Positions 1-64,000 of a stretch of 64,000 bases of DNA are shown one piece after another. The translations under genes were made by a program, and so were the position numbers. Numbering within the stretch: position 1 is the first letter of the stretch; each line of letters starts with the position of its first letter. The notes beneath the pieces were generated by a model. It did not search any database and had not been told where the DNA came from. It was given only the letters and a program-made list of their open reading frames with translations. Source of the DNA: Candidatus Woesearchaeota archaeon (lineage in GTDB: Archaea; Nanobdellota; Nanobdellia; Woesearchaeales; 0-14-0-80-44-23); assembly GCA_038874135.1 (NCBI GenBank), contig JAVZCZ010000001.1, positions 256,001 to 320,000 on the forward strand. The letters run 5' to 3'.

Positions 1-130
1 GAATGCGTGCAGGGCTTTTCTCTTCCTTCTTATGAGCTTCTTTTCTGGTTTTGCTTGAAGAGAGCTTTTTCTCAATTTCACTAAGCGTGAAGTTTTCGTT
101 TTTTCTCTTTCTAAACAGGTTTAGTTTCAT
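1..130 (-). CDS. 5' part of the next gene of the pilus operon (runs off the window), possibly a second T2SS-F/TadC protein
   Basis: ATG at 130 overlaps the TGA of 127..942 (ATGA); open frame MKLNLFRKRKNENFTLSEIEKK... to the window edge; product guessed from context only. Confidence 0.55.
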   Translation of the reverse strand, partial: MKLNLFRKRKNENFTLSEIEKKLSSSKTRKEAHKKEEKSPARI

Positions 131-942
131 GCCATGCCCACCGAAGGTCTTGAACTTCTTATTACTGAAAGGAACATAAACTGCATGAAGGCGAGCAGGA
201 ACACTATTACTAAAAGGATTTTGAAGTCAATTGGAAGTCCCATTATCATTGAAAGGATGATTAGCATAGTTACACCAAGTGTTGGTATTATGATTGCTAT
301 CATCATGTAAAACATTGCCATAGGATTTAGTTTTCTTCCATATTCAACTATTGCAATCTGCTGCTCCTTGACTATCTGCTCTATGACTGTTCTTAGACTT
401 TTTGCAGAATCTGCACCTGTTTTCAAGGAGTTCAGAAGCTGCCAGAGTATCTTTCTTAAATCTTCAGATGGAGTTTTTTCAACTGCCTGATTTATTGCAT
501 CTTCCATTGAGGTTCCAAGGTCAACCTGTTTTATTATCTCCTTCAGGTATTTTCCCACTGCAGGATAGTTTCCTGACGCTCCTCTTATTGCATCATATAT
601 GCTTATGCCTGATTCAAGCTCAACCATTAGGAATCTTCCTGCAAAGATTACTTCCCTGTTTATTGCCTCGTTCTCCTTTTTTATTCTAACATCCGGCGTG
701 TGAAGAAAAAAGTAAAATAACATCAAAAATAGAATCGGTATAAGGATGAGAATAATTAGAGGCAGTTCAAGTATCTTTATAAATACTAAAATTACAAAGG
801 AGAGCCCCGTAGTCATTGAAAGTGCTGAGAGAATTGTCTGTTTTAGAAACTGCTCGGGAGTGTAAGGCATCTCAGCCTGCTTAAGCTTAAAAGCAAGCTG
901 GGGATTTCTTCTTGCAAGCCAGTGTAAAAGTGATGTTCTCAT
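127..942 (-). CDS. Type II secretion F-domain / TadC-FlaJ-like pilus platform membrane protein
   Basis: TM pairs at both ends; ELESGISIYDAI...VDLGTSMEDAI...SLKTGAD pattern of T2SS-F; directly downstream of a pilus ATPase. Confidence 0.85.
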   Translation of the reverse strand: MRTSLLHWLARRNPQLAFKLKQAEMPYTPEQFLKQTILSALSMTTGLSFVILVFIKILELPLIILILIPILFLMLFYFFLHTPDVRIKKENEAINREVIFAGRFLMVELESGISIYDAIRGASGNYPAVGKYLKEIIKQVDLGTSMEDAINQAVEKTPSEDLRKILWQLLNSLKTGADSAKSLRTVIEQIVKEQQIAIVEYGRKLNPMAMFYMMIAIIIPTLGVTMLIILSMIMGLPIDFKILLVIVFLLAFMQFMFLSVIRSSRPSVGMA

Positions 943-956
943 TTATCCAGCCACGC

Positions 957-2543
957 TCACTTTAGATTTGCCAATTCGGGAAGGGGCTTATTAGCTCGCA
1001 CATACTTTAGAAGGTTTTCTTTGTTTGTATAATACTCTGCCATAACCCTACCGACTCCGTCAACAGTTTTAACCTGCTGCTTAACCAGCCAGGCAAGCAC
1101 CTGTTCTTTTTCTCTCAAATCTGAATCTATTTCTTGATTGCTCATCCCAGTAAACAGCTTTATTGTATCCATAAGACTTATTGACTTATTTATCGTATTC
1201 ATAGTGTCTCTTCTAACATCCAGCTGCATCAAAAGGTTAGTTGAGCCATCTGGAAGTATTTCAGCAAGCTGGAAGTTCCTTCTCAAACCGGTTCTCCTAT
1301 TCCTGTACTGAACAAGTATTAGGGATATTGCAGGAAGCATTGACTTAGGCGTGTTTATCGGCGGGTTTGTAAGCCTCGTTATTGTCTCAGAAACGCTGTT
1401 GGCGTGAACCGTAGCGTATACGCTATGTCCAGTGTGTATCGCCTCAAAGAGCACTTCTGCCTCTGACTGTCTTCTAATCTCTCCAACAAGGATTCTATCA
1501 GGCCTCATCCTTAAAGAATTCACGAGCAGGTCCAGCATTGAAACTTCTCCCTTACCCTCAGGGTTTGGAAGTCTTGTGAGGAGTGGTACCCAGTGTAGAA
1601 ACTTTGGAAGCTGAAGCTCTCGCGTGTCTTCTATTGAGATTACCCTCTGATTTGGGGGGATGAATGAAGCGATTACATTAAGGGCGGATGTCTTTCCAGA
1701 GGCAGTTCCTCCGGCGATAAGCATTGAGAGCTCGTACTGCATTGCTAACCATATTAGGGATGCAGCATTTGGTGCAAATGTTCTATTTTCAAGAAAGCTT
1801 GTAATTGTCCAAGGATCGGAAGCGAACTTTCTGAGGGTGATCGTGTTTCCTCGTGAAGAGATGGGCATGAGTGTGCAGTTAGCCCTGTCTCCAGTGCTCA
1901 GATGAGCATCTAATAATGGGCTCAGGATGCTTATCTGCCTTCCAACCTTTCTGCCAATCTGGGCTGCATACTGTTTTATCTGCTCTTCACTTTCAACTCT
2001 GATATTAGTTTTAAGCCAGCCAAACTTTTTGTGATAGACCCAAGCGGGCTCTTCCGCACTGTTTATTACTATTTCTTCCAGCTGCGCGTCGTCCATCAAG
2101 ATTTCAATGCTGCCCATTCCGAGGCTTCGCTGTATCAGATATGCTATCATGAACTCCTTTTCCGATTCGGAAGCATCTGGGAAGTATCGTTTAATGACAC
2201 TTCTTATTGCTGTTTTAAACTTTTCTTCAAGTATTTCCTCTTTTTTGATGTCTGTAAGCTCTTCTGCTTCCAGCTTTACATTCTCTATCAGCTCCATCCT
2301 TATTTTTTCAAGAATCAGCTGGGTAGTTGGGCTTATAGTCCTGATTGAGGTTTCATAGATGGGCACGAACTCATTTGGCTTCCTTCTTATAACTATTTCT
2401 ATTGGCATCCCATCTGAAACGAATGAGTAACGCGAAAGTTCCTGCGAATCTCTGCTATCAGAATCTTTTTTTTCACCTGCTGGAATCTCCTGCGGCTTAG
2501 ATTTTTTTAAGAAATTATCTTGCCCTTTCGTCCTATCCACCAC
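957..2543 (-). CDS. Type IV pilus/archaellum-family assembly ATPase (TadA/CpaF/FlaI-like)
   Basis: Walker A GGTASGKT, SIEDTREL, LRMRPDRILVGEIR, His box TGHSVYATVHA. Confidence 0.95.
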   Translation of the reverse strand: MVDRTKGQDNFLKKSKPQEIPAGEKKDSDSRDSQELSRYSFVSDGMPIEIVIRRKPNEFVPIYETSIRTISPTTQLILEKIRMELIENVKLEAEELTDIKKEEILEEKFKTAIRSVIKRYFPDASESEKEFMIAYLIQRSLGMGSIEILMDDAQLEEIVINSAEEPAWVYHKKFGWLKTNIRVESEEQIKQYAAQIGRKVGRQISILSPLLDAHLSTGDRANCTLMPISSRGNTITLRKFASDPWTITSFLENRTFAPNAASLIWLAMQYELSMLIAGGTASGKTSALNVIASFIPPNQRVISIEDTRELQLPKFLHWVPLLTRLPNPEGKGEVSMLDLLVNSLRMRPDRILVGEIRRQSEAEVLFEAIHTGHSVYATVHANSVSETITRLTNPPINTPKSMLPAISLILVQYRNRRTGLRRNFQLAEILPDGSTNLLMQLDVRRDTMNTINKSISLMDTIKLFTGMSNQEIDSDLREKEQVLAWLVKQQVKTVDGVGRVMAEYYTNKENLLKYVRANKPLPELANLK

Positions 2544-2566
2544 CCCTTTTTATTTCTAAACCAAGC

Positions 2567-3160
2567 TCATATTTTTATAAGATTCTTTAATGCTCTTATC
2601 TCATCTTCTATGGCTTTTCTTTTCTTATAAAGCTTTACAAGTTGTTTGTTAATCTCATCCAACTTATTATTTTTGTTACCTGGAATTATTTTTATCAGCT
2701 CTGCCTTTCTCAGCAGTCCCGATATCTCAGATTTTACTGCTCGGCCCTCACTTTCAAGGCGGTTAAGCATCATGTTTATCTCATTCTTTTCCTTGAATAT
2801 TCTTTCAATTTCTTCTTTTATTCTGCTAATTATTTTCTCGTCATTTTCAAGTTCTGTGAGTATACTCTTCATCTTTAACTTGGCAAGCTCAACAGGGTCT
2901 TTAGGCAGGTTTGGTCTTCTCCTAATTTTTTCTTGCGGCAGGCGTTCTGACATGGAAGTTGTTTCAGGATTGCTGACTAGAACCTGCCTGGTTAGTTCAT
3001 ATTTTATTGAGAGAAGCCCGCTATCTTCCAGTAGTTCAGCTAAAGCTTGCGTGGTATCCTTATCCAGATTGAGAAGCTGCGCTGCCTGATCAATTCCTAT
3101 TTTTTTCTTTTCGCGAACCAGTTCTAAGAGCCTGTCTGCATTTGTTTTGAGTTCAACCAT
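2567..3160 (-). CDS. Hypothetical protein, N-terminal winged-HTH-like segment plus C-terminal coiled coil
   Basis: 197-aa ORF co-oriented in operon; IGIDQAAQLLNLDKDTTQALAELLEDSGLLSI resembles wHTH. Confidence 0.6.
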   Translation of the reverse strand: MVELKTNADRLLELVREKKKIGIDQAAQLLNLDKDTTQALAELLEDSGLLSIKYELTRQVLVSNPETTSMSERLPQEKIRRRPNLPKDPVELAKLKMKSILTELENDEKIISRIKEEIERIFKEKNEINMMLNRLESEGRAVKSEISGLLRKAELIKIIPGNKNNKLDEINKQLVKLYKKRKAIEDEIRALKNLIKI

Positions 3161-3225
3161 TTCTTCAACCCTTTTAATATTTCTAGATTATTTAAAAAGG
3201 TTTCCATTATTTAGTGATTGAAATT

Positions 3226-4191
3226 TTAGCAGCTCGTGCTTATCTGTGTTATCTGGTATGTTTTATCATGCTCATCATCTACATCTAGCAAAAACCATGC
3301 TGGCATGTCCGGGTCTGCTGCAGAGTTGTCTATACAAAGATTTGAAGTGGTTCTATTCCCAAAATAGATATAATCAACTATGCTAGCCTGCTTCGTAGGT
3401 ATTCCCTGAGCGGAGAGCTGCGCTACATTTACTAAGCTTTCTATCCCGTAAGGGGAATCTGAGAGGTTTCCTTCCAAGCGCATTAGAAAGCTAGGAGCAT
3501 GTGAGGAAGTGATGTAATATCCATTATTCAGATGATTCAGAAGTGTTGTTGTATTATTTCCCGAAACAAAGCTGAGCGTCTCAGCCTTTTTAATAGTTCT
3601 TGAAATGCGGCCGTATGAATTTACAATAAATAGCGGGTCTTCCATATCTAGCACTGGTATGGATGTGTGCACGCTCTTGTTAGTTGCCCAGGAAGCGAGT
3701 CCGCTCCTGTCAGAAAGGATTATTGAAAGGTTCGCATATATTTCAACCGTCCACGGGCTCTCTTGAACTACACTAATCTGATTTTCTATTATCTTAAGTT
3801 CAATTCCTAATTCAGAAGCCTTTTCGCACATTCTGTTCTTCCAATCATTTAAGGAGCTGTCCTTCAATACTGAAGGGGAATAATTACCGACTGTGCCGTT
3901 TATAAACGCGGTTTGAAATGCTTCTCCGCTGTCTGGAACATAGGTGCCATATTCAAGTATGTACTCCTCAATTCCAAGAAGAGCCCTGTAGCCTGAAATA
4001 TAAGTAGCTCTCTGAATGTCTGATTCAACATCCTTTAAGAATTCGTTCATTGAAAGAACTCGTGCCCTTTCTACCTCAGACCTTTCCAGGATGCTGGAAG
4101 AGCCTTTTAATTCAGTATTTAGCAGGAGCGCTCCTACTAAGAATATTGCAATCACGCTAAAGAAGAAGCCCCTGCGGGATCTTAACGCCAC
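3226..4191 (-). CDS. Class III signal peptide (pilin-like) protein
   Basis: RSRRG|FFFSVIAIFLV basic leader followed by a hydrophobic helix. Confidence 0.75.
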   Translation of the reverse strand: MALRSRRGFFFSVIAIFLVGALLLNTELKGSSSILERSEVERARVLSMNEFLKDVESDIQRATYISGYRALLGIEEYILEYGTYVPDSGEAFQTAFINGTVGNYSPSVLKDSSLNDWKNRMCEKASELGIELKIIENQISVVQESPWTVEIYANLSIILSDRSGLASWATNKSVHTSIPVLDMEDPLFIVNSYGRISRTIKKAETLSFVSGNNTTTLLNHLNNGYYITSSHAPSFLMRLEGNLSDSPYGIESLVNVAQLSAQGIPTKQASIVDYIYFGNRTTSNLCIDNSAADPDMPAWFLLDVDDEHDKTYQITQISTSC

Positions 4192-6935
4192 ACTCTCACC
4201 TCAACCTTAGCTGGGCCCCACATGGAGGGCACCTTGCTCAGGAGAACAGTATCCACAATTAGGGACTGCTGGTTTATGTTGACATCCAAAATGCCATCTC
4301 TGTTAAGGTCTAATTGAAGGAAGAGGTTATAAGCGGCTTCTTGAATTGCATCTGCTGGATTGTAGGATGCTGTTAGGAAGGTGCAGTTATTGATTCCTGA
4401 ATAGTCGGGAGGTATTTTTATGGTTGAGTTTGTGCCGTCTGCAAATTGTACCAGCCAGTTGCATCCCTCTGCATTTGGCTCAACAGCTGAGTATGTCACA
4501 GAGTTGTTTATGAGTAAGGTGTAGATTGCCCTGTCCTCAGGGCTTCCGCCTGAGGAGGAATTTGCAGAGTAGCCCGTCTTTATTAGGAAAGTGTTGTTGC
4601 CTTCTTGCAATACGCGCGGAGGCACACCTATTAGAAATGGGTCTCCTAAAGCTGCATAGTAGCTTCCAAACTGAGACAGATTAAAGATGTTTATGGAATT
4701 GGCATAGGCTTCTTTGCTCCAATAGTATCCTGAGTATGAAGTCAGTTGAGCATCAACAACCTGCACTCCCGGGGGAATGAATATTGAACCTGAGGTGATA
4801 TAGTTTCCAAACCTTTCTGATTCAATAGTTATAGGTATCTTTCCAAATACTAGGGGCTTGATTGTTGGCGTATAATAAATTTTTATGAAAGAATTAGGGT
4901 AGAGGGTTGAATTTACACCTTGAATGACTACCAGCTGATATTGATAGATGAGAGATTTGTTAACTATCTCATTTGCAAGGTTCTGTACAAACTCAGTAAG
5001 CTGGGTCACATTTGTGCTTGCGTAGAATGTTCCGTTGCCCTTCTCAGCAATCTGACTCATGGTGTAGTTGGCGTTCTGACATGAGCCCATAGGTCCAAGC
5101 CCAATGGCGTGTATCGTTGTCCTATTTATGCCTCCTATTCTTGAAGCTGCATATATGGCATTTTGGATTGGTCCACTGCAGTCGTTTCCAGCGCATTCTG
5201 TTACATAGTCTTCAGAGCAGGCTGCTGGCAGGTACTGTGACAAGTTAGATGTTCCAGTAGTGTTGCACCCTCCGCTCGCGTTCAAGCCGCAGCACTCATT
5301 TGGAATGCCGTCAGTCATTAGGATTACATACTTCTTTCTTGAAGAGTTGCTGTAAGCGTTTATTATTGAATAGGCCAAGTTTAATGCGCAGCAGGTGCAG
5401 GTGTTTCCAGAGGGCTTATTCCAGGGGTAGTAATCCTTATTGTTGACATAGCTTAAAAGCACAGCAGAGTTGTTGCTGTAGTAGTATAATGACTTATCAT
5501 TAAAAGTTAGCAGCCATACTCTGTTCCCAGTCACATTCATTATGGTTTTTATGAATATCTCATTTAGGCATACTGCAACATTTATTCGGCGCACATGAGG
5601 ATTTGTAAAATAGTCCGCTTGGTCGCAGGTCCTTGCATCTCCATTTGAATCGTTATAGCCTATGCTGCCTTTCATGCTTGCTGAAATATCTGTGATTATG
5701 AGCACATCTGCATTTCCTCCAGTTATATTTCCTGTATTATTTAATGCGTAGTGCCCAATTTTAACCGGAATTGTTTTTTCAGAGAGGAAGGAATAGTTTA
5801 AAGCTGCGGCTATGCTTTCATTACTTATGTTTGCAACTATGTTTCCTTCAGCATCTGAGTAGTAAACTGGCTGGCCTGCCAGGTTTACAAAGAGTGGAAG
5901 GCTCGTAGTATAGTTAAGGAAAATTTCAATACCCTTTATCTCGCCAGGCACATATGCTGACGAGTATATATTTATGATCTTGCTTACTCCCGGCAGGTAT
6001 TCAATCTTTGAAGCTGTATTGCTAAAAGGGTCATATTGTGTTTCAGAATAGTTAAGCTCTGAGGTAAGGAGAGAAACTCTGAAAAATCCTCCAGTGATAT
6101 ACGCTGTGCTGTAGTTCTGAAATATGAATTCTATCGTGTTGAGCCCTGGCTTCAGGAATTGTAAGAAGGTCTGGTTTATATAGCACTTGTATGGTATCAG
6201 ATTTCCCCCACCTGAACAGCCTGAAGGATAATCTCCTGAGTAGTTGCCATTTATTTTGAGAGTAAAATTTGATCCGACTTCCATTTCAAAATAAGCTTCA
6301 ATAATTCGCGTATAGTTAGAAGGCAGTACTAAGAATTGGGTTATATTTCCCTGCCCTACGAGCCCTCCAAAATATACATAGACTGGCTGCACCTTGGAGC
6401 TTATCGAGTTGAGTATTGCCCTTGCAGAGTAGCCCTCTTTAGGCTTTTCCTCTTGAATTCCCGAAACGAGCCTGAACGAGGAGCTTAAATAGTCAGCATT
6501 TTTATCTGAGTGTAGAGAAGAGTTGCGCGAGTAGATAAGCTGGCCATTCACATATACTGCAACCCCTAAATTAGTATCTTCAAAGGCGAATTCTACAAAC
6601 CTGCGCGCAACTTCAGAAGCCTCTGCAGTATGGTTGAGTGCCCAAAGCTCTCCAATAACTTCCAATATTGAGCTGTTTAGGCTCGCATTTTTAAGGATTC
6701 CTGATTCTGCAAGTTGTAAGCAGTAGGAATCATTAATCTGGATTGGAGTTATGCTTGAAAGTGCAGAGATTGTGCTTGAGGAGTAATACCAAAGGTTTTG
6801 AGATTTTGATGATGAAGTATAAATCCAGTATGTCGCCAAAAGTCCACTTATTAAAAGAATTGAAGCGAGAAGTGCATCTATTGAGAAAAATATTCCTCTT
6901 CTTATGCGCGCTCCAAGTTTTTTTGTGAATAACAT
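4182..6935 (-). CDS. Large pilin-like adhesin with vWA domain
   Basis: RIRRG|IFFSIDALL class III signal; MIDAS DISAS...T...MTDG; Cys-rich insert; many NxS/T sequons. Confidence 0.8.
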   Translation of the reverse strand: MLFTKKLGARIRRGIFFSIDALLASILLISGLLATYWIYTSSSKSQNLWYYSSSTISALSSITPIQINDSYCLQLAESGILKNASLNSSILEVIGELWALNHTAEASEVARRFVEFAFEDTNLGVAVYVNGQLIYSRNSSLHSDKNADYLSSSFRLVSGIQEEKPKEGYSARAILNSISSKVQPVYVYFGGLVGQGNITQFLVLPSNYTRIIEAYFEMEVGSNFTLKINGNYSGDYPSGCSGGGNLIPYKCYINQTFLQFLKPGLNTIEFIFQNYSTAYITGGFFRVSLLTSELNYSETQYDPFSNTASKIEYLPGVSKIINIYSSAYVPGEIKGIEIFLNYTTSLPLFVNLAGQPVYYSDAEGNIVANISNESIAAALNYSFLSEKTIPVKIGHYALNNTGNITGGNADVLIITDISASMKGSIGYNDSNGDARTCDQADYFTNPHVRRINVAVCLNEIFIKTIMNVTGNRVWLLTFNDKSLYYYSNNSAVLLSYVNNKDYYPWNKPSGNTCTCCALNLAYSIINAYSNSSRKKYVILMTDGIPNECCGLNASGGCNTTGTSNLSQYLPAACSEDYVTECAGNDCSGPIQNAIYAASRIGGINRTTIHAIGLGPMGSCQNANYTMSQIAEKGNGTFYASTNVTQLTEFVQNLANEIVNKSLIYQYQLVVIQGVNSTLYPNSFIKIYYTPTIKPLVFGKIPITIESERFGNYITSGSIFIPPGVQVVDAQLTSYSGYYWSKEAYANSINIFNLSQFGSYYAALGDPFLIGVPPRVLQEGNNTFLIKTGYSANSSSGGSPEDRAIYTLLINNSVTYSAVEPNAEGCNWLVQFADGTNSTIKIPPDYSGINNCTFLTASYNPADAIQEAAYNLFLQLDLNRDGILDVNINQQSLIVDTVLLSKVPSMWGPAKVEVRVWR

Positions 6936-6941
6936 CCAGAT

Positions 6942-7460
6942 TCAACCTCCAAATGTGCGCACTTCTAGCTTGCATAGAGAATCGTTTAATATGACTATTC
7001 TGTTAGAAACTGAAACAAGCTTTGAAGTTTTGTTTATGCCTGCAAAGAATACAATGCTGGAATTTTCAGTTATGAGTATTTGAAAATCATTTCTAACATG
7101 AAAAAGTGATTTCATCCTAGAATAGTTTGAAGCCACTTCTGAAAAGGCATTTAGCTTATCAACATTTATCCTACTCCCATCCTCACTTATTCCTAGCCGT
7201 ATAACATTGGAAGAGTTCCAGTCCTGAGGGTATCCTGGAGTCAAAAGAGCGCTGGCTATTGAAGATGCTTCAATTCTTAGACCCTCTGAGTCAAGCTCAT
7301 CATAGGAAAAAATGTCTCCACTGTACATAAAGTATAAAATTACTGCAAATGTGAATATGAGAAGGCCTACCATGAAGTCAATAGACCAGACTTGAGCCAT
7401 TCTCTTAGCTTTTTTCTTCATGTAAATCTTCCTCAGGGGCATTCTGCCATGTTTATGCAT
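6942..7460 (-). CDS. Minor pilin-like protein
   Basis: KKKAKRMA|QVWSIDFMVGLLIF class III signal; true start may be downstream of 7460. Confidence 0.75.
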   Translation of the reverse strand: MHKHGRMPLRKIYMKKKAKRMAQVWSIDFMVGLLIFTFAVILYFMYSGDIFSYDELDSEGLRIEASSIASALLTPGYPQDWNSSNVIRLGISEDGSRINVDKLNAFSEVASNYSRMKSLFHVRNDFQILITENSSIVFFAGINKTSKLVSVSNRIVILNDSLCKLEVRTFGG

Positions 7461-7846
7461 ATTGTTCCATTTTGCTTTTGGATATTATTTACTCCGGTTT
7501 TGATATAACCTGAAACTGGGATTATGCTCAGCAATTCAGAGTATTTGTCTGATAAGACGAGCACATAATTGCCTATGATTAGTGCCTGATAGTTCCTTCC
7601 ATAAATATTTTGAGGAATAGTAAAATTCCTTGAATACCCGTCTGAAACTACTGCAGCAGTATCAATCTCATATTGAATCTTGAGAGCTATCTCACGAATC
7701 ATCTTAATCTCATAGTGATCTCTGAGCATCTTCTCCCGCTCGTAGATCATTCCCAGAAAGCTTAGCATTATTAACATTGCAAAAGAGATGAATATTATGA
7801 ATTCTAGGGAGAGCTGACCGCTCTTTTTAATTCTCAACTTTTTCAC
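7433..7846 (-). CDS. Archaeal pilin (QxSxE type)
   Basis: KKSG|QLSLEFIIFISF. Confidence 0.8.
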   Translation of the reverse strand: MKKLRIKKSGQLSLEFIIFISFAMLIMLSFLGMIYEREKMLRDHYEIKMIREIALKIQYEIDTAAVVSDGYSRNFTIPQNIYGRNYQALIIGNYVLVLSDKYSELLSIIPVSGYIKTGVNNIQKQNGTICINMAECP

Positions 7847-7852
7847 CCATAA

Positions 7853-8284
7853 TTAGCTGCTCACTACAACTGAAGAGTTGTAAGCTTCAAATTTTAAATA
7901 CTTAAAGCCTTGCTGCGGATTTACGCTTCCTGTAATGTTTACCCTGCACGGGACGGCAATTTCTGACAATGAACCTGAAATCTCAATTGTAATTACGACT
8001 TCATTGTTACTGAGGTTTATGGCTTTTACATTTTTTGGGATGTAAACCTTAAGCATGCTCTTAGAAGGCGTTCCGGTGTAATACACAATCTCTGCTTCAT
8101 CTACGATCTGGCGTGCAATCCTCTCAGCCTGTCTGATAGCAAAAATATTATTAGTTTCTTGGGTCTGAGTGTAAAAAACAATTATGGTTGGTATTATCAT
8201 TAATGTTGCAAATCCAAGTATTATTGAGAATTCTAAGCTCACCTGAGCTGACCTGCCACCTCTTTTTTTCATATCTATTCCCAC
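7853..8284 (-). CDS. Archaeal pilin (QxSxE type)
   Basis: KKRGGRSA|QVSLEFSIILGF. Confidence 0.8.
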   Translation of the reverse strand: MGIDMKKRGGRSAQVSLEFSIILGFATLMIIPTIIVFYTQTQETNNIFAIRQAERIARQIVDEAEIVYYTGTPSKSMLKVYIPKNVKAINLSNNEVVITIEISGSLSEIAVPCRVNITGSVNPQQGFKYLKFEAYNSSVVVSS

Positions 8285-8290
8285 CTGGAG

Positions 8291-8968
8291 CTACTTCTCC
8301 TGAGTTTTAAGCTTTTTATAAAAATTTAGAGCATTCAATATGTCCTGCCTCTCAAGCGTAGCCCATTCTTTTCCAGTAAAGACTATCTTAGCACCTGGAG
8401 AATCCCAAAGCAGCAGTGCAGATGCCTCGGGGGGATTGTTCTTTATTATCAGGGATGGGCTAGGAAAGTATGAGCTGGATATGTTCTCCTTTATGGTTTC
8501 CCTGCCAATTGAAGACGGCTCCATCTTGCCAGACAATGCCTTTAATGCTATTATCTTACAAGCGTCGGCTATCTCGTCCCTTCCATCATAGTTTATACAC
8601 ATATTAAAGAAGAGCTCGCTTTTTTCAGAAGTTGAAGTTATGAGCTCTTTTAAGACTTCTACAATTTCAGAAGGTAGGTCGTACCACTTTCCAAAAGCGG
8701 ATATTCTCGTCTGGCAATTCTTAGAGAGCTCCTTAAGTGAAGTTGCTGCTTCAGCTATTGAAGATATTGAGATTGAAAACTCTTCATTCTTTAAAGCAGT
8801 GTCTAATAGGTAGAGTGTCATTATTTTTATCTGCAGCTCTCTCTGAATTTCAAAGAGCATAAGAACTAATTCCTTCCTCCTGTTATAAAGGCTCAGAGAA
8901 GAAGGACTTTCAAACATAGTTATTGCAACATGCTCCGGAAGCTCCCCCTCTTTGAATTGTCCTGACAT
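8291..8968 (-). CDS. Degenerate cis-prenyltransferase (UppS fold) lacking the DGNRR motif
   Basis: PEHVAITM, INYDGRDEIADA, PSLII, LLWDS match UppS regions, but the catalytic D-G-N-x-R is replaced by FESPS. Confidence 0.75.
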   Translation of the reverse strand: MSGQFKEGELPEHVAITMFESPSSLSLYNRRKELVLMLFEIQRELQIKIMTLYLLDTALKNEEFSISISSIAEAATSLKELSKNCQTRISAFGKWYDLPSEIVEVLKELITSTSEKSELFFNMCINYDGRDEIADACKIIALKALSGKMEPSSIGRETIKENISSSYFPSPSLIIKNNPPEASALLLWDSPGAKIVFTGKEWATLERQDILNALNFYKKLKTQEK

Positions 8969-9020
8969 TTTAGCGTTTTATTTTTTAATTATTACACTCC
9001 CTAGCCTATTATCTTAGATG

Positions 9021-9040
9021 AGAAGGTTTATAAAGCTTTT
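9021..9040. promoter_or_regulatory. Putative bidirectional archaeal BRE/TATA promoter
   Basis: AGAAGG-TTTATAAA-GCTTTT: palindromic TATA at 9027-9034 with purine-rich BRE-like flanks on both strands, about 23 nt before ATG 9058, between divergent genes. Confidence 0.55.
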
Positions 9041-9057
9041 GAGATTTTCAAGAAGAG

Positions 9058-9936
9058 ATGCTCACAATTTTAGAGTTCTGGCTCTACGGAGTGGCAGCTG
9101 CCTGCATGCTATTCAGTTCGATATCTGACATAAAAAAGTTGGAAGTGCCAGACTTTTCAAGCTACTTCATGATATCCTTCGGACTGGGCGCGAGACTAAT
9201 ATACTCTATAATATTCGGAAGTTTTATCCAATTCTTAGATGGAATTCTTGGACTAGCCTTTTTTTCAGGAATAGGCCTCTTGATGTATTATCTTGGGCAG
9301 TGGGGCGGGGGGGATACTAAGATTACAATGGGCTTCGGAGCAATAGCCGGGCTAGGAATTAAGAACAGCTTTTTCCCGATTCTAACCTTTATAGTTATGT
9401 TAGTTAGTGGTGCAGTTCTCGGAATATTTTACAGCCTTTACAACTACCTAAAAAATTTCAAAGAGAGCAATAATCAAATTTTAAATATGCTCAGAAAGAA
9501 TAGACCTTTTGAAATAATAATTTGGGCCACAGCAACAATACTTGCTCTTATTCTACTAATTTTGAAAATTTTTAACCCGGCCGCTCTACTACTCCTAGCA
9601 GTCATAATTATTCTTTATTATCTAGCCATATGGCTTTCAGCAGTTCAAGAAGTTTCAATGATTAAACTGGTAAGTCCAAAAGAGCTTGTAGAAGGAGACT
9701 GGCTAGTGGAAGATATAAAAGTAAAAGGTAAAGTAGTAGTTAAGAAGAGCAGAACTGGCATTGAGAAGAAGGATATTGATAAGATAATCAAGCTTTACAA
9801 GAAGGGAAGCATAAAAAAGGTTAAGGTAAAGTATGGAATGCCGTTCGTCCCAAGCTTCTTCATAGGGCTGCTGCTCTCTCTACTGTTCAAGAATAATATC
9901 CTCGCATTCCTAAGAGCACTTCAAGATCTCTTATAA
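9058..9936 (+). CDS. Prepilin peptidase (A24, EppA/PibD-like)
   Basis: SISDIKKLEVPD and GGGDTK aspartate motifs, LVEGDWL, C-terminal GMPFVPSF; multi-TM. Confidence 0.9.
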   Translation: MLTILEFWLYGVAAACMLFSSISDIKKLEVPDFSSYFMISFGLGARLIYSIIFGSFIQFLDGILGLAFFSGIGLLMYYLGQWGGGDTKITMGFGAIAGLGIKNSFFPILTFIVMLVSGAVLGIFYSLYNYLKNFKESNNQILNMLRKNRPFEIIIWATATILALILLILKIFNPAALLLLAVIIILYYLAIWLSAVQEVSMIKLVSPKELVEGDWLVEDIKVKGKVVVKKSRTGIEKKDIDKIIKLYKKGSIKKVKVKYGMPFVPSFFIGLLLSLLFKNNILAFLRALQDLL

Positions 9937-9942
9937 AAAAAT

Positions 9943-10563
9943 TCAAGGCATCCTTCTAAGCTGCTTTATTAGATAGTTCTCAACCCTTTCCGCCCTATCA
10001 GGAGTTTTGCTCTGCTCAGCTTTTGATCCTGCATTCTCAGCTGGCTTTTCAGCTTTCTGCACAGATTCTGGTGTTGATGCTTCCTGCCCTGGTTCTAACT
10101 TCCTATCAAGATTTATTGGCTTTGGCTTCTCCTTCTCAAAATTAGAAATCTGCTTAGCCTGCTCTTTCAATGCAAGCTCCACCATAGACATTTGCTCTTC
10201 AGAAAGCTGCCTTGGCTGCCACTGAAAGTTAATGCCGTCTTCAGAATAGCGCGGGATTATGTGGATGAGAAGGTGTGCAGTGTCCTGCCCTGCAGCTTCG
10301 CCATTCTGAACGAGAATATTAGTGCCCTGAGCGTCCAAGGCAGAAAAAAGCACCGCGGAAATGCTATTAGCCACAACAAGAAGGTGTCCTGCAACATAAT
10401 CAGGAGTAGCTTCCAAGATAGGATAATGCTGCTTTGGAGCTAAAACTACATGCCCACGCGAAACGGGCCGCTCACTCAGAAAAGCCACTGCCATCTCATC
10501 TTCATAAATCTTAAAACTTCTAAACTTACCTGCAATCGCATCACAGACCATACAACTACTCAT
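9943..10563 (-). CDS. HIT-family protein, central triad His replaced by Leu
   Basis: CMVC, KIYEDE, GHVVLAPKQH, NGEAAGQ, HLLIHIIPR. Confidence 0.85.
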   Translation of the reverse strand: MSSCMVCDAIAGKFRSFKIYEDEMAVAFLSERPVSRGHVVLAPKQHYPILEATPDYVAGHLLVVANSISAVLFSALDAQGTNILVQNGEAAGQDTAHLLIHIIPRYSEDGINFQWQPRQLSEEQMSMVELALKEQAKQISNFEKEKPKPINLDRKLEPGQEASTPESVQKAEKPAENAGSKAEQSKTPDRAERVENYLIKQLRRMP

Positions 10564-11118
10564 CTAGGCACCCCTCTCTTTTCCAACTAGGACTAACTTC
10601 TTATCAAGATTAACAGGTTCAGAAGCCTTTCTGCCAAAAAGTTCTGAAAATTTCTGTACAATCAAAGACTGCACTCCTTCCAGCTCCTTCTCAGAAAACC
10701 CCTTTCCCTCCAGAGAGAAAGCAGAAATCCCATCCGAAGGCATCCTCGGAATTATGTGAATCATGAAGTGAGAAGCCTTCTGCCCAGCAGCAGTCCCATT
10801 AGCAATGAATATGTTCGTGCCCTTAACATTAAAAGCCCTTATCAGCGCATTTGAAAGATGCTTAGAAACCTCCATAAGATGATAAACAATTTCGGGTGGG
10901 ATTTGAGGAAGTATCGCATAGTGCTCCTTAGGAAAAAGGAGCAGATGCCCAGGATTAGCAGGATTAATATCCAAAATTGCCAATACTGAATCATCTTCAT
11001 AGACCTTCCTGGACTGAACTTGACCGGAGACTATGTGACAGAATATGCACTGCTGCTTCTGAATTCTAAGAATCTGTTCGGGACTCAACTTAGAAAGATC
11101 TCCCTCTGAAACTGCCAT
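10564..11118 (-). CDS. HIT-family protein, central triad His replaced by Met
   Basis: CIFC, KVYEDD, LDINPANPGHLL, NGTAAGQ, HFMIHIIPR. Confidence 0.85.
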   Translation of the reverse strand: MAVSEGDLSKLSPEQILRIQKQQCIFCHIVSGQVQSRKVYEDDSVLAILDINPANPGHLLLFPKEHYAILPQIPPEIVYHLMEVSKHLSNALIRAFNVKGTNIFIANGTAAGQKASHFMIHIIPRMPSDGISAFSLEGKGFSEKELEGVQSLIVQKFSELFGRKASEPVNLDKKLVLVGKERGA

Positions 11119-11163
11119 AAGAGATATTTAAAAAGTTGAGTTAATAAATCTTTCTTATGATAA

Positions 11164-12387
11164 TTATATTATTCCTCCACCACATATTTTATTATTTAAA
11201 ACTAGAACAAATCTGCCCATAGGTTGAACCTCTTCAAATTTGTCAAAGATTAGTGGTGAAGAAGTAGAAATTTTAACCTTGCATATTTCCAAAAAATTGA
11301 TTTTAGAATTATCATCCTTAATAATATGAAGGTCAGCTGAATCAATTTTTTCATAAATCTCAGTTATACTGCAATCCGTCTTTTGAGGACCTAGTCTTAA
11401 AAGTATTTTTTCATTGAGATTTAATGAAGTTTCAGATATCCAAAATATAGTTGCAGTTACTTCTTTCGAAATGATTGGCATTGCTCCATTACAAATTACA
11501 CATCCCCGATCAATTTTTGTTTTTGGTTCTATACTTATTCCTACACTTTCTCCACTATTTACTTCATACTTTTGTTTTAGAAATGAATGTATTTGACTTA
11601 CGCGTGTTTCAGTATTGTAAGGAACAATTATGACATTATCGCCAACTTTTAATCTGCCAGATTCTAATCTTCCAACTATTATTTGTTGGTTATCTATATC
11701 ATAAACATCTTGAACTACCATACGCACGCTTGGATTGCTTTCTTTCTTAGGTAAAATAAAACTATCCAAAGCTTCTGCTAAAGTATTGCCATCATACCAC
11801 GGCATATTCTCTGATTTTCTCACTATGTTATCCCCATCCCTAGCTGTTATTGGAATGATGCTCATCGGGGTTATTGTGATGTTATTCAGAAATTTGAGTA
11901 TTTCAGATTTCACTTCTTCAAATCTTTTTTTATCATAATTAACTAAATCCATCTTGTTTATTACCACAATAATTTGAGATATTCCTAAAAAGTTCAGGAG
12001 ATATGCGTGTCTTTTTGTTTGCTCTTTTACACCTTCCTTTGCATCGATTATTAGAATTCCTGCTTCGGCTTGAGAAGCTCCTGTGATCATATTTTTTATT
12101 AACTCTTTATGTCCCGGCGCATCAATTATTGTATATTTTCTATTTTTTGTTTTAAAAAACACTTGAGTTGTGTCCATAGTAAACTGGTATTCTATCTCCT
12201 CTTTCAAGCTATCTGCAATAAATGCAAATTCCATTTCCTGGCCTAGCTCTGAACAATTTCTTTTCAATTCCTTCAATTTATCTTCAGGAATGCTATTTGT
12301 ATCAAAAAGTAATCTTCCAATTAGAGTGGACTTACCGTGATCAACATGCCCAACTATAACCATGTTTATATTTGCACATTCTTCCAT
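11164..12387 (-). CDS. cysN: Sulfate adenylyltransferase GTPase subunit (no fused APS kinase)
   Basis: [27 protein letters not shown]; EF-Tu-like domains; same operon as cysD. Confidence 0.9.
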
Positions 12388-13241
12388 TAATGAATCACCT
12401 TAATTAATAGTATAATCCCTTCAATAAGAGTTGCAGTTCCTATAAAATGAGTTAAAGTTTCAGTATTTGAATTTTTAACAGTTAAGGTTGCAAGAGGAAC
12501 CGCAATAATAGCTCCAATTAATAGGTACGGTAGTAAAATCCAATCAACTGATTTTTTCAGTATAAAATAAGTCGTGATCCCAACAAAACAGGTTAGTGCT
12601 TCAGCAAATGAAGTGATAGCCACCGCTTTTTTAGCATTTATCCCAGCAAATAGTTGACCACTAGTCACAAGTGGGCCATAACCTCCCCCGCTAACTCCTT
12701 TGTTAAAAGAAGCCATAGCACTTACTAAAATTAATTTTCTCCAAGAAAATTTGGTTACTCTATTTAGACGTATCAAGATTAATAAACTCATAAATATTAT
12801 CATAATGCTAATATAAAGGTTTAACCAAAATTGTGAAATCTTTATTGCAAAGATTATTGCAGCAATAGTTCCGAATATGCTGCATATTGAAAGTATTGCT
12901 GCAATTTTTAAATCTAAAGATATTTTTGACGATATATTGTTTTTATTGGTGCTTCTAATTTTTTTGTTAAAAATATGGATAATAAATTCAGGTATTTTCG
13001 AGTGAAAATCAACGTTTCCAAGTTTATGATGAAAATATGCAGCTAAAATTCCGGTTACAAACTCTGAGAGAAGAATAGCTGGAACGACTTGAAACGAATC
13101 AAATCCCATGAGTAATAAAATTGGAGCGAGCAGTGTACCATAACCCATTCCGATAGTTGAATCAAAAAATTCTGCTATGAATGCAAAAATTATTATTACT
13201 ACACCTAAAATTGGATAAAGTGTGAATGTCAAGCTGTACAC
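12387..13241 (-). CDS. TauE/SafE-family sulfite/sulfur-compound exporter
   Basis: DSTIGMGYG and GVSGGGYGP repeated Gly motifs, about 8 TM helices. Confidence 0.85.
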
Positions 13242-13242
13242 C

Positions 13243-14043
13243 TCACATGTATCCTAAGCTCCTAAGTTTTTGCATCATGTAGCTCTTTTCTTTATCTTGT
13301 GAACGACCAGACCTTTCGGCTATTTTTGTTATTTCAAGTTCTTTAACTATTTCTTCAACATTAGAAGCGTTAGATTCAACAGGGAGACAACAGGGAGCGC
13401 AGCCTATACTGCGGTAACGTTTACCATCTTTTGCAAAGTAAAGTGGTACAATTGGAATATTTTCCCTTTGTATATACCGCCATATATCCAGCTCAGTCCA
13501 GTGAAGTAGAGGATGAACTCTTATATGATTTTCGTTATCATATAAGGTGTTGTACTGATCCCAAAGCTCAGCAGGCTGGTGTTTATAGTCCCAATTGAAG
13601 TTTTCATCTCTTGGCGAAAAATATCTTTCTTTAGCTCTTATTCCGTGCTCATCTCTTCTTATACCAAGGAGTATTGCTCTGAATTTGTATTTTTCTATTG
13701 TTTGTTTAAGTGCTTCTGTTTTAAGTGCAGTACAACATTCAAATCTACCTTTTTCAGGTCCTATTCCGTTTTTAATTGCTTCTTCATTCTTGCTTACTAT
13801 TAGATTGAGATTCCATTTTTCAGCATACTCGTCTCTAAATTTATATATCTCAGGAATTTTATAGGTTGTATCAATGTGTATAATAGGAAAAGGAATTTTT
13901 CCAAAAAAAGCTTTTCTCGCCATCCACAACAAACTGGTGGAATCTTTACCTATACTCCACAAAAGAGCTATATTTCTAAATTCAGAATATGCTTCTCTTA
14001 TTATATATATCGTCTTATTTTCTAAATACTCTAAGTAATCCAA
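13243..14043 (-). CDS. cysD: Sulfate adenylyltransferase subunit 2
   Basis: WSIGKDS, HIDT, GIRRDE...RAKERYFS, RVHPLLHWTELDIW, RYRSIGC, LRSLGYM. Confidence 0.95.
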   Translation of the reverse strand: MDYLEYLENKTIYIIREAYSEFRNIALLWSIGKDSTSLLWMARKAFFGKIPFPIIHIDTTYKIPEIYKFRDEYAEKWNLNLIVSKNEEAIKNGIGPEKGRFECCTALKTEALKQTIEKYKFRAILLGIRRDEHGIRAKERYFSPRDENFNWDYKHQPAELWDQYNTLYDNENHIRVHPLLHWTELDIWRYIQRENIPIVPLYFAKDGKRYRSIGCAPCCLPVESNASNVEEIVKELEITKIAERSGRSQDKEKSYMMQKLRSLGYM

Positions 14044-14085
14044 TTTAATATCCTCCTTCTAACATTTATTTTTAATTTTCAAAAG

Positions 14086-16032
14086 TTATTGCAATAAACT
14101 TTTTCCTTCAAAGGATTGAGAGTAGTTAATTTTTAATATATCCAATATTGTAGGGGCTATATCAATTAAGGAGGGATTCTTTTTATTAATCGGAAAATTT
14201 GTGAAAAGTACTCCTGGAACCTCGCTATAATCTACAATATGATCTCCATTCCATAGTTTAGTATTATCCATGATAACTTCAGAAGTAAAACCTCCAATAA
14301 CGCTTTGCCAAGCCATACGATAACCTGGCTCAAATCCTATTAATATATCTGGAGAATCAAATACATAATCGCCGGAGTATATATCAGTAGATTTGTAAAC
14401 TTTTTTTATGATCGTTCTATTTGTTTTAGGATCTTTGAAATCTTTTAATCGCATAATTATCTCATCAATGAGAATTTCTTTATTCTCGGGATCAACAATT
14501 CCGTTTTTTTCTCTTCCTTTAAGGTTTAAGTAAATTCCTGAAAAACCTACAGAATAAGCTTGAGTTTTATTCCAATCCACATATTTGAAAAGTTCACCTG
14601 CATCATTCTCACTGATATTTTTTTTCAAAGTCAAAAACCCATTTCTCATAAGCCACGTATTTATATTAACAGCTCTTTCAAAACTAGTAAATCCGTGGTC
14701 TGAGAATATTATAAGCGCAGTATTATTATCGATACTATCTAACACTTTTCCAATTAGTTCATCTTTCTGCGTATAATAGTTTATAATTGCTTCATTAATT
14801 AAAAAATCTTTCGAGAAATTAAAAATATTTTTATCATCCCAATTGACATGTTGAAGCCTATCCCCCGCGTCAAAACCAAAAGCTAGCACGCCAGAATCTC
14901 TTTGTTTAAACTTATTAAACTCATAAAAAAACATTTTAGTTCTTTCAGATTCAATCTGGTTTATTTGATCTAAAAAAACTTTTCTCGGTATTGCATAATC
15001 ATTAAGTGCATTAGTATCCTCTGGCATTCCGAGAGTATAAAATAATCCAATTTCTCTCGAAAGTTTATAAGAGTAGTCCCTCGGATAGGATATATCAACT
15101 AGCGTTCTTTCAGGATTAAACTGAATTGAAGTCATATACAAACGAAAGTTCGGCTCTATTGATAAAAGATACACTTTAGTTATTGCAGATACCTGTTTTA
15201 AAAAACCCACATTGAAATCAATTTTTATCCAATCGCTCCATTCATTCACTTTAACCTCATACTTTTGAGCATCTAAAAAGATGGTGATGTTATTCTTGTC
15301 TAAGACAATTTTAATTGACTTTTCAATAGGTTTCATATTAGATGATAGAGGTCCTTTGATTACAGAATTAATTATCCCGTTACTCATCGACACATGGATT
15401 ATGTGGGGTGAGCTGTTTTCGGATAAATCCGAAGCATAGAGATAGTATCCGCTTTCAAAACCTCTTATATCAGGAACACCAAGACCAGAAAGCATTACAC
15501 CGTTGATTTTCTCAGGAGGAAAAGTTGCTGGCCACCTTATCACATCAGTAGGTACTCCTGCATCCGAAGTGATCTTCCAAAATGGAACACTTTTTATAGG
15601 ACTTTCGAAGATAAGACCATTTTTAAATTTTTGTTTTGTAATTGATATTTCAGGCAGATAAGTGTTTGGATCTCTTATTATAAAATCTATAACGCCATGT
15701 TTTCCTGGATTTACTCCTGTAGCAGCAGTTGTCCAAGCTACTGGAGTCTCAGGAGGGATAGTAGTTTCAAGTGCAGAAAAACTTCCAAGCTTTGATAATC
15801 GTAAAAAGTTAGGAAGCTTACCTTCTCTCATAAGCTCATTAACTATTTTATAATCCATTGCATCAATCCCAATTATAAGAACTTTAGTATAATTGCCAGC
15901 CATTGAACCACTTTTATTTTTTTTTTCAAAAAAAATTGGATTTTTTAATGTTAAAAATAAAATCAAGCAGGAAATAATAAGTAATAAGAATATAAATATT
16001 TTGATTGTCTGAATACCACTCACTTTTAACAT
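14086..16032 (-). CDS. Alkaline phosphatase superfamily (type I phosphodiesterase/NPP-like) membrane-anchored protein
   Basis: IGIDAMD, TIPPETPVAWTTAATGVNPGKHG, DRLQH, SDHGF, GDH, DIAPTIL. Confidence 0.85.
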   Translation of the reverse strand: MLKVSGIQTIKIFIFLLLIISCLILFLTLKNPIFFEKKNKSGSMAGNYTKVLIIGIDAMDYKIVNELMREGKLPNFLRLSKLGSFSALETTIPPETPVAWTTAATGVNPGKHGVIDFIIRDPNTYLPEISITKQKFKNGLIFESPIKSVPFWKITSDAGVPTDVIRWPATFPPEKINGVMLSGLGVPDIRGFESGYYLYASDLSENSSPHIIHVSMSNGIINSVIKGPLSSNMKPIEKSIKIVLDKNNITIFLDAQKYEVKVNEWSDWIKIDFNVGFLKQVSAITKVYLLSIEPNFRLYMTSIQFNPERTLVDISYPRDYSYKLSREIGLFYTLGMPEDTNALNDYAIPRKVFLDQINQIESERTKMFFYEFNKFKQRDSGVLAFGFDAGDRLQHVNWDDKNIFNFSKDFLINEAIINYYTQKDELIGKVLDSIDNNTALIIFSDHGFTSFERAVNINTWLMRNGFLTLKKNISENDAGELFKYVDWNKTQAYSVGFSGIYLNLKGREKNGIVDPENKEILIDEIIMRLKDFKDPKTNRTIIKKVYKSTDIYSGDYVFDSPDILIGFEPGYRMAWQSVIGGFTSEVIMDNTKLWNGDHIVDYSEVPGVLFTNFPINKKNPSLIDIAPTILDILKINYSQSFEGKSLLQ

Positions 16033-16035
16033 TCT

Positions 16036-16275
16036 TTAATCACCATTCTGCATCTTTAAACTCTTGATCCAACGCCATAATTTTAGTATTACTTTTTTCA
16101 TTGGCCTAAACAAGATTTTTATAAAGAAACCAGCAATTACTGAAAAAATAAATAGTAGATAAGGCCAGATTGAACCTACAACTATTCCTCCAGTTCCAGG
16201 ATCAATATAAGCTGAAACTGACGGAAGCAATAGTAAAAAAGTCAATAAGTAAATTAACTCATCAGTAATTCTCAT
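16036..16275 (-). CDS. Small membrane protein with AYIDPGTG motif
   Basis: Signal-like N-terminus, AYIDPGTGG, TM helix, basic tail; first gene of the cys operon. Confidence 0.75.
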   Translation of the reverse strand: MRITDELIYLLTFLLLLPSVSAYIDPGTGGIVVGSIWPYLLFIFSVIAGFFIKILFRPMKKVILKLWRWIKSLKMQNGD

Positions 16276-16551
16276 AACTTCACACTAATAAAAAATGGGT
16301 ATATAAAGATTGCTAGATCAGATATAAAGATTTAAAAAATAACAGTAAATTTAAACCAGATGAAATATTTCAGTATTTAATAAGCAGAATTCATAATCTT
16401 TAAAAATGGAACAAGTATTTTAGAAGATAGTTAATGCTTAAGTAAATTTAAAATACAAAGTGAATAATTTTTACAAGTAAAATAAAGGTTTGTTTATTGA
16501 ATTAAAAATGATAGCAATAACTAAAAAAAGAACAAATTAAAGTGGTTTCCT

Positions 16552-18048
16552 ATGAAGTTTAAAAGAGAAATTTTTATGTCTATTTTAATTTTGACAATTG
16601 GAATTAGCTTAACATTACCTTTTATTATAAGAAAAATGGTGTTGAATAATAGTACTACTCCTTGTGAAAATTGTAATGTTATCTTAATTACGTTTGATAC
16701 TTTGAGAGCTGATCATCTGGGAGTATATGGCTATACCAGGAATACTTCTCCAAATATTGATAAATTGGCTAAAAGATCTTACGTCTTTACAAATGCATTG
16801 AGTCAAGCGGGAGAAACACGTTTGTCAGTGCCATCATTTATAACCTCTAAGCTTCCTTTGAGCGACAATATATTAGACCTTAAATATAATAATTATGTGT
16901 ATATAAGCAGTTTACACCAAAATGAAACAACAATTGCGGAAATCTTATCAGAGAATAATTATAATACATATGCTGTGATGGGATATTCTGTAATGCTGAA
17001 TCCTAAAACAGGTGTCGCACAGGGTTTTAAAGATTTTGAATATGACTGCAGTAACAATCCTCACACATATAACATATGTCCACCAGATTGGGTTACGTTA
17101 AAAGCAATAAAAATATTAGAACAGAACATTACAAATAAACCATTTTTTTTATGGGTATATTATTTTCAACCACACGCGCCTTATAATCCGCCTTTAAGAA
17201 TATTCCAGAAATTCAGTAGTAATCAGGAATACTCAGATAAAGATCAAAATTTACCTGTGAATTATGATAAAAAGATAGGAATGCTATTGGAAGAAAATGC
17301 ATCAAAGAAGAAAAATTCACCGATTTACTTTCTTTCTGGTGCCGGAGAGTTTAAGTATCTTCATCTGAATGAAAGTGACATTCAATGGTTTATAAATGCT
17401 TACGATGGAAATATAAATTATGCAGACGAACAATTCGGGAGACTATTAATGTACTTAGAAGAATCAGGCTTGTTAAACAATACAATAATAATTATAAATT
17501 CGGATCACGGGGAAATGCTTGGAGATAACTATAACATTGGACATGGAGGATTAAAATATAGTGTATTGCATGTGCCTATAATAGTTTATGTCCCTGGGAG
17601 GAAAGGTGGAAAGATAGCTGAGCCCGTTACAAACGCAGATATAATGCCTACAATTCTAAGTTTGTTAGAAATAAAAACTGATCTAAAAATGATAGGAAAA
17701 AATTTATTTGAAATTAAAGAAAAAAGAGTGCAAATAGCTGAAGCGCCTAATTCTTTCACTGTAGTATATAAAAATTGGAAAATTTTATCATACTACTCTT
17801 CATTTAATGAAATAGAAGAAAACTGCAGTAAAAATGATCGCGTGTTTGATATACTAAAAGACCCACAAGAAAAAAATGGAAAATGGCAAAATGATGAACA
17901 AAAAGAAATAATTTGTAACACCTTAAAAAAAGAATATTTTAAGATAATAACAAACAGAAATGAACAAGTGGAAGTGACAGACGATACAAGCATAAATCTT
18001 GACACCGCTACCATAGAAAAATTAAAATCATTAGGATATGCCAATTAG
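16552..18048 (+). CDS. Sulfatase-fold protein lacking the canonical C/S-x-P-x-R motif
   Basis: NVILITFDTLRADHLG, PHAPY, YDGNINYAD, SDHGE, LKSLGY; nucleophile region reads AGETRLSVPSFITS. Confidence 0.85.
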   Translation: MKFKREIFMSILILTIGISLTLPFIIRKMVLNNSTTPCENCNVILITFDTLRADHLGVYGYTRNTSPNIDKLAKRSYVFTNALSQAGETRLSVPSFITSKLPLSDNILDLKYNNYVYISSLHQNETTIAEILSENNYNTYAVMGYSVMLNPKTGVAQGFKDFEYDCSNNPHTYNICPPDWVTLKAIKILEQNITNKPFFLWVYYFQPHAPYNPPLRIFQKFSSNQEYSDKDQNLPVNYDKKIGMLLEENASKKKNSPIYFLSGAGEFKYLHLNESDIQWFINAYDGNINYADEQFGRLLMYLEESGLLNNTIIIINSDHGEMLGDNYNIGHGGLKYSVLHVPIIVYVPGRKGGKIAEPVTNADIMPTILSLLEIKTDLKMIGKNLFEIKEKRVQIAEAPNSFTVVYKNWKILSYYSSFNEIEENCSKNDRVFDILKDPQEKNGKWQNDEQKEIICNTLKKEYFKIITNRNEQVEVTDDTSINLDTATIEKLKSLGYAN

Positions 18049-18160
18049 AATATAATAAAAAAAATCTAAGATTTTAAGTTACCTGTGAAGTAGTAGGTTT
18101 AATTACAAATACAGGAAAATCGCAATAGCATTATAAGCTAAAAACTTTTTCAACTCAAAA

Positions 18161-19534
18161 ATGAAAATTTTACTACTCAACCCGGAGAGTTCCAGCAGGG
18201 AATTCAGAGATCCTCTACTATTAAGATGCGGAGGCGTTGAAAAAAAAGCACCATACCTATTACCTCCGATAGGTCTAGTATATTTAGCATCTTTGCTCTC
18301 ACATAATTTTTATGTTGAGATAGTTGACCGGGCAATCCAAAAAAAGAGTTTAGGATATATAAAAAATTTTGATTGCATAATCGTGAATGTCGGTTTGTCC
18401 AGCATCAATGAAGATTTGAAGTTTTGCCGAAAATTAAAAACAAAAAAGAATGTGATTGGCTTATGCGGCGGCGCACCTGCTTATTTTTCAAAAGAGGTAA
18501 TGAGTAAAGAAAAAGAAATAGACTTTATAATATTAAATGTAACGCCAGAACTTGTGAAGATATCTAAAGAAAACATAAAATCCAAAAACTTTGAAGGTGT
18601 GGAAAATGTTTGTTACCGAAAAAATAGAGAAGTAATAACAAATAGAATAGTTCCTCTCAGAAATATCAACAAGTTACCATCTCCACGCTATGAACTTCTA
18701 CCTAAAGGGTATTATGACATACTTGCAAAAGGCAAAAAAATTGCCGCAATTATTACAAGTCTTGGCTGTCCTTTTTCTTGCAATTTCTGTTCAGCAAATA
18801 CCGGCAAAAATTATTCTGAAAGAAATCTTAAAATACTTTTTTCTGAAATTGACACTTTATGCAAAAATTATGAGGACATAATCTTTTGGGATGATAATTT
18901 CACTGCTAATAAGAAGAGATGTGAAAAAATATGCGATTATCTAAAAACTAAAAAAATTAATTTCAGGTGTCTTTCACGAGCAGATGGGATTGATTATGAA
19001 CTTTTGAAAAATATGAAAGAAGCAGGATGCTATCAAATACAATTCGGAATTGAATCCGGTTCAGAGAGAATGCTCTCATTAATGAATAAACGCTTAAATC
19101 TTTTCAAAGCAAAGAAAACGCTTAAAGCGTGCGATATGTTAGGAATTGAAACAGTAGCATTTTTCATAATTGGCTATCCCGGAGAAGATAAAAGTGACAT
19201 AGAAAAAACAGTGAAGTTTATTAAAGATACTAATCCTGATTTTATTTCAATAAATAATTATATTAAAATGCCCGGCTCAACTGACCAACCTAAAAAAATT
19301 TCAGAAATCAAAAATGTGAAAAAATATAATGAAACTATTATTAACAAAATTTATCATGAATATTATTTCAATTTAAGTTATGTTGCAGCACGAACTGAAA
19401 AGTTAATAAGACATTTAGATTATGCTTCATTATTCCTGAAACAAAATATAAAATTCTGGTTATTAAAAGAGGGAAAGTTGTGGAAAGCAATAAGAAAGTA
19501 TAAAAAAATAAAAAGAGGATATATTAGCAAATAA
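18161..19534 (+). CDS. Cobalamin-binding radical SAM protein
   Basis: PPIGLVYLAS, SLGCPFSCNFC, WDDNF, FGIESGS, IIGYPGE. Confidence 0.9.
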   Translation: MKILLLNPESSSREFRDPLLLRCGGVEKKAPYLLPPIGLVYLASLLSHNFYVEIVDRAIQKKSLGYIKNFDCIIVNVGLSSINEDLKFCRKLKTKKNVIGLCGGAPAYFSKEVMSKEKEIDFIILNVTPELVKISKENIKSKNFEGVENVCYRKNREVITNRIVPLRNINKLPSPRYELLPKGYYDILAKGKKIAAIITSLGCPFSCNFCSANTGKNYSERNLKILFSEIDTLCKNYEDIIFWDDNFTANKKRCEKICDYLKTKKINFRCLSRADGIDYELLKNMKEAGCYQIQFGIESGSERMLSLMNKRLNLFKAKKTLKACDMLGIETVAFFIIGYPGEDKSDIEKTVKFIKDTNPDFISINNYIKMPGSTDQPKKISEIKNVKKYNETIINKIYHEYYFNLSYVAARTEKLIRHLDYASLFLKQNIKFWLLKEGKLWKAIRKYKKIKRGYISK

Positions 19535-19547
19535 AGAGGATTGTTAA

Positions 19548-21140
19548 ATGAATAAGAAGTTTAGCTTAGAAACAATTGATATAATTTTTATAATAATTCT
19601 CCTAACGATTTCAACAATCATAAAAATTCAGACATATCCGGATGGCATCGCGATAGATGAAGCAAACCATTGGGCAGAAGTAAGACACCACAAAATCCTA
19701 GAAGTATACACAGGAAATTACAACTCTCCAATGCCTGAAAGCCCCCTCTTTTTTTATATAAACTATCTAATGATACGCATAAAAAATGACCTACTCATCT
19801 TCAGAATACCGCAAATACTCTTCTCATACGCCACAATAATACTATTCTACATATTCGCAAAAACATTCTTCAATCGATATACTGCATTTCTAGCATCATT
19901 TCTCCTAACTATCTCTCGTTCATTCAACTTAGTAAGCGCTTATGTAAACCCACATATTTATCAAATGTTTTTTTCTCTGGCTACGATAATAACATATATG
20001 TTAGCAGTCAAAGAAAAAAATGAAAAATATTTAATCTGGACTTTTATATTTGCAGCAATATGCTATCTTATAAACCCTTTAGGAGTTATAACAATTACTA
20101 CACTCATATTCTCATTGTTATTAGTCAAAAATAAATTCATTTATGTAAGTAAAAACAAAAGTAGTAAAAAATTAGTGGTATCAAAAAATTTAATATTTGG
20201 GTTATTAATATTTTTTTTGATAACGATAGTTATTTCACCTGGCCAATTTTTAAAAGGACGTTTTATTAAAGATACCTTATTACGAAGAAGTTTTATACAA
20301 GAAGAAAAAAGAAATATGAATATCCCTTCTTTTTCTTTTTCATTATTAATAACTTTATGGAATGTGAACGTGGGTTTTACAAAGGTCTTTATAATAATAG
20401 GAGCAATAGGAGCGATAATAATTTCATTTAAGAAAAAAATTCTATTGCCCCTTCTGATTTACCTTCTAACCTATTTATTCGTTATGTCATTTGCCAAAGG
20501 TGCTGTGACTTATACAGTTCATATTATTATGTTTTTATATATCTTTTTTTCAGAAATAGCATTCAAAATAATAAATATATTTTTTATTTTTGTGCATAAA
20601 GCTTTTTCAAACAAACTAAGTCTTATACAAAAAAAAGAAAGAATAAATACTTATTTAAGAATTTTAGGGCTTATTGTTATCCCGATACTTCTATTATTTT
20701 TATATGAAAGTGAAAAAAAATATTACAAATGTAATATGCAAACATCGCTAGGACACGAGCAAAGTAAAAAAGTGTATGAGTATATAAAAAGTAAAAACGA
20801 AAGCGGCGTTTATATACTTCTAGATGTTATTGCGAGTTCAATAAATTATTATGTAAGTAGGGATAAGGTTGATATTCATGTTTTTGGAATTAATCATTTG
20901 TCAAATTTTAGTTTAGAAATGATAAATGAGGCGCTTCCACCTGAACATTATTATTATGATTATATTGTTTTAGAAGATTATGATTATCTTAATAAAAATT
21001 CTAGTAGGTATACTACTTTTCAAAAAATAGAGGAAACATGTATTCTGGAAACAAAAATTACACGGTCAAGTTGTTTCGCTGATATTCGCAGAATGTCTAT
21101 TTTTAACTGCAAAAACATGACACTTACTTCTAAAAGTTAA
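19548..21140 (+). CDS. GT-C (ArnT/GT39-like) membrane glycosyltransferase
   Basis: IDEANH acidic motif after TM1, SPLFF, many TM helices. Confidence 0.75.
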   Translation: MNKKFSLETIDIIFIIILLTISTIIKIQTYPDGIAIDEANHWAEVRHHKILEVYTGNYNSPMPESPLFFYINYLMIRIKNDLLIFRIPQILFSYATIILFYIFAKTFFNRYTAFLASFLLTISRSFNLVSAYVNPHIYQMFFSLATIITYMLAVKEKNEKYLIWTFIFAAICYLINPLGVITITTLIFSLLLVKNKFIYVSKNKSSKKLVVSKNLIFGLLIFFLITIVISPGQFLKGRFIKDTLLRRSFIQEEKRNMNIPSFSFSLLITLWNVNVGFTKVFIIIGAIGAIIISFKKKILLPLLIYLLTYLFVMSFAKGAVTYTVHIIMFLYIFFSEIAFKIINIFFIFVHKAFSNKLSLIQKKERINTYLRILGLIVIPILLLFLYESEKKYYKCNMQTSLGHEQSKKVYEYIKSKNESGVYILLDVIASSINYYVSRDKVDIHVFGINHLSNFSLEMINEALPPEHYYYDYIVLEDYDYLNKNSSRYTTFQKIEETCILETKITRSSCFADIRRMSIFNCKNMTLTSKS

Positions 21141-21376
21141 TAACAAGCAAGAACCAAATTAAAAGAATTAAAAAACATTTAATTCAAAAGAAATTAAATT
21201 TACAATACGGTGGTTAGAGTGTAACAAAAAATGATTAAAAGAATATACGATTTTGAGAGTTAAAAAAATTATTATAGTAAACGAATTAGAATTTAAACAG
21301 AATGGAAAAGTATATTCTAAAATTGCATATTTAAAAAACGAAAATTTTTATAATACTCATACAATATTAAGATTTT

Positions 21377-22498
21377 GTGAGAATCCTAATATTTAACAAA
21401 TACTGTCCTAAGCATCCTCTGGCTGGAGGAGCTGAATTCAGATTATATGAAGTAATGAAGCGCATAGCTTTGAAAGGTAATAAAGTTTATCTGGTGTCAG
21501 CAATTTTTCCCGGAGCAAAGCGAAAAGAAATTCTGGATGGCATTCACATCTACAGAATAGGCCTGAGAACAGCTTACAATACTTTGTTTGTTCACATACT
21601 TGGAGTTTTTAGTATGCGGAGGTGGGTCAATAGATTTAAACCAGAAATAATTTTTGAAGATATAAGTCCACTTCCGTGGTTTTCTCCCTTAATTGTTCCT
21701 AAGAATAAAAAGGTAATTATAATGCATCATTTAAATGGAAAAACATTCTTTAAAACTCAAAGCCTAATTAAAGCGGCAATAGCGTATATTCTTGAAAAAT
21801 CAGTATTTGTATTATACAAAAAAGAAAGAATTATTGTTATAAATAAGTATTTAGAAGAGAAACTCAAAAACGAAGGTTTTCAGGACATAATTAGAATAGA
21901 AGATGGTGTTGATACAAAAAAGTATGTTCCTAACAAAAGGATTAAGACAAGAAATCCGACAGTGATATTCTTAGGAAGACTAGATAAGAGGAAGGGTGCA
22001 CACCTGCTATTGAAAACATATCAGAAAGTAAAAGAGAGCATTCCAAATGTTGAATACTGGATTGTGGGAGATGGAGTTGAAAGGAAAAAGTTGGAGCAGA
22101 TGGCAATACGAATTGGAGAGCTCGGACACGGCATAAAATTCTTAGGATTTAAGAGCGGCAGTGAAAAGATAAGGATAATACAAAAAAGTTGGCTGATTGC
22201 AGTTCCCTCACTTGCAGAAGGTTATGGCTTAGCTGTTCTTGAAGCAAATGCCTGCGGAGTTCCAGCAATTGCAAATAATGTTCCCGGACTTTCAGAATCA
22301 GTAATACACGAAAAAACAGGCATACTTGTAGATTGTTCAAATACAGAAATATTTGCTAAAAGGATTATAGAAATATTAAAAGATAAAAAGAGGTTAGATA
22401 AGATGGGCGGGAATGCTCGCAAGTTTGCACTCAACTACTCTTGGGATGAGTGCGCTGAAAAAACCTTACAAGTGCTAAAATCTGCGGTGAAAGATTGA
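21377..22498 (+). CDS. GT4 glycosyltransferase
   Basis: GGAE, GRLDKRKG, EGYGLAVLEANACGVP. Confidence 0.92.
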   Translation: MRILIFNKYCPKHPLAGGAEFRLYEVMKRIALKGNKVYLVSAIFPGAKRKEILDGIHIYRIGLRTAYNTLFVHILGVFSMRRWVNRFKPEIIFEDISPLPWFSPLIVPKNKKVIIMHHLNGKTFFKTQSLIKAAIAYILEKSVFVLYKKERIIVINKYLEEKLKNEGFQDIIRIEDGVDTKKYVPNKRIKTRNPTVIFLGRLDKRKGAHLLLKTYQKVKESIPNVEYWIVGDGVERKKLEQMAIRIGELGHGIKFLGFKSGSEKIRIIQKSWLIAVPSLAEGYGLAVLEANACGVPAIANNVPGLSESVIHEKTGILVDCSNTEIFAKRIIEILKDKKRLDKMGGNARKFALNYSWDECAEKTLQVLKSAVKD

Positions 22499-23424
22499 CA
22501 AGCAAGCTTTTAAGTATAATAATACCTAACTTTAATGGAGAAGAGAGCATAAGAGACACTATAAAGAGTGCTGAGCTTTCAGCAAGAGGAATAAAGTTTG
22601 AGGTAATAGTGGTTGACGACTGCTCCACAGATGATTCTCAAAAGATACTTAAAAGGATCAATAGAAACGACAGGAGATTAAAAGTTATAAATAACATTAA
22701 GAGAAGGGGAGCTGCCTTCTGCAGAAACATTGGAGCAAAAAAAGCTGAAGGCAAAGTTCTTCTGTTTATAGATAATGATGTATTCTTGAAAGGAGATACT
22801 GCTAAGAAACTGGTAAAATCTGCGCTGCATAATAGAGGAGTATCTTTTCCAAAGATAAGATTTAGTAACAGAAGGATAATGTGGCCAGCTTCAAAAGAGG
22901 AAGAGAAATTTTTAGGTATAAGTGCATGTTTTGCTATTCCTAAAAAGTTATTTAAAAGAGTTGGATTTTTTGATGAGGCTTATGAAACATATTTGGAAGA
23001 TGCCGATTTCTTTGTAAGATGCAAGCTAAACGGGGTTGGCTTTTATTATGAAAAAAATGCCGTGGCAATTCACAAGGTGCCGAAATTTTACGATGGAACC
23101 AGAAGGTATTTCTTAGAGAACAGAAACTTAACATATGGGATGTTAAAGTTTTTGAAAATTCCAAAAAAAGAAAAAAGTCCATTCGTGTTAAGTTCACTTT
23201 TAAAAAATCTTGTCTGCGGATTGTTTAATTTTAGATGGTTTGATTGGAGCTATTATGATAGAAATTTAAACTTTAAAGAAAAAGTTAATTTACTTTTTAG
23301 AAAGCATAGAAAACTCTCTCAAAATTGCGGTTGCTTTACAGTACTGGTGTTTTTTGTAGGAATAATAACTGGATTGTTTAGATTTTTTATTTCAAAATCA
23401 AAAACAACATTTATAAATAAATGA
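22495..23424 (+). CDS. GT2 glycosyltransferase
   Basis: SIIIPNFN, VVDDCSTD, FIDND, GFFDE...EDAD. Confidence 0.9.
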   Translation: MTSKLLSIIIPNFNGEESIRDTIKSAELSARGIKFEVIVVDDCSTDDSQKILKRINRNDRRLKVINNIKRRGAAFCRNIGAKKAEGKVLLFIDNDVFLKGDTAKKLVKSALHNRGVSFPKIRFSNRRIMWPASKEEEKFLGISACFAIPKKLFKRVGFFDEAYETYLEDADFFVRCKLNGVGFYYEKNAVAIHKVPKFYDGTRRYFLENRNLTYGMLKFLKIPKKEKSPFVLSSLLKNLVCGLFNFRWFDWSYYDRNLNFKEKVNLLFRKHRKLSQNCGCFTVLVFFVGIITGLFRFFISKSKTTFINK

Positions 23425-23443
23425 GTATAGTTACATACAGAGA

Positions 23444-24268
23444 ATGATCGTCCATTACCGCAAAATAAAAGAAGATAAAGGTTTAATGTTTTTGAGAAAA
23501 AGCTGGTTGAAATTTAAAAAAGATGTTTTTATTATAAAAACTTTAGCGCTTAATGAGTTTAAGCTTAGATATTTAAATGCAAAATTTGGTTACTTTTGGT
23601 TAGTTATCTCTCCGCTAGTGATGTTATTAGCATTATACATAGTGTTTTCTAAAGCAGTTCATATAGAAGTTCCACATTATCAGTTTTTTCTGCTTTTAGG
23701 TATTGTAATTTGGAATTTTTTTTCAGAAGCCACCTTGCAAGGAATGAATTCGTTAATAAACAACAAGGGGGTATTAAACTCAATCTCTATTTCAAAACAC
23801 TACTTAGTTATTGCTTCTTTTATTGCTTCATTACTATCATTTTTTATAAATTTAGGCATATTTTTTTTGTTTGAAATGGTAAGAGGAATAACATTCAAAT
23901 TATCTCATCTATTGTTTGCGTTGACCATTCTTGAATGCGCACTTTTGGTTTTAGGGATTTCGTTTATTTTATCTGTCGCTTATCCACTATCACGAGATGT
24001 TGCACATTTGTGGAATATATTCATAACTATTAGTTTTTGGGTTTCTCCAATTGTTTACAGAGAAACGCAAATTCCAAAGCAATACTTAAGATATTACATG
24101 CTTAACCCGATCGCCAGAATAGTGAATGAGGCAAGAGACATTTTAATATATGATTATGTTCCTTCAATAAAACAAATATTTATTACTATAGCTATAGTTT
24201 TAATAATTTTTATATTTGGTTTAATATATTTTAATAAAAAAGTAGATAAAGTTGTAGAAGCCCTATGA
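23444..24268 (+). CDS. wzm: ABC-2 polysaccharide export permease
   Basis: FKLRY...GYFWLVISPL, RDVAHLW, SPIVY, LNP. Confidence 0.9.
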   Translation: MIVHYRKIKEDKGLMFLRKSWLKFKKDVFIIKTLALNEFKLRYLNAKFGYFWLVISPLVMLLALYIVFSKAVHIEVPHYQFFLLLGIVIWNFFSEATLQGMNSLINNKGVLNSISISKHYLVIASFIASLLSFFINLGIFFLFEMVRGITFKLSHLLFALTILECALLVLGISFILSVAYPLSRDVAHLWNIFITISFWVSPIVYRETQIPKQYLRYYMLNPIARIVNEARDILIYDYVPSIKQIFITIAIVLIIFIFGLIYFNKKVDKVVEAL

Positions 24269-24277
24269 GGATAAAAA

Positions 24278-26215
24278 ATGAATGTAATAGAATTAGACAA
24301 TATTTCCAAAATATACGCTGCTAATAATTGTGAAAAAAGTATTTATGCTCTAAAAGATTTTAGTATAAAGATTAAAAAGGGAGAGATAGTAGGAATTATC
24401 GGACCTAATGGTTCTGGAAAAACAACACTCTTAAAAATAATTGCAGGAATTTTAAAGCCGGATTCTGGAAGGGTAATAGTTAAAGAAAAAATACTTCCAT
24501 TTATTGAGATGGGTTCCGGATTAAGATTAGAACTGAGCGGGAAAGAGAATATAAGAATGAATTGTGCCATGTTAGGAATACCACCTAATCAGATTGAAGA
24601 ACAAATGAAAAGAATAATCTCTTTTTCAGGATTATCTGAATTTATTGATGAACCAGTAAGAACTTACTCAAGTGGTATGAAAGCAAGACTCGTATTTAGC
24701 AGTTTTCTATTAAATGATTTTGATGTTTTATTAATTGATGAAGCAATTGCAGTTGGAGACGAGCTATTTCGTAATAAGAGTTTTAATTTATTACAAAAAT
24801 TAAAAAATTCAAAAAAAACTGTTTTAATCGTATCACATGACTTAAACATTATTCAAAAAAATTGTAACAGGGTTTTATACTTAGATAACGGGATAAAAAG
24901 AGAGTATGGTCCTCCGGAAAAAGTCATCAGTAAATATTTTGATGATTTATATAAAAGAGTAACAAAGAGATTTATCCAGAAATTTGAAAAAGTTGTAGAT
25001 GAACTTAAAAATTTAAAAAATAGTTCAGATGTGATTAAAGAAGAAAAAACTGAGGATGCTACTTTATTTGAAAAAATTAGAGCTTGGAGCGCAGAAAAAG
25101 AAAGAGAGAAAGTTTTAAAACGCATTAAAGAGTTAGAGTTTTGGTTAGAAGACAATTGTTACGAACAGATAAACATTTTAAATAAACAGTTAAGTTATAT
25201 AAATGAAAATTTAGAAAAAAGTAAAGATAATAGAATAAAATCTAGATTGCTGAAACAGAAAGTAAAGATATTAAAAATATTAGAAAGAATATTAACAGAA
25301 GATTATACACTCAAAAAAAATAATTTTGAAGAATTTAGTAAAGAGATAGTACTCTTAGTAAAAAATGGATTACAAGTAATAAAAGATAAAAAGAGAGAAT
25401 TGTTTGAACTTAGAAGATATAAAAATTTAATAGAACAGGAAGTGTCTGACAAAAGTGTCGTTAGAGAGCAATTAGATTATATTGAAAGTAGGTTACAATT
25501 GTTAATGTTGTTTGATGGAAGAGTATGCACTAATGATGAATTGAAAAAAATAAAAGAAACAGCCGAAGAAAATCCTCACGGCGGAATACAAATAGCACAA
25601 GATATTTTAAACAAGAAAGTATTAAGAATAGAAGAAGAATTAGTTCAAACAAAGTTCAGATTGGAAAATAAGAAAGAGAATTCTGTAAAATTAAAAAACA
25701 AGATGAAAAAATTAGAAAAACAAAAAGATAAAATACTAAAAATTCTGATAAGTATACAAAAACAATTGAAAATAAGAAGAGCAGAAGATACACTGAAAAT
25801 AATCAAGGTGAATTTGAAAACTAAAATCGGAAATACTTATAAAGAAACACAAACTTTTCAAACGCATGCAAAAATGAAAATTGAGATTGAGTATTATACA
25901 GAAAAAATAATTAAAGATCCAGTCTTCGGAATTGCTTTCTATAGTTACGATGGACGATTGATATATGGACCTAACACTGAGATAGACAAACTTTGTTTAA
26001 AAGAAATAGGAAGGAGAGGAAAGATAGAATACACAATAGAAAGATTACCTTTTTTGCCTGGGAAGTACATATTGACTGTAGCAGCACATACAAAAGATAA
26101 CTATATCCCCTATGATATAAGAAACAAAACTATAATATTTAGAGTTATGGGAGAAAATAGAGAGAACGGATTAATTCACATTGAAGGCAGATGGAAACAT
26201 TTTAGATATGTTTAA
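24278..26215 (+). CDS. wzt: Polysaccharide ABC ATPase with long coiled-coil insertion and C-terminal Wzt_C domain
   Basis: GPNGSGKTT, YSSGMKARL, LLIDE, VSHD; about 280 aa of K/E-rich helix; PVFGIAFY...LPFLPGKYILTVA Wzt_C. Confidence 0.9.
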   Translation: MNVIELDNISKIYAANNCEKSIYALKDFSIKIKKGEIVGIIGPNGSGKTTLLKIIAGILKPDSGRVIVKEKILPFIEMGSGLRLELSGKENIRMNCAMLGIPPNQIEEQMKRIISFSGLSEFIDEPVRTYSSGMKARLVFSSFLLNDFDVLLIDEAIAVGDELFRNKSFNLLQKLKNSKKTVLIVSHDLNIIQKNCNRVLYLDNGIKREYGPPEKVISKYFDDLYKRVTKRFIQKFEKVVDELKNLKNSSDVIKEEKTEDATLFEKIRAWSAEKEREKVLKRIKELEFWLEDNCYEQINILNKQLSYINENLEKSKDNRIKSRLLKQKVKILKILERILTEDYTLKKNNFEEFSKEIVLLVKNGLQVIKDKKRELFELRRYKNLIEQEVSDKSVVREQLDYIESRLQLLMLFDGRVCTNDELKKIKETAEENPHGGIQIAQDILNKKVLRIEEELVQTKFRLENKKENSVKLKNKMKKLEKQKDKILKILISIQKQLKIRRAEDTLKIIKVNLKTKIGNTYKETQTFQTHAKMKIEIEYYTEKIIKDPVFGIAFYSYDGRLIYGPNTEIDKLCLKEIGRRGKIEYTIERLPFLPGKYILTVAAHTKDNYIPYDIRNKTIIFRVMGENRENGLIHIEGRWKHFRYV

Positions 26216-26227
26216 CAAAAAAAGAAA

Positions 26228-28024
26228 ATGAAAAGCCAATTTAAAAATCCTGAGGAAATGCGGAAGTTTAAAAAACGAATGAAACAAGTTGCTCAAAAAT
26301 ATATTAGAAAATTGAAAAAGAACCGCCATATAATAGGCATTGCATTTGATGGATCTATAGTACATGGAAGAGTAACAAAGAATTCAGACATCGATATCTA
26401 TTGTTTTTATGAGCCCGCCTATTTTAAAAAGGAGATAGAAGGAAAAAAAGAATTTTACGATATAATAGACAAGTCTGGATTTATAGTTCAAATAAATAAT
26501 ATTTCAATAGAATTGTCTGACAAGAATATTTTTCATCAGTTGTTAAACAATTCACATGAAGAGTGGGTAAGGTACAAGAATCATTGTAGAATGCTATTGC
26601 CAGTTTATGATCCCCTAGGAAAAATTGCTGCCTTTAAAAGAAGAATGTCAAAAATTTACGATGAAGAATTGGCTTATATTCTTCCGATATATTTAAAGGA
26701 AATTGCGCTTACCAGTTCAGCAATACGAAAGTTTTCATTAATCCCGTTAAAAAAAAATGATGAGTTAATAAAAAATATATTTGCTTTAAGATGTGTATAT
26801 GCGTCTCTCTATGCTACTTACCTTGCGAATAGGAAATTGCCCCCATATCAGAATCCTCTTTTTAAATTTGAGATTTCCTCACTTAAAAACAAGCCCCTCT
26901 CTCTTTGCAGCCTATTAGAAAAAGGATCAAAGGATTATACGGGTATCGCTTTAAAAATTGCAGATGAAACATTAGGAATGTTTATCCCAATTGCCCAAGA
27001 TCTTTGTAGAAAAGTTGGAGTAAAATTGTATAATAATGAAGATTATTTAAAGATAGATGCTTATGCAATTTCTCAGTATGTCAAAGAAGAGTTCTTACAC
27101 GCTATAGAAGCAGATTTGGGAATTTTAAAAAGAAGGGAACTATTAAAAAAGAAATGCTTATATGACTACTATGCTTTTGCGTTAAGAAAAAATATTTATG
27201 ACGAAATGGCAAGAACAAAAGATCAGGCTAAGATTGAAAAAAAGATTGAAGAACTTATTAAAATTCTTAGGATCGGTTTAAAAAATAATTTTGATAATAA
27301 AGATATTTTAAAAGGCGAACTTGCAGATGTTCTTAACAAAAAAGCAGCACTTCCTTTTCTAAACATAAGAGAAAGAATAAAAGCAGAAGAAGAGGCAAGA
27401 GAGATAAGAAATACTATAAAAAATTATAATACAGACCCGAATTTGATCAGGAAGAAAATTGAAGAATATGAATTATTAATGCGGGAATTAAAACTAAAAA
27501 CAAACGACAAACTTACTATCACAAAAATAAAAAATTACATTAGAATTCTAAAAGAGGACCTGAGGAAAAACAAAAATAGAGAGGCATTAACAAAAAAATT
27601 AGGGATTATAAAAATAAGAAATGTGAAATTCTTGAATAAAAAAATGTATCCATCTCATATTTTCAGATCGGGAGATCAGATGATAATTAAAATAGATTAT
27701 CATGCACTTAGAAAAGTAGAAAATCCTGTTTTCGGCATCGCTTTTTATAGTGAAGATGGCGTACACATCGCGGGCCCGAACACTAGATTTAGTGGTCTAA
27801 AGATAAAGTATGTAAAAGGAAAAGGCAGTGTATTTTTCAAAATTAATAAACTGCCATTGTTGGAAGGAAAATATTTTGTTACAGTAGCAGTCCACCCATA
27901 TAAGTCGTTTGAACCTTATGATGTACATATAAAGCGGTATAGCTTTAAAGTTGTAGATTCTCCGCCTGAGCCGGGATTCTTACATCTTGATTCGGAATGG
28001 ATAATAAGTAAGCAAAAGCAGTAA
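26228..28024 (+). CDS. Nucleotidyltransferase-like N-terminus, helical region and C-terminal Wzt_C domain fusion
   Basis: GIAFDGSIVHGRVTKNSDIDI (GS...DxD); C-terminus PVFGIAFYSEDG...LPLLEGKYFVTVA similar to the adjacent Wzt C-terminus. Confidence 0.7.
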   Translation: MKSQFKNPEEMRKFKKRMKQVAQKYIRKLKKNRHIIGIAFDGSIVHGRVTKNSDIDIYCFYEPAYFKKEIEGKKEFYDIIDKSGFIVQINNISIELSDKNIFHQLLNNSHEEWVRYKNHCRMLLPVYDPLGKIAAFKRRMSKIYDEELAYILPIYLKEIALTSSAIRKFSLIPLKKNDELIKNIFALRCVYASLYATYLANRKLPPYQNPLFKFEISSLKNKPLSLCSLLEKGSKDYTGIALKIADETLGMFIPIAQDLCRKVGVKLYNNEDYLKIDAYAISQYVKEEFLHAIEADLGILKRRELLKKKCLYDYYAFALRKNIYDEMARTKDQAKIEKKIEELIKILRIGLKNNFDNKDILKGELADVLNKKAALPFLNIRERIKAEEEAREIRNTIKNYNTDPNLIRKKIEEYELLMRELKLKTNDKLTITKIKNYIRILKEDLRKNKNREALTKKLGIIKIRNVKFLNKKMYPSHIFRSGDQMIIKIDYHALRKVENPVFGIAFYSEDGVHIAGPNTRFSGLKIKYVKGKGSVFFKINKLPLLEGKYFVTVAVHPYKSFEPYDVHIKRYSFKVVDSPPEPGFLHLDSEWIISKQKQ

Positions 28025-28027
28025 TGG

Positions 28028-29224
28028 TCATGTCAGCTTTTTAAAAAAAAGTAGCGGAGCCATAAGCTTGTGAATGTGAGCGTTCATTTCAATGTTATCG
28101 CATTCTTTTTTACATCCTGAACGGGCATGTGGATCATTTCCAATGTATTTAAAGAAATTTCCTTCTTTTTTATATTTAAATGTTTTTTTTCTAAAAAAGT
28201 TTTGCTTTTCTCCATACCATATGTCTTTAAAATTCTCTTTAAAAATATTTCCTGAAGGAATTCTATGAGCTTTTAAACAGGGTATAACATTACCATTAGC
28301 CATTATTCTGGCAAAAGTCCAGCCTGCGTAACAAGGCATTGAATCTACCACGATATTATCATAACTGGTATATTTTATCATGTTTTGCAAACGAATTTTT
28401 AACAGTTCAATATTTTTAACTTTTGTTTTGCTTTGATAAGTTGTTTCCAATTGATTAGTTAATAAGTCTAACTCTGAAATTTCTTTTAAAAGAACTTTAG
28501 CTTGTTTTTTGCTAATCTGCAAAAAAGAAGTTTTTTTAGGTATAATATCTACAGGAGTAAAATCAACTGAATCGGCACCAACTTCAAAAGCAAATTTTAT
28601 CATTTCATTAAATTCATGAGCATTAACATTCATAAGAACATTATGTATATTTACAAAAGGCTTACTAACATGGTTTACTTTTTTTATTTCATTTAAAAAT
28701 TTAAGATTTTCTTTTAACTTAAAAAAAGTATTAGGTTCACTACCCAAGTGAGTTTTGTTATAAGTTTCAGCAGTAGCTGCCCATATACTAATATTCATTT
28801 CGTCAACACCAAGTCCGACCAGTTCTCTTAACATTTTCTTACTTAAGAGAGTAAAATTAGTGCTCATTGCACATCTCATTCCATACTTTTTTATTAGTTT
28901 TATAACTTGCATGCTATTAGAATGCATAAATGGCTCTCCACCACCTGTCAGATATACTTCTCTGACGCCCAACTCATTAAATTCTTTAACAAGCTCTTCT
29001 ATTTTTTTAAAAGGTATCTCTTGTTTAATTTCCTCAGGAGACATTGCTAAATCTTTTAAAAAGGGGGAGCGACACCAGCAGGCAATACATCGGTTATTAC
29101 ATTTATTAGTCAAGTCAATTTGCACAATAAGAGGGCCTGTGATTGATCTGCCTGCTAGAACACCTAATCCGATAAGAAAGTAATGTTTTAAACTTTTTAT
29201 TTTTCTTACAAGTTCCAATTTCAC
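28028..29224 (-). CDS. Radical SAM protein with SPASM/Twitch-type C-terminus (paralog 3)
   Basis: CNNRCIACW, GGGEPF, PCYAGW...NGNVIPC...CKKECDN. Confidence 0.9.
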   Translation of the reverse strand: MKLELVRKIKSLKHYFLIGLGVLAGRSITGPLIVQIDLTNKCNNRCIACWCRSPFLKDLAMSPEEIKQEIPFKKIEELVKEFNELGVREVYLTGGGEPFMHSNSMQVIKLIKKYGMRCAMSTNFTLLSKKMLRELVGLGVDEMNISIWAATAETYNKTHLGSEPNTFFKLKENLKFLNEIKKVNHVSKPFVNIHNVLMNVNAHEFNEMIKFAFEVGADSVDFTPVDIIPKKTSFLQISKKQAKVLLKEISELDLLTNQLETTYQSKTKVKNIELLKIRLQNMIKYTSYDNIVVDSMPCYAGWTFARIMANGNVIPCLKAHRIPSGNIFKENFKDIWYGEKQNFFRKKTFKYKKEGNFFKYIGNDPHARSGCKKECDNIEMNAHIHKLMAPLLFFKKLT

Positions 29225-29237
29225 ACCTTTCTAATTT

Positions 29238-30488
29238 TTAGATTATTTTTTTCATAATCTTATCAAATAAATTAAGAGAATTAAGCATGTCTTCGGTATC
29301 TTGATTTAATGCAATGTTATCACATGTTTTAAAACAATTTGTTGTTAGGAAGAAAGAATCTTTTGTTTTATCATTTTTGTATCGACGTCTTATGTCAGCA
29401 AGTTTAGCATTATTCCATATCTCTTTAAAGCTCTGTTTGTAAATATTGCCCAAAACTTCATCAGATTTAAGACAAAAGTTAACATCACCATTAGCAAGTA
29501 TTCTGCTATATGTCCATCCTGCATAACAAGGAATATTGTTAATTACCTCGCACTCATATTCACCCTTTCCTGCATTTTTGCTTAACATTCTGGTTATAAA
29601 TCTATCATAATCAAGTATAAAAAGGTTAGATTTTGAAAGATTGGTTTCATCTTCATCAATTATCTGCTTTGCTTTTTTTATTTTTTGTATTACTTCTTTT
29701 CTTTGTTTTTCGTTTAATATGAGAAATTCTGTTTTGCCAGAGATTGGATCAACTGGAACAAACTGCACTGAATCAGCTTCTACTTCTAGTCCAAGTCGGG
29801 CCATGTCTTCTATTTCAGTATAGTTCCAGCTCGTTATTACATTGTAAAGATTTACGTGTGGCGTATGCCGAATTCTCTTAATACTAGCTAAGTATTTTAA
29901 ATTATCTTTGATTTGAAGAAAAGTTGAAACATTTTTATTAGGATGCATCTTTACATACATTTCAGGTGATGCGGCCCAAAGACTTACGTTGATTTGATCA
30001 AAATTAATGGATACAAGTTCGTCTATCATTTCTTTATTTAATAGAGTAAAGTTGGTATTTATGTCACATTCAAAACCAAGTTTTTTTGCATATTTCAGAA
30101 TTTGCATTATTTCAGGATGAAGAAAAGGTTCTCCTCCCCCACCAAAATATAATTTACGGGTTCCTAATGAGTGCAATTCACGCATAACCTTTTTTATTAT
30201 ATCAAAAGATAATTCTTGTTTTTTCCATTCGCGCAAATCTTTTGAATCTTCTAAATAGGGTGAACCAACCCAGCAGGCGATGCAATTATTATTACACTTA
30301 TTAGTTATGTTAATTTGCACTAGTGTTGGACCGGTGAATGTTTTATAGACTGAATCTATCCCTTTTGCAATTCTAAGATTATGAAAGTAATATTTTAAAC
30401 CTCTTATAATGTCACTTCTTTTATATTCTAAGTAATCTAAGTGTGTGCGAAAGTGTACAGGAAGTTTTTTTCTTCGCCTTATTAGCAT
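29238..30488 (-). CDS. Radical SAM protein with SPASM/Twitch-type C-terminus (paralog 2)
   Basis: CNNNCIACW, GGGEPF, PCYAGW...NGDVNFC...CFKTCDN. Confidence 0.9.
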   Translation of the reverse strand: MLIRRRKKLPVHFRTHLDYLEYKRSDIIRGLKYYFHNLRIAKGIDSVYKTFTGPTLVQINITNKCNNNCIACWVGSPYLEDSKDLREWKKQELSFDIIKKVMRELHSLGTRKLYFGGGGEPFLHPEIMQILKYAKKLGFECDINTNFTLLNKEMIDELVSINFDQINVSLWAASPEMYVKMHPNKNVSTFLQIKDNLKYLASIKRIRHTPHVNLYNVITSWNYTEIEDMARLGLEVEADSVQFVPVDPISGKTEFLILNEKQRKEVIQKIKKAKQIIDEDETNLSKSNLFILDYDRFITRMLSKNAGKGEYECEVINNIPCYAGWTYSRILANGDVNFCLKSDEVLGNIYKQSFKEIWNNAKLADIRRRYKNDKTKDSFFLTTNCFKTCDNIALNQDTEDMLNSLNLFDKIMKKII

Positions 30489-30498
30489 AGTTTTCGCC

Positions 30499-31749
30499 TT
30501 ATTGAGTATTATTTTTAGTAAATTTTTTCCTCAGCTTTAGATATAATGCGGCACTTTTAAGTAAAAACCTTTGAGATTTAGTTAGTGACTTAACACGCTG
30601 ATGCATAGGTTCGTTCTGCCAGAGATTGTCACAAGTTTTTATACACTGAAATGGTACAAAGTAAGGATCTGTGAGTGGAAGGTGTGTTCCTTTATATCGG
30701 AATTCTTTTTGTAATTTATCTTCCCAGATTTGTTTGAATCTTTTTGAATATACATTACCCATGGGTTTTAAATAACCCTTGCAGCACGGCACTACATTTC
30801 CATTTGCCATAACTCTGGAAAACATCCATCCTGCATAACAAGGAATATGCTTTATAACAGATTCATCGTATATTCCTTTATCTGCTTTTTCACTTTTTAT
30901 TCTGCGTTCAAATTCTTCAAGAGCGACAACTTGTAGGGGATACTCTCTTTTTGGACTAGAAATTGTCTGAGTAGCAGGGTCTATTCTTTTTTTAAGCTCT
31001 TCTATTTCTTTGAGTAAGAAATTTCTCTCCTCATCTTTTAAAAGAAGAACGTCAGTTCTACCTTCTACAGGATCCATTGCTACGAACTGAACAGCTTCAC
31101 TTCCAGTTTCAAAAGCTAGTTCAACCATCTCATTAATTTCGTGGTAATTCTTATCAAATATTACGTTATAAAGTTTTATTGTTGGCTTTACCTTTCCAGT
31201 CTCTTTTTTATAATTATTAATAAATTTAAGAACTTTTACTATACGAGAAAAAGTTTCACCAGTTTGATTGGCATGTGTAGCTGCGTAAGTTTGAGGCGTG
31301 GCTGCCCACACACTTACAGTCATAAGGTCAACATTCCAATCTACTAATTTTCTAGCAATTTCTTCTGTTACTAAAGTAAAATTTGTATTAATGTCAAGTG
31401 CAAATCCTTTTTTTGTAGCATATTCTATGAGCTCCAAGGCATTTGGATGCATGAATGGTTCTCCACCGCCAACATATTTGAGCTGTCTAGTTCCCATAGA
31501 GTAGGCATCATCTAGAATTCCTTTAACAATTTCTGTAGGTAAAGTTTTTACTTGCTCTTCAGGAGTCATAAATTTATCTCTAAGCAGTGGAGAACGACAC
31601 CAGCACGCCAAACATTGATTGTTGCACATATTAGTTAAATCTATATGCAACATCTCTGGACCTTTGAATGCTTCTTTTCCATCTAACACTCCAACTAAGT
31701 CTAAATTATTTCTTATAAAGTTAGATAGTTTACTTATACTAACTTTCAT
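30499..31749 (-). CDS. Radical SAM protein with SPASM/Twitch-type C-terminus (paralog 1)
   Basis: CNNQCLACW, GGGEPF, PCYAGW...NGNVVPCC...CIKTCDN. Confidence 0.9.
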   Translation of the reverse strand: MKVSISKLSNFIRNNLDLVGVLDGKEAFKGPEMLHIDLTNMCNNQCLACWCRSPLLRDKFMTPEEQVKTLPTEIVKGILDDAYSMGTRQLKYVGGGEPFMHPNALELIEYATKKGFALDINTNFTLVTEEIARKLVDWNVDLMTVSVWAATPQTYAATHANQTGETFSRIVKVLKFINNYKKETGKVKPTIKLYNVIFDKNYHEINEMVELAFETGSEAVQFVAMDPVEGRTDVLLLKDEERNFLLKEIEELKKRIDPATQTISSPKREYPLQVVALEEFERRIKSEKADKGIYDESVIKHIPCYAGWMFSRVMANGNVVPCCKGYLKPMGNVYSKRFKQIWEDKLQKEFRYKGTHLPLTDPYFVPFQCIKTCDNLWQNEPMHQRVKSLTKSQRFLLKSAALYLKLRKKFTKNNTQ

Positions 31750-34700
31750 ATTTTTACCTCTCGTTTTAATTCGTGTTGATGAATTACAACATCTCTAGGT
31801 ATATTCGTAGTGTATACTACTAGATTAAGCTCTTTTAATATTTCTAATAATTCTTTCCCTCTTCTCATTCGGGTTTCATAGTTATCTCCATTTTTTGTAT
31901 ACCATGTTGCTGCTCTTTGGTCTTCATCTCCTTTAAAAAGTAGTCCATATTTTTCCTGATTTATATCCAGTTCAGAGTTTAGGTTTATACAAAGTGTATT
32001 AAGTGATCCAATCATGTGTAAGTATGGTGCATTCCTTTTTATAAAATTGATAGTTTCTTGGTAGTCTTCTTCTGTTTCTCCCGGAAATCCTACGATAATA
32101 TTAATAACAACTCCTATACCTGCACGATAGGTGTCTCGAATTACTCTTTCTGCTTCTTCAACAGTAAATAATTTTCCCATTTTTTTAAGAACGTTATTTG
32201 AACCACTTTCTATTCCATAAGTTAAAGCATTACATCCTGCTTTCCTCATCTTTAAAAGTAATTCATATGTCATACTTTTAAGTGCTATAGCTGAACCGCT
32301 CCAATTGATCTTAATCCCTGAAGCAATTACAAGATCACAGAATCTTTCCAAACTTTTTGTATTTCCATTCAAGAGTAAATCGTCAAAGTAAAACTGATTC
32401 ACTTTATTATGTTCAACATGGTATTTAACTTCTTGGAACATATTATCCCCACTACGCATTCTAAAAGGTCCCACTAAACTCCAATCATTACAGAATTTAC
32501 ATCTACTAATACACCCTCTGCTAAACAATAGCGGTAATGCTTCTTTATCTAAAGGATATCGTGAAAGATTAAACTCTTCAAAAGTTGGAAAAGGTATTTC
32601 ATCTAGATTTTTTATATAAGGACGGGGAATCAACTCAGAATAAGTTTTCCCATCAAAAACAACAGTTCCAGGTATATTTTTTAAACTCTCACCATTCCTA
32701 AATGCTCTTACAATTTCATAAAGGGTTTCTTCTCCTTCTCCAACGACAAAGATATCACATATTCCTTTAGGTACATATTCTTCTCTATCATGGCGCGTAA
32801 AAGTGCCTGGACCTCCAAAGATTATTATCTTGTTAGGATTTTTTTGTTTTATTTTTCTTGCAACTTCAATTGCAAACGGCCTATTAGCAAAGTGAGTTGT
32901 AAAACCGATTAAAGATATTTCTGTACTTATTATAGCTTCAACATATTTATCAACTTCTTTTTCGAATCGTTTTATAAGTTGTGGAAACAACTTTTTATTT
33001 ACCCAATAGGGATATGCATCAACATGCCACCACTTCTTATCTTCAGGAGAAGCATTTTGAAACAATTCAAGATTCATATCTAAAATTCCTGCTTTGTAAC
33101 CTTTGGCCCTCAAATAAGCTGATAAATAAGCTAGACTAAGAGGTGGAAATATTCCCCATGGAGGTGGCATAATTAGAAGAACATCAACTCCGTCAAATCT
33201 TTTTTTGAAATCAAAATCTATCGGTATAATATTTGAATCTTTTGCTGGATCATAAAAATATTTTGAGGTATCCCCGGTTGTATTTGAGTATTTATCTGAA
33301 ACTTTTGAAACATTTGTTTTTTTATTGATGAGAGAATGTATTCTATTGAGTGTATATATTAAACCATTGTCTTTTATGAGTCTAAAAATCGTTTTAAGAG
33401 TTCTATTTCTACGATTGCAGTGTTCATGCCATTTTGTTTCAATATTTTTGACGGCCATTTCAAGTTCTTGAGCTGAGAGGTAGTCTGTGCTTATTACGCT
33501 TTTGATGCTGCCATTATACTCACTCAGATTTTCAGTTATGAGTTTTTGCTGTTGTTTTAATTGTTCATAAAACTCAGTTCCTGGAAAGGGGGTAGCTATT
33601 GAAAACTGTGCTGAAAAAGGATCTATTTCATATAGGAATTTCTCAGTTTGAGATATGGTATCGTAGCTTTCTCCAGGAAGTCCAAAAGTAAATGTTAAGT
33701 GGACTCTTATTCCAAGCTTTTTAGTGAATAGAATATTCTTCTTAGCTATCTTCAAATTAAGATTTTTTTTAGAATTATCAACTATTTTTTGTGAGCCTGA
33801 TTCAATCCCGTATTTAATTGCCCACAACCCTGCCTTTTTCATTGCAATCAATATTTCTTCATCCATTAGGTCAGGTCTTGCCATTATTGCCCAGGGAACA
33901 TTCAATTTTCTACGCTCAATTTCTCTGCATAGTTCCAGCATTCTTTCTTTACCGATATTGAATGTATCGTCGTCAAAATAGATTGATTTGAAGCCCATTT
34001 TTTTGACTAGAAATTCCATCTCATTAACAACATCCTGTACACTTCTAATTCGGTAATTTCTTCCACTGTAAGCTATTTGAGGCCAGGCGCAGAATATGCA
34101 GTTAAAAGGGCATCCTCTACTCGCAAGCATTTGAGCACAGGGAAGAGGCATTTCTCCAGGAGAATCAAGGTATTTGTAAATAGGCACATCTCTTCTTTCA
34201 GGCCAGGGGAGCTCATCTAATCTACAAAGGGGACGCCGGTCTGTTCTTATTATAGATTCTGTTGTCCGGTATATTAAACCTTTTATTTTTTTGAAATCTG
34301 TTGTTTTTGTTTTTAGAGCTTCTGCAAGTTCTAGTAATGTGAATTCATACTCACCAAAAATGGCGAAATCTATAAAAGGGTAAGAGATGAGGAACTCATC
34401 CCTTATCTCTATGCTTGGAGCTGCAACCGCTATATAAGTGTTGATATCTTTCTTTATTTTTTCCAATAAGCACATATCATATTTTAAAGAGGGGGCTGAG
34501 GTTTCTGTGAATATCAGGTCTGGTCGGAATTCTCTTATTCTTTCTAAAAATTGGGCTTCGCTGATATCTTCAGCTATTGCATCGATAAGTTTTGCTTCAA
34601 AACCATATTTTTTTAGAAGTGATGTAGCATATCCTAAAAAGAAGGGATAGGGTAGATAATCGCCTTCTTCATTAGTTTTGAGGTGGGGCCATCTGCTACC

Positions 34701-34760
34701 TGCCCGCACGCCTTTTCTGCCTTCTTGCTCCCACGGAAGGTTTGCTAAAAGTATTTTCAT
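31746..34760 (-). CDS. Tandem fusion of two cobalamin-binding radical SAM modules
   Basis: Module 1 RAGSRWPH, SRGCPFNCIFC, FDDD, GIESG; module 2 PPLSLAYL, SRGCISRCKFC, FDDL, GIESG. Confidence 0.9.
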   Translation of the reverse strand: MKILLANLPWEQEGRKGVRAGSRWPHLKTNEEGDYLPYPFFLGYATSLLKKYGFEAKLIDAIAEDISEAQFLERIREFRPDLIFTETSAPSLKYDMCLLEKIKKDINTYIAVAAPSIEIRDEFLISYPFIDFAIFGEYEFTLLELAEALKTKTTDFKKIKGLIYRTTESIIRTDRRPLCRLDELPWPERRDVPIYKYLDSPGEMPLPCAQMLASRGCPFNCIFCAWPQIAYSGRNYRIRSVQDVVNEMEFLVKKMGFKSIYFDDDTFNIGKERMLELCREIERRKLNVPWAIMARPDLMDEEILIAMKKAGLWAIKYGIESGSQKIVDNSKKNLNLKIAKKNILFTKKLGIRVHLTFTFGLPGESYDTISQTEKFLYEIDPFSAQFSIATPFPGTEFYEQLKQQQKLITENLSEYNGSIKSVISTDYLSAQELEMAVKNIETKWHEHCNRRNRTLKTIFRLIKDNGLIYTLNRIHSLINKKTNVSKVSDKYSNTTGDTSKYFYDPAKDSNIIPIDFDFKKRFDGVDVLLIMPPPWGIFPPLSLAYLSAYLRAKGYKAGILDMNLELFQNASPEDKKWWHVDAYPYWVNKKLFPQLIKRFEKEVDKYVEAIISTEISLIGFTTHFANRPFAIEVARKIKQKNPNKIIIFGGPGTFTRHDREEYVPKGICDIFVVGEGEETLYEIVRAFRNGESLKNIPGTVVFDGKTYSELIPRPYIKNLDEIPFPTFEEFNLSRYPLDKEALPLLFSRGCISRCKFCNDWSLVGPFRMRSGDNMFQEVKYHVEHNKVNQFYFDDLLLNGNTKSLERFCDLVIASGIKINWSGSAIALKSMTYELLLKMRKAGCNALTYGIESGSNNVLKKMGKLFTVEEAERVIRDTYRAGIGVVINIIVGFPGETEEDYQETINFIKRNAPYLHMIGSLNTLCINLNSELDINQEKYGLLFKGDEDQRAATWYTKNGDNYETRMRRGKELLEILKELNLVVYTTNIPRDVVIHQHELKREVKI

Positions 34761-34780
34761 TTTTCAGAGAAAAAAGCACT

Positions 34781-34800
34781 ATGCTTATATATAAAACTTA
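34781..34800. promoter_or_regulatory. Putative bidirectional TATA between the divergent radical SAM and GT operons
   Basis: Palindrome TTATATATAA at 34785-34794, about 24 nt from ATG 34760 (-) and about 22 nt from ATG 34817 (+). Confidence 0.55.
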
Positions 34801-34816
34801 TTTTTATTATTTAAAA

Positions 34817-35665
34817 ATGAAAAAAGTAAAAAAGGTTTCCTTATACATCCCTGTTCTAAATCAGGAGAAATATCTAAAAAGGTGTCTTAAGGGCGTCCTA
34901 TCACAAGATTATCCTATTTCAGAGATCATAATAGTGGATAATGGTTCAACAGATAGCTCAATTAAAATCGTAAATCATTTTAGAAGAATAGATAAAAGAA
35001 TTAAGGTAGTTAGGGAAAAAGAGAGGGGATTGGCTAATGCGAGAAATGCTGCATTAAAAGCAGCTAAATCAACATTTATAGCGGCGGTAGATGCTGATTG
35101 TTTTCTAGAAAAGGATTGGCTTTCTAGAATTATGGCTAATTTTTCTGATAGAAAGATCGTTGGGGTTGGAGGTAAGCTTGTTGAAAATGATAAGTGGCGT
35201 GCTATTCATCTGAAACAGGAATGGGGAGAAGAGAAGTTGATAAATCCACCATTTCTGTTCGGATCAAATACTGTATTCAGAACAAAGGTGCTTAAGAGCG
35301 TTGGTGGATATAATCCCATTTTTAAAACAAATTATGAAGATGTAGACATGTCTAGAAAGTTATTATCTAAAAATTTCAAACTAGTGTATGAGCCTAAAGC
35401 AGTTGCTCATCATATGAAAGTGGACAAAACTTTTTCTCTTTTACGCACTGTTTGGGCTTGGGGGTTTTACGGAAATGAGCCTAAGAACTTTGCGGATATA
35501 CTGAAAAGAGTCATCTTTAATATCAAGATGCCCAGCAGTTTACTGTTTGAAGATTTAATAAATGGAAGGTTTACTTTTATTTTAACTGATCTACTCATAT
35601 TTTTTTCTAACCCTTTTTTTGATTTAAAATATTATGTAGAGTACATCAAAAACAGATATTTTTAA
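34817..35665 (+). CDS. GT2 glycosyltransferase (start moved to MKKVKK at 34817)
   Basis: VSLYIPVLN, VDNGSTD, VDAD, YEDVD; the track start 34742 would overlap the divergent gene. Confidence 0.88.
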   Translation: MKKVKKVSLYIPVLNQEKYLKRCLKGVLSQDYPISEIIIVDNGSTDSSIKIVNHFRRIDKRIKVVREKERGLANARNAALKAAKSTFIAAVDADCFLEKDWLSRIMANFSDRKIVGVGGKLVENDKWRAIHLKQEWGEEKLINPPFLFGSNTVFRTKVLKSVGGYNPIFKTNYEDVDMSRKLLSKNFKLVYEPKAVAHHMKVDKTFSLLRTVWAWGFYGNEPKNFADILKRVIFNIKMPSSLLFEDLINGRFTFILTDLLIFFSNPFFDLKYYVEYIKNRYF

Positions 35666-35668
35666 ATA

Positions 35669-37639
35669 ATGCATAAATCTAAATGCCAGATTATGAGCAG
35701 AGTAATATTTTTTTCGCACAAAAAGATTTTTGAAAACGGGAATAATTCTGCTTCAGACATTAGATTTTTAGAAATGGCAAAAGTTCTTGTTCAAAATAAT
35801 CATAAAGTAACGATTGCTGAAAAATTAAGAGAAAACGAAGAAGTCTTACTTGGAATAAGATTTGTTGGATGGAAAAATGTGCTTAGTTCTGACCTTTCAA
35901 AAGAGTATGATGTTGCAATAGTGCCAATTTGGACTACTGAGAAAGAAGTTCTAGACAGAATAAAAAATATAGCGATTGTAGTAGACGCGTATGCTCCAAT
36001 AGTTTTAGAGCAATCGAGTAGATATGCAAATAAAACGCCTAGTAGAAGAGAAGTTTCTGATTTTGTAAATTATGTTCTAACCAAATCCAATGTTTTATTA
36101 TCAATGGCTGATTTTATTATGTGTGCTGGAGATAGACAAAAATTGTACTATACAGGAATATTAAGCGCCCTTGGAAGGATCAACCCGTTTTCATATGAAG
36201 AAAAGCTTATTGAATCAGTTCCATCAGGAGTTCATCTCAAAAGACCAGTTAATAAAAAAGAAGTATTTAAGAAAATAATTGGTGAAAATAAAAGAATAGT
36301 TTTGTGGCCCTCTACAATATTTCCTTGGTTTGATGCAGAAACTGCAATAAGAGCAATGAAGATAGTTGCAGAGGAAGAAAAAGAAGCGGTACTGGTATTC
36401 TTAGGCGCAACTGGTTTACCGAAAGACAGTTTAGGATATGAGGAAGCTGAGGAAGCGAAAAAACTTGCTGAAAAAGAAGGAATTTTGAATAAAAATGTTT
36501 TCTTTATAGAAAGAATTCCGTATCAAGATGTGGAATCTGCTTATTTAGAGTCGGAGATAGCATTAATAACTTATCCGCCCGGATTTGAAACAGAGTTCGC
36601 ATTTAGAACTAGAACTATTCATTGTATGTGGGCGGGTTTGCCGGTTATCTGCTCTGAAGGTGATGAACTGGCTGAGATCATAAAAAGAGAAGGGCTCGGC
36701 GTAGTGGTTAAGCCTAAAGACCCTGAAGTACTTGCGAATTCAATAATAAGATTATTGAAAAATGAACAACTAAGAGCTGAAATTGCAAAGAATGGACAAG
36801 AATATGTGTTTAAGAATTTTAGTTGGGAAAAAGTGTGTAAGCCATTAGAAGATTTTTGCAGTAAGCCCCGGATTAGTGAGTCAAAAAACTTTTTGACACC
36901 CTATGCAATAATAGATGAAAAGAATAGATTAATATGGCAGTTAGAGGAACATCTTGAGGACTATAAATCAAAAGATGAAAAATCAAAACAAATAATACTG
37001 AAGAACGAGATGGAGATAGAAAAAGAGCAAAGAATAATTGAAGAGCAAAGTAAAGAAATAAAAAGAATAAGCAGAAAATCTGAGCAAGTTATAAATGAGT
37101 TAAATAAAGAGATCAAGAATAGAGTTAAACACATAGAAAGTTTAGAAATAACAATACAACAACAAAACCAAACAATCAAAAACCTAGAAAAAGAAATACA
37201 AAACAAAGAACAAACAATACAACAACAAAACCAAACAATCAAAAACCTAGAAAAAGAAATACAAAACAAAGAACAAACAATACAACAACAAAACCAAACA
37301 ATCAAAAACCTAGAAAAAGAAATACAAAACAAAGAACAAACAATACAACAACAAAACCAAACAATCAAAAACCTAGAAAAAGAAATACAAAACAAAGAAC
37401 AAACAATACAACAACAAAACCAAACAATCAAAAACCTAGAAAAAGAAATACAAAACAAAGAACAAACAATACAACAACAAAACCAAACAATCAAAAACCT
37501 AGAAAAAGAAATACAAAACAAAGAACAAACAATACAACAACAAAAAGAAAAACTAGATGAGATATTAAACTCGCGATGGTATAAGTTCGCTTCTAAAATT
37601 GATTCATTAAGCAAGAAATTAGGAATCATTAAAAAATAA
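35669..37639 (+). CDS. GT4 glycosyltransferase with long C-terminal repeat coiled coil
   Basis: FETEFAFRTR...WAGLPVI, FSWE; then (TIQQQNQTIKNLEKEIQNKEQ)x6 and amphipathic ILNSRWYKFASKI. Confidence 0.85.
   Translation: MHKSKCQIMSRVIFFSHKKIFENGNNSASDIRFLEMAKVLVQNNHKVTIAEKLRENEEVLLGIRFVGWKNVLSSDLSKEYDVAIVPIWTTEKEVLDRIKNIAIVVDAYAPIVLEQSSRYANKTPSRREVSDFVNYVLTKSNVLLSMADFIMCAGDRQKLYYTGILSALGRINPFSYEEKLIESVPSGVHLKRPVNKKEVFKKIIGENKRIVLWPSTIFPWFDAETAIRAMKIVAEEEKEAVLVFLGATGLPKDSLGYEEAEEAKKLAEKEGILNKNVFFIERIPYQDVESAYLESEIALITYPPGFETEFAFRTRTIHCMWAGLPVICSEGDELAEIIKREGLGVVVKPKDPEVLANSIIRLLKNEQLRAEIAKNGQEYVFKNFSWEKVCKPLEDFCSKPRISESKNFLTPYAIIDEKNRLIWQLEEHLEDYKSKDEKSKQIILKNEMEIEKEQRIIEEQSKEIKRISRKSEQVINELNKEIKNRVKHIESLEITIQQQNQTIKNLEKEIQNKEQTIQQQNQTIKNLEKEIQNKEQTIQQQNQTIKNLEKEIQNKEQTIQQQNQTIKNLEKEIQNKEQTIQQQNQTIKNLEKEIQNKEQTIQQQNQTIKNLEKEIQNKEQTIQQQKEKLDEILNSRWYKFASKIDSLSKKLGIIKK
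37151..37545 (+). repeat. Perfect 63-bp tandem repeat, 6 full copies plus 17 nt, in frame
   Basis: Unit acaatacaacaacaaaaccaaacaatcaaaaacctagaaaaagaaatacaaaacaaagaacaa, read directly. Confidence 0.95.
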
Positions 37640-37643
37640 GTGA

Positions 37644-38825
37644 TTAATGTTTTCTAAGAGACATTGCAGTTTCATACGCTTTTATAAGATTGTCTGTTGT
37701 AACATCCCAATTGTATTCCAACTCGGCTCTTTTTCTCGCTTCTTTTCCAAGCGTCTTTCTCATCTTTTCATCGTTTAAAAGAATTTTTATTCCTTTTGAA
37801 AGAGCTTCAACATCGCCTGCTTTAACCAGTATCCCTGCATTCCCCACCATTTTTTTAACTTCACCGACATCACTAGCCACTATCGCTTTTCCTGCTGCCA
37901 AGTATTCAACTATTTTAAGAGGGCTCTTACACCTTGTTATCCCATTATCCTCAAAGCATGCCACTGCAATATCTGAAGCTGCAAGGTATTTTGGAACTTC
38001 CTCATGAGTCACATAACCAGTAAAAATTATCCTATCGGAAATTTCTAATTTTTCTGCCAAAGAAGTTAGTTTATGGGCTTCAGTTCCCCAGCCTACTATC
38101 ATAAATGCTGCATCAGTTTTTTCATCAATAAGTTTTTTTGCAGCTCTTACAAAAAGCTCAGCATATTGAGCGCCATGCAATTGTCCTAGATATATTACAA
38201 CAGGAGTGTTATGTTTTATTTTGTATTTATCCCTAATTTCACTCCCATCTATTTTTGGATTAAACTTATTGAGATCTGCACCTACGTGAGCATCAAATAT
38301 TCTTTCTTCCCTAACACCTAAAGAGAGAGCCAGATTTTTAATACCATCACTCGCAACTGAAACAGTATCCACAAGCTTGGGAATAGTTCTTTCAACTAGG
38401 TTAAGATACTTTCCATAAAGCTGCGATGGAGGACTAAATAGATAAATTTGGTATTCCCAGTCATCCCAATCATAATGAACAGGCTTTCCAGCAAAATATG
38501 CCGCAAATATTGCCGGAAGAGATGCTATAGTAAAACATTTCTGGAAATGAATTACATCAGCCCACCTAGCAAGTTTATACATTTTATAAATATTTTTGAA
38601 TATTGCCCATTTGCGTCTTTTAAAAGGAATCACTTCAAAATTGAAACGGTAATTGTTTAGCAGTCCTCTCTCCTGTTCAGGTAGTGGAAAATATACCAGC
38701 TTAACCTCATGTCCCTTCTCAGTCAACTTTTGTGCAATTTCAGTTATCCTAACAGTCCAGGGCTCTTTAGTTGAATAGATATCGTGAGGATGAACCATCA
38801 ATATCTTCATTTTTAAACATCTCAT
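37644..38825 (-). CDS. GT4 glycosyltransferase
   Basis: YDWDDWE, KSPLKIVEYLAAGKAIVASDVG, YNW; start may be MKILMV at 38810. Confidence 0.9.
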   Translation of the reverse strand: MRCLKMKILMVHPHDIYSTKEPWTVRITEIAQKLTEKGHEVKLVYFPLPEQERGLLNNYRFNFEVIPFKRRKWAIFKNIYKMYKLARWADVIHFQKCFTIASLPAIFAAYFAGKPVHYDWDDWEYQIYLFSPPSQLYGKYLNLVERTIPKLVDTVSVASDGIKNLALSLGVREERIFDAHVGADLNKFNPKIDGSEIRDKYKIKHNTPVVIYLGQLHGAQYAELFVRAAKKLIDEKTDAAFMIVGWGTEAHKLTSLAEKLEISDRIIFTGYVTHEEVPKYLAASDIAVACFEDNGITRCKSPLKIVEYLAAGKAIVASDVGEVKKMVGNAGILVKAGDVEALSKGIKILLNDEKMRKTLGKEARKRAELEYNWDVTTDNLIKAYETAMSLRKH

Positions 38826-38954
38826 TTATGAGCCGGGAAATAAGCTAAATCCTTTTCGCTTCTCCCAAAGCCACATATAAACATCTACTACCAATGTGAG
38901 TATAAGCAGGTAAATTAAAACAAAAAACCCAATAATTCTGGAATAATTTTTCAT
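38826..38954 (-). CDS. Unannotated 42-aa single-TM microprotein
   Basis: MKNYSRIIGFFVLIYLLILTLVVDVYMWLWEKRKGFSLFPGS*; fills the gap, ATG 6 nt after the upstream stop and TAA abutting ATG 38825. Confidence 0.55.
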   Translation of the reverse strand: MKNYSRIIGFFVLIYLLILTLVVDVYMWLWEKRKGFSLFPGS

Positions 38955-38960
38955 TTGTAA

Positions 38961-40094
38961 CTACCTAATTAATCCTTTTGCTTTTGCTTCAGCATATGCC
39001 TTATCAAACTCATCCCGGGAATTAACTGAATTAGACCACCTAACCAGATCTTTTAAACCTTCCTCAAGAGTAACTCTCGGCATAAAATCTAGTCTGGATT
39101 TTAATTTGGATATGTCGGCAAAACAGTGCCTGACATCGCCCGGTCTAAATGTTTCTCTAATATCCGGCTTTAGATTGGCTCCATAGATTGAGATAAGCCT
39201 TTCAGCAACTTCTTTTATCGGAGTTGGAGTTCCTGAACCAACATTAAAAATCTGGTAATCCGCATTTTTTGATTCAAGAGAACGCACACAAACTTCTGCA
39301 ACATCATATACTGATATGAAATCTCTAGTCTGAAGCCCGTCTTCATTAATTACGGGCGGGTTTCCACTTTTTATTCTACTCATAAAAATAGCAGTAACTC
39401 CAGTATAAGGATTGTTAAGAGATTGCCTGGGACCATAAACATTAAAGAACCTAAGCGAAACAGATTTTATTCCATAAGTTGAACCAACTGTCATCACCAT
39501 ATCCTCCTGAGTTCTCTTGTTAATTGAATAGATTGAATTAGGAAAAGTATAATCATCTTCTGAAATGGCTACCGGAGTAATCTTACCATTGCATTTAGGA
39601 CATAAAGGCTCCCAGATTTTTCTTTGAAGCTGCTCAACACTACGCAGCCCAGGCCTAACAAAGCCGCACTTCTCGCAGTAATACTTTCCCTCACCATAAC
39701 TGCTCATACTGGCAGCCACTATTATTTTTTTAACATTATTTTTTTTATTTATGATAAAATCAAGAAGGTTAGCTGTTCCCAGTACAGTATTATCTACATA
39801 ATCATAAATTTTATACATGCTCTGAGCCACTCCAACAGAAGCCGCAAAATGAAAAACTGCATCAACATCTTTCAGTGCCTTTTTCACATCATTTTTATTT
39901 CTCACATCTCCCCGAATAAACTCAGCATTCTGGTTTAAATAATCCGGCACCCCGCTGGGATGAACCTGCGGATCTAAGTTGTCTAAAATTCTCACATCAT
40001 AACCACGCTCAACAAGTTTGTCCACTACGAAGCTACCTATAAAGCCTGCTCCACCTGTAACGAGAACATTCATTTTTTCACCTTCCCAATTCAA
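38961..40094 (-). CDS. NAD-dependent epimerase/dehydratase with CxxC...CxxC insert
   Basis: VTGGAGFIGS, YSINK, RFFNVYGP, RDFI; CEKC...CPKC. Confidence 0.9.
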   Translation of the reverse strand: MNWEGEKMNVLVTGGAGFIGSFVVDKLVERGYDVRILDNLDPQVHPSGVPDYLNQNAEFIRGDVRNKNDVKKALKDVDAVFHFAASVGVAQSMYKIYDYVDNTVLGTANLLDFIINKKNNVKKIIVAASMSSYGEGKYYCEKCGFVRPGLRSVEQLQRKIWEPLCPKCNGKITPVAISEDDYTFPNSIYSINKRTQEDMVMTVGSTYGIKSVSLRFFNVYGPRQSLNNPYTGVTAIFMSRIKSGNPPVINEDGLQTRDFISVYDVAEVCVRSLESKNADYQIFNVGSGTPTPIKEVAERLISIYGANLKPDIRETFRPGDVRHCFADISKLKSRLDFMPRVTLEEGLKDLVRWSNSVNSRDEFDKAYAEAKAKGLIR

Positions 40095-41137
40095 ACATTA
40101 AGAGATTCTTGAATAGTTGAGATATTCTGTTTTATCCATGCTAACATTATCTTAACGCCTTTTTGTGGCGAAGTAGAAGGCTTCCATGAAAAATGCTTTT
40201 CTGCCTTTCTTATGTCACTAATGTAAACCTTCTGGTCTCCTGCTCGCCAGGGCCCAAACTTATATGAAATCTTTTTTGAAAGAAGCTTCTCAAGAATTGA
40301 AATCAGCTCTAACAGAGAAAGCGTATTCTTTGGGCCTCCACCAATGTTATAGATTTGTCCCGCAGTTTTTTTACTCTTCAGAGCAAGTTCATAAGCTCTA
40401 ACTAAATCCTTAACAAACAACACATCCCTAACCTGTTTGCCGTCTCCATAAAGAGTAAGAGGCAGGTTTAATGATGCAGCTATTGCAAACCAAGCCACCC
40501 AGCCCTGGTCTTCAATACCAAACTGCCTTGGACCATAAATGCAGGACTGCCTAAAAACAACTGTGGGCAGGCCATAAATGCGATAGTAATCTCTCACATA
40601 CTGATCTGCACACCCCTTGCTGCAACCATAAGGACTGTGAAAGTCAATAGGCCTATGCTCGTCAATTGCAGTTATATTTTTATAAACATAGCGGCTCTGA
40701 GTTTCCGTTACCTTAACATCTTCCATCTGTCCATACACCTTGTTTGTGGAAGAGAAAATAAGCTTAGGGGTTTTCTTTGACTTTCTCGCCGCTTCAAGCA
40801 CATTGAAAGTTCCTAATGCGTTGCTTTCAAAATCATATCTCGGATCAATTATTGAAGAAGTCATCGCTGTTTGTGCCGCCAAATGAATTACATAGTCTGT
40901 ATTTCTAGTTTCTTTTTCAAGAAGCTTAATGTCAGTTCTTATGTCGGCTTTAACAAATCTGATCATAGGATAATCTTTTTTCAAAATTAAGAGATTATTC
41001 TTAGAACCTTTTCTTGAGAGATTATCTAACACGGTTACATCATATCCCTTATTAATGAAATATTCTGCAGTGTTAGAACCTATAAAGCCCGCTCCCCCCG
41101 TTATTAATATTCTAGGCCCATTCATTTTAGCGAACAT
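40091..41137 (-). CDS. NDP-sugar epimerase, CDP-paratose 2-epimerase (RfbE/Tyv)-like
   Basis: TGGAGFIGS, SSTNKVYG, HSPYGCSKG, FRQSCIYGPRQFGIEDQGWVAWF. Confidence 0.85.
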   Translation of the reverse strand: MFAKMNGPRILITGGAGFIGSNTAEYFINKGYDVTVLDNLSRKGSKNNLLILKKDYPMIRFVKADIRTDIKLLEKETRNTDYVIHLAAQTAMTSSIIDPRYDFESNALGTFNVLEAARKSKKTPKLIFSSTNKVYGQMEDVKVTETQSRYVYKNITAIDEHRPIDFHSPYGCSKGCADQYVRDYYRIYGLPTVVFRQSCIYGPRQFGIEDQGWVAWFAIAASLNLPLTLYGDGKQVRDVLFVKDLVRAYELALKSKKTAGQIYNIGGGPKNTLSLLELISILEKLLSKKISYKFGPWRAGDQKVYISDIRKAEKHFSWKPSTSPQKGVKIMLAWIKQNISTIQESLNV

Positions 41138-41206
41138 ACATTTTTTAAGTAAACTTCCATTTCTATTTTTAAAACTTTTGATTTTTACAAGCTCTTGTGA
41201 AAAATC

Positions 41207-41920
41207 TCACTTTTTAATATATATCTTTACATTCCCAATCTGGTAAAGTGTGCTGTTTGCTATAAAATCTTGAAATAGTTTTTTGCCATTACACTCAAGA
41301 GGGTATTGGGGCATGACTATAAGAAGACGCGGATTCCATGAATTAAGTTCAGCATCATGATTGACTGAGGAAGAGAACATAGGGTCACCTTCATAGCATA
41401 CAAATCTGATAAAGTTGAATGGCTCACGATTGGAGAGTAAGTAAATCTCTCCATTCCAACCATAAACTAAGATTCTATCTGTTGAGTTGGTATGCTCTTT
41501 TATAAAACTGATCACTCTAGTCTGTTCTTCTGCTCCCGAAAAATCGCTGTATGGGAAGTGAAATATCTTATAATTGATGTTATAATCAGGATATTGTTTA
41601 GAAGCGAAGAAAAATGTTGTAAACGATGTGATTAGAAGTAATATTACAAGTACTGATTTTTTATATCCATTCTTTGATTGAATTAAAAACTTCAATCCCC
41701 GTGCAGAGTAAAAGGCTATTGGTGGAAGTACAATTATAAAGTAGTGCCCGAATGAAGGAGGAATAAAACAGATTAACAAACCAAACAGTAACCAAGATAA
41801 AAACAAAAAATTTATTTGTTTAGAATCTTTGCCATTCTGTATGAGAGATAAAATTCCTAAAAGGGATAAGAACAAAAAACATAAAGATTCAAGGATTATC
41901 ATAAAATAACCTTCTGCTAT
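41207..41920 (-). pseudogene. 5'-truncated paralog of the membrane GT at 45877..47361
   Basis: Shares IPPSFGHYF, QYPxxNINxK, DF...Q...F..H; in-frame IAEGYF upstream of ATG 41902 matches paralog LIEGFF, then TAA at 41921-41923; about 260 N-terminal aa missing. Confidence 0.65.
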
Positions 41921-41940
41921 TTATTTAGAAAAATTTTTAT

Positions 41941-43461
41941 ATGAACACCTTCTTTTTTAGTATAATGAAAATTTTGCTCATAAACCCGCTTTTTTATTTT
42001 AATGGACATCTGTTTAAAAAGAATTACAAAGAGATTAATCTGGGATTATTATACTTAGCATCTGTTGCGCAAAAAGAAGGTTTTTCTGTTAAAATAATAG
42101 CTTTAAATAAACTAGAGACTGAGCGCATAATAAAAAGAGAAAAACCAGACATTGTTGGAATAAGTTGTATGATAGGACAACAACGGGCCGGTCTTACTAT
42201 TGCAAAAAAGGTTAAAAAAGTCAATAAGAAGATTATCGTGATAGTGGGAGGGTATTATCCTACTTTCAGGTATAAAAAGATTTTGGAACAAATACCTGAA
42301 GTAGATGTAGTAGTGATAGGTGAAGGTGAAGAATCTTTTAGTGAACTATTAAGATTAATAAATCAGAAAAAGTTTAATTATAACAATCTAAAAAAGATTA
42401 AAGGGATTGCATTTAAAGAGAATAAAAAAATTGTTTTTACAGGAAATCGCGAATTACCGAATTTAGATAAATTGCCTTGGCCTAGTAGGACGCTTTGGAG
42501 AACAGTTAATTTCTTTGCTTCTCGAGGGTGTAGATTTCGATGTAGGTACTGTTCAATAACCAAATTTTATAGAAAAGTTGAAAGGTTTAGATCAGTAAAA
42601 AATGTTATAGAAGAATTAAAGTGGTTAGAAAAGTTGGGGGAAAAAGATGTTAGTATTAATGACGATAATTTCTTAGATAATTTGGATTGGTTTTATAAAT
42701 TTAGGATATTTTATGTAAAGCAAAGATTAAAGATAAGGAGTGGGATAATGAGTAAACTATTAAATGTTTTAAGATTAAAAAAACTTAGGTATCTAAAGGA
42801 GTGTAATATTAATGAAATCAGTATAGGTTTGCAAGGGATAGGAGATGAAGAAAATAAATTTTTTAGAACTGGACACACACTTAAATTATTAGAAGAATTT
42901 AATAAAAAACTAATAAGAGAAAACGTTGAATTTGATGCTATTAGTATATTTCTAATAATTAATAGTGGTGTCAAGCATGAGAACGAGGAATCAATTTTTA
43001 ATAAGGTAAAGAGAGTAGTAGATCTTTTACCTGAAGGGGCTATCCCTAAGAAAAATAAGCTTGCATTGTACCCGGGAACAGATATTGCTGAATATTTCAT
43101 AAAAAAGGGATACTACACAGAGAGTGAAAGCGTATTTAAAGATGATGACTATTTTAATTATTCTTATGCAGACCTCAATGAAAGAAAACTTACTGACTTG
43201 ATAGCTACTGTTGATCAACTATATGAAGAAAGAGCAAAAAGAGAAAGATGGAAAAAGATACCAAAGAGAATAAGTGCAAATTTTCTTAGTACGGTGAATG
43301 CTTACTTGATTATGCTAATGCGCTCTTCTATGAGTTTATGGTTGAAGATCCGTATACTTATGTTCATAATATATATAGTTATTAAAGAGTTTGTTTCGTT
43401 CAGAAATCCAATTAAAAATGATTATAAATTGGGAAGAATGATCAAAATTAAATATTTCTGA
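41941..43461 (+). CDS. Cobalamin-binding radical SAM protein (putative methyltransferase)
   Basis: LGLLYLAS, DIVGIS, IVGGYYPT, GEGE, ASRGCRFRCRYC, DDNF, YPGT; likely start MKILLINP. Confidence 0.88.
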   Translation: MNTFFFSIMKILLINPLFYFNGHLFKKNYKEINLGLLYLASVAQKEGFSVKIIALNKLETERIIKREKPDIVGISCMIGQQRAGLTIAKKVKKVNKKIIVIVGGYYPTFRYKKILEQIPEVDVVVIGEGEESFSELLRLINQKKFNYNNLKKIKGIAFKENKKIVFTGNRELPNLDKLPWPSRTLWRTVNFFASRGCRFRCRYCSITKFYRKVERFRSVKNVIEELKWLEKLGEKDVSINDDNFLDNLDWFYKFRIFYVKQRLKIRSGIMSKLLNVLRLKKLRYLKECNINEISIGLQGIGDEENKFFRTGHTLKLLEEFNKKLIRENVEFDAISIFLIINSGVKHENEESIFNKVKRVVDLLPEGAIPKKNKLALYPGTDIAEYFIKKGYYTESESVFKDDDYFNYSYADLNERKLTDLIATVDQLYEERAKRERWKKIPKRISANFLSTVNAYLIMLMRSSMSLWLKIRILMFIIYIVIKEFVSFRNPIKNDYKLGRMIKIKYF

Positions 43462-43497
43462 AGAAGGGTTAGATGGGACTTGGACTTTAAATAAGTG

Positions 43498-43608
43498 CTA
43501 TCCCAAACTGCTACTACCGGTAACGTGATAATTACACGAGCTAGTTATAGTATCAGTCATTGCAATCTTTCTAAGAGTGGGCTTTTTCCATACAATCTTG
43601 CGTTTCAT
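43498..43608 (-). CDS. Putative RiPP precursor peptide (36 aa), absent from the ORF track
   Basis: Manual translation MKRKIVWKKPTLRKIAMTDTITSSCNYHVTGSSSLG*; WxxPxL leader motif, Ser/Thr/Cys-rich core, co-oriented downstream of the PqqD-rSAM-kinase genes. Confidence 0.8.
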   Translation of the reverse strand: MKRKIVWKKPTLRKIAMTDTITSSCNYHVTGSSSLG

Positions 43609-43630
43609 TTTATAAAAAATAATTATTGTT

Positions 43631-43648
43631 TATTTATAAACTTTTCGC
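43631..43648 (-). promoter_or_regulatory. BRE/TATA promoter of the precursor ORF
   Basis: Minus strand GCGAAAAG-TTTATAAATA ending 22 nt before ATG 43608, typical leaderless spacing. Confidence 0.65.
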
Positions 43649-43703
43649 AATAGCTTGGTTTAAACTTTTATGCTATTTTTAAACATGAAGATAAGCTAAC
43701 CTT

Positions 43704-44555
43704 TTAAAGATTTGATGAATTGTTTGTAACAAAATTTGTTACGAAGGATACGACAGAATTGTCTTTTTTGAATTTAAGAGTATACGCTTTAACTGAGTTA
43801 ACACACGACATCACCAATTTTATGAATTTGGCCTTTGATTCAAAGCTGTAAGGTATTATTGAATTTTTTAATAAATTATTCAAAAAACTATTTATTCTTA
43901 TATCTTGTATACTATTATGATTAGATTTTTTAATGAAGAATATATATGCGAGTTCTCCTTTTTTATTAGAAAAAGATTTCGCACTGCTCTGTGCAGGAGT
44001 TCCATAACAGTAAAATTTTCCATTTTTTTTAATGATTATATTAAGTTCGTCGCTAAAACAATTAAATCCTGATTTTTTAAACAGTTTACATAGAGTACTT
44101 TTTCCTGTTCCGCAGGGACCGACAAATAGAACTACTCTTTTGCGATTGTGCAAATCAAACATAACTCCGGAGGAATGAACTAAAAAGCTATTTTTTTTCG
44201 TCAAATACATCGCCAGTATTCTTTTATTAAAAATGTTTTCAATATCTGTCTTATTAGAAAAGAAGCTAACTTTATTTTTTTCCTTTATTACGCCCCACTC
44301 GCCAGTTTTAGGTTTTATAATTAACTTAGAATTATATTCTAAAAATTTAACTGCAAAGTCTCTGCTCACAAGTTTAGATCCTGGAGGGACACAAAAATAT
44401 CTATAATTCTTCATTAAGAAGGTATAATCCTCTTTTTTATTAGTTCTAAATTGAGCAAATCTATTTAAGTTAAGATTTTTTTCAGAAACTACCTTAACTA
44501 CTACTGGACCTATTTTTATTTTAAATTTTTTCATATAAATCACAGTTAATAACAA
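43704..44555 (-). CDS. HPr-kinase-related P-loop protein (ScmC/HprK-related type)
   Basis: LVHSSGV, LFVGPCGTGKSTL, FSDELNII, YGTP; likely start MKKFK at 44534. Confidence 0.75.
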   Translation of the reverse strand: MLLTVIYMKKFKIKIGPVVVKVVSEKNLNLNRFAQFRTNKKEDYTFLMKNYRYFCVPPGSKLVSRDFAVKFLEYNSKLIIKPKTGEWGVIKEKNKVSFFSNKTDIENIFNKRILAMYLTKKNSFLVHSSGVMFDLHNRKRVVLFVGPCGTGKSTLCKLFKKSGFNCFSDELNIIIKKNGKFYCYGTPAQSSAKSFSNKKGELAYIFFIKKSNHNSIQDIRINSFLNNLLKNSIIPYSFESKAKFIKLVMSCVNSVKAYTLKFKKDNSVVSFVTNFVTNNSSNL

Positions 44556-45547
44556 TTGTTAAAAAAGAGTTTAGCAAGTTTACACAAGCGTGGAATCTTT
44601 GCTGAGTTAGATGATTTTGGATCGAAGGATTTGATTTCTTGTTCTGCAAAGCCAGGACACCAAAAACATATATTACGGTATTTACAACTAGCACACTTTT
44701 TGAATTTCTTTATGTAACTTTGTCTAATGTATTTTAAAGTTTTAAAAGCAATTCTCAGATTCGGAAGAGCTTTTACTCTTTTTTTTCTTAAGAGGAAGCA
44801 GAGCCCCATATTTCCTTTTGAATCAATATGAAAAGAGCGGATACCTGCACTGCAATTAAAAACTTCAGCTGAATGTTTTAATACTTTTAAGTTTATTTTG
44901 TATCTATTACAAAACAAATCAAAAAGATCGTGTGTTGATAAACTAACCTTTCTAGCATTTTTTCCGATGATAATTGGATTAAACTCTATCCTTTTTTTTG
45001 TAAAGTTCAAACTAAGATTATCAAGTTTTTTAAAGTATTTCTTTAACTGATAAAGAGGAAGCGTTCTGAGTTCTAGATTAAATTTCTTTAAGGATTTAAG
45101 ATTATTTAGTACAGTAGTGTATGCTGCTTTTCCAGTTATTTTTCTATACGTAATGTTATCGACTCCGTACAATGTGATTCTTATAAGCATAGGAGGTTTT
45201 TTCTTAAAAGTATCTAATATTTTTTTTGTAACAAAAGACCCATTTGAGTTTATAGTTATTCTATTACCAAACAGGGTGTACGCATAATTATAAATTTCTA
45301 AAAAGTTTGGATGAAGTAGAGGTTCTCCTCCTGTTAGAATTATATTTGTAACACCGAGTCGATAGGCCTGTTTAAGAATCTTTTTAAATTTGATCACGGG
45401 TAATTCTGAGCTAGTAGCTTGTTTAATATTCTTAAAATAGCAATGTTTACATTTGAAGTTGCATTTCTGTGTTATTTCCAAATGAAGAAGATTAGGGGGA
45501 AATTCCTGATTTAAGATAGTTTCAGATTCTTTATCGTAGCTGTACAT
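44546..45547 (-). CDS. Radical SAM/SPASM peptide maturase (PqqE/ScmE-like)
   Basis: CNFKCKHCY, TGGEPLLH, CSAGIRSFHIDSKGNMGLC, CASCKYRNICFWCPG...LC. Confidence 0.88.
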   Translation of the reverse strand: MYSYDKESETILNQEFPPNLLHLEITQKCNFKCKHCYFKNIKQATSSELPVIKFKKILKQAYRLGVTNIILTGGEPLLHPNFLEIYNYAYTLFGNRITINSNGSFVTKKILDTFKKKPPMLIRITLYGVDNITYRKITGKAAYTTVLNNLKSLKKFNLELRTLPLYQLKKYFKKLDNLSLNFTKKRIEFNPIIIGKNARKVSLSTHDLFDLFCNRYKINLKVLKHSAEVFNCSAGIRSFHIDSKGNMGLCFLLRKKRVKALPNLRIAFKTLKYIRQSYIKKFKKCASCKYRNICFWCPGFAEQEIKSFDPKSSNSAKIPRLCKLAKLFFNNCY

Positions 45548-45548
45548 T

Positions 45549-45821
45549 TTAGGATTTTATTAAGATTTTTAAAGACAGTGCTTTTTTAATAAAGTTCATA
45601 AAATCTTTATCTAATTTACTTGCACTAATATCAAATTTCCGGCTTAGAATTTTTTTAGTTTTAGAAATCCCATTTTTTACAACACCTTTTAATATGATCG
45701 ATGCAGTTTTATTTAAGATAAAGTAATTAGGAGAATTTTTTCTAGTTAGTATCAGAAAGTACTGATTATTATTAACTGAATAGAATCTGGCTTTTCCATT
45801 AAAAAAATATTTTTTTGACAT
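45549..45821 (-). CDS. PqqD-family RiPP recognition element (RRE)
   Basis: 90 aa; YFILNKTASIIL...LSRKFDISASKLDKDFMNFIKKALSLKIL matches the LNxT/A...F/Y-D-V...D..F...L pattern; adjacent to the rSAM gene. Confidence 0.8.
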   Translation of the reverse strand: MSKKYFFNGKARFYSVNNNQYFLILTRKNSPNYFILNKTASIILKGVVKNGISKTKKILSRKFDISASKLDKDFMNFIKKALSLKILIKS

Positions 45822-45876
45822 AATTAATATTAAAAAGGCAGTAAGCTTTTTAAATATTGCTATTTTAATTTTTAAA

Positions 45877-47361
45877 GTGAATAAGATAAATAATACAAAA
45901 GAAAGAATTGATAAAGAACTAGTTTTTCTAATAATCTTATCAATTTTTTTAAGATTTATATGGCTATATGCTGCTATAGAACGAGATGAAGGAATTTTTG
46001 GTTATAGTGCATTTAAACTATCGATTAATGAATTAAAAATTGTGGATAATAAAATTCCTATTGTTTATATCATCTATTTATTAATAATGATTATACACAA
46101 ATTACTTTCCTTTAATTTTCCTGTAATTATTAGTGTACGAATTGTTAATAACCTCCTATTCCTAATAGCAGTAGTTTGCTTATATAGGTTTTTTTCAGAG
46201 GAAAAAAGAGAAATTGCCTTTTTTTCTACTATCTTTTTCATAATATTCATGAATCTTCCTGTTTTTGAAGGACAACTTGCTATGACTGAATCATTGGGAA
46301 TGAATTTTTTTGTGTTAGGATTAATATATATGCTTAGATATGCTAAACATTATGAACCTGCTTATTTTAGAATATCATTTTTTTTCTTTTTACTGGCCGC
46401 TTTATTAAAGTACCCTTTTTTGTTCCTTTCAGTTCATACGATTATATTTTTTATAAAAAACAGAACAGGTTTTAAAAAAGTTGCTCTTTTTTTAATTACT
46501 TATTTTATAACAGCGATTCTGATGCTTGGTTTCTATTTTATTGCATTTCCTGAAAATGTTTTATTTTTTATTATTGAAAGTATAAACGTATTAAATGAGG
46601 TCCCTGAAATTTACAGTTTTAGTAGTCTTAAGTTAGTTCTTATCGAGGGTTTCTTTTTTATAATTTTAGTTGTTTTAGGTGTTTTAGAGTATTATAAAGT
46701 AGAGAAAAAGGAGAAAATTTTTTATTTGTTTAAGAATATGTTGCTTATCTCATTGGTACTCTCATTGATTCCTCCTTCGTTTGGTCATTATTTTCTGATA
46801 AATTCAATAGCTGTAGCATTTTTTGCTGGAGTTGGAATACTATCCTTAAAAAGGTTTAGCATTAAATTAGTGAAGTATATCATAATTGTAATTCTTTTCC
46901 TTGCAATTATAATCTCAGTTTATTTTTCAATGTTACAATATCCTAATCTTAACATTAATTTTAAAGGAATTAACGTAGTATATAATGATTTCTTAGATTT
47001 GAAACAGCAGTTAGAAGTTTCAAAATTTTTAGAAAATCATATTAAACAAAACGAGAGCTTTGCCATGTGTGGTTTTGATGGAACTTTAGGTTGGCTGTCA
47101 GAACGGCGTATTTTTTCTGGAGTTAGAAAATTTTGTTATATTCCAAACGGAAAAGAAAATGAAAATAAAGTTTTAAAAATATTAAAAGATAGATACCTTT
47201 CAAGAATTATAATTTATGATGTAGCTAAAATTTTAAGTTGCGAACTACCAGATAATATTAAATATCTGGTTCTATTTACTAATGCATATGATGAAACTTT
47301 GTTTAAATGTACTGGTAAGATTGAGATGAAATATGATAATTTATTGATTTGCAAATGTTAA
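45877..47361 (+). CDS. GT-C (ArnT/GT39-like) membrane glycosyltransferase
   Basis: ERDEG after TM1, DNKIP, AMTE, multi-TM, FGHYF. Confidence 0.8.
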   Translation: MNKINNTKERIDKELVFLIILSIFLRFIWLYAAIERDEGIFGYSAFKLSINELKIVDNKIPIVYIIYLLIMIIHKLLSFNFPVIISVRIVNNLLFLIAVVCLYRFFSEEKREIAFFSTIFFIIFMNLPVFEGQLAMTESLGMNFFVLGLIYMLRYAKHYEPAYFRISFFFFLLAALLKYPFLFLSVHTIIFFIKNRTGFKKVALFLITYFITAILMLGFYFIAFPENVLFFIIESINVLNEVPEIYSFSSLKLVLIEGFFFIILVVLGVLEYYKVEKKEKIFYLFKNMLLISLVLSLIPPSFGHYFLINSIAVAFFAGVGILSLKRFSIKLVKYIIIVILFLAIIISVYFSMLQYPNLNINFKGINVVYNDFLDLKQQLEVSKFLENHIKQNESFAMCGFDGTLGWLSERRIFSGVRKFCYIPNGKENENKVLKILKDRYLSRIIIYDVAKILSCELPDNIKYLVLFTNAYDETLFKCTGKIEMKYDNLLICKC

Positions 47362-48515
47362 GTGACAAAATGATAGTAAAGAATTACAGACGGCTAAGAT
47401 TCATCATTGTGTTACTTTTTATTGAAATGATTATCATATTAATGTGGTTATCACATTATGAGATTGAGAGATATCAACAGCAACAGATTAATAAGTTGAA
47501 TGAAAAGATTGAAAAATTACTCGAGTATTCAAAGCATTTAAATAACAACTGTACAGTTATTGTTTATGAAGATAACAGTTTAATATGTGAAAAAACTGCT
47601 GGGCCATACACAATTTATGATTACATAAAATTATACGAATTCACAGGAGAACTGGATTTTTTTAATACTGCTAAAAGATTAAGTGCTTGCTTGGAAAATT
47701 CAAATTTTTCATATATTAAAGATAGATGTGATTTAAATCTGTGGGATGGCAAAAATTATAAAATTGCCTGGATGTTTTCTGAATATTATTATTATAATCA
47801 TTTGAACAAATCGGCAGGAGACATTTATAAAAAAATGTTAGAAGATTTAAAAATGAATATTTCTAATAACCAGAATATATCTGAAAATTTAATATTAACC
47901 CAGTTTAAAATAAGGGAGCTTAGAGCATTAGAACAACAAGCCATTAATAAATGTATTATAAACAAAGAATGCAATATAACCGAGGAATATAAAAAGATAA
48001 TTCAAGCATATCTAGAGATTGAAAGTATTTCTGAAACAAATTTTTTTTACATAAACCCTCAATGGTTACAAGGAGCATGTTCTGCATTAAAAGGATTTAA
48101 AATGTATGGAGACCCTAAAAATTTTGAAACAAATATTATAATAAAAGAAATTGAAATTAGAGTATTTCACAGAATCAGTAGACTTTTAAGTGATCAAAGA
48201 ATAGAAGGATATTTTAATGAAAAATTTTTTTCAAAAAAAGATGATGTAGATAGTACAATCTATACATACAAAGCAGTATTAGCGTTAGACGCCTGTCTTG
48301 ATGCAAAATTAGCACCTTACAGCTTAAATGCAATAATTAATCAAAGTATAAAAAAAGGTTTAATCTATTTACTAAATCAACAGGATGAAAAAGGAGGAAT
48401 AATTGAAAGATATAAAGTTCCACATAAAACAGAAAGTTTAAACGATGAGATCCTTGTACTCGCTATAAAATATTTTGGTCTTCCCTACAAAAAAATAAAT
48501 GAAAAAATCAAGTAA
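47349..48515 (+). CDS. Membrane-anchored helical-repeat (alpha/alpha toroid-like) hypothetical protein
   Basis: N-terminal TM; LYEFTGELDFFNTAKR and KKGLIYLLNQQDEKGG resemble toroid/QW-type repeats. Confidence 0.55.
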   Translation: MQMLSDKMIVKNYRRLRFIIVLLFIEMIIILMWLSHYEIERYQQQQINKLNEKIEKLLEYSKHLNNNCTVIVYEDNSLICEKTAGPYTIYDYIKLYEFTGELDFFNTAKRLSACLENSNFSYIKDRCDLNLWDGKNYKIAWMFSEYYYYNHLNKSAGDIYKKMLEDLKMNISNNQNISENLILTQFKIRELRALEQQAINKCIINKECNITEEYKKIIQAYLEIESISETNFFYINPQWLQGACSALKGFKMYGDPKNFETNIIIKEIEIRVFHRISRLLSDQRIEGYFNEKFFSKKDDVDSTIYTYKAVLALDACLDAKLAPYSLNAIINQSIKKGLIYLLNQQDEKGGIIERYKVPHKTESLNDEILVLAIKYFGLPYKKINEKIK

Positions 48516-48591
48516 GTAGATTAGAATGATTTTAGATAACAATTTAAATATGAAAAATATTTTATAATCCATACCTAAAAGAGGAAAATTT

Positions 48592-50397
48592 ATGAAATTT
48601 AAAAGATCTCCAAAAGTATATCAAAATTATAAGTGTGACAATCCTAAGAATACAATAAGAAAAATTGATAGTGGCTTTAGAAGAGTTGGTCTTGCGGTAG
48701 TGTACAGATGTAAAGAAATTAAATTAAAAAATTTAAATTATTTCACGGGTAGTGTGAGGCTTCCTTACTTAAATCTTACAAGTAATGGGAAAGGCTGGAA
48801 TTATTATTTAAGCAAAGCCAGTGCATGTGGAGAAGCTGTTGAACGATTTTCAGCTGAGATGCATTCTCCTGCATCTTATCTATTTATGAAGAGTATTATA
48901 AAAAATTTCTGGGCAGATGATATTAAATATTATTCTTCTTTTTATTTTAAATCTTTTACAAAAAATAAAGGGAATAGTAATAAAGCAAGTTATACAAATG
49001 ATAAAGTCACTAATAATTGGTTGAGAGAAATTAAAAAACAGATGAACAGTGTGAGAAGGAATAGTAAAAATGTTTATGCATTCTCTCTAATTCATAAAAA
49101 ATATATAAGAATTCCTGCAACAAAGGTTAAATTATTATCATTTTCGAATGGGCTAGCTGCTGGCAATACCCTAGAAGAAGCAATTGTTCAGGGAGCTAAT
49201 GAAATTTTTGAAAGATATATTTTAGCAAGAGTTATTAATAATAAAAAGAAGATATGGCCAACGATTGATAAAACCAGTATAAAAAGTAAGAGGATAATTA
49301 ATTTTATTAAGTTATTTGAAAGTAACAATTTTGACATAATTTTAAAAGATTTTTCATTGAATGGCGAATTTCCCTGTTATGGTGTATTATTTGTTAATAA
49401 CAATTTAAAGAATACAAAAAATAAAATAAAAAAAAGGTATTTTTTTAGAAGAGTAAGAATTGCATCAGATTTTAATCCTGAGATTGCTATTCTAAGATGC
49501 TTTATGGAAGAATTACAAGGTAAAGATTTAAAAGATCTAAAAAAACATAAATATTTAGACTCAATTTGGGAGTTGGGCCTAAAGGAAAATTTAAAGTTTG
49601 TATTCAATACGGATCTATCAAACTTAAGATATTACCATTATCCTAAGAGTTTAAGACATCTAGAAGAAGGTAAAATAGAAAAGTTTGACCATTTAAAAAA
49701 TAAGAAATTTAGTGATTTCTATGATGAACTAGAAGAAATTAAAAAAATAATAGAAAAACAGAAAAGAGATATCTTAATTATCGATTATACCCATCCGAAA
49801 ATAAGGTTTCCTGTTGTGCGAGTAATAATTCCAGGCATGTCAGATATGGTAAATTTGTTTTCATCAATTAGACTAACAAAAGCATCAGATGAAGAGATAT
49901 ATTCTCTAATGTATCCTTATTTTAAGTATATGAAAAGATTTATTTTAAATAATATGTGGGTCAAATCACAAGAAGGAGTTAAAGAGTTTGTTGAAGCGCT
50001 CAGATCATATATTTCAAATTATCCGCTTATGGAAGAGATTCCAACTCCGGTTTTCCCATTAAAAGAAAATTCAGTTTATATGCTAATGCTATTTTCCTAT
50101 TTGCGAATAAGAAAGTATGAATCAGCTCTTAATTATCTAAAAACAATAATAAAAATTTATCCAAAAAACAAAAAACTTTTTGATAAACTGTACCGATATT
50201 TAAAAAGTGTAAAAAAAGATAATATAAACTATGAGAGAATTAAAGTAATGGTTAAAGATCTACCATTTCAGGAAAAAGTTATACTTTTAGAACCACATAG
50301 AAACCCATTAGACCCAAATTTTTTCCTAAGTAAAGAAAATGAATTTTTTACTAAATTAGTTTTGATTAGAGCAATGAAATCTTTTGAGGGGTCATAA
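48592..50397 (+). CDS. YcaO-family protein with helical (TPR-like) C-terminal extension
   Basis: NGKG...ASACGEAVERF, SNGLAAGNTLEEAIVQGANEIFER, RCFMEELQG, PVVRVIIPGM. Confidence 0.9.
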   Translation: MKFKRSPKVYQNYKCDNPKNTIRKIDSGFRRVGLAVVYRCKEIKLKNLNYFTGSVRLPYLNLTSNGKGWNYYLSKASACGEAVERFSAEMHSPASYLFMKSIIKNFWADDIKYYSSFYFKSFTKNKGNSNKASYTNDKVTNNWLREIKKQMNSVRRNSKNVYAFSLIHKKYIRIPATKVKLLSFSNGLAAGNTLEEAIVQGANEIFERYILARVINNKKKIWPTIDKTSIKSKRIINFIKLFESNNFDIILKDFSLNGEFPCYGVLFVNNNLKNTKNKIKKRYFFRRVRIASDFNPEIAILRCFMEELQGKDLKDLKKHKYLDSIWELGLKENLKFVFNTDLSNLRYYHYPKSLRHLEEGKIEKFDHLKNKKFSDFYDELEEIKKIIEKQKRDILIIDYTHPKIRFPVVRVIIPGMSDMVNLFSSIRLTKASDEEIYSLMYPYFKYMKRFILNNMWVKSQEGVKEFVEALRSYISNYPLMEEIPTPVFPLKENSVYMLMLFSYLRIRKYESALNYLKTIIKIYPKNKKLFDKLYRYLKSVKKDNINYERIKVMVKDLPFQEKVILLEPHRNPLDPNFFLSKENEFFTKLVLIRAMKSFEGS

Positions 50398-50474
50398 AAA
50401 GGGAATGGCTGAATTAGAGATAAATAAAGCAAAGATTACCAGAAAGACCTGTGAACTAAAAATGCATGAAATTT

Positions 50475-50489
50475 AGAAACCTTTTTAAA
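50475..50489 (+). promoter_or_regulatory. Putative BRE/TATA of rps7
   Basis: AGAAACC-TTTTTAAA about 50 nt upstream of ATG 50539; GAAGGGG SD-like element before the start. Confidence 0.45.
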
Positions 50490-50538
50490 CCCTTCCCTTT
50501 ACTCCCTTGTGAGGTAAAGATTTTGAAGGGGAATTTAA

Positions 50539-51141
50539 ATGGTTGAAATAAAGGCTTTTAACAGGTGGAGCACGCAGGGCATCGTAGTTAGTGATCCTGG
50601 CTTGAAGGATTATATTACTCTTGAGCCCAAGATTGCTCCTAGGAGTAACGGCACATATGCTGGAAACAAGTTTTACAAGTCTAAGATTTTTATTGTTGAG
50701 CGCCTTATGAATAAGCTGATGGTTGCTGGGCATAGGGCTAAGAAGCACACTTTTACTTCTTCCCTGCTTACTGGGAAGAGCCAGAGCGCTTACAAGCTTA
50801 CTGAGAGAGCTTTAGAGATTATTGAGCAGAAGACCAAGAAGAATCCCATTCAGGTTTTGGTTACTGCTATTGAGAACGCTGCTCCCCGTGAGGGCATAGT
50901 TTCTATAGAGTATGGAGGTGCCAGGTATCCTAAGGCAGTGGATGTGAGTCCTCAGCGCAGGATTGACTTAGCGCTTAGGCTTATGGTGCAGGGTGCTTAT
51001 GCTAAGACTTTTAACAATCCTAAGAAGAAGTTTGAGGAGATGCTTGCTGCTGAGATAATAGACGCTTATAATCTCAGTCCGAACTCAAATGCGATATCTA
51101 AGAAGCTTATGACTGAGAGGCAGGCTGAAGCTTCAAGGTAA
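50539..51141 (+). CDS. rps7: 30S ribosomal protein S7 (archaeal type)
   Basis: FNRWS...DPGLKDYI, IVERLMNKLM, NPIQVLVTAIENAAPRE, AVDVSPQRRIDLALR, ERQAEASR. Confidence 0.97.
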   Translation: MVEIKAFNRWSTQGIVVSDPGLKDYITLEPKIAPRSNGTYAGNKFYKSKIFIVERLMNKLMVAGHRAKKHTFTSSLLTGKSQSAYKLTERALEIIEQKTKKNPIQVLVTAIENAAPREGIVSIEYGGARYPKAVDVSPQRRIDLALRLMVQGAYAKTFNNPKKKFEEMLAAEIIDAYNLSPNSNAISKKLMTERQAEASR

Positions 51142-51157
51142 TTTGGGATGTTTTCTT

Positions 51158-52051
51158 TCATTTTTTTAAGTTCTTAATTGATTTAATCTGATGCCAGAGT
51201 ACATCTTCCGATTTTCTGGTTGTATAGTCTATAAATCCTAGTGCTCGCGATATAATCCCTAAGAATATTATGCCTAATATTTGGGGAATATTTCGGATTG
51301 TTATATTCTGTGACATTGTTTTTAGAATACTCCAACTTTTTAAGGTTGCCGCATTGTATTTATATCTCTTGGCTAGGATTAGATGCCCGCAGTAGTTTCT
51401 CTTCTGCTGGTTTATGAAATCAGCTATTGTTTCAGGTGACTTGTTATAAACAATTGCTTCTGGTTCATATTTTAGGAGTAGTCTCTTTTGTTGGATTAAT
51501 CGTGCAATTTCTTCTTCGTCAACTGTTGTTGGTCTTATTCTTTTTATTAGGTTGTTTCTAAACGCTATCATTTCTCCAAATTTTGGCTGTTTTAGGGATA
51601 GCTCGTGATGTATTTTGTATATGAGGTGTGCTGTGAATCCGAAGAATGTGTTTTTTTTATTTAGAGGGATTATTCTTGAGGCTACGGCGCCCACTTTATT
51701 GTTTTTGAAGTTTCTTGCCAGTTTTTCGTATGCGTCTCTTTTCGGGATTGTGTCTGCACTTTCCATTATTAGAACGGGGCTTTTTGCGATTTTTAGGAAT
51801 AGGTTTATTGCATAATATTTTCCCTTGCGCGACTTGAAGGTTATAAGCTTGAGTTTGTCTTTCAGAATTTTGTGTGCTATTGCTTTTTTTACTTCTCTTT
51901 CCGTGTTGTCTGTGCTCCCGTCATTTATTACTATGACCTCTTTTATTTCTGCTGTTTTAAGCTTCTGTTTTGCTATCTCGCTTAGAAGGATGTATATGTT
52001 TTGTTCTTCGTTGTAGGCTGGTACCAGCACGCTTATTTTTATCTTCTTCAC
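51158..52051 (-). CDS. GT2 glycosyltransferase
   Basis: VPAYNEE, INDGSTD, GK..A.N, SAD, GEMIAFR, YEPEA. Confidence 0.88.
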   Translation of the reverse strand: MKKIKISVLVPAYNEEQNIYILLSEIAKQKLKTAEIKEVIVINDGSTDNTEREVKKAIAHKILKDKLKLITFKSRKGKYYAINLFLKIAKSPVLIMESADTIPKRDAYEKLARNFKNNKVGAVASRIIPLNKKNTFFGFTAHLIYKIHHELSLKQPKFGEMIAFRNNLIKRIRPTTVDEEEIARLIQQKRLLLKYEPEAIVYNKSPETIADFINQQKRNYCGHLILAKRYKYNAATLKSWSILKTMSQNITIRNIPQILGIIFLGIISRALGFIDYTTRKSEDVLWHQIKSIKNLKK

Positions 52052-52125
52052 AGAGCTGTGATGCCTTCTTATTTTTTAAAGGTTTTTGAAAAGGCTTTTA
52101 AATATTGGATTCGCTTTTTTAGAAT

Positions 52126-52539
52126 ATGAATGGGTTTGAGATTTTTTTAGTAAAAGGTAAGAGTATGCGTCCCTTATTAAGAGAGGGTGATAGTTGTATT
52201 GTTGTGAAAGATAAGAATTATGGTCTTTTTGATGTGGTGGCATTTCGGAGGAAAGGAAAGGTTATTATTCACAGAATTGTAAAATTTCGCAGGGACGGCA
52301 GGGTTACTACTCACGGGGATAATTCAGCAAGTTTTTTTAGAGCACTTGCCTCTTTTGAAGTTATTAGAAGGAAGGATATTATTGGGAGAGTTGTCTGCAT
52401 TGTAAGGTCTAGAAGGAAGGTTGAAGGGTTTCGTTTGAAGCTTCTTTCGTTTTTCTCACTTGTTTTGGGAATTTTTAGGATGCTTCCGTTTCTTTTTAAA
52501 AGGTATGTTTTTGGCTTTAAGCCTCGTAAGGCTCTTTAA
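52126..52539 (+). CDS. S24/S26-family peptidase lacking an N-terminal anchor
   Basis: VKGKSMRPLLREGD, IIHRIV, HGDN, IIGRV. Confidence 0.85.
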   Translation: MNGFEIFLVKGKSMRPLLREGDSCIVVKDKNYGLFDVVAFRRKGKVIIHRIVKFRRDGRVTTHGDNSASFFRALASFEVIRRKDIIGRVVCIVRSRRKVEGFRLKLLSFFSLVLGIFRMLPFLFKRYVFGFKPRKAL

Positions 52540-54454
52540 GCTCAATTATGCCCGGGTTTTTCTCGTTCCTTATCTTGTTACCATATATGTATATGTACTG
52601 CCAGAATAGTCCCTGCTTCCTTTCAACCTGGACATAAAATCCGCATTCTCTGAATATCTCCTTTATCCTGTTATCATCGGAAAGCCATTCTATGTTTGGG
52701 AGTATCCAGAAGAATTTGTCATATTCTAAGAATACTATCCTGCCGTGCTTTTTGAGTCTGCTGTTTATCTCTTTTAGAACATATTTCAGGTCTTGTATAT
52801 AGCCTAAGGCTGCTACTGATACTGCAGCGTCAATTTTCTTTATTTGGCGGTGTATTGAGTCCTTCTTTTCGTGGAGCACGATTACATGTTCATGTCCAGC
52901 TCTTTTGAGTCTGCCCCGAGTTATTTTTATCTCTCTTTCAGAGATGTCTGTAGCGTATACTCTTCCTTTTTTTGTGACTGCTTCTGCCAGGTGCATTGTA
53001 AGGGTGCCTACTCCGCATCCGAACTCTAGTACTTTTTTATCCTTTATATTCCCTAGAAGTTCTAGTATTTCGTCGCGAACTCCTCTTGGGAGAAAGTAGT
53101 TTTCAGTAAGAAATGCTAGATAAGCAAAGAAGTCGTTTACGAGGATGATTGCCTTAGGGTTGTAATAAAGTTGTAAGAGGAAGTATACTGGAATTCCTGA
53201 GGCTGTGAGTGATATGCCTAGAAGGAATAAGTTTATTGATGAAGGCATGCTTTGCAGCCAGTTCCAGATTATAAATATGAAGAATATGCTTATGAGTATT
53301 GGTCCTATAACTCCGAAAGGGGCTTTGAACTTTCTTTCTAAGAATGGTTTTTTGAATCTCAGTATGGTTACTGCAAGTATTATTGGGATGTACATTATTA
53401 GGGAGAGAGGAACTACTAAGCTTAGGAACACTTGGTATTTTCCCATTCCTATGAAGAGCATTAGTATTCCTACTATTGTTTGAAAGATTATTGCATTGTA
53501 GGGTGTCTTATGTGTGGGGTGTATCTTAACCATTTGGGAAAGGAAGAGTCTGTCTCTGGCGAGAGCGTATATCAATCTGGGTGTGGTGATTATGCCAACT
53601 GCTGCTGAGCCCATCATTGTGAAGTATACTCCCAAGCCTATTATTATTCTGCCAGTTTCTCCAAACAGAGATTCTGCCATCGTTGCTAATGGCGCATTAA
53701 GTCCTGAGAGGAACTGCCAGCCGAACATTCCTAGCGATACGAACGCGAGGAGTAGTCCCATTATTGCCATTGTTGCTGAGCCGAGCACTAATGCCCTGGG
53801 CACAACCCTTTCTGGCTCTTTTGTTTCTTCTGCTAGGAATGTTGCTGCTTCCCATCCAAAGTAGGTTTCTAAGAGGAAGAACATTGTTAGGAATATCGAA
53901 CTGATTGGATGTGTGAAGAATGGGGAGAAGTTGGAGAGTTGAATGCGGAATGCTCCGGGTATTATTACTGCAATTGCTACTGATATTGTTATGGCTGAAA
54001 AGGTTATGAGTGTTACTGAGCTTGCCTCAATGCCGAGGTATGTTATGTAGTTCATGAGCAGAATGAAAAGGATGCTGATTGCCATTCTGATTATGTTGTA
54101 GTAGGGCGTTGTGGGTGATATCAAGTAGTCTAGTGCAACTAGTATGAGCATCGCAAATTCTATGTTTGCAACCAGCCAGACCAGCCATCCTATTATAAAT
54201 GATACTGGTCTTCCGTACGCCTGCTTGCTGTATTCATAGGCGCCTCCGGCTTTAGGGAATAGCGCAACAAGCTCTCCGAAAAGTGAGGATATATATACTG
54301 AGATGAGTCCGAGAATTGCCCAGGCAATTATTGAAAGGTTTCCCGCATAGCCTGCTGCTATTGAGCTTCCGAAGAAGAATCCGCTTCCAACAAGTGAGCC
54401 CAGCACCAGTGCAAATACCTGCCAGAAGCCCAGCTCCTTTTTCAGTTCGCTCAT
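52517..54454 (-). CDS. APC amino acid permease fused to a class I SAM methyltransferase domain
   Basis: LKKELG, GSLVGSG, PKAGGAY, GWE...AEE..EP, PRLIYALARD; C-terminal KVLEFGCGVG...VYATDIS. Confidence 0.85.
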   Translation of the reverse strand: MSELKKELGFWQVFALVLGSLVGSGFFFGSSIAAGYAGNLSIIAWAILGLISVYISSLFGELVALFPKAGGAYEYSKQAYGRPVSFIIGWLVWLVANIEFAMLILVALDYLISPTTPYYNIIRMAISILFILLMNYITYLGIEASSVTLITFSAITISVAIAVIIPGAFRIQLSNFSPFFTHPISSIFLTMFFLLETYFGWEAATFLAEETKEPERVVPRALVLGSATMAIMGLLLAFVSLGMFGWQFLSGLNAPLATMAESLFGETGRIIIGLGVYFTMMGSAAVGIITTPRLIYALARDRLFLSQMVKIHPTHKTPYNAIIFQTIVGILMLFIGMGKYQVFLSLVVPLSLIMYIPIILAVTILRFKKPFLERKFKAPFGVIGPILISIFFIFIIWNWLQSMPSSINLFLLGISLTASGIPVYFLLQLYYNPKAIILVNDFFAYLAFLTENYFLPRGVRDEILELLGNIKDKKVLEFGCGVGTLTMHLAEAVTKKGRVYATDISEREIKITRGRLKRAGHEHVIVLHEKKDSIHRQIKKIDAAVSVAALGYIQDLKYVLKEINSRLKKHGRIVFLEYDKFFWILPNIEWLSDDNRIKEIFRECGFYVQVERKQGLFWQYIYIYGNKIRNEKNPGIIELKEPYEA

Positions 54455-54555
54455 ACTTATTAAACTCCCTTGAAGGTTTAAAAATAGTTGTCTAAACTTT
54501 TAAGTGGTTTAAATTTTAGATTTTTAGTTGTTTATGTCTTCGTTGCGCTTAGAGA

Positions 54556-55266
54556 ATGTTTTTAAATTGTATTGTTTTTTTACTGCTTATGAGAGTCATA
54601 TTTGCTGAGGCGAGGGCTGTTGACAAGATTAAGATTAGAAAAGGGGAAGTGGATAAGCTTCCTAAGAAGGTTGGACTTTTAACTACTGTTCAACTCATAG
54701 GACAGGTTAAGGATGTAAGGCGTAAGATTGAAGATTCTGGCAGAGTTGTGATTTTGGGAAGGGGAGAGCATTCTAAGTATGATGGACAGATTTTGGGGTG
54801 CGATGCTGTTCCTCCTAAAGATGTTGAAGCTTATCTGTATGTGGGTGAGGGACTATTTCACCCGCTGGGAATTGCACTTAAAACTGACAAGCCGGTTTTC
54901 ATACTTGATCCAACAACCGGTAGGCTAAGTAGGCTGAATAGTGAACTTGTTGAGAAGGAAAAAAAGAGGAAGAAGGGCGCCCTGCTGCGCTTCTTAGACG
55001 CCAAAAGTGTAGGAATACTCGTGTCAACAAAGCCGGGTCAGTTGAGGTTAGAGCAGGCATTCTCACTTAAAAAACAGCTTAAGAGCCTCGGAAAGGATGC
55101 TTATGTACTGATATTTGACACTTTAGATCCGTCAGAGCTTGGAAACTTTACATTTATTGAATGCTTTGTTAACCTGGCTTGTCCGAGGATTTCAGAAGAT
55201 GCTGAAAAGCTCGGCAGGCCTGTGGTTAATTATGAAGACATCCTCAGCTATCTCAAATACAAATAA
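54556..55266 (+). CDS. dph2: Diphthamide synthesis Dph1/Dph2-family protein, short form
   Basis: TTVQ, GQILGCD, GLFHPLG, GILVSTKPGQ, LACPRI. Confidence 0.85.
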   Translation: MFLNCIVFLLLMRVIFAEARAVDKIKIRKGEVDKLPKKVGLLTTVQLIGQVKDVRRKIEDSGRVVILGRGEHSKYDGQILGCDAVPPKDVEAYLYVGEGLFHPLGIALKTDKPVFILDPTTGRLSRLNSELVEKEKKRKKGALLRFLDAKSVGILVSTKPGQLRLEQAFSLKKQLKSLGKDAYVLIFDTLDPSELGNFTFIECFVNLACPRISEDAEKLGRPVVNYEDILSYLKYK

Positions 55267-55296
55267 TTTTTAAACTCTTAAACAATTCATAATTGG

Positions 55297-55920
55297 GTGG
55301 TGTTCATGGTTAAGAGTAAGGGAAGTTTAAAAAGGGCTTCAGCCAGAAGATTAGGCAAAGATGTAGAGGTTAAGCGCAGGGTTCTTGCTGTGAATGCAGG
55401 GTTTCTTGTTAGGGGCGTGGCTCTACTTGTGGACTTATTGCTGCTCAGATTTACAATAGCTATTCCATTCGTTAATAAGCTTTTATCCTTTTATGAAATG
55501 GCGGGAATTCCTGTTCATGAGACGAATTCAACCTTGAACTCTTCTGAAATTTTTAATGTCAGCCAAGCATATTTTGAGTCGCATCCCGAAGTTCTAAATC
55601 AGTTCTTCCTATGGCTGTTCGGCATGTTTGCAGCATTCTGGCTGTACTTCTCACTTATGGAGTTCTTTTTTGGACAGACATTTGGTAAGATGCTGATAAA
55701 GCTTGCTGTGATAAAGGATGAAAAGGAAGAGGTTAAAGATGGCAAGTCGCTCAAGCCCAGCATATTTAAATGTCTCTTAAAAAATGTGAGATTCTTGACA
55801 ATTTTTCCATTCTTCTTAATATGGCTTTTTGACCTGCTTTTCCTGCTGTTTAGGAAGGACAGACGGACATTCAGTGAGGTTATTAGCGGTACAAAAACTG
55901 TGCAGTATGTTGAGTATTGA
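55297..55920 (+). CDS. RDD-family membrane protein
   Basis: AGFLVRGVALLVD, GQTFGKM, RRTFSEVISGT. Confidence 0.8.
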   Translation: MVFMVKSKGSLKRASARRLGKDVEVKRRVLAVNAGFLVRGVALLVDLLLLRFTIAIPFVNKLLSFYEMAGIPVHETNSTLNSSEIFNVSQAYFESHPEVLNQFFLWLFGMFAAFWLYFSLMEFFFGQTFGKMLIKLAVIKDEKEEVKDGKSLKPSIFKCLLKNVRFLTIFPFFLIWLFDLLFLLFRKDRRTFSEVISGTKTVQYVEY

Positions 55921-55931
55921 GGTGAGCGTGC

Positions 55932-57077
55932 TTGAATTTCGTCAGACGTGAAGTTCGTGCAGAATTTTTTTGTTTATTCTTCCTTGTTCTTCTTGTTTTA
56001 TTTTCTTTAAGCGGCGAGGCTGCATTCAAGATAAGCTATGAGTGTCTTGCTCCCAACTGTGTAGAAGGCGAAACGATTGTTTGGAAGGTTAACATTTCCA
56101 ATGTTGAAAGAGAGAGCATAAGGGTTTACAAGATTGAGATTAAGAATTTTGACGGTACAATTGCTTCATATTCTGAACCTTTTGAGGTGCCATTCTCCCA
56201 AAGTAGGATTGTTACCTTTTTAGGCAAGGTTCCTGCACCTTATAATTTTACAACTGCGTATTATTATCCATGCTTTACATTTTTTAGGATTGAAAATAAA
56301 ACAGTCATTCCTGACGAGGAAAGGTGCTATAATGTTGTTGAGAACCTTACTGTGATGCCCAGCAGGATTTTGCGTTGCTCTTCTGATGCCGATTGCCCTT
56401 CAGATTCCAGGTGTGAGCAGGGGCTGTGTTTTATGATAAGATGCGAGGGATGCACTCATGCTGAGGAGCACAAGTGTGTAAGTTATGAATGCTGTTCTAA
56501 CGCTGAGTGTGCTTCTCGTATGGTGTGTAAGAATCATTCGTGTTCACTGCTGAACTGCCCAGAGGATTATTACGCTGATGAGCACATCTGTAAGAAGCTT
56601 TCCTGCGGCATTTTTGAGGTTCCTAGGAGGAATGTGTGCGCGCCTAACTATATAATGTATATAAGTGCTGCTGCAGCTTTCTTAATAATTTTGGGAATTT
56701 CTACGATTGTGTTCCTCAAAAACTTCCGTGTTGGCGGAAAGACTTTGTGGAAGAAGATTAATGACAGTAGAGAAGTTAAGAAGTACAGAATGAGAGAGCA
56801 GAGATATCTCAAAGAGGCTGAGATTCATAGAGAGCTTCTTAAATATGAAAAAGGCAGGGAAGAAATTAAGTTTCACACTGCTGAGATGAAGAAGTACGAG
56901 CTGCTGGCATCTAAGGAGAGGAGTAAGTGGGAGAAGATTTTGGGATTGCAGACTTGTCCGGAGTGTCACGCGCAGGTTGATGCTAAGCTTAGGATATGTC
57001 CGAAGTGCGGGGCACGCCTAAAGGACAGGAGCATCCGGGAAGAGGATTTTATTAGGGGAAGCCAGTATGAAAGATAG
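55932..57077 (+). CDS. Membrane protein with Cys-rich extracellular repeats and C-terminal zinc ribbon
   Basis: Signal peptide, CSSDADC/CCSNAEC repeats, TM helix, CPEC...CPKCG. Confidence 0.7.
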   Translation: MNFVRREVRAEFFCLFFLVLLVLFSLSGEAAFKISYECLAPNCVEGETIVWKVNISNVERESIRVYKIEIKNFDGTIASYSEPFEVPFSQSRIVTFLGKVPAPYNFTTAYYYPCFTFFRIENKTVIPDEERCYNVVENLTVMPSRILRCSSDADCPSDSRCEQGLCFMIRCEGCTHAEEHKCVSYECCSNAECASRMVCKNHSCSLLNCPEDYYADEHICKKLSCGIFEVPRRNVCAPNYIMYISAAAAFLIILGISTIVFLKNFRVGGKTLWKKINDSREVKKYRMREQRYLKEAEIHRELLKYEKGREEIKFHTAEMKKYELLASKERSKWEKILGLQTCPECHAQVDAKLRICPKCGARLKDRSIREEDFIRGSQYER

Positions 57078-58554
57078 GGTTCATAGGGCTGATAAGGATT
57101 CAAAAGTTAAAGCAGTTCTGCTTGCCCTAGCAGTTTTTACATGTTTTTTCTCAGCATATGTTCCACATTTAAAGAATCCCTTTCCAATTCATGTGGACGA
57201 GTGGCAGCATCTAGCTCAGATAATCGCGATTTCCGAAGGAAAGCCGAACTTGAATCCGTATGTTGGAGAGAGACATTTTGATTTTGAAATTTTGTTTCAT
57301 CTAATTTGGGCTTTTCCAGCATTACTTATGGGACGGGTTGGTTTCATACTTTTCAGCAGGTTTATACCTGCAATTCTTGCAGCCTTGTCTGGCTTTTGTC
57401 TTTACTTTTCTCTCAGAAAGATGAAGTTTTCATATATTGAAGCACTACTCTCAATTTTTATATTTGCAACTTTGAAGAGTGGACTTAACTTACTAGGAAC
57501 TGCCTACTTCGTGCCGATGTCAGCAGCTTTCCCATTGATGTTTCTATTCCTGGGCTACTTTTCAGAAAGTGTTGCTGAGGGTAAGAATATTCTTATTTCC
57601 ACCCTGCTGTGGGTTCTTCTTTTTATGATTTATCCGCCAAGTGCAACCATACTACTCCCAGCAATTATTACCTATCCGCTTTTCTTTCCAAATTTTATCA
57701 AGAAGAGGGCTAAGCTTCTTTTAGTATTTGGGATAATTCTAACATGCATGATTATCACATCTCTGCTAATAAGATTAAATGGAGAGGTAGCTTTTTTTCT
57801 AATCTTAAAAAATCTGGTGTTCAAGTTCGGATGGGGAGGGTATGAGCTGAAATATTCAATTCCGTTGCTATTCACAATTCCAGGATTTATACTGGCGCTT
57901 ATGGGAGCATATTTAAAAAAGGGGGAGGATAGGCCGCGCCTTCTGCTCTTGGCAGCATTTTTTTCAATACTAATTTCTTTCATATTTCAGATTTTTAATG
58001 TGAGCTTTCTAGCACCTTATCAGAGAGTGGTTTATTATGTTATGATTTTTATGGTTCCACTCGCCGGGGTCGGATTATCTAAGGTTTACTTGTTCCTATA
58101 TTCAAGGGTTGGGTCAACTTTTGCTGTTATTGCAGTCGTCCTAATTTTAGGTTTAATGTTCCAGCTTAAATATCCTTCTAAGAGTTTGAGCATTGACTAT
58201 GCAAAGCCGATAATGAATATGGATGCTTGGAATGCTCTTCTATGGGCTAGGGATAATCTTCCTAATGATTCAGTTATCCTCTCAGATTTTATGCTGTCTA
58301 GTGCAGTTACCCCTATAGCTGGGAGAGTAGTGCAGGCAGTTCTTCCCGCGCAGCTCGGCACATTTGACAGGCAGGAGGAAAGGCTTGTAGATGCTATTAA
58401 GTTTTTTAATAATGGAGAGTGTTCTGAAAAATTGGGAATTATTGATAAGTGGAATGTGAGCGTGGTCATCTCAGACAAGAGGGAAACCTGCCTTGAATTT
58501 GAGGGCTTTCAGTTAGCATATGCAAAAAATTATTTCATATATAGAAAGTATTAA
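57067..58554 (+). CDS. Multi-TM GT-C-like membrane protein
   Basis: PIHVDEWQH after TM1, many TM helices, LLWARDNLPNDSVILSD. Confidence 0.6.
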   Translation: MKDRVHRADKDSKVKAVLLALAVFTCFFSAYVPHLKNPFPIHVDEWQHLAQIIAISEGKPNLNPYVGERHFDFEILFHLIWAFPALLMGRVGFILFSRFIPAILAALSGFCLYFSLRKMKFSYIEALLSIFIFATLKSGLNLLGTAYFVPMSAAFPLMFLFLGYFSESVAEGKNILISTLLWVLLFMIYPPSATILLPAIITYPLFFPNFIKKRAKLLLVFGIILTCMIITSLLIRLNGEVAFFLILKNLVFKFGWGGYELKYSIPLLFTIPGFILALMGAYLKKGEDRPRLLLLAAFFSILISFIFQIFNVSFLAPYQRVVYYVMIFMVPLAGVGLSKVYLFLYSRVGSTFAVIAVVLILGLMFQLKYPSKSLSIDYAKPIMNMDAWNALLWARDNLPNDSVILSDFMLSSAVTPIAGRVVQAVLPAQLGTFDRQEERLVDAIKFFNNGECSEKLGIIDKWNVSVVISDKRETCLEFEGFQLAYAKNYFIYRKY

Positions 58555-58577
58555 ATATAATAAGTCATTTTGTTATT

Positions 58578-58889
58578 ATGTTATTAAAGAATTATGGAGG
58601 TGTGTTTATGGCGTTTTACCAACCGTATATGATGTGGCCCTTTTATCTTAGCCCAGGAATTTTTGCACTGTTAATTCTAATTTTGATATGGAGCGCCGTC
58701 TGGAAGGCGATTGCACTTTGGAAGTCTGCAAGAAATGACGATCTGGCTTGGTTTATAGTATTCCTAATAATAAATACAGCAGGCATTCTAGAGATTATTT
58801 ACATATTCCTAATAAGTAAGAATAGGAAGTGCTGCGAGTGCGAAGAGGAAAGGAAGCCTGAAAAAAAGGTAAGAGCTAAAAAGAGATAG
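58578..58889 (+). CDS. Small membrane protein (DUF5652-like)
   Basis: WSAVWKAIALWKSARN...WF...INTAGILEIIYI. Confidence 0.8.
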   Translation: MLLKNYGGVFMAFYQPYMMWPFYLSPGIFALLILILIWSAVWKAIALWKSARNDDLAWFIVFLIINTAGILEIIYIFLISKNRKCCECEEERKPEKKVRAKKR

Positions 58890-58946
58890 TAATTTTGGAA
58901 TGTCCCATTTTTTATTGATTATATTTTTTGTTTAGATTGCATATTG

Positions 58947-59540
58947 TTAAATTGCTGTGGGCACGCTGATAAAGAATTCTGAGATTATGAGCAGTATTAA
59001 GGAAGCTGCAAGCATGACTGCGAAGGCAGTTCTACTCCAGTAGAAAACCTTTCTTCCGTCAAAGTTGAAAAAGGGGAGCATGTTGAAAAGGGATAACCAG
59101 GCATTGACAGTTAAGGCTGCTGATGCAAATGCCTTCACCTGCAGGCTTGTTGAAGAGAGTAGGAGCACTAGGAAGAACAGGGCTAGGATTATGTTGGCAA
59201 GTGGGCCTGCCGATGCGATTGAGCCGATCTCCCTTTTCTTCATTGGCCTGCTGTTCAGTATTATCACTGCGCCGGGGGCTGCGAACACTACTCCTAAGAG
59301 TGATAAAAGCACTGCAAGGATTAGCATTCTGAAGTCTGCTCTGAACTCTGCAAAACAGCCGTAGTGTTGAGCAACAATCTTGTGGGCTATCTCGTGAATT
59401 ACGAAGCCAATTCCTATTGTTAGTAGCGCTATTAAGATGTTTATCTGATAAGCTATTGAAAAAGCTAGGCCTACACCTACTGTTGAGATTAGTATGTGAA
59501 GTGTTTCAATTCCTGAAAATCTTAATGGAAGATTTCGCAT
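58947..59540 (-). CDS. M50 site-2 metalloprotease-like protein
   Basis: HEIAH, AGPLAN, FNMLP..FDG; start taken at MRNLP (59540) to avoid overlap with dnaJ. Confidence 0.85.
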   Translation of the reverse strand: MRNLPLRFSGIETLHILISTVGVGLAFSIAYQINILIALLTIGIGFVIHEIAHKIVAQHYGCFAEFRADFRMLILAVLLSLLGVVFAAPGAVIILNSRPMKKREIGSIASAGPLANIILALFFLVLLLSSTSLQVKAFASAALTVNAWLSLFNMLPFFNFDGRKVFYWSRTAFAVMLAASLILLIISEFFISVPTAI

Positions 59541-59544
59541 TTTT

Positions 59545-60630
59545 TTACTCCTTTTCAAATTTGGCGAGTTTTTCAAGTATTGCCCTCTCTTCAGAGGAGA
59601 TGTGCTCTGGAACCTTAACTTCCACTGTTACATACTCATCGCCATAGCCGTAGCCGTTAAGCCTGGGCATGCCACTCCCTTTTAGCCTGAACATTGTGCC
59701 TGGCTGCGTATGTGGTGGAATCTTTATTGAAACATTCCCGCTTGTAAGCGTTGGGACCTGTGCGGTGCCTCCCAATACCAGTTTGGTGTATGGAATACTC
59801 ACTCTAGTGTATAGGTCGTCTCCCTTCCTTTCAAATATTGGGTGGGGTTTTACAAATACTCTTATATAAAGGTCTCCGGGCCTTCCCCCGTGCGAGCCTG
59901 GCTCTCCCTCACCCTGAACTCTTAATTCTGCTCCAGAGTCAATCCCTGCAGGTATTTTCACTTCTATTTTCTTCTTTTTAAGGACATATCCCGAGCCATG
60001 ACATACTCGGCATCTCTTTTCAGCAATTCTTCCAGTTCCGTTACAGCTTCTGCACGGCCCGCTCGTGCTGAACATTCCGAATGGGGTTCTTCTTGTTGAG
60101 CGTACATATCCTGTGCCGTTGCAGGCTTCACACACTTTGAATTCGCCGTTTTCTGCTCCTGTTCCCTTGCAGGCTTCGCACTCCTCGTTTTTTTCCAGTA
60201 TAAATGATTTTACAAGTCCCGAAGCTGCTTCTTCCAGAGTTATTTCTACATCGTGGTATATGTCTGCGCCACGCTTGGGACGAGTTCTGCTACTTCTTCC
60301 TCCCATGCTGAAGTCTTCAAAGAAGCTTCCGAAGCCGCTGAATAGGTCTTCAAAGTCGGAGAAGTCAAAGTCTCGGAAGTCAAATCCTGAGGAGCCAGCT
60401 TGGAAGCCGCCTGCTTCTGCAGAGCCGAACTTATCATAGTTTGCGCGTAGGTTGTCATCAGAAAGCACTCTGTATGCTTCATTTATCTCTTTGAACTTTT
60501 CTTCCTTTTCTTTGTCTCCCCGGTTAAGATCGGGATGGTACTTCTTGGCTAATTCCTTATATGCCCGCTTTATTTCTTCCTTGGAAGCATTGGGAGGCAC
60601 TCCTAATATTTTATAGTAGTCTTTAGACAT
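59545..60630 (-). CDS. dnaJ: Chaperone DnaJ
   Basis: J domain with HPD, G/F region, four CxxCxGxG repeats. Confidence 0.97.
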
Positions 60631-61258
60631 CTGAACCCACCTCCCCTTCTTCTTTCATTATTTCTATTAATTCGTCAGGACTTCTTCCTATTTTTGAAAA
60701 GATCTCATTTTCTAAACTTTCAACACCTGCTCTGGTGCGGAGTATTGCTTCTCTCCTTTTAGGAGTGGTCCCGTACCTTTTCAGCAGGTAATCATACCTC
60801 TCAGGAAGTCCTACTATCGTTGAGTCGTTAAGACGCTTATCAGCATAAAAGACAAGCTTTTCTTCCCAAGTTTTAAGGCCTTCAGGGTCTTCATAAATGG
60901 TTTCAAGTCTGTGCTTTCGAACTATCTGTCCAACTTCCGGATAGCCCTTCTCTGTCAGTATCTTCTGAGAGAGGTAGCCGTGCTCGTGCCCATTTTCAAG
61001 TGTTAGAAACTTGTCCAGGTCGTGCAGCAGTGCGGCTGAGCGGAGCAGTTCCAGGTTTATTGTTTCTCCTTTTTTCATTAGCTTTTTGGCAAGCGCGGTT
61101 GATATTCTCATTACGAGCATGGAGTGCCTCTTCATGTTGCTGGTGAGTTTTGTCTCATCTAGCAGTTTGAGGCACTCTGCTATTGTTGGAATTTTCATTC
61201 CAAGTTCGCTTTCAGCTGGGATTTTTAAAGCTTTCCCAGCTTCATGTTTTGATGTCAT
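60623..61258 (-). CDS. HD-domain phosphohydrolase
   Basis: [25 protein letters not shown]. Confidence 0.85.
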
Positions 61259-61271
61259 TAATGCTCCTCAT

Positions 61272-63134
61272 CTATTTTTTGTCTTCATCTACCTTATATT
61301 CTGCATCATAGACCCTGCTTCCTCCATTTTTCTTATTATCATCTTCAGCTCCCGAATTGGAAGAAGCAGAGGCGCCTGCCTTCTGGTAGAGTTCTGTTGA
61401 GGCTTCCTGAAGTAGTCTGTTAAGCTCGTCAAATAAGGATTTCACTCTTGACTCGTCAGCGTTTCTGTCTTTTATCAGCTCCTTGAGTTCTGAATTCTTT
61501 TCACTTATGCGCTTCAGCTTCTCATCTGATACTTTACCCTTCATCTCTTCAAGGAGCTTTTCAGTTGAGTAGACTGTTGCTTCCGCGTTATTGAATAATT
61601 CTGCCCTCTCCTTTCGTCTCTTATCTTCTTCTGCATGCAGTTCAGCCTCTCTCCTCATTCTTTCAATGTCAGCTTCGCTGAGCTTGGTAGGAGCAGTTAT
61701 TGTCATTGCCTGCTGCTTTCCCGTTCCTAGGTCTTTAGCTGAAACATGCAGTATCCCATTTGCATCTATGTCAAAGGTAACTTCAATCTGTGGTACCCCG
61801 CGAGGTGCCGGCGGTATTCCGATAAGGTCAAAGGTTCCCAGCAGTTTATTGTCTTCAGCCATCGGCCTCTCTCCTTGGAAAACCCTTATTGAAACTGCCG
61901 GCTGGTTGTCTGTCGCAGTTGTGAATATCTGAGACTTTTTGGTTGGGATTGTTGTGTTCCTCTCAATAAGCTTTGTAAAGATTCCTCCAAGTGTTTCTAT
62001 ACCTAAGCTAAGTGGAGTTACATCTAATAGTAGTATGTCTTTCACTTCTCCCGCCAGAACTGCGCCCTGGATTGCAGCTCCCATCGCTACGCACTCCATC
62101 GGGTCTACGCCCCTTTCAACCTTCTTGCCTACGATGTCCTCTACAAACCTCTGCACTATCGGCATTCTGGTTGGACCGCCAACTAATATTATCTTGTCAA
62201 TGTCGTTCTTTGTAAGCTTTGCATCTGCTAATGCTTGCTCTATCGGCTTTCTGCACCTCTCAACTATAGGCCTTACAAGCTCTTCCAGTTTTGCTCTTGT
62301 TATCTTCATCTGTAAGTGTTTGGGCCCCTCATTTGTGGCTGAGATGAAAGGCAGGTTTATCTCTGTTTCAAGCACACTTGAAAGCTCTATTTTTGCCTTT
62401 TCAGCTGCTTCCCTGATGCGCTGCATTGCCATCTGGTCTTTTGAGAGGTCTATGCCTTCCATCCTCTTGAACTCTTTAACTATGTAATCTATGAGGGCGT
62501 TGTCCATGTCCGTGCCGCCGAGCTGGGTGTCTCCAGATGTTGATTTTACTTCAAATACCCCCTGGCCGTACTCCATTATTGTTACATCTAAGGTTCCTCC
62601 TCCGAGGTCAAACACCATCACCTTGTGCTCCTTATCCGCCTTGTCCAAGCCGTATGCTAGGCAGGCTGCTGTGGGCTCATTAATTATGCGTACTACTTCC
62701 AGCCCAGCGATTGTTCCAGCGTCCTTTGTGGCTTGCCTCTGATTGTCGTCAAAGTATGCTGGAACTGTTATTACTGCCTTCTTTACCGGCTGGCCAAGGT
62801 ATGCTTCTGCATCCTTCTTTATCTTTTGAAGTATGAATGCTGAGATCTGCTGCGGCGTGTAAGTCTTTCCCATTATTTCGTACTTGTAGTTAGTTCCCAT
62901 CTTTCTCTTTACTGCCATTATTGTGTTTTTAGGGTTTGAGATCGCCTGTCTTCTCGCTGGCTCTCCAACGAGTACAGTTCCGTCTGGTGTGAAGGCCACC
63001 ACGCTGGGCACTGTTTTGCCGCTGACTGTGGCTCCTTCTGCGCTTGGAATTATGACTGGCTTGCCGCCTTCCATTACTGCGGCGCAGCTGTTGGAAGTTC
63101 CAAGGTCTATTCCTATGATTTTTTCTGTTGCCAT
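61272..63134 (-). CDS. dnaK: Chaperone DnaK (Hsp70)
   Basis: [37 protein letters not shown]. Confidence 0.98.
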
Positions 63135-63147
63135 TTTGATTACCTCC

Positions 63148-63486
63148 TTAATCGTTTTTTATACTGTTCGGCGTGCTTCCTGAGAGGGCTATTCTCCTCA
63201 GCTCTTCAACCCTTTCCTCTTTTAGGATTGGGCGGCTGGTGCCCTCTAAGGGAAGTATCTTTACTACCTCTAAGAGTTTTACCAGTCGGGCGAGCTTGAA
63301 GGTGTCATAAGGCTTTATGCTGCCGACTGCCTCGTAGAGGTTGTAATCGTAAGTGCTTATCTCAAATTCTGAGCCTCTGCAGCTTATCATAGTGTCTATG
63401 TAGTCGTCTGTCCCGAGCAAGTATTTCAATATTGACTCGGGGCTCAGGAATATTTTTTGTTTTACATGGTTGATTTCCATGTTCAT
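63148..63486 (-). CDS. Hypothetical protein
   Basis: 112-aa ORF coupled to both neighbours; only a faint PIN-like look. Confidence 0.6.
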
Positions 63487-64000
63487 TTTGATTCCTCCTT
63501 TGCTTTGTAATTTTTTAAATCGTCTTTGGTCATTATCTCGTATGATAATATTTTAAATCTCAAATCTTTGTCAGGAATGATTTCCTCTATTGAAGCCCCA
63601 ACTATCCTTTTTGGAGTGTGGAGCATGAGCTGGTTCCACTGGCGAAGGGCTTCAGGGTCTTCCTTGTCAAGCAGCATGTTAAATCTGAACCATTGCAGAG
63701 CCTCTCCATCCCTGTCTGAGCAGCTGGCTATCTTGCAGTAAAGCGGCTTGACCTCATGTACGAGGCAGCCTATGCGCTCGTCATAAAGGATGCAGGGCCC
63801 GAAGGGCTTGTTTCCCCCATGTTTTAACTTATAAACTGTCCTGTTCAGCTCCTGTCTTTCTTCAAGGTAGTGCCTCTTGAACTCTTCTGGCTCTACTGCC
63901 AGGTATTTGGCAACTAAATGGAGCTCCTCATCTAGGATGTATGCTGAGCCGTACTTGCAGCAATGGCCGCACCTTTCACATTTGGCTCCAAGGCTTATCA
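63483..64000 (-). CDS. YkgJ/CxxCxxCC-type cysteine-cluster protein, 5'-truncated by the window edge
   Basis: Frame of the 64-aa track ORF stays open to the edge: KCERCGHCCKY...PCILYDERIGCLVHEVKPLYC...FNMLLDKEDPEAL. Confidence 0.8.
   Translation of the reverse strand, partial: ISLGAKCERCGHCCKYGSAYILDEELHLVAKYLAVEPEEFKRHYLEERQELNRTVYKLKHGGNKPFGPCILYDERIGCLVHEVKPLYCKIASCSDRDGEALQWFRFNMLLDKEDPEALRQWNQLMLHTPKRIVGASIEEIIPDKDLRFKILSYEIMTKDDLKNYKAKEESK

Follow-up and report, generated by a model that had tools for sequence, protein, structure and literature searches.

Linear polyphosphorylated peptides (LPPs), encoded by lppA-K-B-S-D-N in Paenibacillus alginolyticus, were described in 2026 as confined to Bacillota; their final product was not found, their clusters, like those of paeninodin, are also located in capsule loci, and the paper makes no mention of radical SAM (rSAM) or YcaO enzymes (Popov et al. 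2026, PMC13381572). In the pseudomycoidin pathway, PsmN is required for hexose addition (PMC6993621). The locus analysed here has in common with the LPP system a stand-alone RRE, an HprK-like kinase, a SipW-type Ser-His-Asp peptidase, a PF14907-type NTP transferase (NTase) in the genome, a surface-polysaccharide locus, the lack of a lasso cyclase, and a [Y/W]xxPx[L/V] leader box whose aromatic residue is followed by a Thr 15 positions further on. It differs by its archaeal host, by an added seven-Cys SPASM enzyme together with a core Cys, and by a neighbouring B12-binding rSAM enzyme (B12-rSAM) and YcaO. Judged from its sequence, the locus very probably yields a phosphorylated, probably cross-linked product of a 36-residue peptide, and we favour reading it as a variant of the LPP/paeninodin-type phosphopeptide pathway that is found in an archaeon and has gained a radical SAM enzyme.

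The host is a hot-spring archaeon of the Candidatus Woesearchaeota with a genome of 910 kb (99% complete), which fits the probable DPANN archaeon supposed in an earlier note on this DNA; the uS7 of a close relative falls into a cluster that bears the name Ca. Woesearchaeota. The six ORFs of that note are found at the coordinates and on the strands it gave, including a B12-rSAM gene convergent on the three-gene operon (its stop lies 36 nt from that of the peptide) and a YcaO gene placed about 2.8 kb away, which starts 2.77 kb from the RRE (Table 1). For the HprK-like gene, identity and strand are retained, but the start is probably the ATG at 44534 (276 aa) and not the TTG at 44555. The earlier note had overlooked that these genes sit inside a surface-glycan island; the window, the whole 64-kb stretch that was analysed, also holds a Wzm/Wzt-like ABC system and two further B12-rSAMs of the same island. 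The region of the BRE/TATA-like element is AT-rich, and such an element could occur there by chance.

Table 1. Features of the locus (positions in the window).
Feature	Position	Strand	Evidence or remark
Strain-variable block	41624..50471		B12-rSAM, peptide, kinase, SPASM enzyme, RRE, PMT, unknown protein, YcaO
B12-binding radical SAM enzyme, probable methyltransferase	41965..43461	+	PF02310 + PF04055; start probable
36-aa precursor peptide	43498..43608	-	basic N-terminus; WxxPxL box W7, P10, L12
BRE/TATA-like element	43633..43648	-	25-40 nt upstream of peptide ATG; read from sequence
HprK-like peptide kinase, 276 aa, LppK/PadeK/PsmK/ScmC type	43704..44534	-	TIGR04352 HprK_rel_A E 1e-6
Radical SAM enzyme, 7-Cys SPASM-type C-terminus, 333 aa, no fused RRE	44546..45547	-	PF04055 E 2e-22
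Stand-alone RRE, PqqD fold, 90 aa	45549..45821	-	fold comparison
PMT_2-type (GT-C) membrane glycosyltransferase	45877..47361	+	PF13231 E 9e-5
388-aa protein, N-terminal hydrophobic segment	47349..48515	+	probable alpha/alpha-toroid fold
YcaO, C-terminal TPR-like extension, ATP-binding motifs intact	48592..50397	+	PF02624 E 1e-43
S24/S26 (SipW-type) peptidase without N-terminal anchor	52126..52539	+	PF00717, TIGR02228

The RRE, rSAM and kinase genes are tightly arranged, with a gap of 1 nt between the first two and of 11 nt to the kinase ATG. As had been proposed, the 90-aa protein is an RRE: its predicted model (pLDDT 87) has the fold, resembling lasso-peptide RREs with best matches to TbiB1, FusB1 and PqqD (TM 0.7-0.86), and the PqqD profile (PF05402, E 0.002) stays below cut-off. 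Its N37 and D73 would fit, by spacing rather than by alignment to LppB, the conserved leader-binding Asn/Asp of that protein. The kinase model (pLDDT 90) shows a PEPCK/HPr kinase fold, which was settled by fold search (the sequence profile gave only P-loop matches in the PDB), and His120, the Walker A Lys145 and Asp162 are invariant. The rSAM-SPASM call stands as far as the motifs go: the CxxxCxxC motif occupies 29/33/36, and seven Cys of SPASM type follow at 232, 250, 285, 288, 294, 297 and 322, but the Pfam SPASM model gives no match in this protein. Its best homologues, ~30% identical, each have an RRE and a YxKP peptide with Cys as neighbours.

The precursor has a Ser/Thr-rich core with a single Cys (C25), and its basic-[YW]xxPx[ILV] pattern is matched by only 4 of the 8,840 short ORFs of the genome. 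The BRE/TATA-like element suggests that the peptide has its own leaderless transcript. When the precursor and 9 homologous peptides were compared, anchored on the leader, a Ser/Thr after the leader was kept in all 10, and some cores were very short (4-9 residues in G070, G045 and L117). The W7-to-T22 spacing equals that of Y-16 to T-1 in LppA, and cleavage is predicted to fall after T22 (or S23). A core Cys is present at 4/4 loci with a full seven-Cys SPASM enzyme vs 2/6 without (p 0.08, not significant).

The S26 peptidase, also overlooked earlier, lies 6.3 kb from the RRE and outside the strain-variable block. Its S13/H49/D65 are invariant in 10 homologues, two anchored housekeeping paralogues are encoded elsewhere in the genome, and a 45% identical orthologue adjoins the peptide gene in a contig of the same genus (L112); it is a probable leader peptidase. 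The PF14907 NTase is not at the locus but 250 kb off, at C1:48300-49343; close relatives have its orthologues inside the cluster. In L112, the peptide stands together with kinase, RRE, SPASM enzyme, S26 peptidase and NTase at the same uS7-linked position, and the distant NTase of the source genome finds its best match (40%, E 1e-85) in that of L112. A further genome (G001) is broken at uS7, and the absence of the cassette there is uninformative.

The kinase was searched across 401 same-order genomes with 6 candidates scored in each, so that weak homologues may be missed. On this scoring, a strong PF14907 match is present in 9 of the 9 genomes with a close kinase homologue (7 families, kin not being independent) and in 14 of the 401 overall; of the nine close-kinase loci, eight have an S26 peptidase within ~8 kb, seven a leader peptide (source genome included) and seven a stand-alone RRE. 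Since the Pfam PqqD profile, run over the genome, did not pick up the very RRE of this locus, RRE absences in relatives are weak. Kinase matches in G148, G037, G215, G295, G350 and G211, with no RRE, peptide or S26 found nearby, were left out of these counts, and no close kinase relative was found among metagenome loci. The conserved system is RRE, kinase, peptide, S26 peptidase and PF14907 NTase, and it is the last two that recur as partners instead of the YcaO and B12-rSAM named in the earlier note. The RiPP reading of the RRE/rSAM/kinase core and its peptide holds, with homologous cassettes carrying peptide ORFs, and the co-occurrence check called for at the time finds leader peptides beside the kinase in 6/8 related Woesearchaeota-like genomes. 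The SPASM enzyme is an exchangeable add-on to this core; the same-genus cassette carries a PapB-like one (177 bits).

In the pathway that we propose, the RRE would bind the WxxPxL box of the precursor, as the observed fold and motif suggest, and the kinase would move at least one phosphate from ATP to a core Ser/Thr, as LppK and PsmK do, with S23/S24, T30 and S32-S34 as candidate sites. The co-translated SPASM enzyme would take a hydrogen atom, most likely to form a thioether cross-link at Cys25 (-2 Da), a step for which we see the chances as even: because no homologue exceeds ~30% identity and no family cut-off is passed, a C-C cross-link (Y27, H28, W7) or another reaction is possible. The anchorless S26 peptidase is likely, from its triad and its co-occurrence, to remove the leader after T22 or S23 with help of the RRE; a complex prediction of RRE, peptide and S26 (S26 scored) came 0.02 under the mark and speaks neither way. 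The released core would have 13-14 residues (~1.3-1.4 kDa; calculated monoisotopic mass before modification 1397.6 Da for a cut after T22, 1310.6 Da for one after S23), to which the NTase, given its orthology, might or might not with equal probability add a sugar in trans, on the phosphate, as PsmN does. The product is probably tied to the surrounding cell-surface glycan island. B12-rSAM and YcaO would be strain-specific neighbours in the same block, more likely acting on something else.

This block is defined by a second sample (X2), where a contig of depth 35 joins 41623 to 50472 via another sequence, a 6.2-kb alternative allele, vs a depth of ~5-6 for the block, whose sequence recurs there unchanged. 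A co-occurring strain thus has other sequence in place of the entire region of 41.6-50.5 kb, with YcaO and B12-rSAM inside. Its genes have the lowest GC3 (0.19-0.25, uS7 0.48). Within it, the PMT_2-type glycosyltransferase, for which a link to the peptide would be hypothetical, has orthologues that recur in kinase loci (L038, L040, L047, L088, L091, L095, and a PF13231 gene in L117), and the 388-aa protein has TM ~0.6 to GH88 and squalene-cyclase folds (Atlas), with no Pfam/NCBIfam match and no homologue in the other loci compared.

That the whole 8.8-kb block is one pathway, with all five proteins (RRE, SPASM, kinase, B12-rSAM, YcaO) acting on one 14-residue peptide that would be phosphorylated, thioether-linked, C-methylated, modified by YcaO to an azoline (Ser/Thr/Cys) or amidine, cut by S26 and possibly glycosylated for use at the cell surface, is improbable. 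The block does match the span of the earlier note and holds both extra enzymes, and the low GC3 is common to all. Homologues add to this: the closest to YcaO (39%) comes after a Cys-rich peptide and a CcpM-like rSAM with a fused RRE, another has a nitroreductase, a SagD-type YcaO, a B12-rSAM and an ORF rich in Cys around it, and the B12-rSAM here forms a clade (100/100) with the enzymes of that YcaO cluster (L108) and of L112, near the same-genus cassette. The shared block and these peptide-linked homologues are some evidence in favour of both enzymes. However, no other kinase locus examined contains a YcaO, 3/5 of its homologue neighbourhoods are stand-alone (2/5 RiPP-like), and of the 11/401 genomes with a YcaO only one is among the 8 kinase genomes besides the source, on another contig with ribosomal genes (p 0.18). 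The genome has no match to TfuA (PF07812), the locus neighbours include no E1-like or dehydrogenase partner (nitroreductases are far off in the genome), the C-terminus lacks PxP, and the closest solved chain is the non-TOMM E. coli YcaO (4Q84, E 3e-14). As for the B12-rSAM, the island has two more, such enzymes are common in glycan islands, and a further two of its close homologues are found in islands rich in rSAM genes, with no RRE or kinase nearby. The caution first voiced about the membership of these two enzymes was justified; we consider it doubtful that the B12-rSAM acts on the peptide and unlikely that YcaO does.

The phosphopeptide could also be a primer, cap or carrier for a surface glycan and not a released natural product; the kinase would then make phospho-Ser/Thr, the NTase would add the first sugar(-1-phosphate), and glycosyltransferases, the GT-C enzyme and Wzm/Wzt would extend or move it. 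Eight of the nine close-kinase loci are surrounded by genes for GT2, PMT_2, sulfatase and B12-rSAM, the 4-9-residue cores and the genome's Wzm/Wzt-like ABC system without a peptide exporter would suit such a role, as would the capsule-locus position and missing final product of LPP/paeninodin clusters (PMC13381572) and the PsmN-dependent hexose (PMC6993621). However, variable genes of any kind gather in glycan islands, so that co-location with glycan genes can be passive, the NTase is far away, and the G110 module lies outside a clear glycan island; this account is rather improbable too. That the block is a decaying or non-cognate mosaic, failing with the resident S26 and NTase or with a peptide ORF that is not a substrate, is very improbable. 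In its favour, the identity to the same-genus cassette is far lower for kinase (29%), rSAM (23%) and RRE (not alignable) than for uS7 (81%) and GT2 (56%), so that the block must have been exchanged; half of a PMT gene is left at its left edge, and S26 and NTase are outside it. Against it, frames are intact, catalytic residues kept, the sequence unchanged in the second sample, and the peptide has a promoter-like element and the conserved leader pattern.

On the reading as an LPP/paeninodin-type variant, the recognition-kinase-peptidase-NTase module of LPPs is also present in archaea of symbiont size; there it lies within surface-glycan islands, and its cores and add-on enzymes are exchanged from strain to strain. 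Such exchange between strains may point to a part in recognition at the surface (host, virus or kin). With a substrate of only 36 residues and four small, soluble proteins as core enzymes, three points become testable: whether a SPASM enzyme and an HprK kinase act on one RRE-bound peptide, what PF14907 enzymes transfer, and whether a partnerless E. coli-type YcaO has a peptide substrate.

Compared with known systems, no lasso peptide can form, because the locus has no macrolactam cyclase or B2 protease (no B2 over cut-off; the sole Asn_synthase match lies in a housekeeping region at a distance of 180 kb) and the predicted core has no Asp/Glu: no acidic residue follows T22, so that the acceptor at core 7-9 is absent. 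The uncharacterised SynChlorMet cassettes are alike in PqqD, SPASM rSAM, HPr-like kinase and a YxxP-type peptide, and close kinase homologues carry PF27840 ScmC, but they have two SPASM enzymes, against one here with a short one-Cys core; SynChlorMet is rejected on scores far below cut-offs (TIGR04249 ScmC 13.6/125, TIGR04250 ScmE 58/400, TIGR04251 ScmF 63/400). Sactipeptide and ranthipeptide maturases (AlbA, PapB, CteB, CcpM) are likewise RRE-dependent SPASM enzymes with Cys-bearing substrates, and the rSAM motif, seven-Cys SPASM pattern, RRE and core Cys are present here, but no cut-off is reached and the core lacks a CxxxD/E acceptor; we know of no such maturase that works alongside both a kinase and an S26 peptidase. 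For YcaO, thioamitide membership is rejected on the missing TfuA partner, and an azol(in)e-forming TOMM type on the SagD-type model TIGR03604 (69.5 vs 219), the PxP-less C-terminus and the lack of a partner among the neighbours. It resembles E. coli-type YcaO in its ERY and PGMSD motifs and long C-terminal extension, but scores 91 vs a cut-off of 700 with NF040716 and is a member of a distinct subfamily, of 600-aa proteins, that occurs in anaerobic archaea and bacteria.

Paeninodin and pseudomycoidin (PadeK, PsmK, PsmN; PMC6993621) are alike in their HprK-family Ser kinase, discrete B1 RRE, WxxP leader and an NTP transferase tied to hexose addition on the phosphate. Strict LPP membership fails: the host is archaeal, a SPASM enzyme is added, the 99%-complete genome has no match to an MsbA-type exporter (PF00664), and of the leader consensus YxxPxVLxHQxIxFETxxS only the aromatic-xx-P box and the Thr at -1 agree. 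Further, the LPP phospho-site at +3 is Ser and here Cys, the LPP NTP transferase lies in the cluster, and the LppS model has an N-terminal helix contacting the RRE that the S26 peptidase here lacks. A literature search, covering few subscription journals, found no system with the full enzyme combination, no Woesearchaeota RiPP and nothing relevant on SynChlorMet. The earlier statement that no characterised system was known with this combination agrees with that search for the full enzyme set, but does not hold for the core, which has a characterised relative in the LPPs, because its conserved gene set is the published LPP set.

The core operon lies on the minus strand of a 910 kb genome (G000; single contig, 99% complete) from a hot-spring metagenome, with gaps of 1 nt between the RRE and radical SAM genes, 11 nt between the latter and the kinase and 95 nt between kinase and peptide. 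The uS7 of a close relative belongs to a cluster bearing the name Ca. Woesearchaeota, which makes a DPANN host likely. Every ORF named in the earlier note was found in its place; the B12-rSAM gene indeed converges on the peptide gene and the YcaO gene, put at 2.8 kb, starts 2.77 kb from the RRE gene. The proposed protein identities also held. The RRE protein matched the PqqD family weakly, and its fold was borne out by a model (pLDDT 87) whose best structural matches are TbiB1, FusB1 and PqqD (TM 0.7-0.86). The HPr-like kinase scores best with TIGR04352, has the PEPCK/HPr kinase fold, and His120, the Walker A Lys145 and Asp162 are retained in all close homologues. The radical SAM enzyme passed no family cut-off and carries the three-Cys motif plus seven further Cys in SPASM spacing.

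Genes of the core operon and its two candidate partners in G000
Feature	Position	Strand	Remarks
RRE	45549-45821	-	90 aa
Radical SAM enzyme	44546-45547	-	
Kinase	43704-44534	-	276 aa from ATG start
Precursor peptide	43498-43608	-	36 aa
S26 peptidase	52126-52539 (window)		S13/H49/D65 kept; no N-terminal anchor
NTase (PF14907)	C1:48300-49343		On the same contig, 250 kb from the cassette

Searching 301 genomes of the same order gave seven clear kinase homologues, and a profile applied to 401 genomes added one (G389) plus weaker matches. The nine kinase genomes, G000 included, cover seven families, and kin are not independent in the counts. They share a recurring module of kinase, RRE, peptide, S26 and NTase: a stand-alone RRE is found in 7/9 loci (G000 included), an S24/S26 peptidase lies at most ~8 kb away in 8/9, and all nine genomes have a strong PF14907 match (vs 14/401 overall). 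All five of these genes, plus one for a SPASM enzyme, stand together left of uS7 on contig L112, whose sequence matches that of the same-genus genome G001 at 96% identity over 5.4 kb. The G000 S26 is a third paralogue, the other two being anchored. Because the G000 NTase and S26 find their best matches in the L112 copies (40% and 45%), they are probably cassette partners that moved away. A fusion of S26 peptidase to PF14907 nucleotidyltransferase in G068 (L039:10214-11647, +) supports a shared pathway.

The expected precursor has counterparts in homologous cassettes, since a short basic [YW]xxPx[ILV] peptide occurs in 7/9 kinase genomes, G000 included. The leader pattern is rare (matched by 4 of 8,840 short ORFs of the genome) and a BRE/TATA-like element sits 25-40 nt upstream of the ATG. 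T22 lies 15 residues past W7, the spacing of Thr-1 past Tyr-16 in LppA, the precursor of linear polyphosphorylated peptides (LPP); in homologous peptides, position +15 or +16 from the leader aromatic is generally occupied by a small residue, so that the leader may be cut after T22 or S23. The G110 precursor (L090:10191-10400, -) has a mucin-like core of Thr/Ser/Pro/Gly repeats after its YEKPKL leader, and its gene neighbours are S26, NTase, RRE and kinase. That of G070 (L038:10355-10432, -; 25 aa) has a core of about four residues and lies beside a PaaK-like adenylase and two B12-rSAMs.

The SPASM enzyme is an exchangeable add-on. The PapB-like enzyme of L112 is only 23% identical to that of G000, and several related kinase loci have none. 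The nearest homologues of the G000 enzyme (~30% identical) are bacterial, each preceded by an RRE and a short Cys-containing YxKP peptide. Where a full seven-Cys enzyme adjoins the peptide, a core Cys is present in 4/4 loci, against 2/6 elsewhere (p 0.08). The predicted product is most likely a thioether at Cys25, with a C-C link via Y27 or H28 as a possible alternative. Gut-bacterial clusters L018:4957-9824 and L021:3015-8120 (+) combine an RRE, a SPASM enzyme and two ABC transporters with one or two 34-aa peptides whose last residue is Cys; the L018 peptide has no NCBIfam match, and these clusters apparently form an unnamed rSAM RiPP family.

In the major strain of sample X2, 41623 is joined to 50472 through other sequence of ~6.2 kb, as estimated from the size of the contig, the G000-type block being present at ~1/6 of that strain's depth. 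The swapped block holds the B12-rSAM, core operon, PMT gene, gene 47349-48515 and YcaO, with S26 outside; joint movement does not equal joint action. Its left breakpoint (~41623) falls inside a 231-aa ORF (41207-41902, -), which is what is present of a PMT_2 gene paralogous to 45877-47361, namely its C-terminal half; X2 has a diverged allele, and tblastn of the genome did not find the N-terminal half. On the right, uS7 (50539-51141, +) stands alone directly after YcaO and is the edge of the variable island within the family (G002, G003, L112).

Caution over YcaO and B12-rSAM membership proved justified: YcaO, present in 11/401 genomes, is in no other kinase locus examined, and the same island holds extra B12-rSAMs. 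In G268, YcaO is on a different contig from the kinase locus, among ribosomal genes. The G000 protein is most like E. coli YcaO, with no TfuA, PxP end or nearby partner, and 3/5 homologues examined stand alone. In favour of membership, besides the shared swapped block, the gene of the nearest YcaO homologue comes after those for a Cys-rich peptide and an rSAM with a fused RRE, another is grouped with a SagD-type YcaO, nitroreductase and B12-rSAM (L108), and the B12-rSAMs of G000, L108 and L112 form one 100/100 clade. Against it, two near homologues of the B12-rSAM sit in islands that are rich in rSAM genes and have neither RRE nor kinase. We consider it doubtful that the B12-rSAM acts on this peptide, unlikely that YcaO does, and quite improbable that both do. 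The L108 genes (6239-12386, +: B12-rSAM, SagD-type YcaO, nitroreductase, 600-aa YcaO, ORF with signal-like start and Cys/Gly-rich tail), near bacterial L10/L12 genes, are a separate candidate RiPP cluster.

The surrounding low-GC glycan and sulfate island (window ~11-52 kb) has two further B12-rSAMs, one a 1004-aa double, and three further rSAM enzymes with C-terminal Cys clusters; three tandem rSAM enzymes lie at 28028-31749. Between 11164 and 41137 are CysN/CysD/TauE-like sulfate activation genes, sulfatases, a Wzm/Wzt-like ABC system, glycosyltransferases and epimerases. One glycosyltransferase (35669-37639, +) ends in a coiled coil built from some six Gln-rich repeats of 21 residues, resembling the chain-length rulers of Wzm/Wzt systems. 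Glycan islands rich in rSAM genes turn up repeatedly across the order (G045 has 33 rSAM matches).

Overall, we favour, with some reserve, an archaeal LPP-like, SPASM-equipped phosphopeptide pathway: the RRE would bind the leader, the kinase phosphorylate core Ser/Thr, the SPASM enzyme cross-link Cys25 and S26 free a 13-14-mer, whose phosphate the NTase may glycosylate in trans. The steady glycan context of the loci, the near-empty cores of some homologous precursors and the missing peptide exporter speak for a phosphopeptide that primes or caps a surface glycan, to which we give little credence. What the analysis shows are the folds, catalytic residues, gene coupling, conserved partners and strain-level swapping. 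That the cassette is a decayed mosaic strikes us as very improbable.

The favoured phosphopeptide pathway has its closest parallel in LPP, whose core set, in capsule loci, comprises SpI-type peptidase, RRE, HprK kinase, NTP transferase and MsbA exporter; its kinase phosphorylates Ser3, and cleavage after Thr-1 by its peptidase requires the RRE (PMC13381572). The related PsmN of pseudomycoidin is needed for hexose addition onto phosphate (PMC6993621). The G000 module shares this core gene set, with the NTase lying outside the locus, but an MsbA-type exporter is absent, the leader does not fit the LPP consensus and the precursor lacks a Ser at +3; the system, which appears LPP-like in working, thus falls outside the published LPP definition. 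Lasso peptide, SynChlorMet and TOMM membership were rejected on failed defining features, and thioamitide membership for want of TfuA. The claim that no characterised system has this enzyme combination stands for the whole, which we did not find in the literature searched, but not for the core, which follows LPP. New are the comparison within the genus, the probable relocation of S26 and NTase, the trend linking the SPASM enzyme to a core Cys and the replacement of the block between strains.

Follow-up and report, generated by a model that had tools for sequence, protein, structure and literature searches.

We found on the minus strand of the window, that is, the whole stretch of 64,000 nucleotides that was analysed, a 36-codon open reading frame (ORF) which, very probably, is genuine and encodes the substrate peptide for a small set of peptide-modifying genes. 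Its likely role is that of precursor (A) gene in an RRE-dependent system built on a kinase and an RRE, akin to the bacterial systems for linear polyphosphorylated peptides (LPP), but archaeal and with an added radical SAM/SPASM enzyme. The host genome is a single contig of 909,956 bp. Four assemblies carry the locus, and the peptide gene is unlisted in all of them; the three others (L057, L058 and L059) were identical to the window over ~4 kb. Substrate genes of RiPPs are routinely missed by gene callers.

The peptide gene (43498..43608, minus strand) has an ATG start and codes for 36 amino acids plus a stop. Translation of 43495–43608 on the minus strand gave MKRKIVWKKPTLRKIAMTDTITSSCNYHVTGSSSLG, followed by a stop. 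The leader carries the motif W7-K-K-P10-T-L12. Ser, Thr and Cys make up 10 of the 19 final residues (T18, T20, T22, S23, S24, C25, T30, S32, S33 and S34), and the C-terminal end is Leu-Gly. The gap holding the ORF is 242 nt long, flanked on one side by the stop of the HprK-like gene (43704) and on the other by the stop of a convergent B12-radical SAM gene (43461). Upstream and co-directional lies an operon for a 90-aa PqqD-like protein, a 333-aa radical SAM protein and a 283/276-aa P-loop protein. The earlier note had observed the 36-residue ORF, its Ser/Thr/Cys count and an upstream element 22 nt from the ATG, and every part of this was confirmed. Rfam families gave no match in the gap, and a bacterial-type terminator, when looked for there, was absent. 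An antisense ORF (43495–43653, plus strand) was without notable feature and was rejected.

The predicted promoter of the peptide gene (43633..43648, minus strand) consists of a BRE-like GCGAAAAG (43648–43641) and a TATA box TTTATAAA (43640–43633), 24 nt from the ATG. Taken as TTTATAAATA (minus strand, 43640–43631), the element is separated by 22 nt (43630–43609) from the ATG at 43608. Together, CGAAAAG-TTTATAAA matches the consensus of the genome, which is RRAAAnn-TTTAWAWA, 21–25 nt, ATG. TTTAWAWA is rare, with 885 sites on both strands of the genome, and had a sharp peak ending 21–25 nt before the ATGs of long ORFs, and a purine-rich RRAAA was found at -7 to -3 in 68 such sites preceding ORFs of ≥120 aa. 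The BRE plus TATA composite occurred 135 times in the genome; 39 of these had an ATG 21–25 nt downstream, which in 28/39 opened an ORF of ≥100 aa. The enzyme operon follows the same spacing rule, with its TATA box (TTTAAAAA, 45847..45854, minus strand) 25 nt upstream of the ATG that opens the RRE gene. Because its BRE/TATA element sits at the leaderless spacing of this genome, the peptide mRNA is predicted to be leaderless. A separate leaderless transcript of the peptide gene, from its own promoter as the earlier note had proposed, is thus well supported in silico.

Related loci were searched with the P-loop protein as anchor, since no other gene in the set is as specific. From sixty relatives came two loci, and from a word-index search one more. 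By exhaustive HMMER search with a four-sequence profile, the kinase family had at least 12,373 clusters at 50% identity with E ≤ 0.001, and 4,809 with E ≤ 1e-10. The contexts of the related loci were taken from genomes of the same phylum and from metagenome contigs. A small ORF adjoined the kinase/PqqD-type RRE pair in 13 of 13 loci with enough flanking DNA (the window, L006, L007, L035, L036, L037, L039, L042, L043, L044, L045, L052 and L054). Three of the peptides in related loci, one of them in L054, had already been called as genes by the source annotation pipelines. No peptide was found in L005, a syntenic cluster from a genome of the same family whose contig starts within the radical SAM gene, and no candidate on the 4.4-kb contig of L053; both contigs are truncated. 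Weak matches in the unpublished genome G277 were left out of all claims. From the same-genus genome G001 the kinase was absent.

All 13 peptides had a basic N-terminus, followed by [Y/W]xxPx[I/L/M/V]. In the alignment anchored on the Pro (P), this residue was invariant, the aromatic residue of the motif was Y in 11 peptides and W in two (window and L054), and hydrophobic positions were common at P+2, +5, +8 and +11, before a short, variable tail. Cys, Thr or Ser stood at P+15 to P+17 in 12 of the 13, the residue in the window being C25. Cys specifically was found there in four of the 13, and did not track the presence of a SPASM enzyme. Neither the C-terminal Ser run of the window peptide nor any aromatic residue in the C-terminal part was conserved. 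NCBIfam lasso leader/precursor models matched 3 of 11 peptides. A strict TATA octamer preceded the ATG by 22–25 nt in 6 of the 13 peptide genes, and by 33–37 nt in 3 more. Conservation in related loci had been named beforehand as the check on which the idea of a precursor could fail, and the peptide was present beside kinase/RRE pairs. The claim of a precursor-type peptide with a lasso/PqqA-type [Y/W]xxPxL leader, next to an RRE, a radical SAM/SPASM enzyme and an HprK-like kinase, was borne out.

These data bear on whether the 36 codons are a chance ORF, untranslated, in a gap with only promoter and terminator signals of the neighbour genes. In this AT-rich genome, short ORFs abound (7,742 ATG ORFs of 20–80 aa). 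With the loose motif [YWF]xxPx[LIVM] 4–12 residues from the start there were 90 on both strands of the 910-kb genome, and the number expected in the 242-nt gap was 0.024. A Pro-anchored leader profile from the other 12 peptides placed the window peptide 1st of 33,745 six-frame genome segments, with a score of 11.9 bits and a genome-wide E of 0.28, a value that a chance ORF could also give. With a whole-length leave-one-out profile the peptide ranked only 10th of 33,745 (E 13), because the variable tail and gaps diluted the signal. The leader profile had no match in L005, in three control loci with weak P-loop matches or around the distant nucleotidyltransferase gene of the host. The genome contains one RRE, one kinase and one such peptide, and the top-ranked segment is directly beside them. 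The profile score is weak alone, and the case for a gene draws on the rank of the peptide together with its position. Moreover, the promoter is canonical, at leaderless spacing, and could serve no other gene on that strand because the next gene downstream is convergent. With first rank exactly beside the sole kinase/RRE operon and the same kind of ORF in 12 other loci, we consider a chance ORF highly improbable and treat the peptide as a gene product.

The first gene of the operon (45549..45821, minus strand) encodes a discrete RRE of 90 aa, of the PqqD family and lasso-B1 type. Its match to Pfam PqqD (0.0019) was below the cut-off. A profile of ten RRE sequences (the window and nine orthologues) matched in the PDB TbiB1 (5v1u, 1.5e-15), PbaB1 (9x90, 4e-13), LppB (9x8z, 3e-9) and TfuB1 (2e-7), and PqqD only with 8e-5. 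The entries 9x90 and 9x8z are PbaB1-leader and LppB-leader structures (PMC13381572). Complex prediction of the RRE with the peptide scored 0.59, and the single control, with an unrelated 36-residue partner, 0.53.

The second gene (44546..45547, minus strand) encodes a radical SAM protein (Pfam Radical_SAM 1.6e-22, from residue 24) with a SPASM-type C-terminal Cys pattern. The pattern was recognized by eye as Cx12Gx4C...Cx2Cx5Cx2C...C, Pfam SPASM itself being unreported. Matches to NCBIfam (WgkB, ScmE/F, AlbA, PapB and PqqE) and to the PDB (SkfB and PqqE) covered the SAM core only. Because the SAM domain begins at residue 24, there is no room for an RRE, and the enzyme appears to be without one of its own.

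The third gene (43704..44555, minus strand) encodes an HprK/ScmC-like P-loop protein of kinase fold (NCBIfam HprK_rel_A 1e-6). Its ATG at 44534 gives the 276-aa database form; the TTG at 44555, if used as start, would give an overlap of 10 nt with the radical SAM gene. The family matches (ScmC 47/64, HprK_rel_A 41/64 and HprK-related kinase B 36/64) were all below the cut-offs. The RRE and the kinase of the window are below the curated cut-offs of PqqD, ScmC and HprK_rel_A. The AF2 model of the kinase had a pLDDT of 89.9, and its top Foldseek matches were PEPCK and the HPr kinase/phosphatase 1knx; a sequence search of the PDB with the kinase profile found nothing beyond generic P-loop matches. 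The family never varies at H120, G144 and K145, and hardly at T147 and D162. By its modelled structure, the P-loop protein is a predicted kinase of the PEPCK/HprK fold. The reading frames of RRE, radical SAM and kinase abut or overlap, and solely from this operon structure we infer that the peptide is a substrate of the radical SAM enzyme in the window.

The combination of leader, RRE and kinase is known from the LPP clusters of Bacillota, lppA-K-B-S-D-N (Popov et al., Nat Commun 2026; PMC13381572). There, the precursor motif is YxxPxVLxHQxIxFETxxS. The HprK-like LppK polyphosphorylates the core Ser3, 15 residues past the Pro of the motif, and the archaeal-type signal peptidase LppS cuts after T-1, 12 residues past the Pro, and requires the RRE (PMC13381572). 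The other parts are the discrete RRE LppB, the NTP transferase LppN and an MsbA-like exporter, and the clusters are embedded in polysaccharide loci (PMC13381572). Discrete lasso and LPP RREs bind [Y/W]xxPx[L/V/I/F/A], in which Y/W and P are essential and W versus Y steers RRE specificity (PMC13381572). Phosphorylation of precursor peptides by HprK-like kinases has been described (PMC8498205; PMC13381572), and LPPs and paeninodins were stated to be restricted to Bacillota (PMC13381572).

The window resembles the LPP clusters in having a small precursor with an N-terminal [Y/W]xxPx[V/L/I] and a variable C-terminus, a discrete RRE of lasso-B1 type that matches LppB, an HprK-like kinase and a glycosyltransferase-rich locus, and no lasso cyclase. 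A candidate for the archaeal-type SpI-like peptidase is encoded 8.5 kb from the operon. Related archaeal loci encode NTP_transf_5 proteins, and L052 an ABC exporter. The small residue T22 is at P+12 and the nucleophile C25 at P+15, with S23 and S24 between, which is the T-1/S3 register of LppA. On the other hand, the host is a DPANN-type archaeon, the leader has W where LPPs typically have Y, the window peptide lacks the extended motif VLxHQxIxFET, and P+15 is Cys, whereas in LppA it is Ser. The precursor is much shorter (36 aa vs 35–200 aa; the core of the studied LppA has 45 residues). The gene for the RRE is separated from that for the kinase by a radical SAM/SPASM gene, and a B12-radical SAM gene adjoins them, whereas a nucleotidyltransferase is missing from the locus and no exporter was identified. 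In the literature we found no description of an archaeal or radical-SAM-bearing form, and the RRE-Finder paper mentions neither kinases nor archaea.

Several neighbouring genes could belong to the pathway. The B12-binding radical SAM gene convergent on the peptide gene (41941..43461, plus strand; Pfam B12-binding 1e-23, plus Radical_SAM) has counterparts in L005, L006, L007, L042, L044 and L054, and its product is a possible tailoring enzyme. A PMT_2-type membrane glycosyltransferase (45877..47361, plus strand; Pfam PMT_2 8.7e-5, below cut-off) is divergent from the operon, and PMT_2 genes adjoin the kinase gene in L007, L042, L044, L045 and L054. Glycosyltransferase and PMT_2 genes surround the archaeal loci in general. 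NTP_transf_5 was found in L006, L007, L035, L036, L037, L039, L042, L044, L045, L052 and L054; the host genome has a single such gene, 250 kb away (G000 48300–49343). A 388-aa ORF at 47349–48515 was rejected as an NTP_transf_5 relative. Between 41 and 52.5 kb of the window no exporter was seen.

Through the cluster-linked peptidase of L006 (E 2e-7) we found an SpI-like (S24/S26) peptidase of 137 aa in the window (52126..52539, plus strand; Pfam Peptidase_S24 1.9e-6, S26 9e-4), with SM-P, HRIV and GDN motifs and a hydrophobic tail. It is 8.5 kb from the operon, with YcaO, rps7 and a GT2 gene between. Homologues are inside or beside the clusters of L005, L006, L035, L037, L044 and L052, and in the syntenic L005 the counterpart likewise follows rps7 and a GT2 gene. 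By analogy with LppS, this peptidase is a candidate leader peptidase.

The gene content of the related loci also bears on an alternative in which the pathway is purely of LPP type. The precursor would then be real, with only the RRE, the kinase and the SpI-like peptidase acting on it, and the radical SAM/SPASM, B12-radical SAM and YcaO proteins would serve other substrates, for example in glycan or cofactor chemistry of the sugar-rich locus. L036, L039 and L052 look like such plain LPP-type sets, with peptide, kinase, RRE and nucleotidyltransferase and no radical SAM gene. Between related loci, radical SAM enzymes are poorly conserved, with only ~28% identity over the core. Because of these two observations, the radical SAM step is not family-wide. 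YcaO (48592–50397 in the window) was missing from all related loci for which gene tables were read, and is no conserved neighbour there. However, most other related loci, including the window, have added radical SAM/SPASM genes and often B12-radical SAM genes, and radical SAM genes were beside the pair in 9 of 13 related loci. The window has its radical SAM gene flanked by those for the RRE and the kinase, the frames abutting or overlapping, and the encoded enzyme carries no RRE domain itself; in L042 the kinase-rSAM-RRE order is identical. We therefore regard a pure LPP-type pathway as improbable, and favour one in which the radical SAM/SPASM enzyme takes part.

Kinase-bearing lasso clusters, such as those of paeninodin (PadeK) and pseudomycoidin (kinase plus nucleotidyltransferase), share with the window an HprK-like kinase (PMC8498205) and a B1-type RRE. 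Paeninodin-type precursors have a WxxPxL leader, as in the window peptide (PMC13381572). The existence of such clusters, together with a leader motif and an RRE of lasso type, would suit a lasso precursor whose cyclase and B2 protease are elsewhere or unrecognised. In the window, though, both the cyclase and the B2 protease are missing and the peptide ends with Leu-Gly. Throughout the genome, lasso B2 (Transglut_core3) had no match over the cut-off, and the only gene with an Asn_synthase domain is 303 aa in size and 180 kb away. The gene tables of the related loci listed no lasso cyclase or B2 protease. A lasso product is thus extremely improbable, and the kinase/RRE-type reading stands.

A cofactor precursor of the PqqA/MftA kind was also considered. 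In that case the radical SAM/SPASM enzyme, with the PqqD chaperone, would convert excised C-terminal residues into a small redox cofactor. The peptides are very short, and the WKKP start of the window peptide presumably resembles PqqA-type leaders. As in PqqA/PqqD/PqqE, a short peptide with W-x-K-P is accompanied by a PqqD-fold chaperone and a PqqE-like SPASM radical SAM enzyme without its own RRE. Unlike in cofactor precursors, the C-terminal parts were hypervariable between loci. The RRE profile was nearer to lasso B1/LPP (1.5e-15 to 3e-9) than to PqqD (8e-5), and it is a kinase that constantly accompanies the peptides, rather than PqqB/C or genes of the MftB-F type. In the window, PqqB/C genes are absent. 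This origin is as remote as a lasso one, and we retain the reading as an LPP relative.

Two further systems were compared. The SynChlorMet cassette (ScmC, ScmD and ScmE/ScmF; TIGR04249-04251, PF27840) has the same three enzyme types as the operon in the window. Kinase homologues were tagged PF27840 ScmC in the source annotation, and the radical SAM protein had a partial ScmF/ScmE match. The operon has one radical SAM gene, whereas the cassette has two; the window proteins reached 58–63 bits against ScmE/ScmF, with cut-offs of 400, and the window kinase had no match to ScmC models at E ≤ 0.01. Sactipeptide and ranthipeptide precursors have conserved core Cys donors, matched to a SPASM thioether synthase. 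The window peptide has one Cys (C25), only 4 of the 13 peptides have Cys at P+15 to P+17, and the radical SAM matches to AlbA, PapB and SkfB cover the SAM core only.

From these comparisons a pathway can be proposed. The BRE/TATA promoter in front of the peptide gene would yield a leaderless mRNA, with read-through from the enzyme operon also possible. The 90-aa lasso-B1-type RRE may bind the leader via W7, P10 and L12, in a knobs-into-holes fashion with beta-strand addition. The radical SAM/SPASM enzyme, having no RRE of its own, may act on the conserved nucleophile C25 or a neighbouring residue; in the alignment, the likeliest site of a family-wide modification is the Cys/Thr/Ser at P+15 to P+17. 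The HprK-like kinase would phosphorylate Ser/Thr near positions 23–24 or 30, and by the LPP register its site would be around S23/S24/C25. The SpI-like peptidase at 52126–52539 is the likeliest leader peptidase. Following the same register, it would cut after T22, and residues 1–22 would be the leader and SSCNYHVTGSSSLG the 14-residue core.

The interpretation in the earlier note was thus supported for the precursor, the leader, the conservation and the promoter. It had also proposed Cys or Tyr/His as the residue crosslinked by the radical SAM enzyme; among the 13 peptides the C-terminal part has no conserved aromatic residue, but it has the Cys/Thr/Ser at P+15 to P+17. The terminal Ser residues, proposed in the note as kinase targets, had no comparative support, the Ser run being unconserved and the peptide ending with Gly, while kinases of the lasso type act on the linear precursor and need a C-terminal Ser (PMC8498205).

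What is new here is the archaeal, radical-SAM-augmented form; the LPP/kinase-lasso logic is already known. Without their substrate, RiPP enzymes cannot be studied, and for this three-gene archaeal operon a defined 36-residue substrate is now in hand. The kinase/RRE logic of the Bacillota LPPs, described in 2026, extends to DPANN and other archaea, where it is often joined to radical SAM enzymes. The leader signature is reusable: after a basic N-terminus comes [Y/W]xxPx[ILMV], then hydrophobic positions P+5, +8 and +11, and finally a nucleophile anywhere from P+15 to P+17. Because the kinase family is so large, with its ≥12,373 clusters, this signature could find precursors across a very large family.

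For the host, a DPANN archaeon with a 0.9-Mb genome, we tentatively suggest, as a possibility with the odds against it, a pathway that crosslinks a core of ~14 residues by radical SAM/SPASM chemistry at the conserved Cys/Thr, phosphorylates it, and perhaps methylates or glycosylates it. If true, this would make the product a radical-SAM-crosslinked phosphopeptide, a RiPP chemotype not seen before. Because the clusters are always in surface-glycan loci, it could act at the cell surface, at the symbiont-host interface, and not as a classical antibiotic.

The genome that contains the window (G000) has a clear promoter signal, RRAAAnn-TTTAWAWA, which ended 21–25 nt upstream of the ATG in 68 ORFs with a length of 120 aa or more. 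This short distance suggests that many mRNAs of this archaeon are leaderless. Three small ORFs were also preceded by the signal: one of 53 aa with a zinc-ribbon-like CxxC...CxxC pattern at 208924(+), one of 60 aa at 458921(−), and a Cys-rich one of 84 aa with a hydrophobic N-terminus at 626899(−).

An S24/S26 (SpI-like) mini-peptidase of 137 aa, with a hydrophobic C-terminal tail, was encoded in the window at 52126–52539(+). Its homologue had the equivalent position in the syntenic locus L005 (7499–7924). A second, weaker S26-like ORF was located separately, at 98170–98421 of the genome. The single NTP_transf_5 gene of the genome (G000:C1:48300–49343, corresponding to L048 8301–9344) lay beyond the window, 250 kb from the precursor/kinase cluster. 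It was adjoined by uncharacterised ORFs (84, 496 and 84 aa) and a SbcC/Rad50-like gene, and no leader-type peptide was found around it in L048.

Among the related loci with a kinase/RRE pair, L039 had a 69-aa form of the precursor (9191–9400, −), with a tail of TTSPG-like Ser/Thr/Pro/Gly repeats. This precursor, whose gene had NTP_transf_5 and a fused glycosyltransferase-sulfotransferase as neighbours, looks like a variant with heavy O-modification. L054 encoded a fusion of a kinase-like and a Peptidase_M23 domain (5001–6335, +; 444 aa, 10 cluster members), preceded by genes for a 44-aa W-type precursor and a PqqD. In L036, an IS200-type transposase gene (6189–6620, +) was the immediate neighbour of the PqqD/NTP_transf_5/kinase cluster, which fits with such clusters being mobile and patchily distributed.

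The window cluster was flanked on both sides by genes for PMT_2-like membrane proteins, at 41207–41902(−), by far the shorter of the two, and at 45877–47361(+). Five of the related loci likewise had PMT_2 genes adjacent to the gene for the kinase, so these genes may be part of the peptide pathway, rather than of general glycan synthesis.
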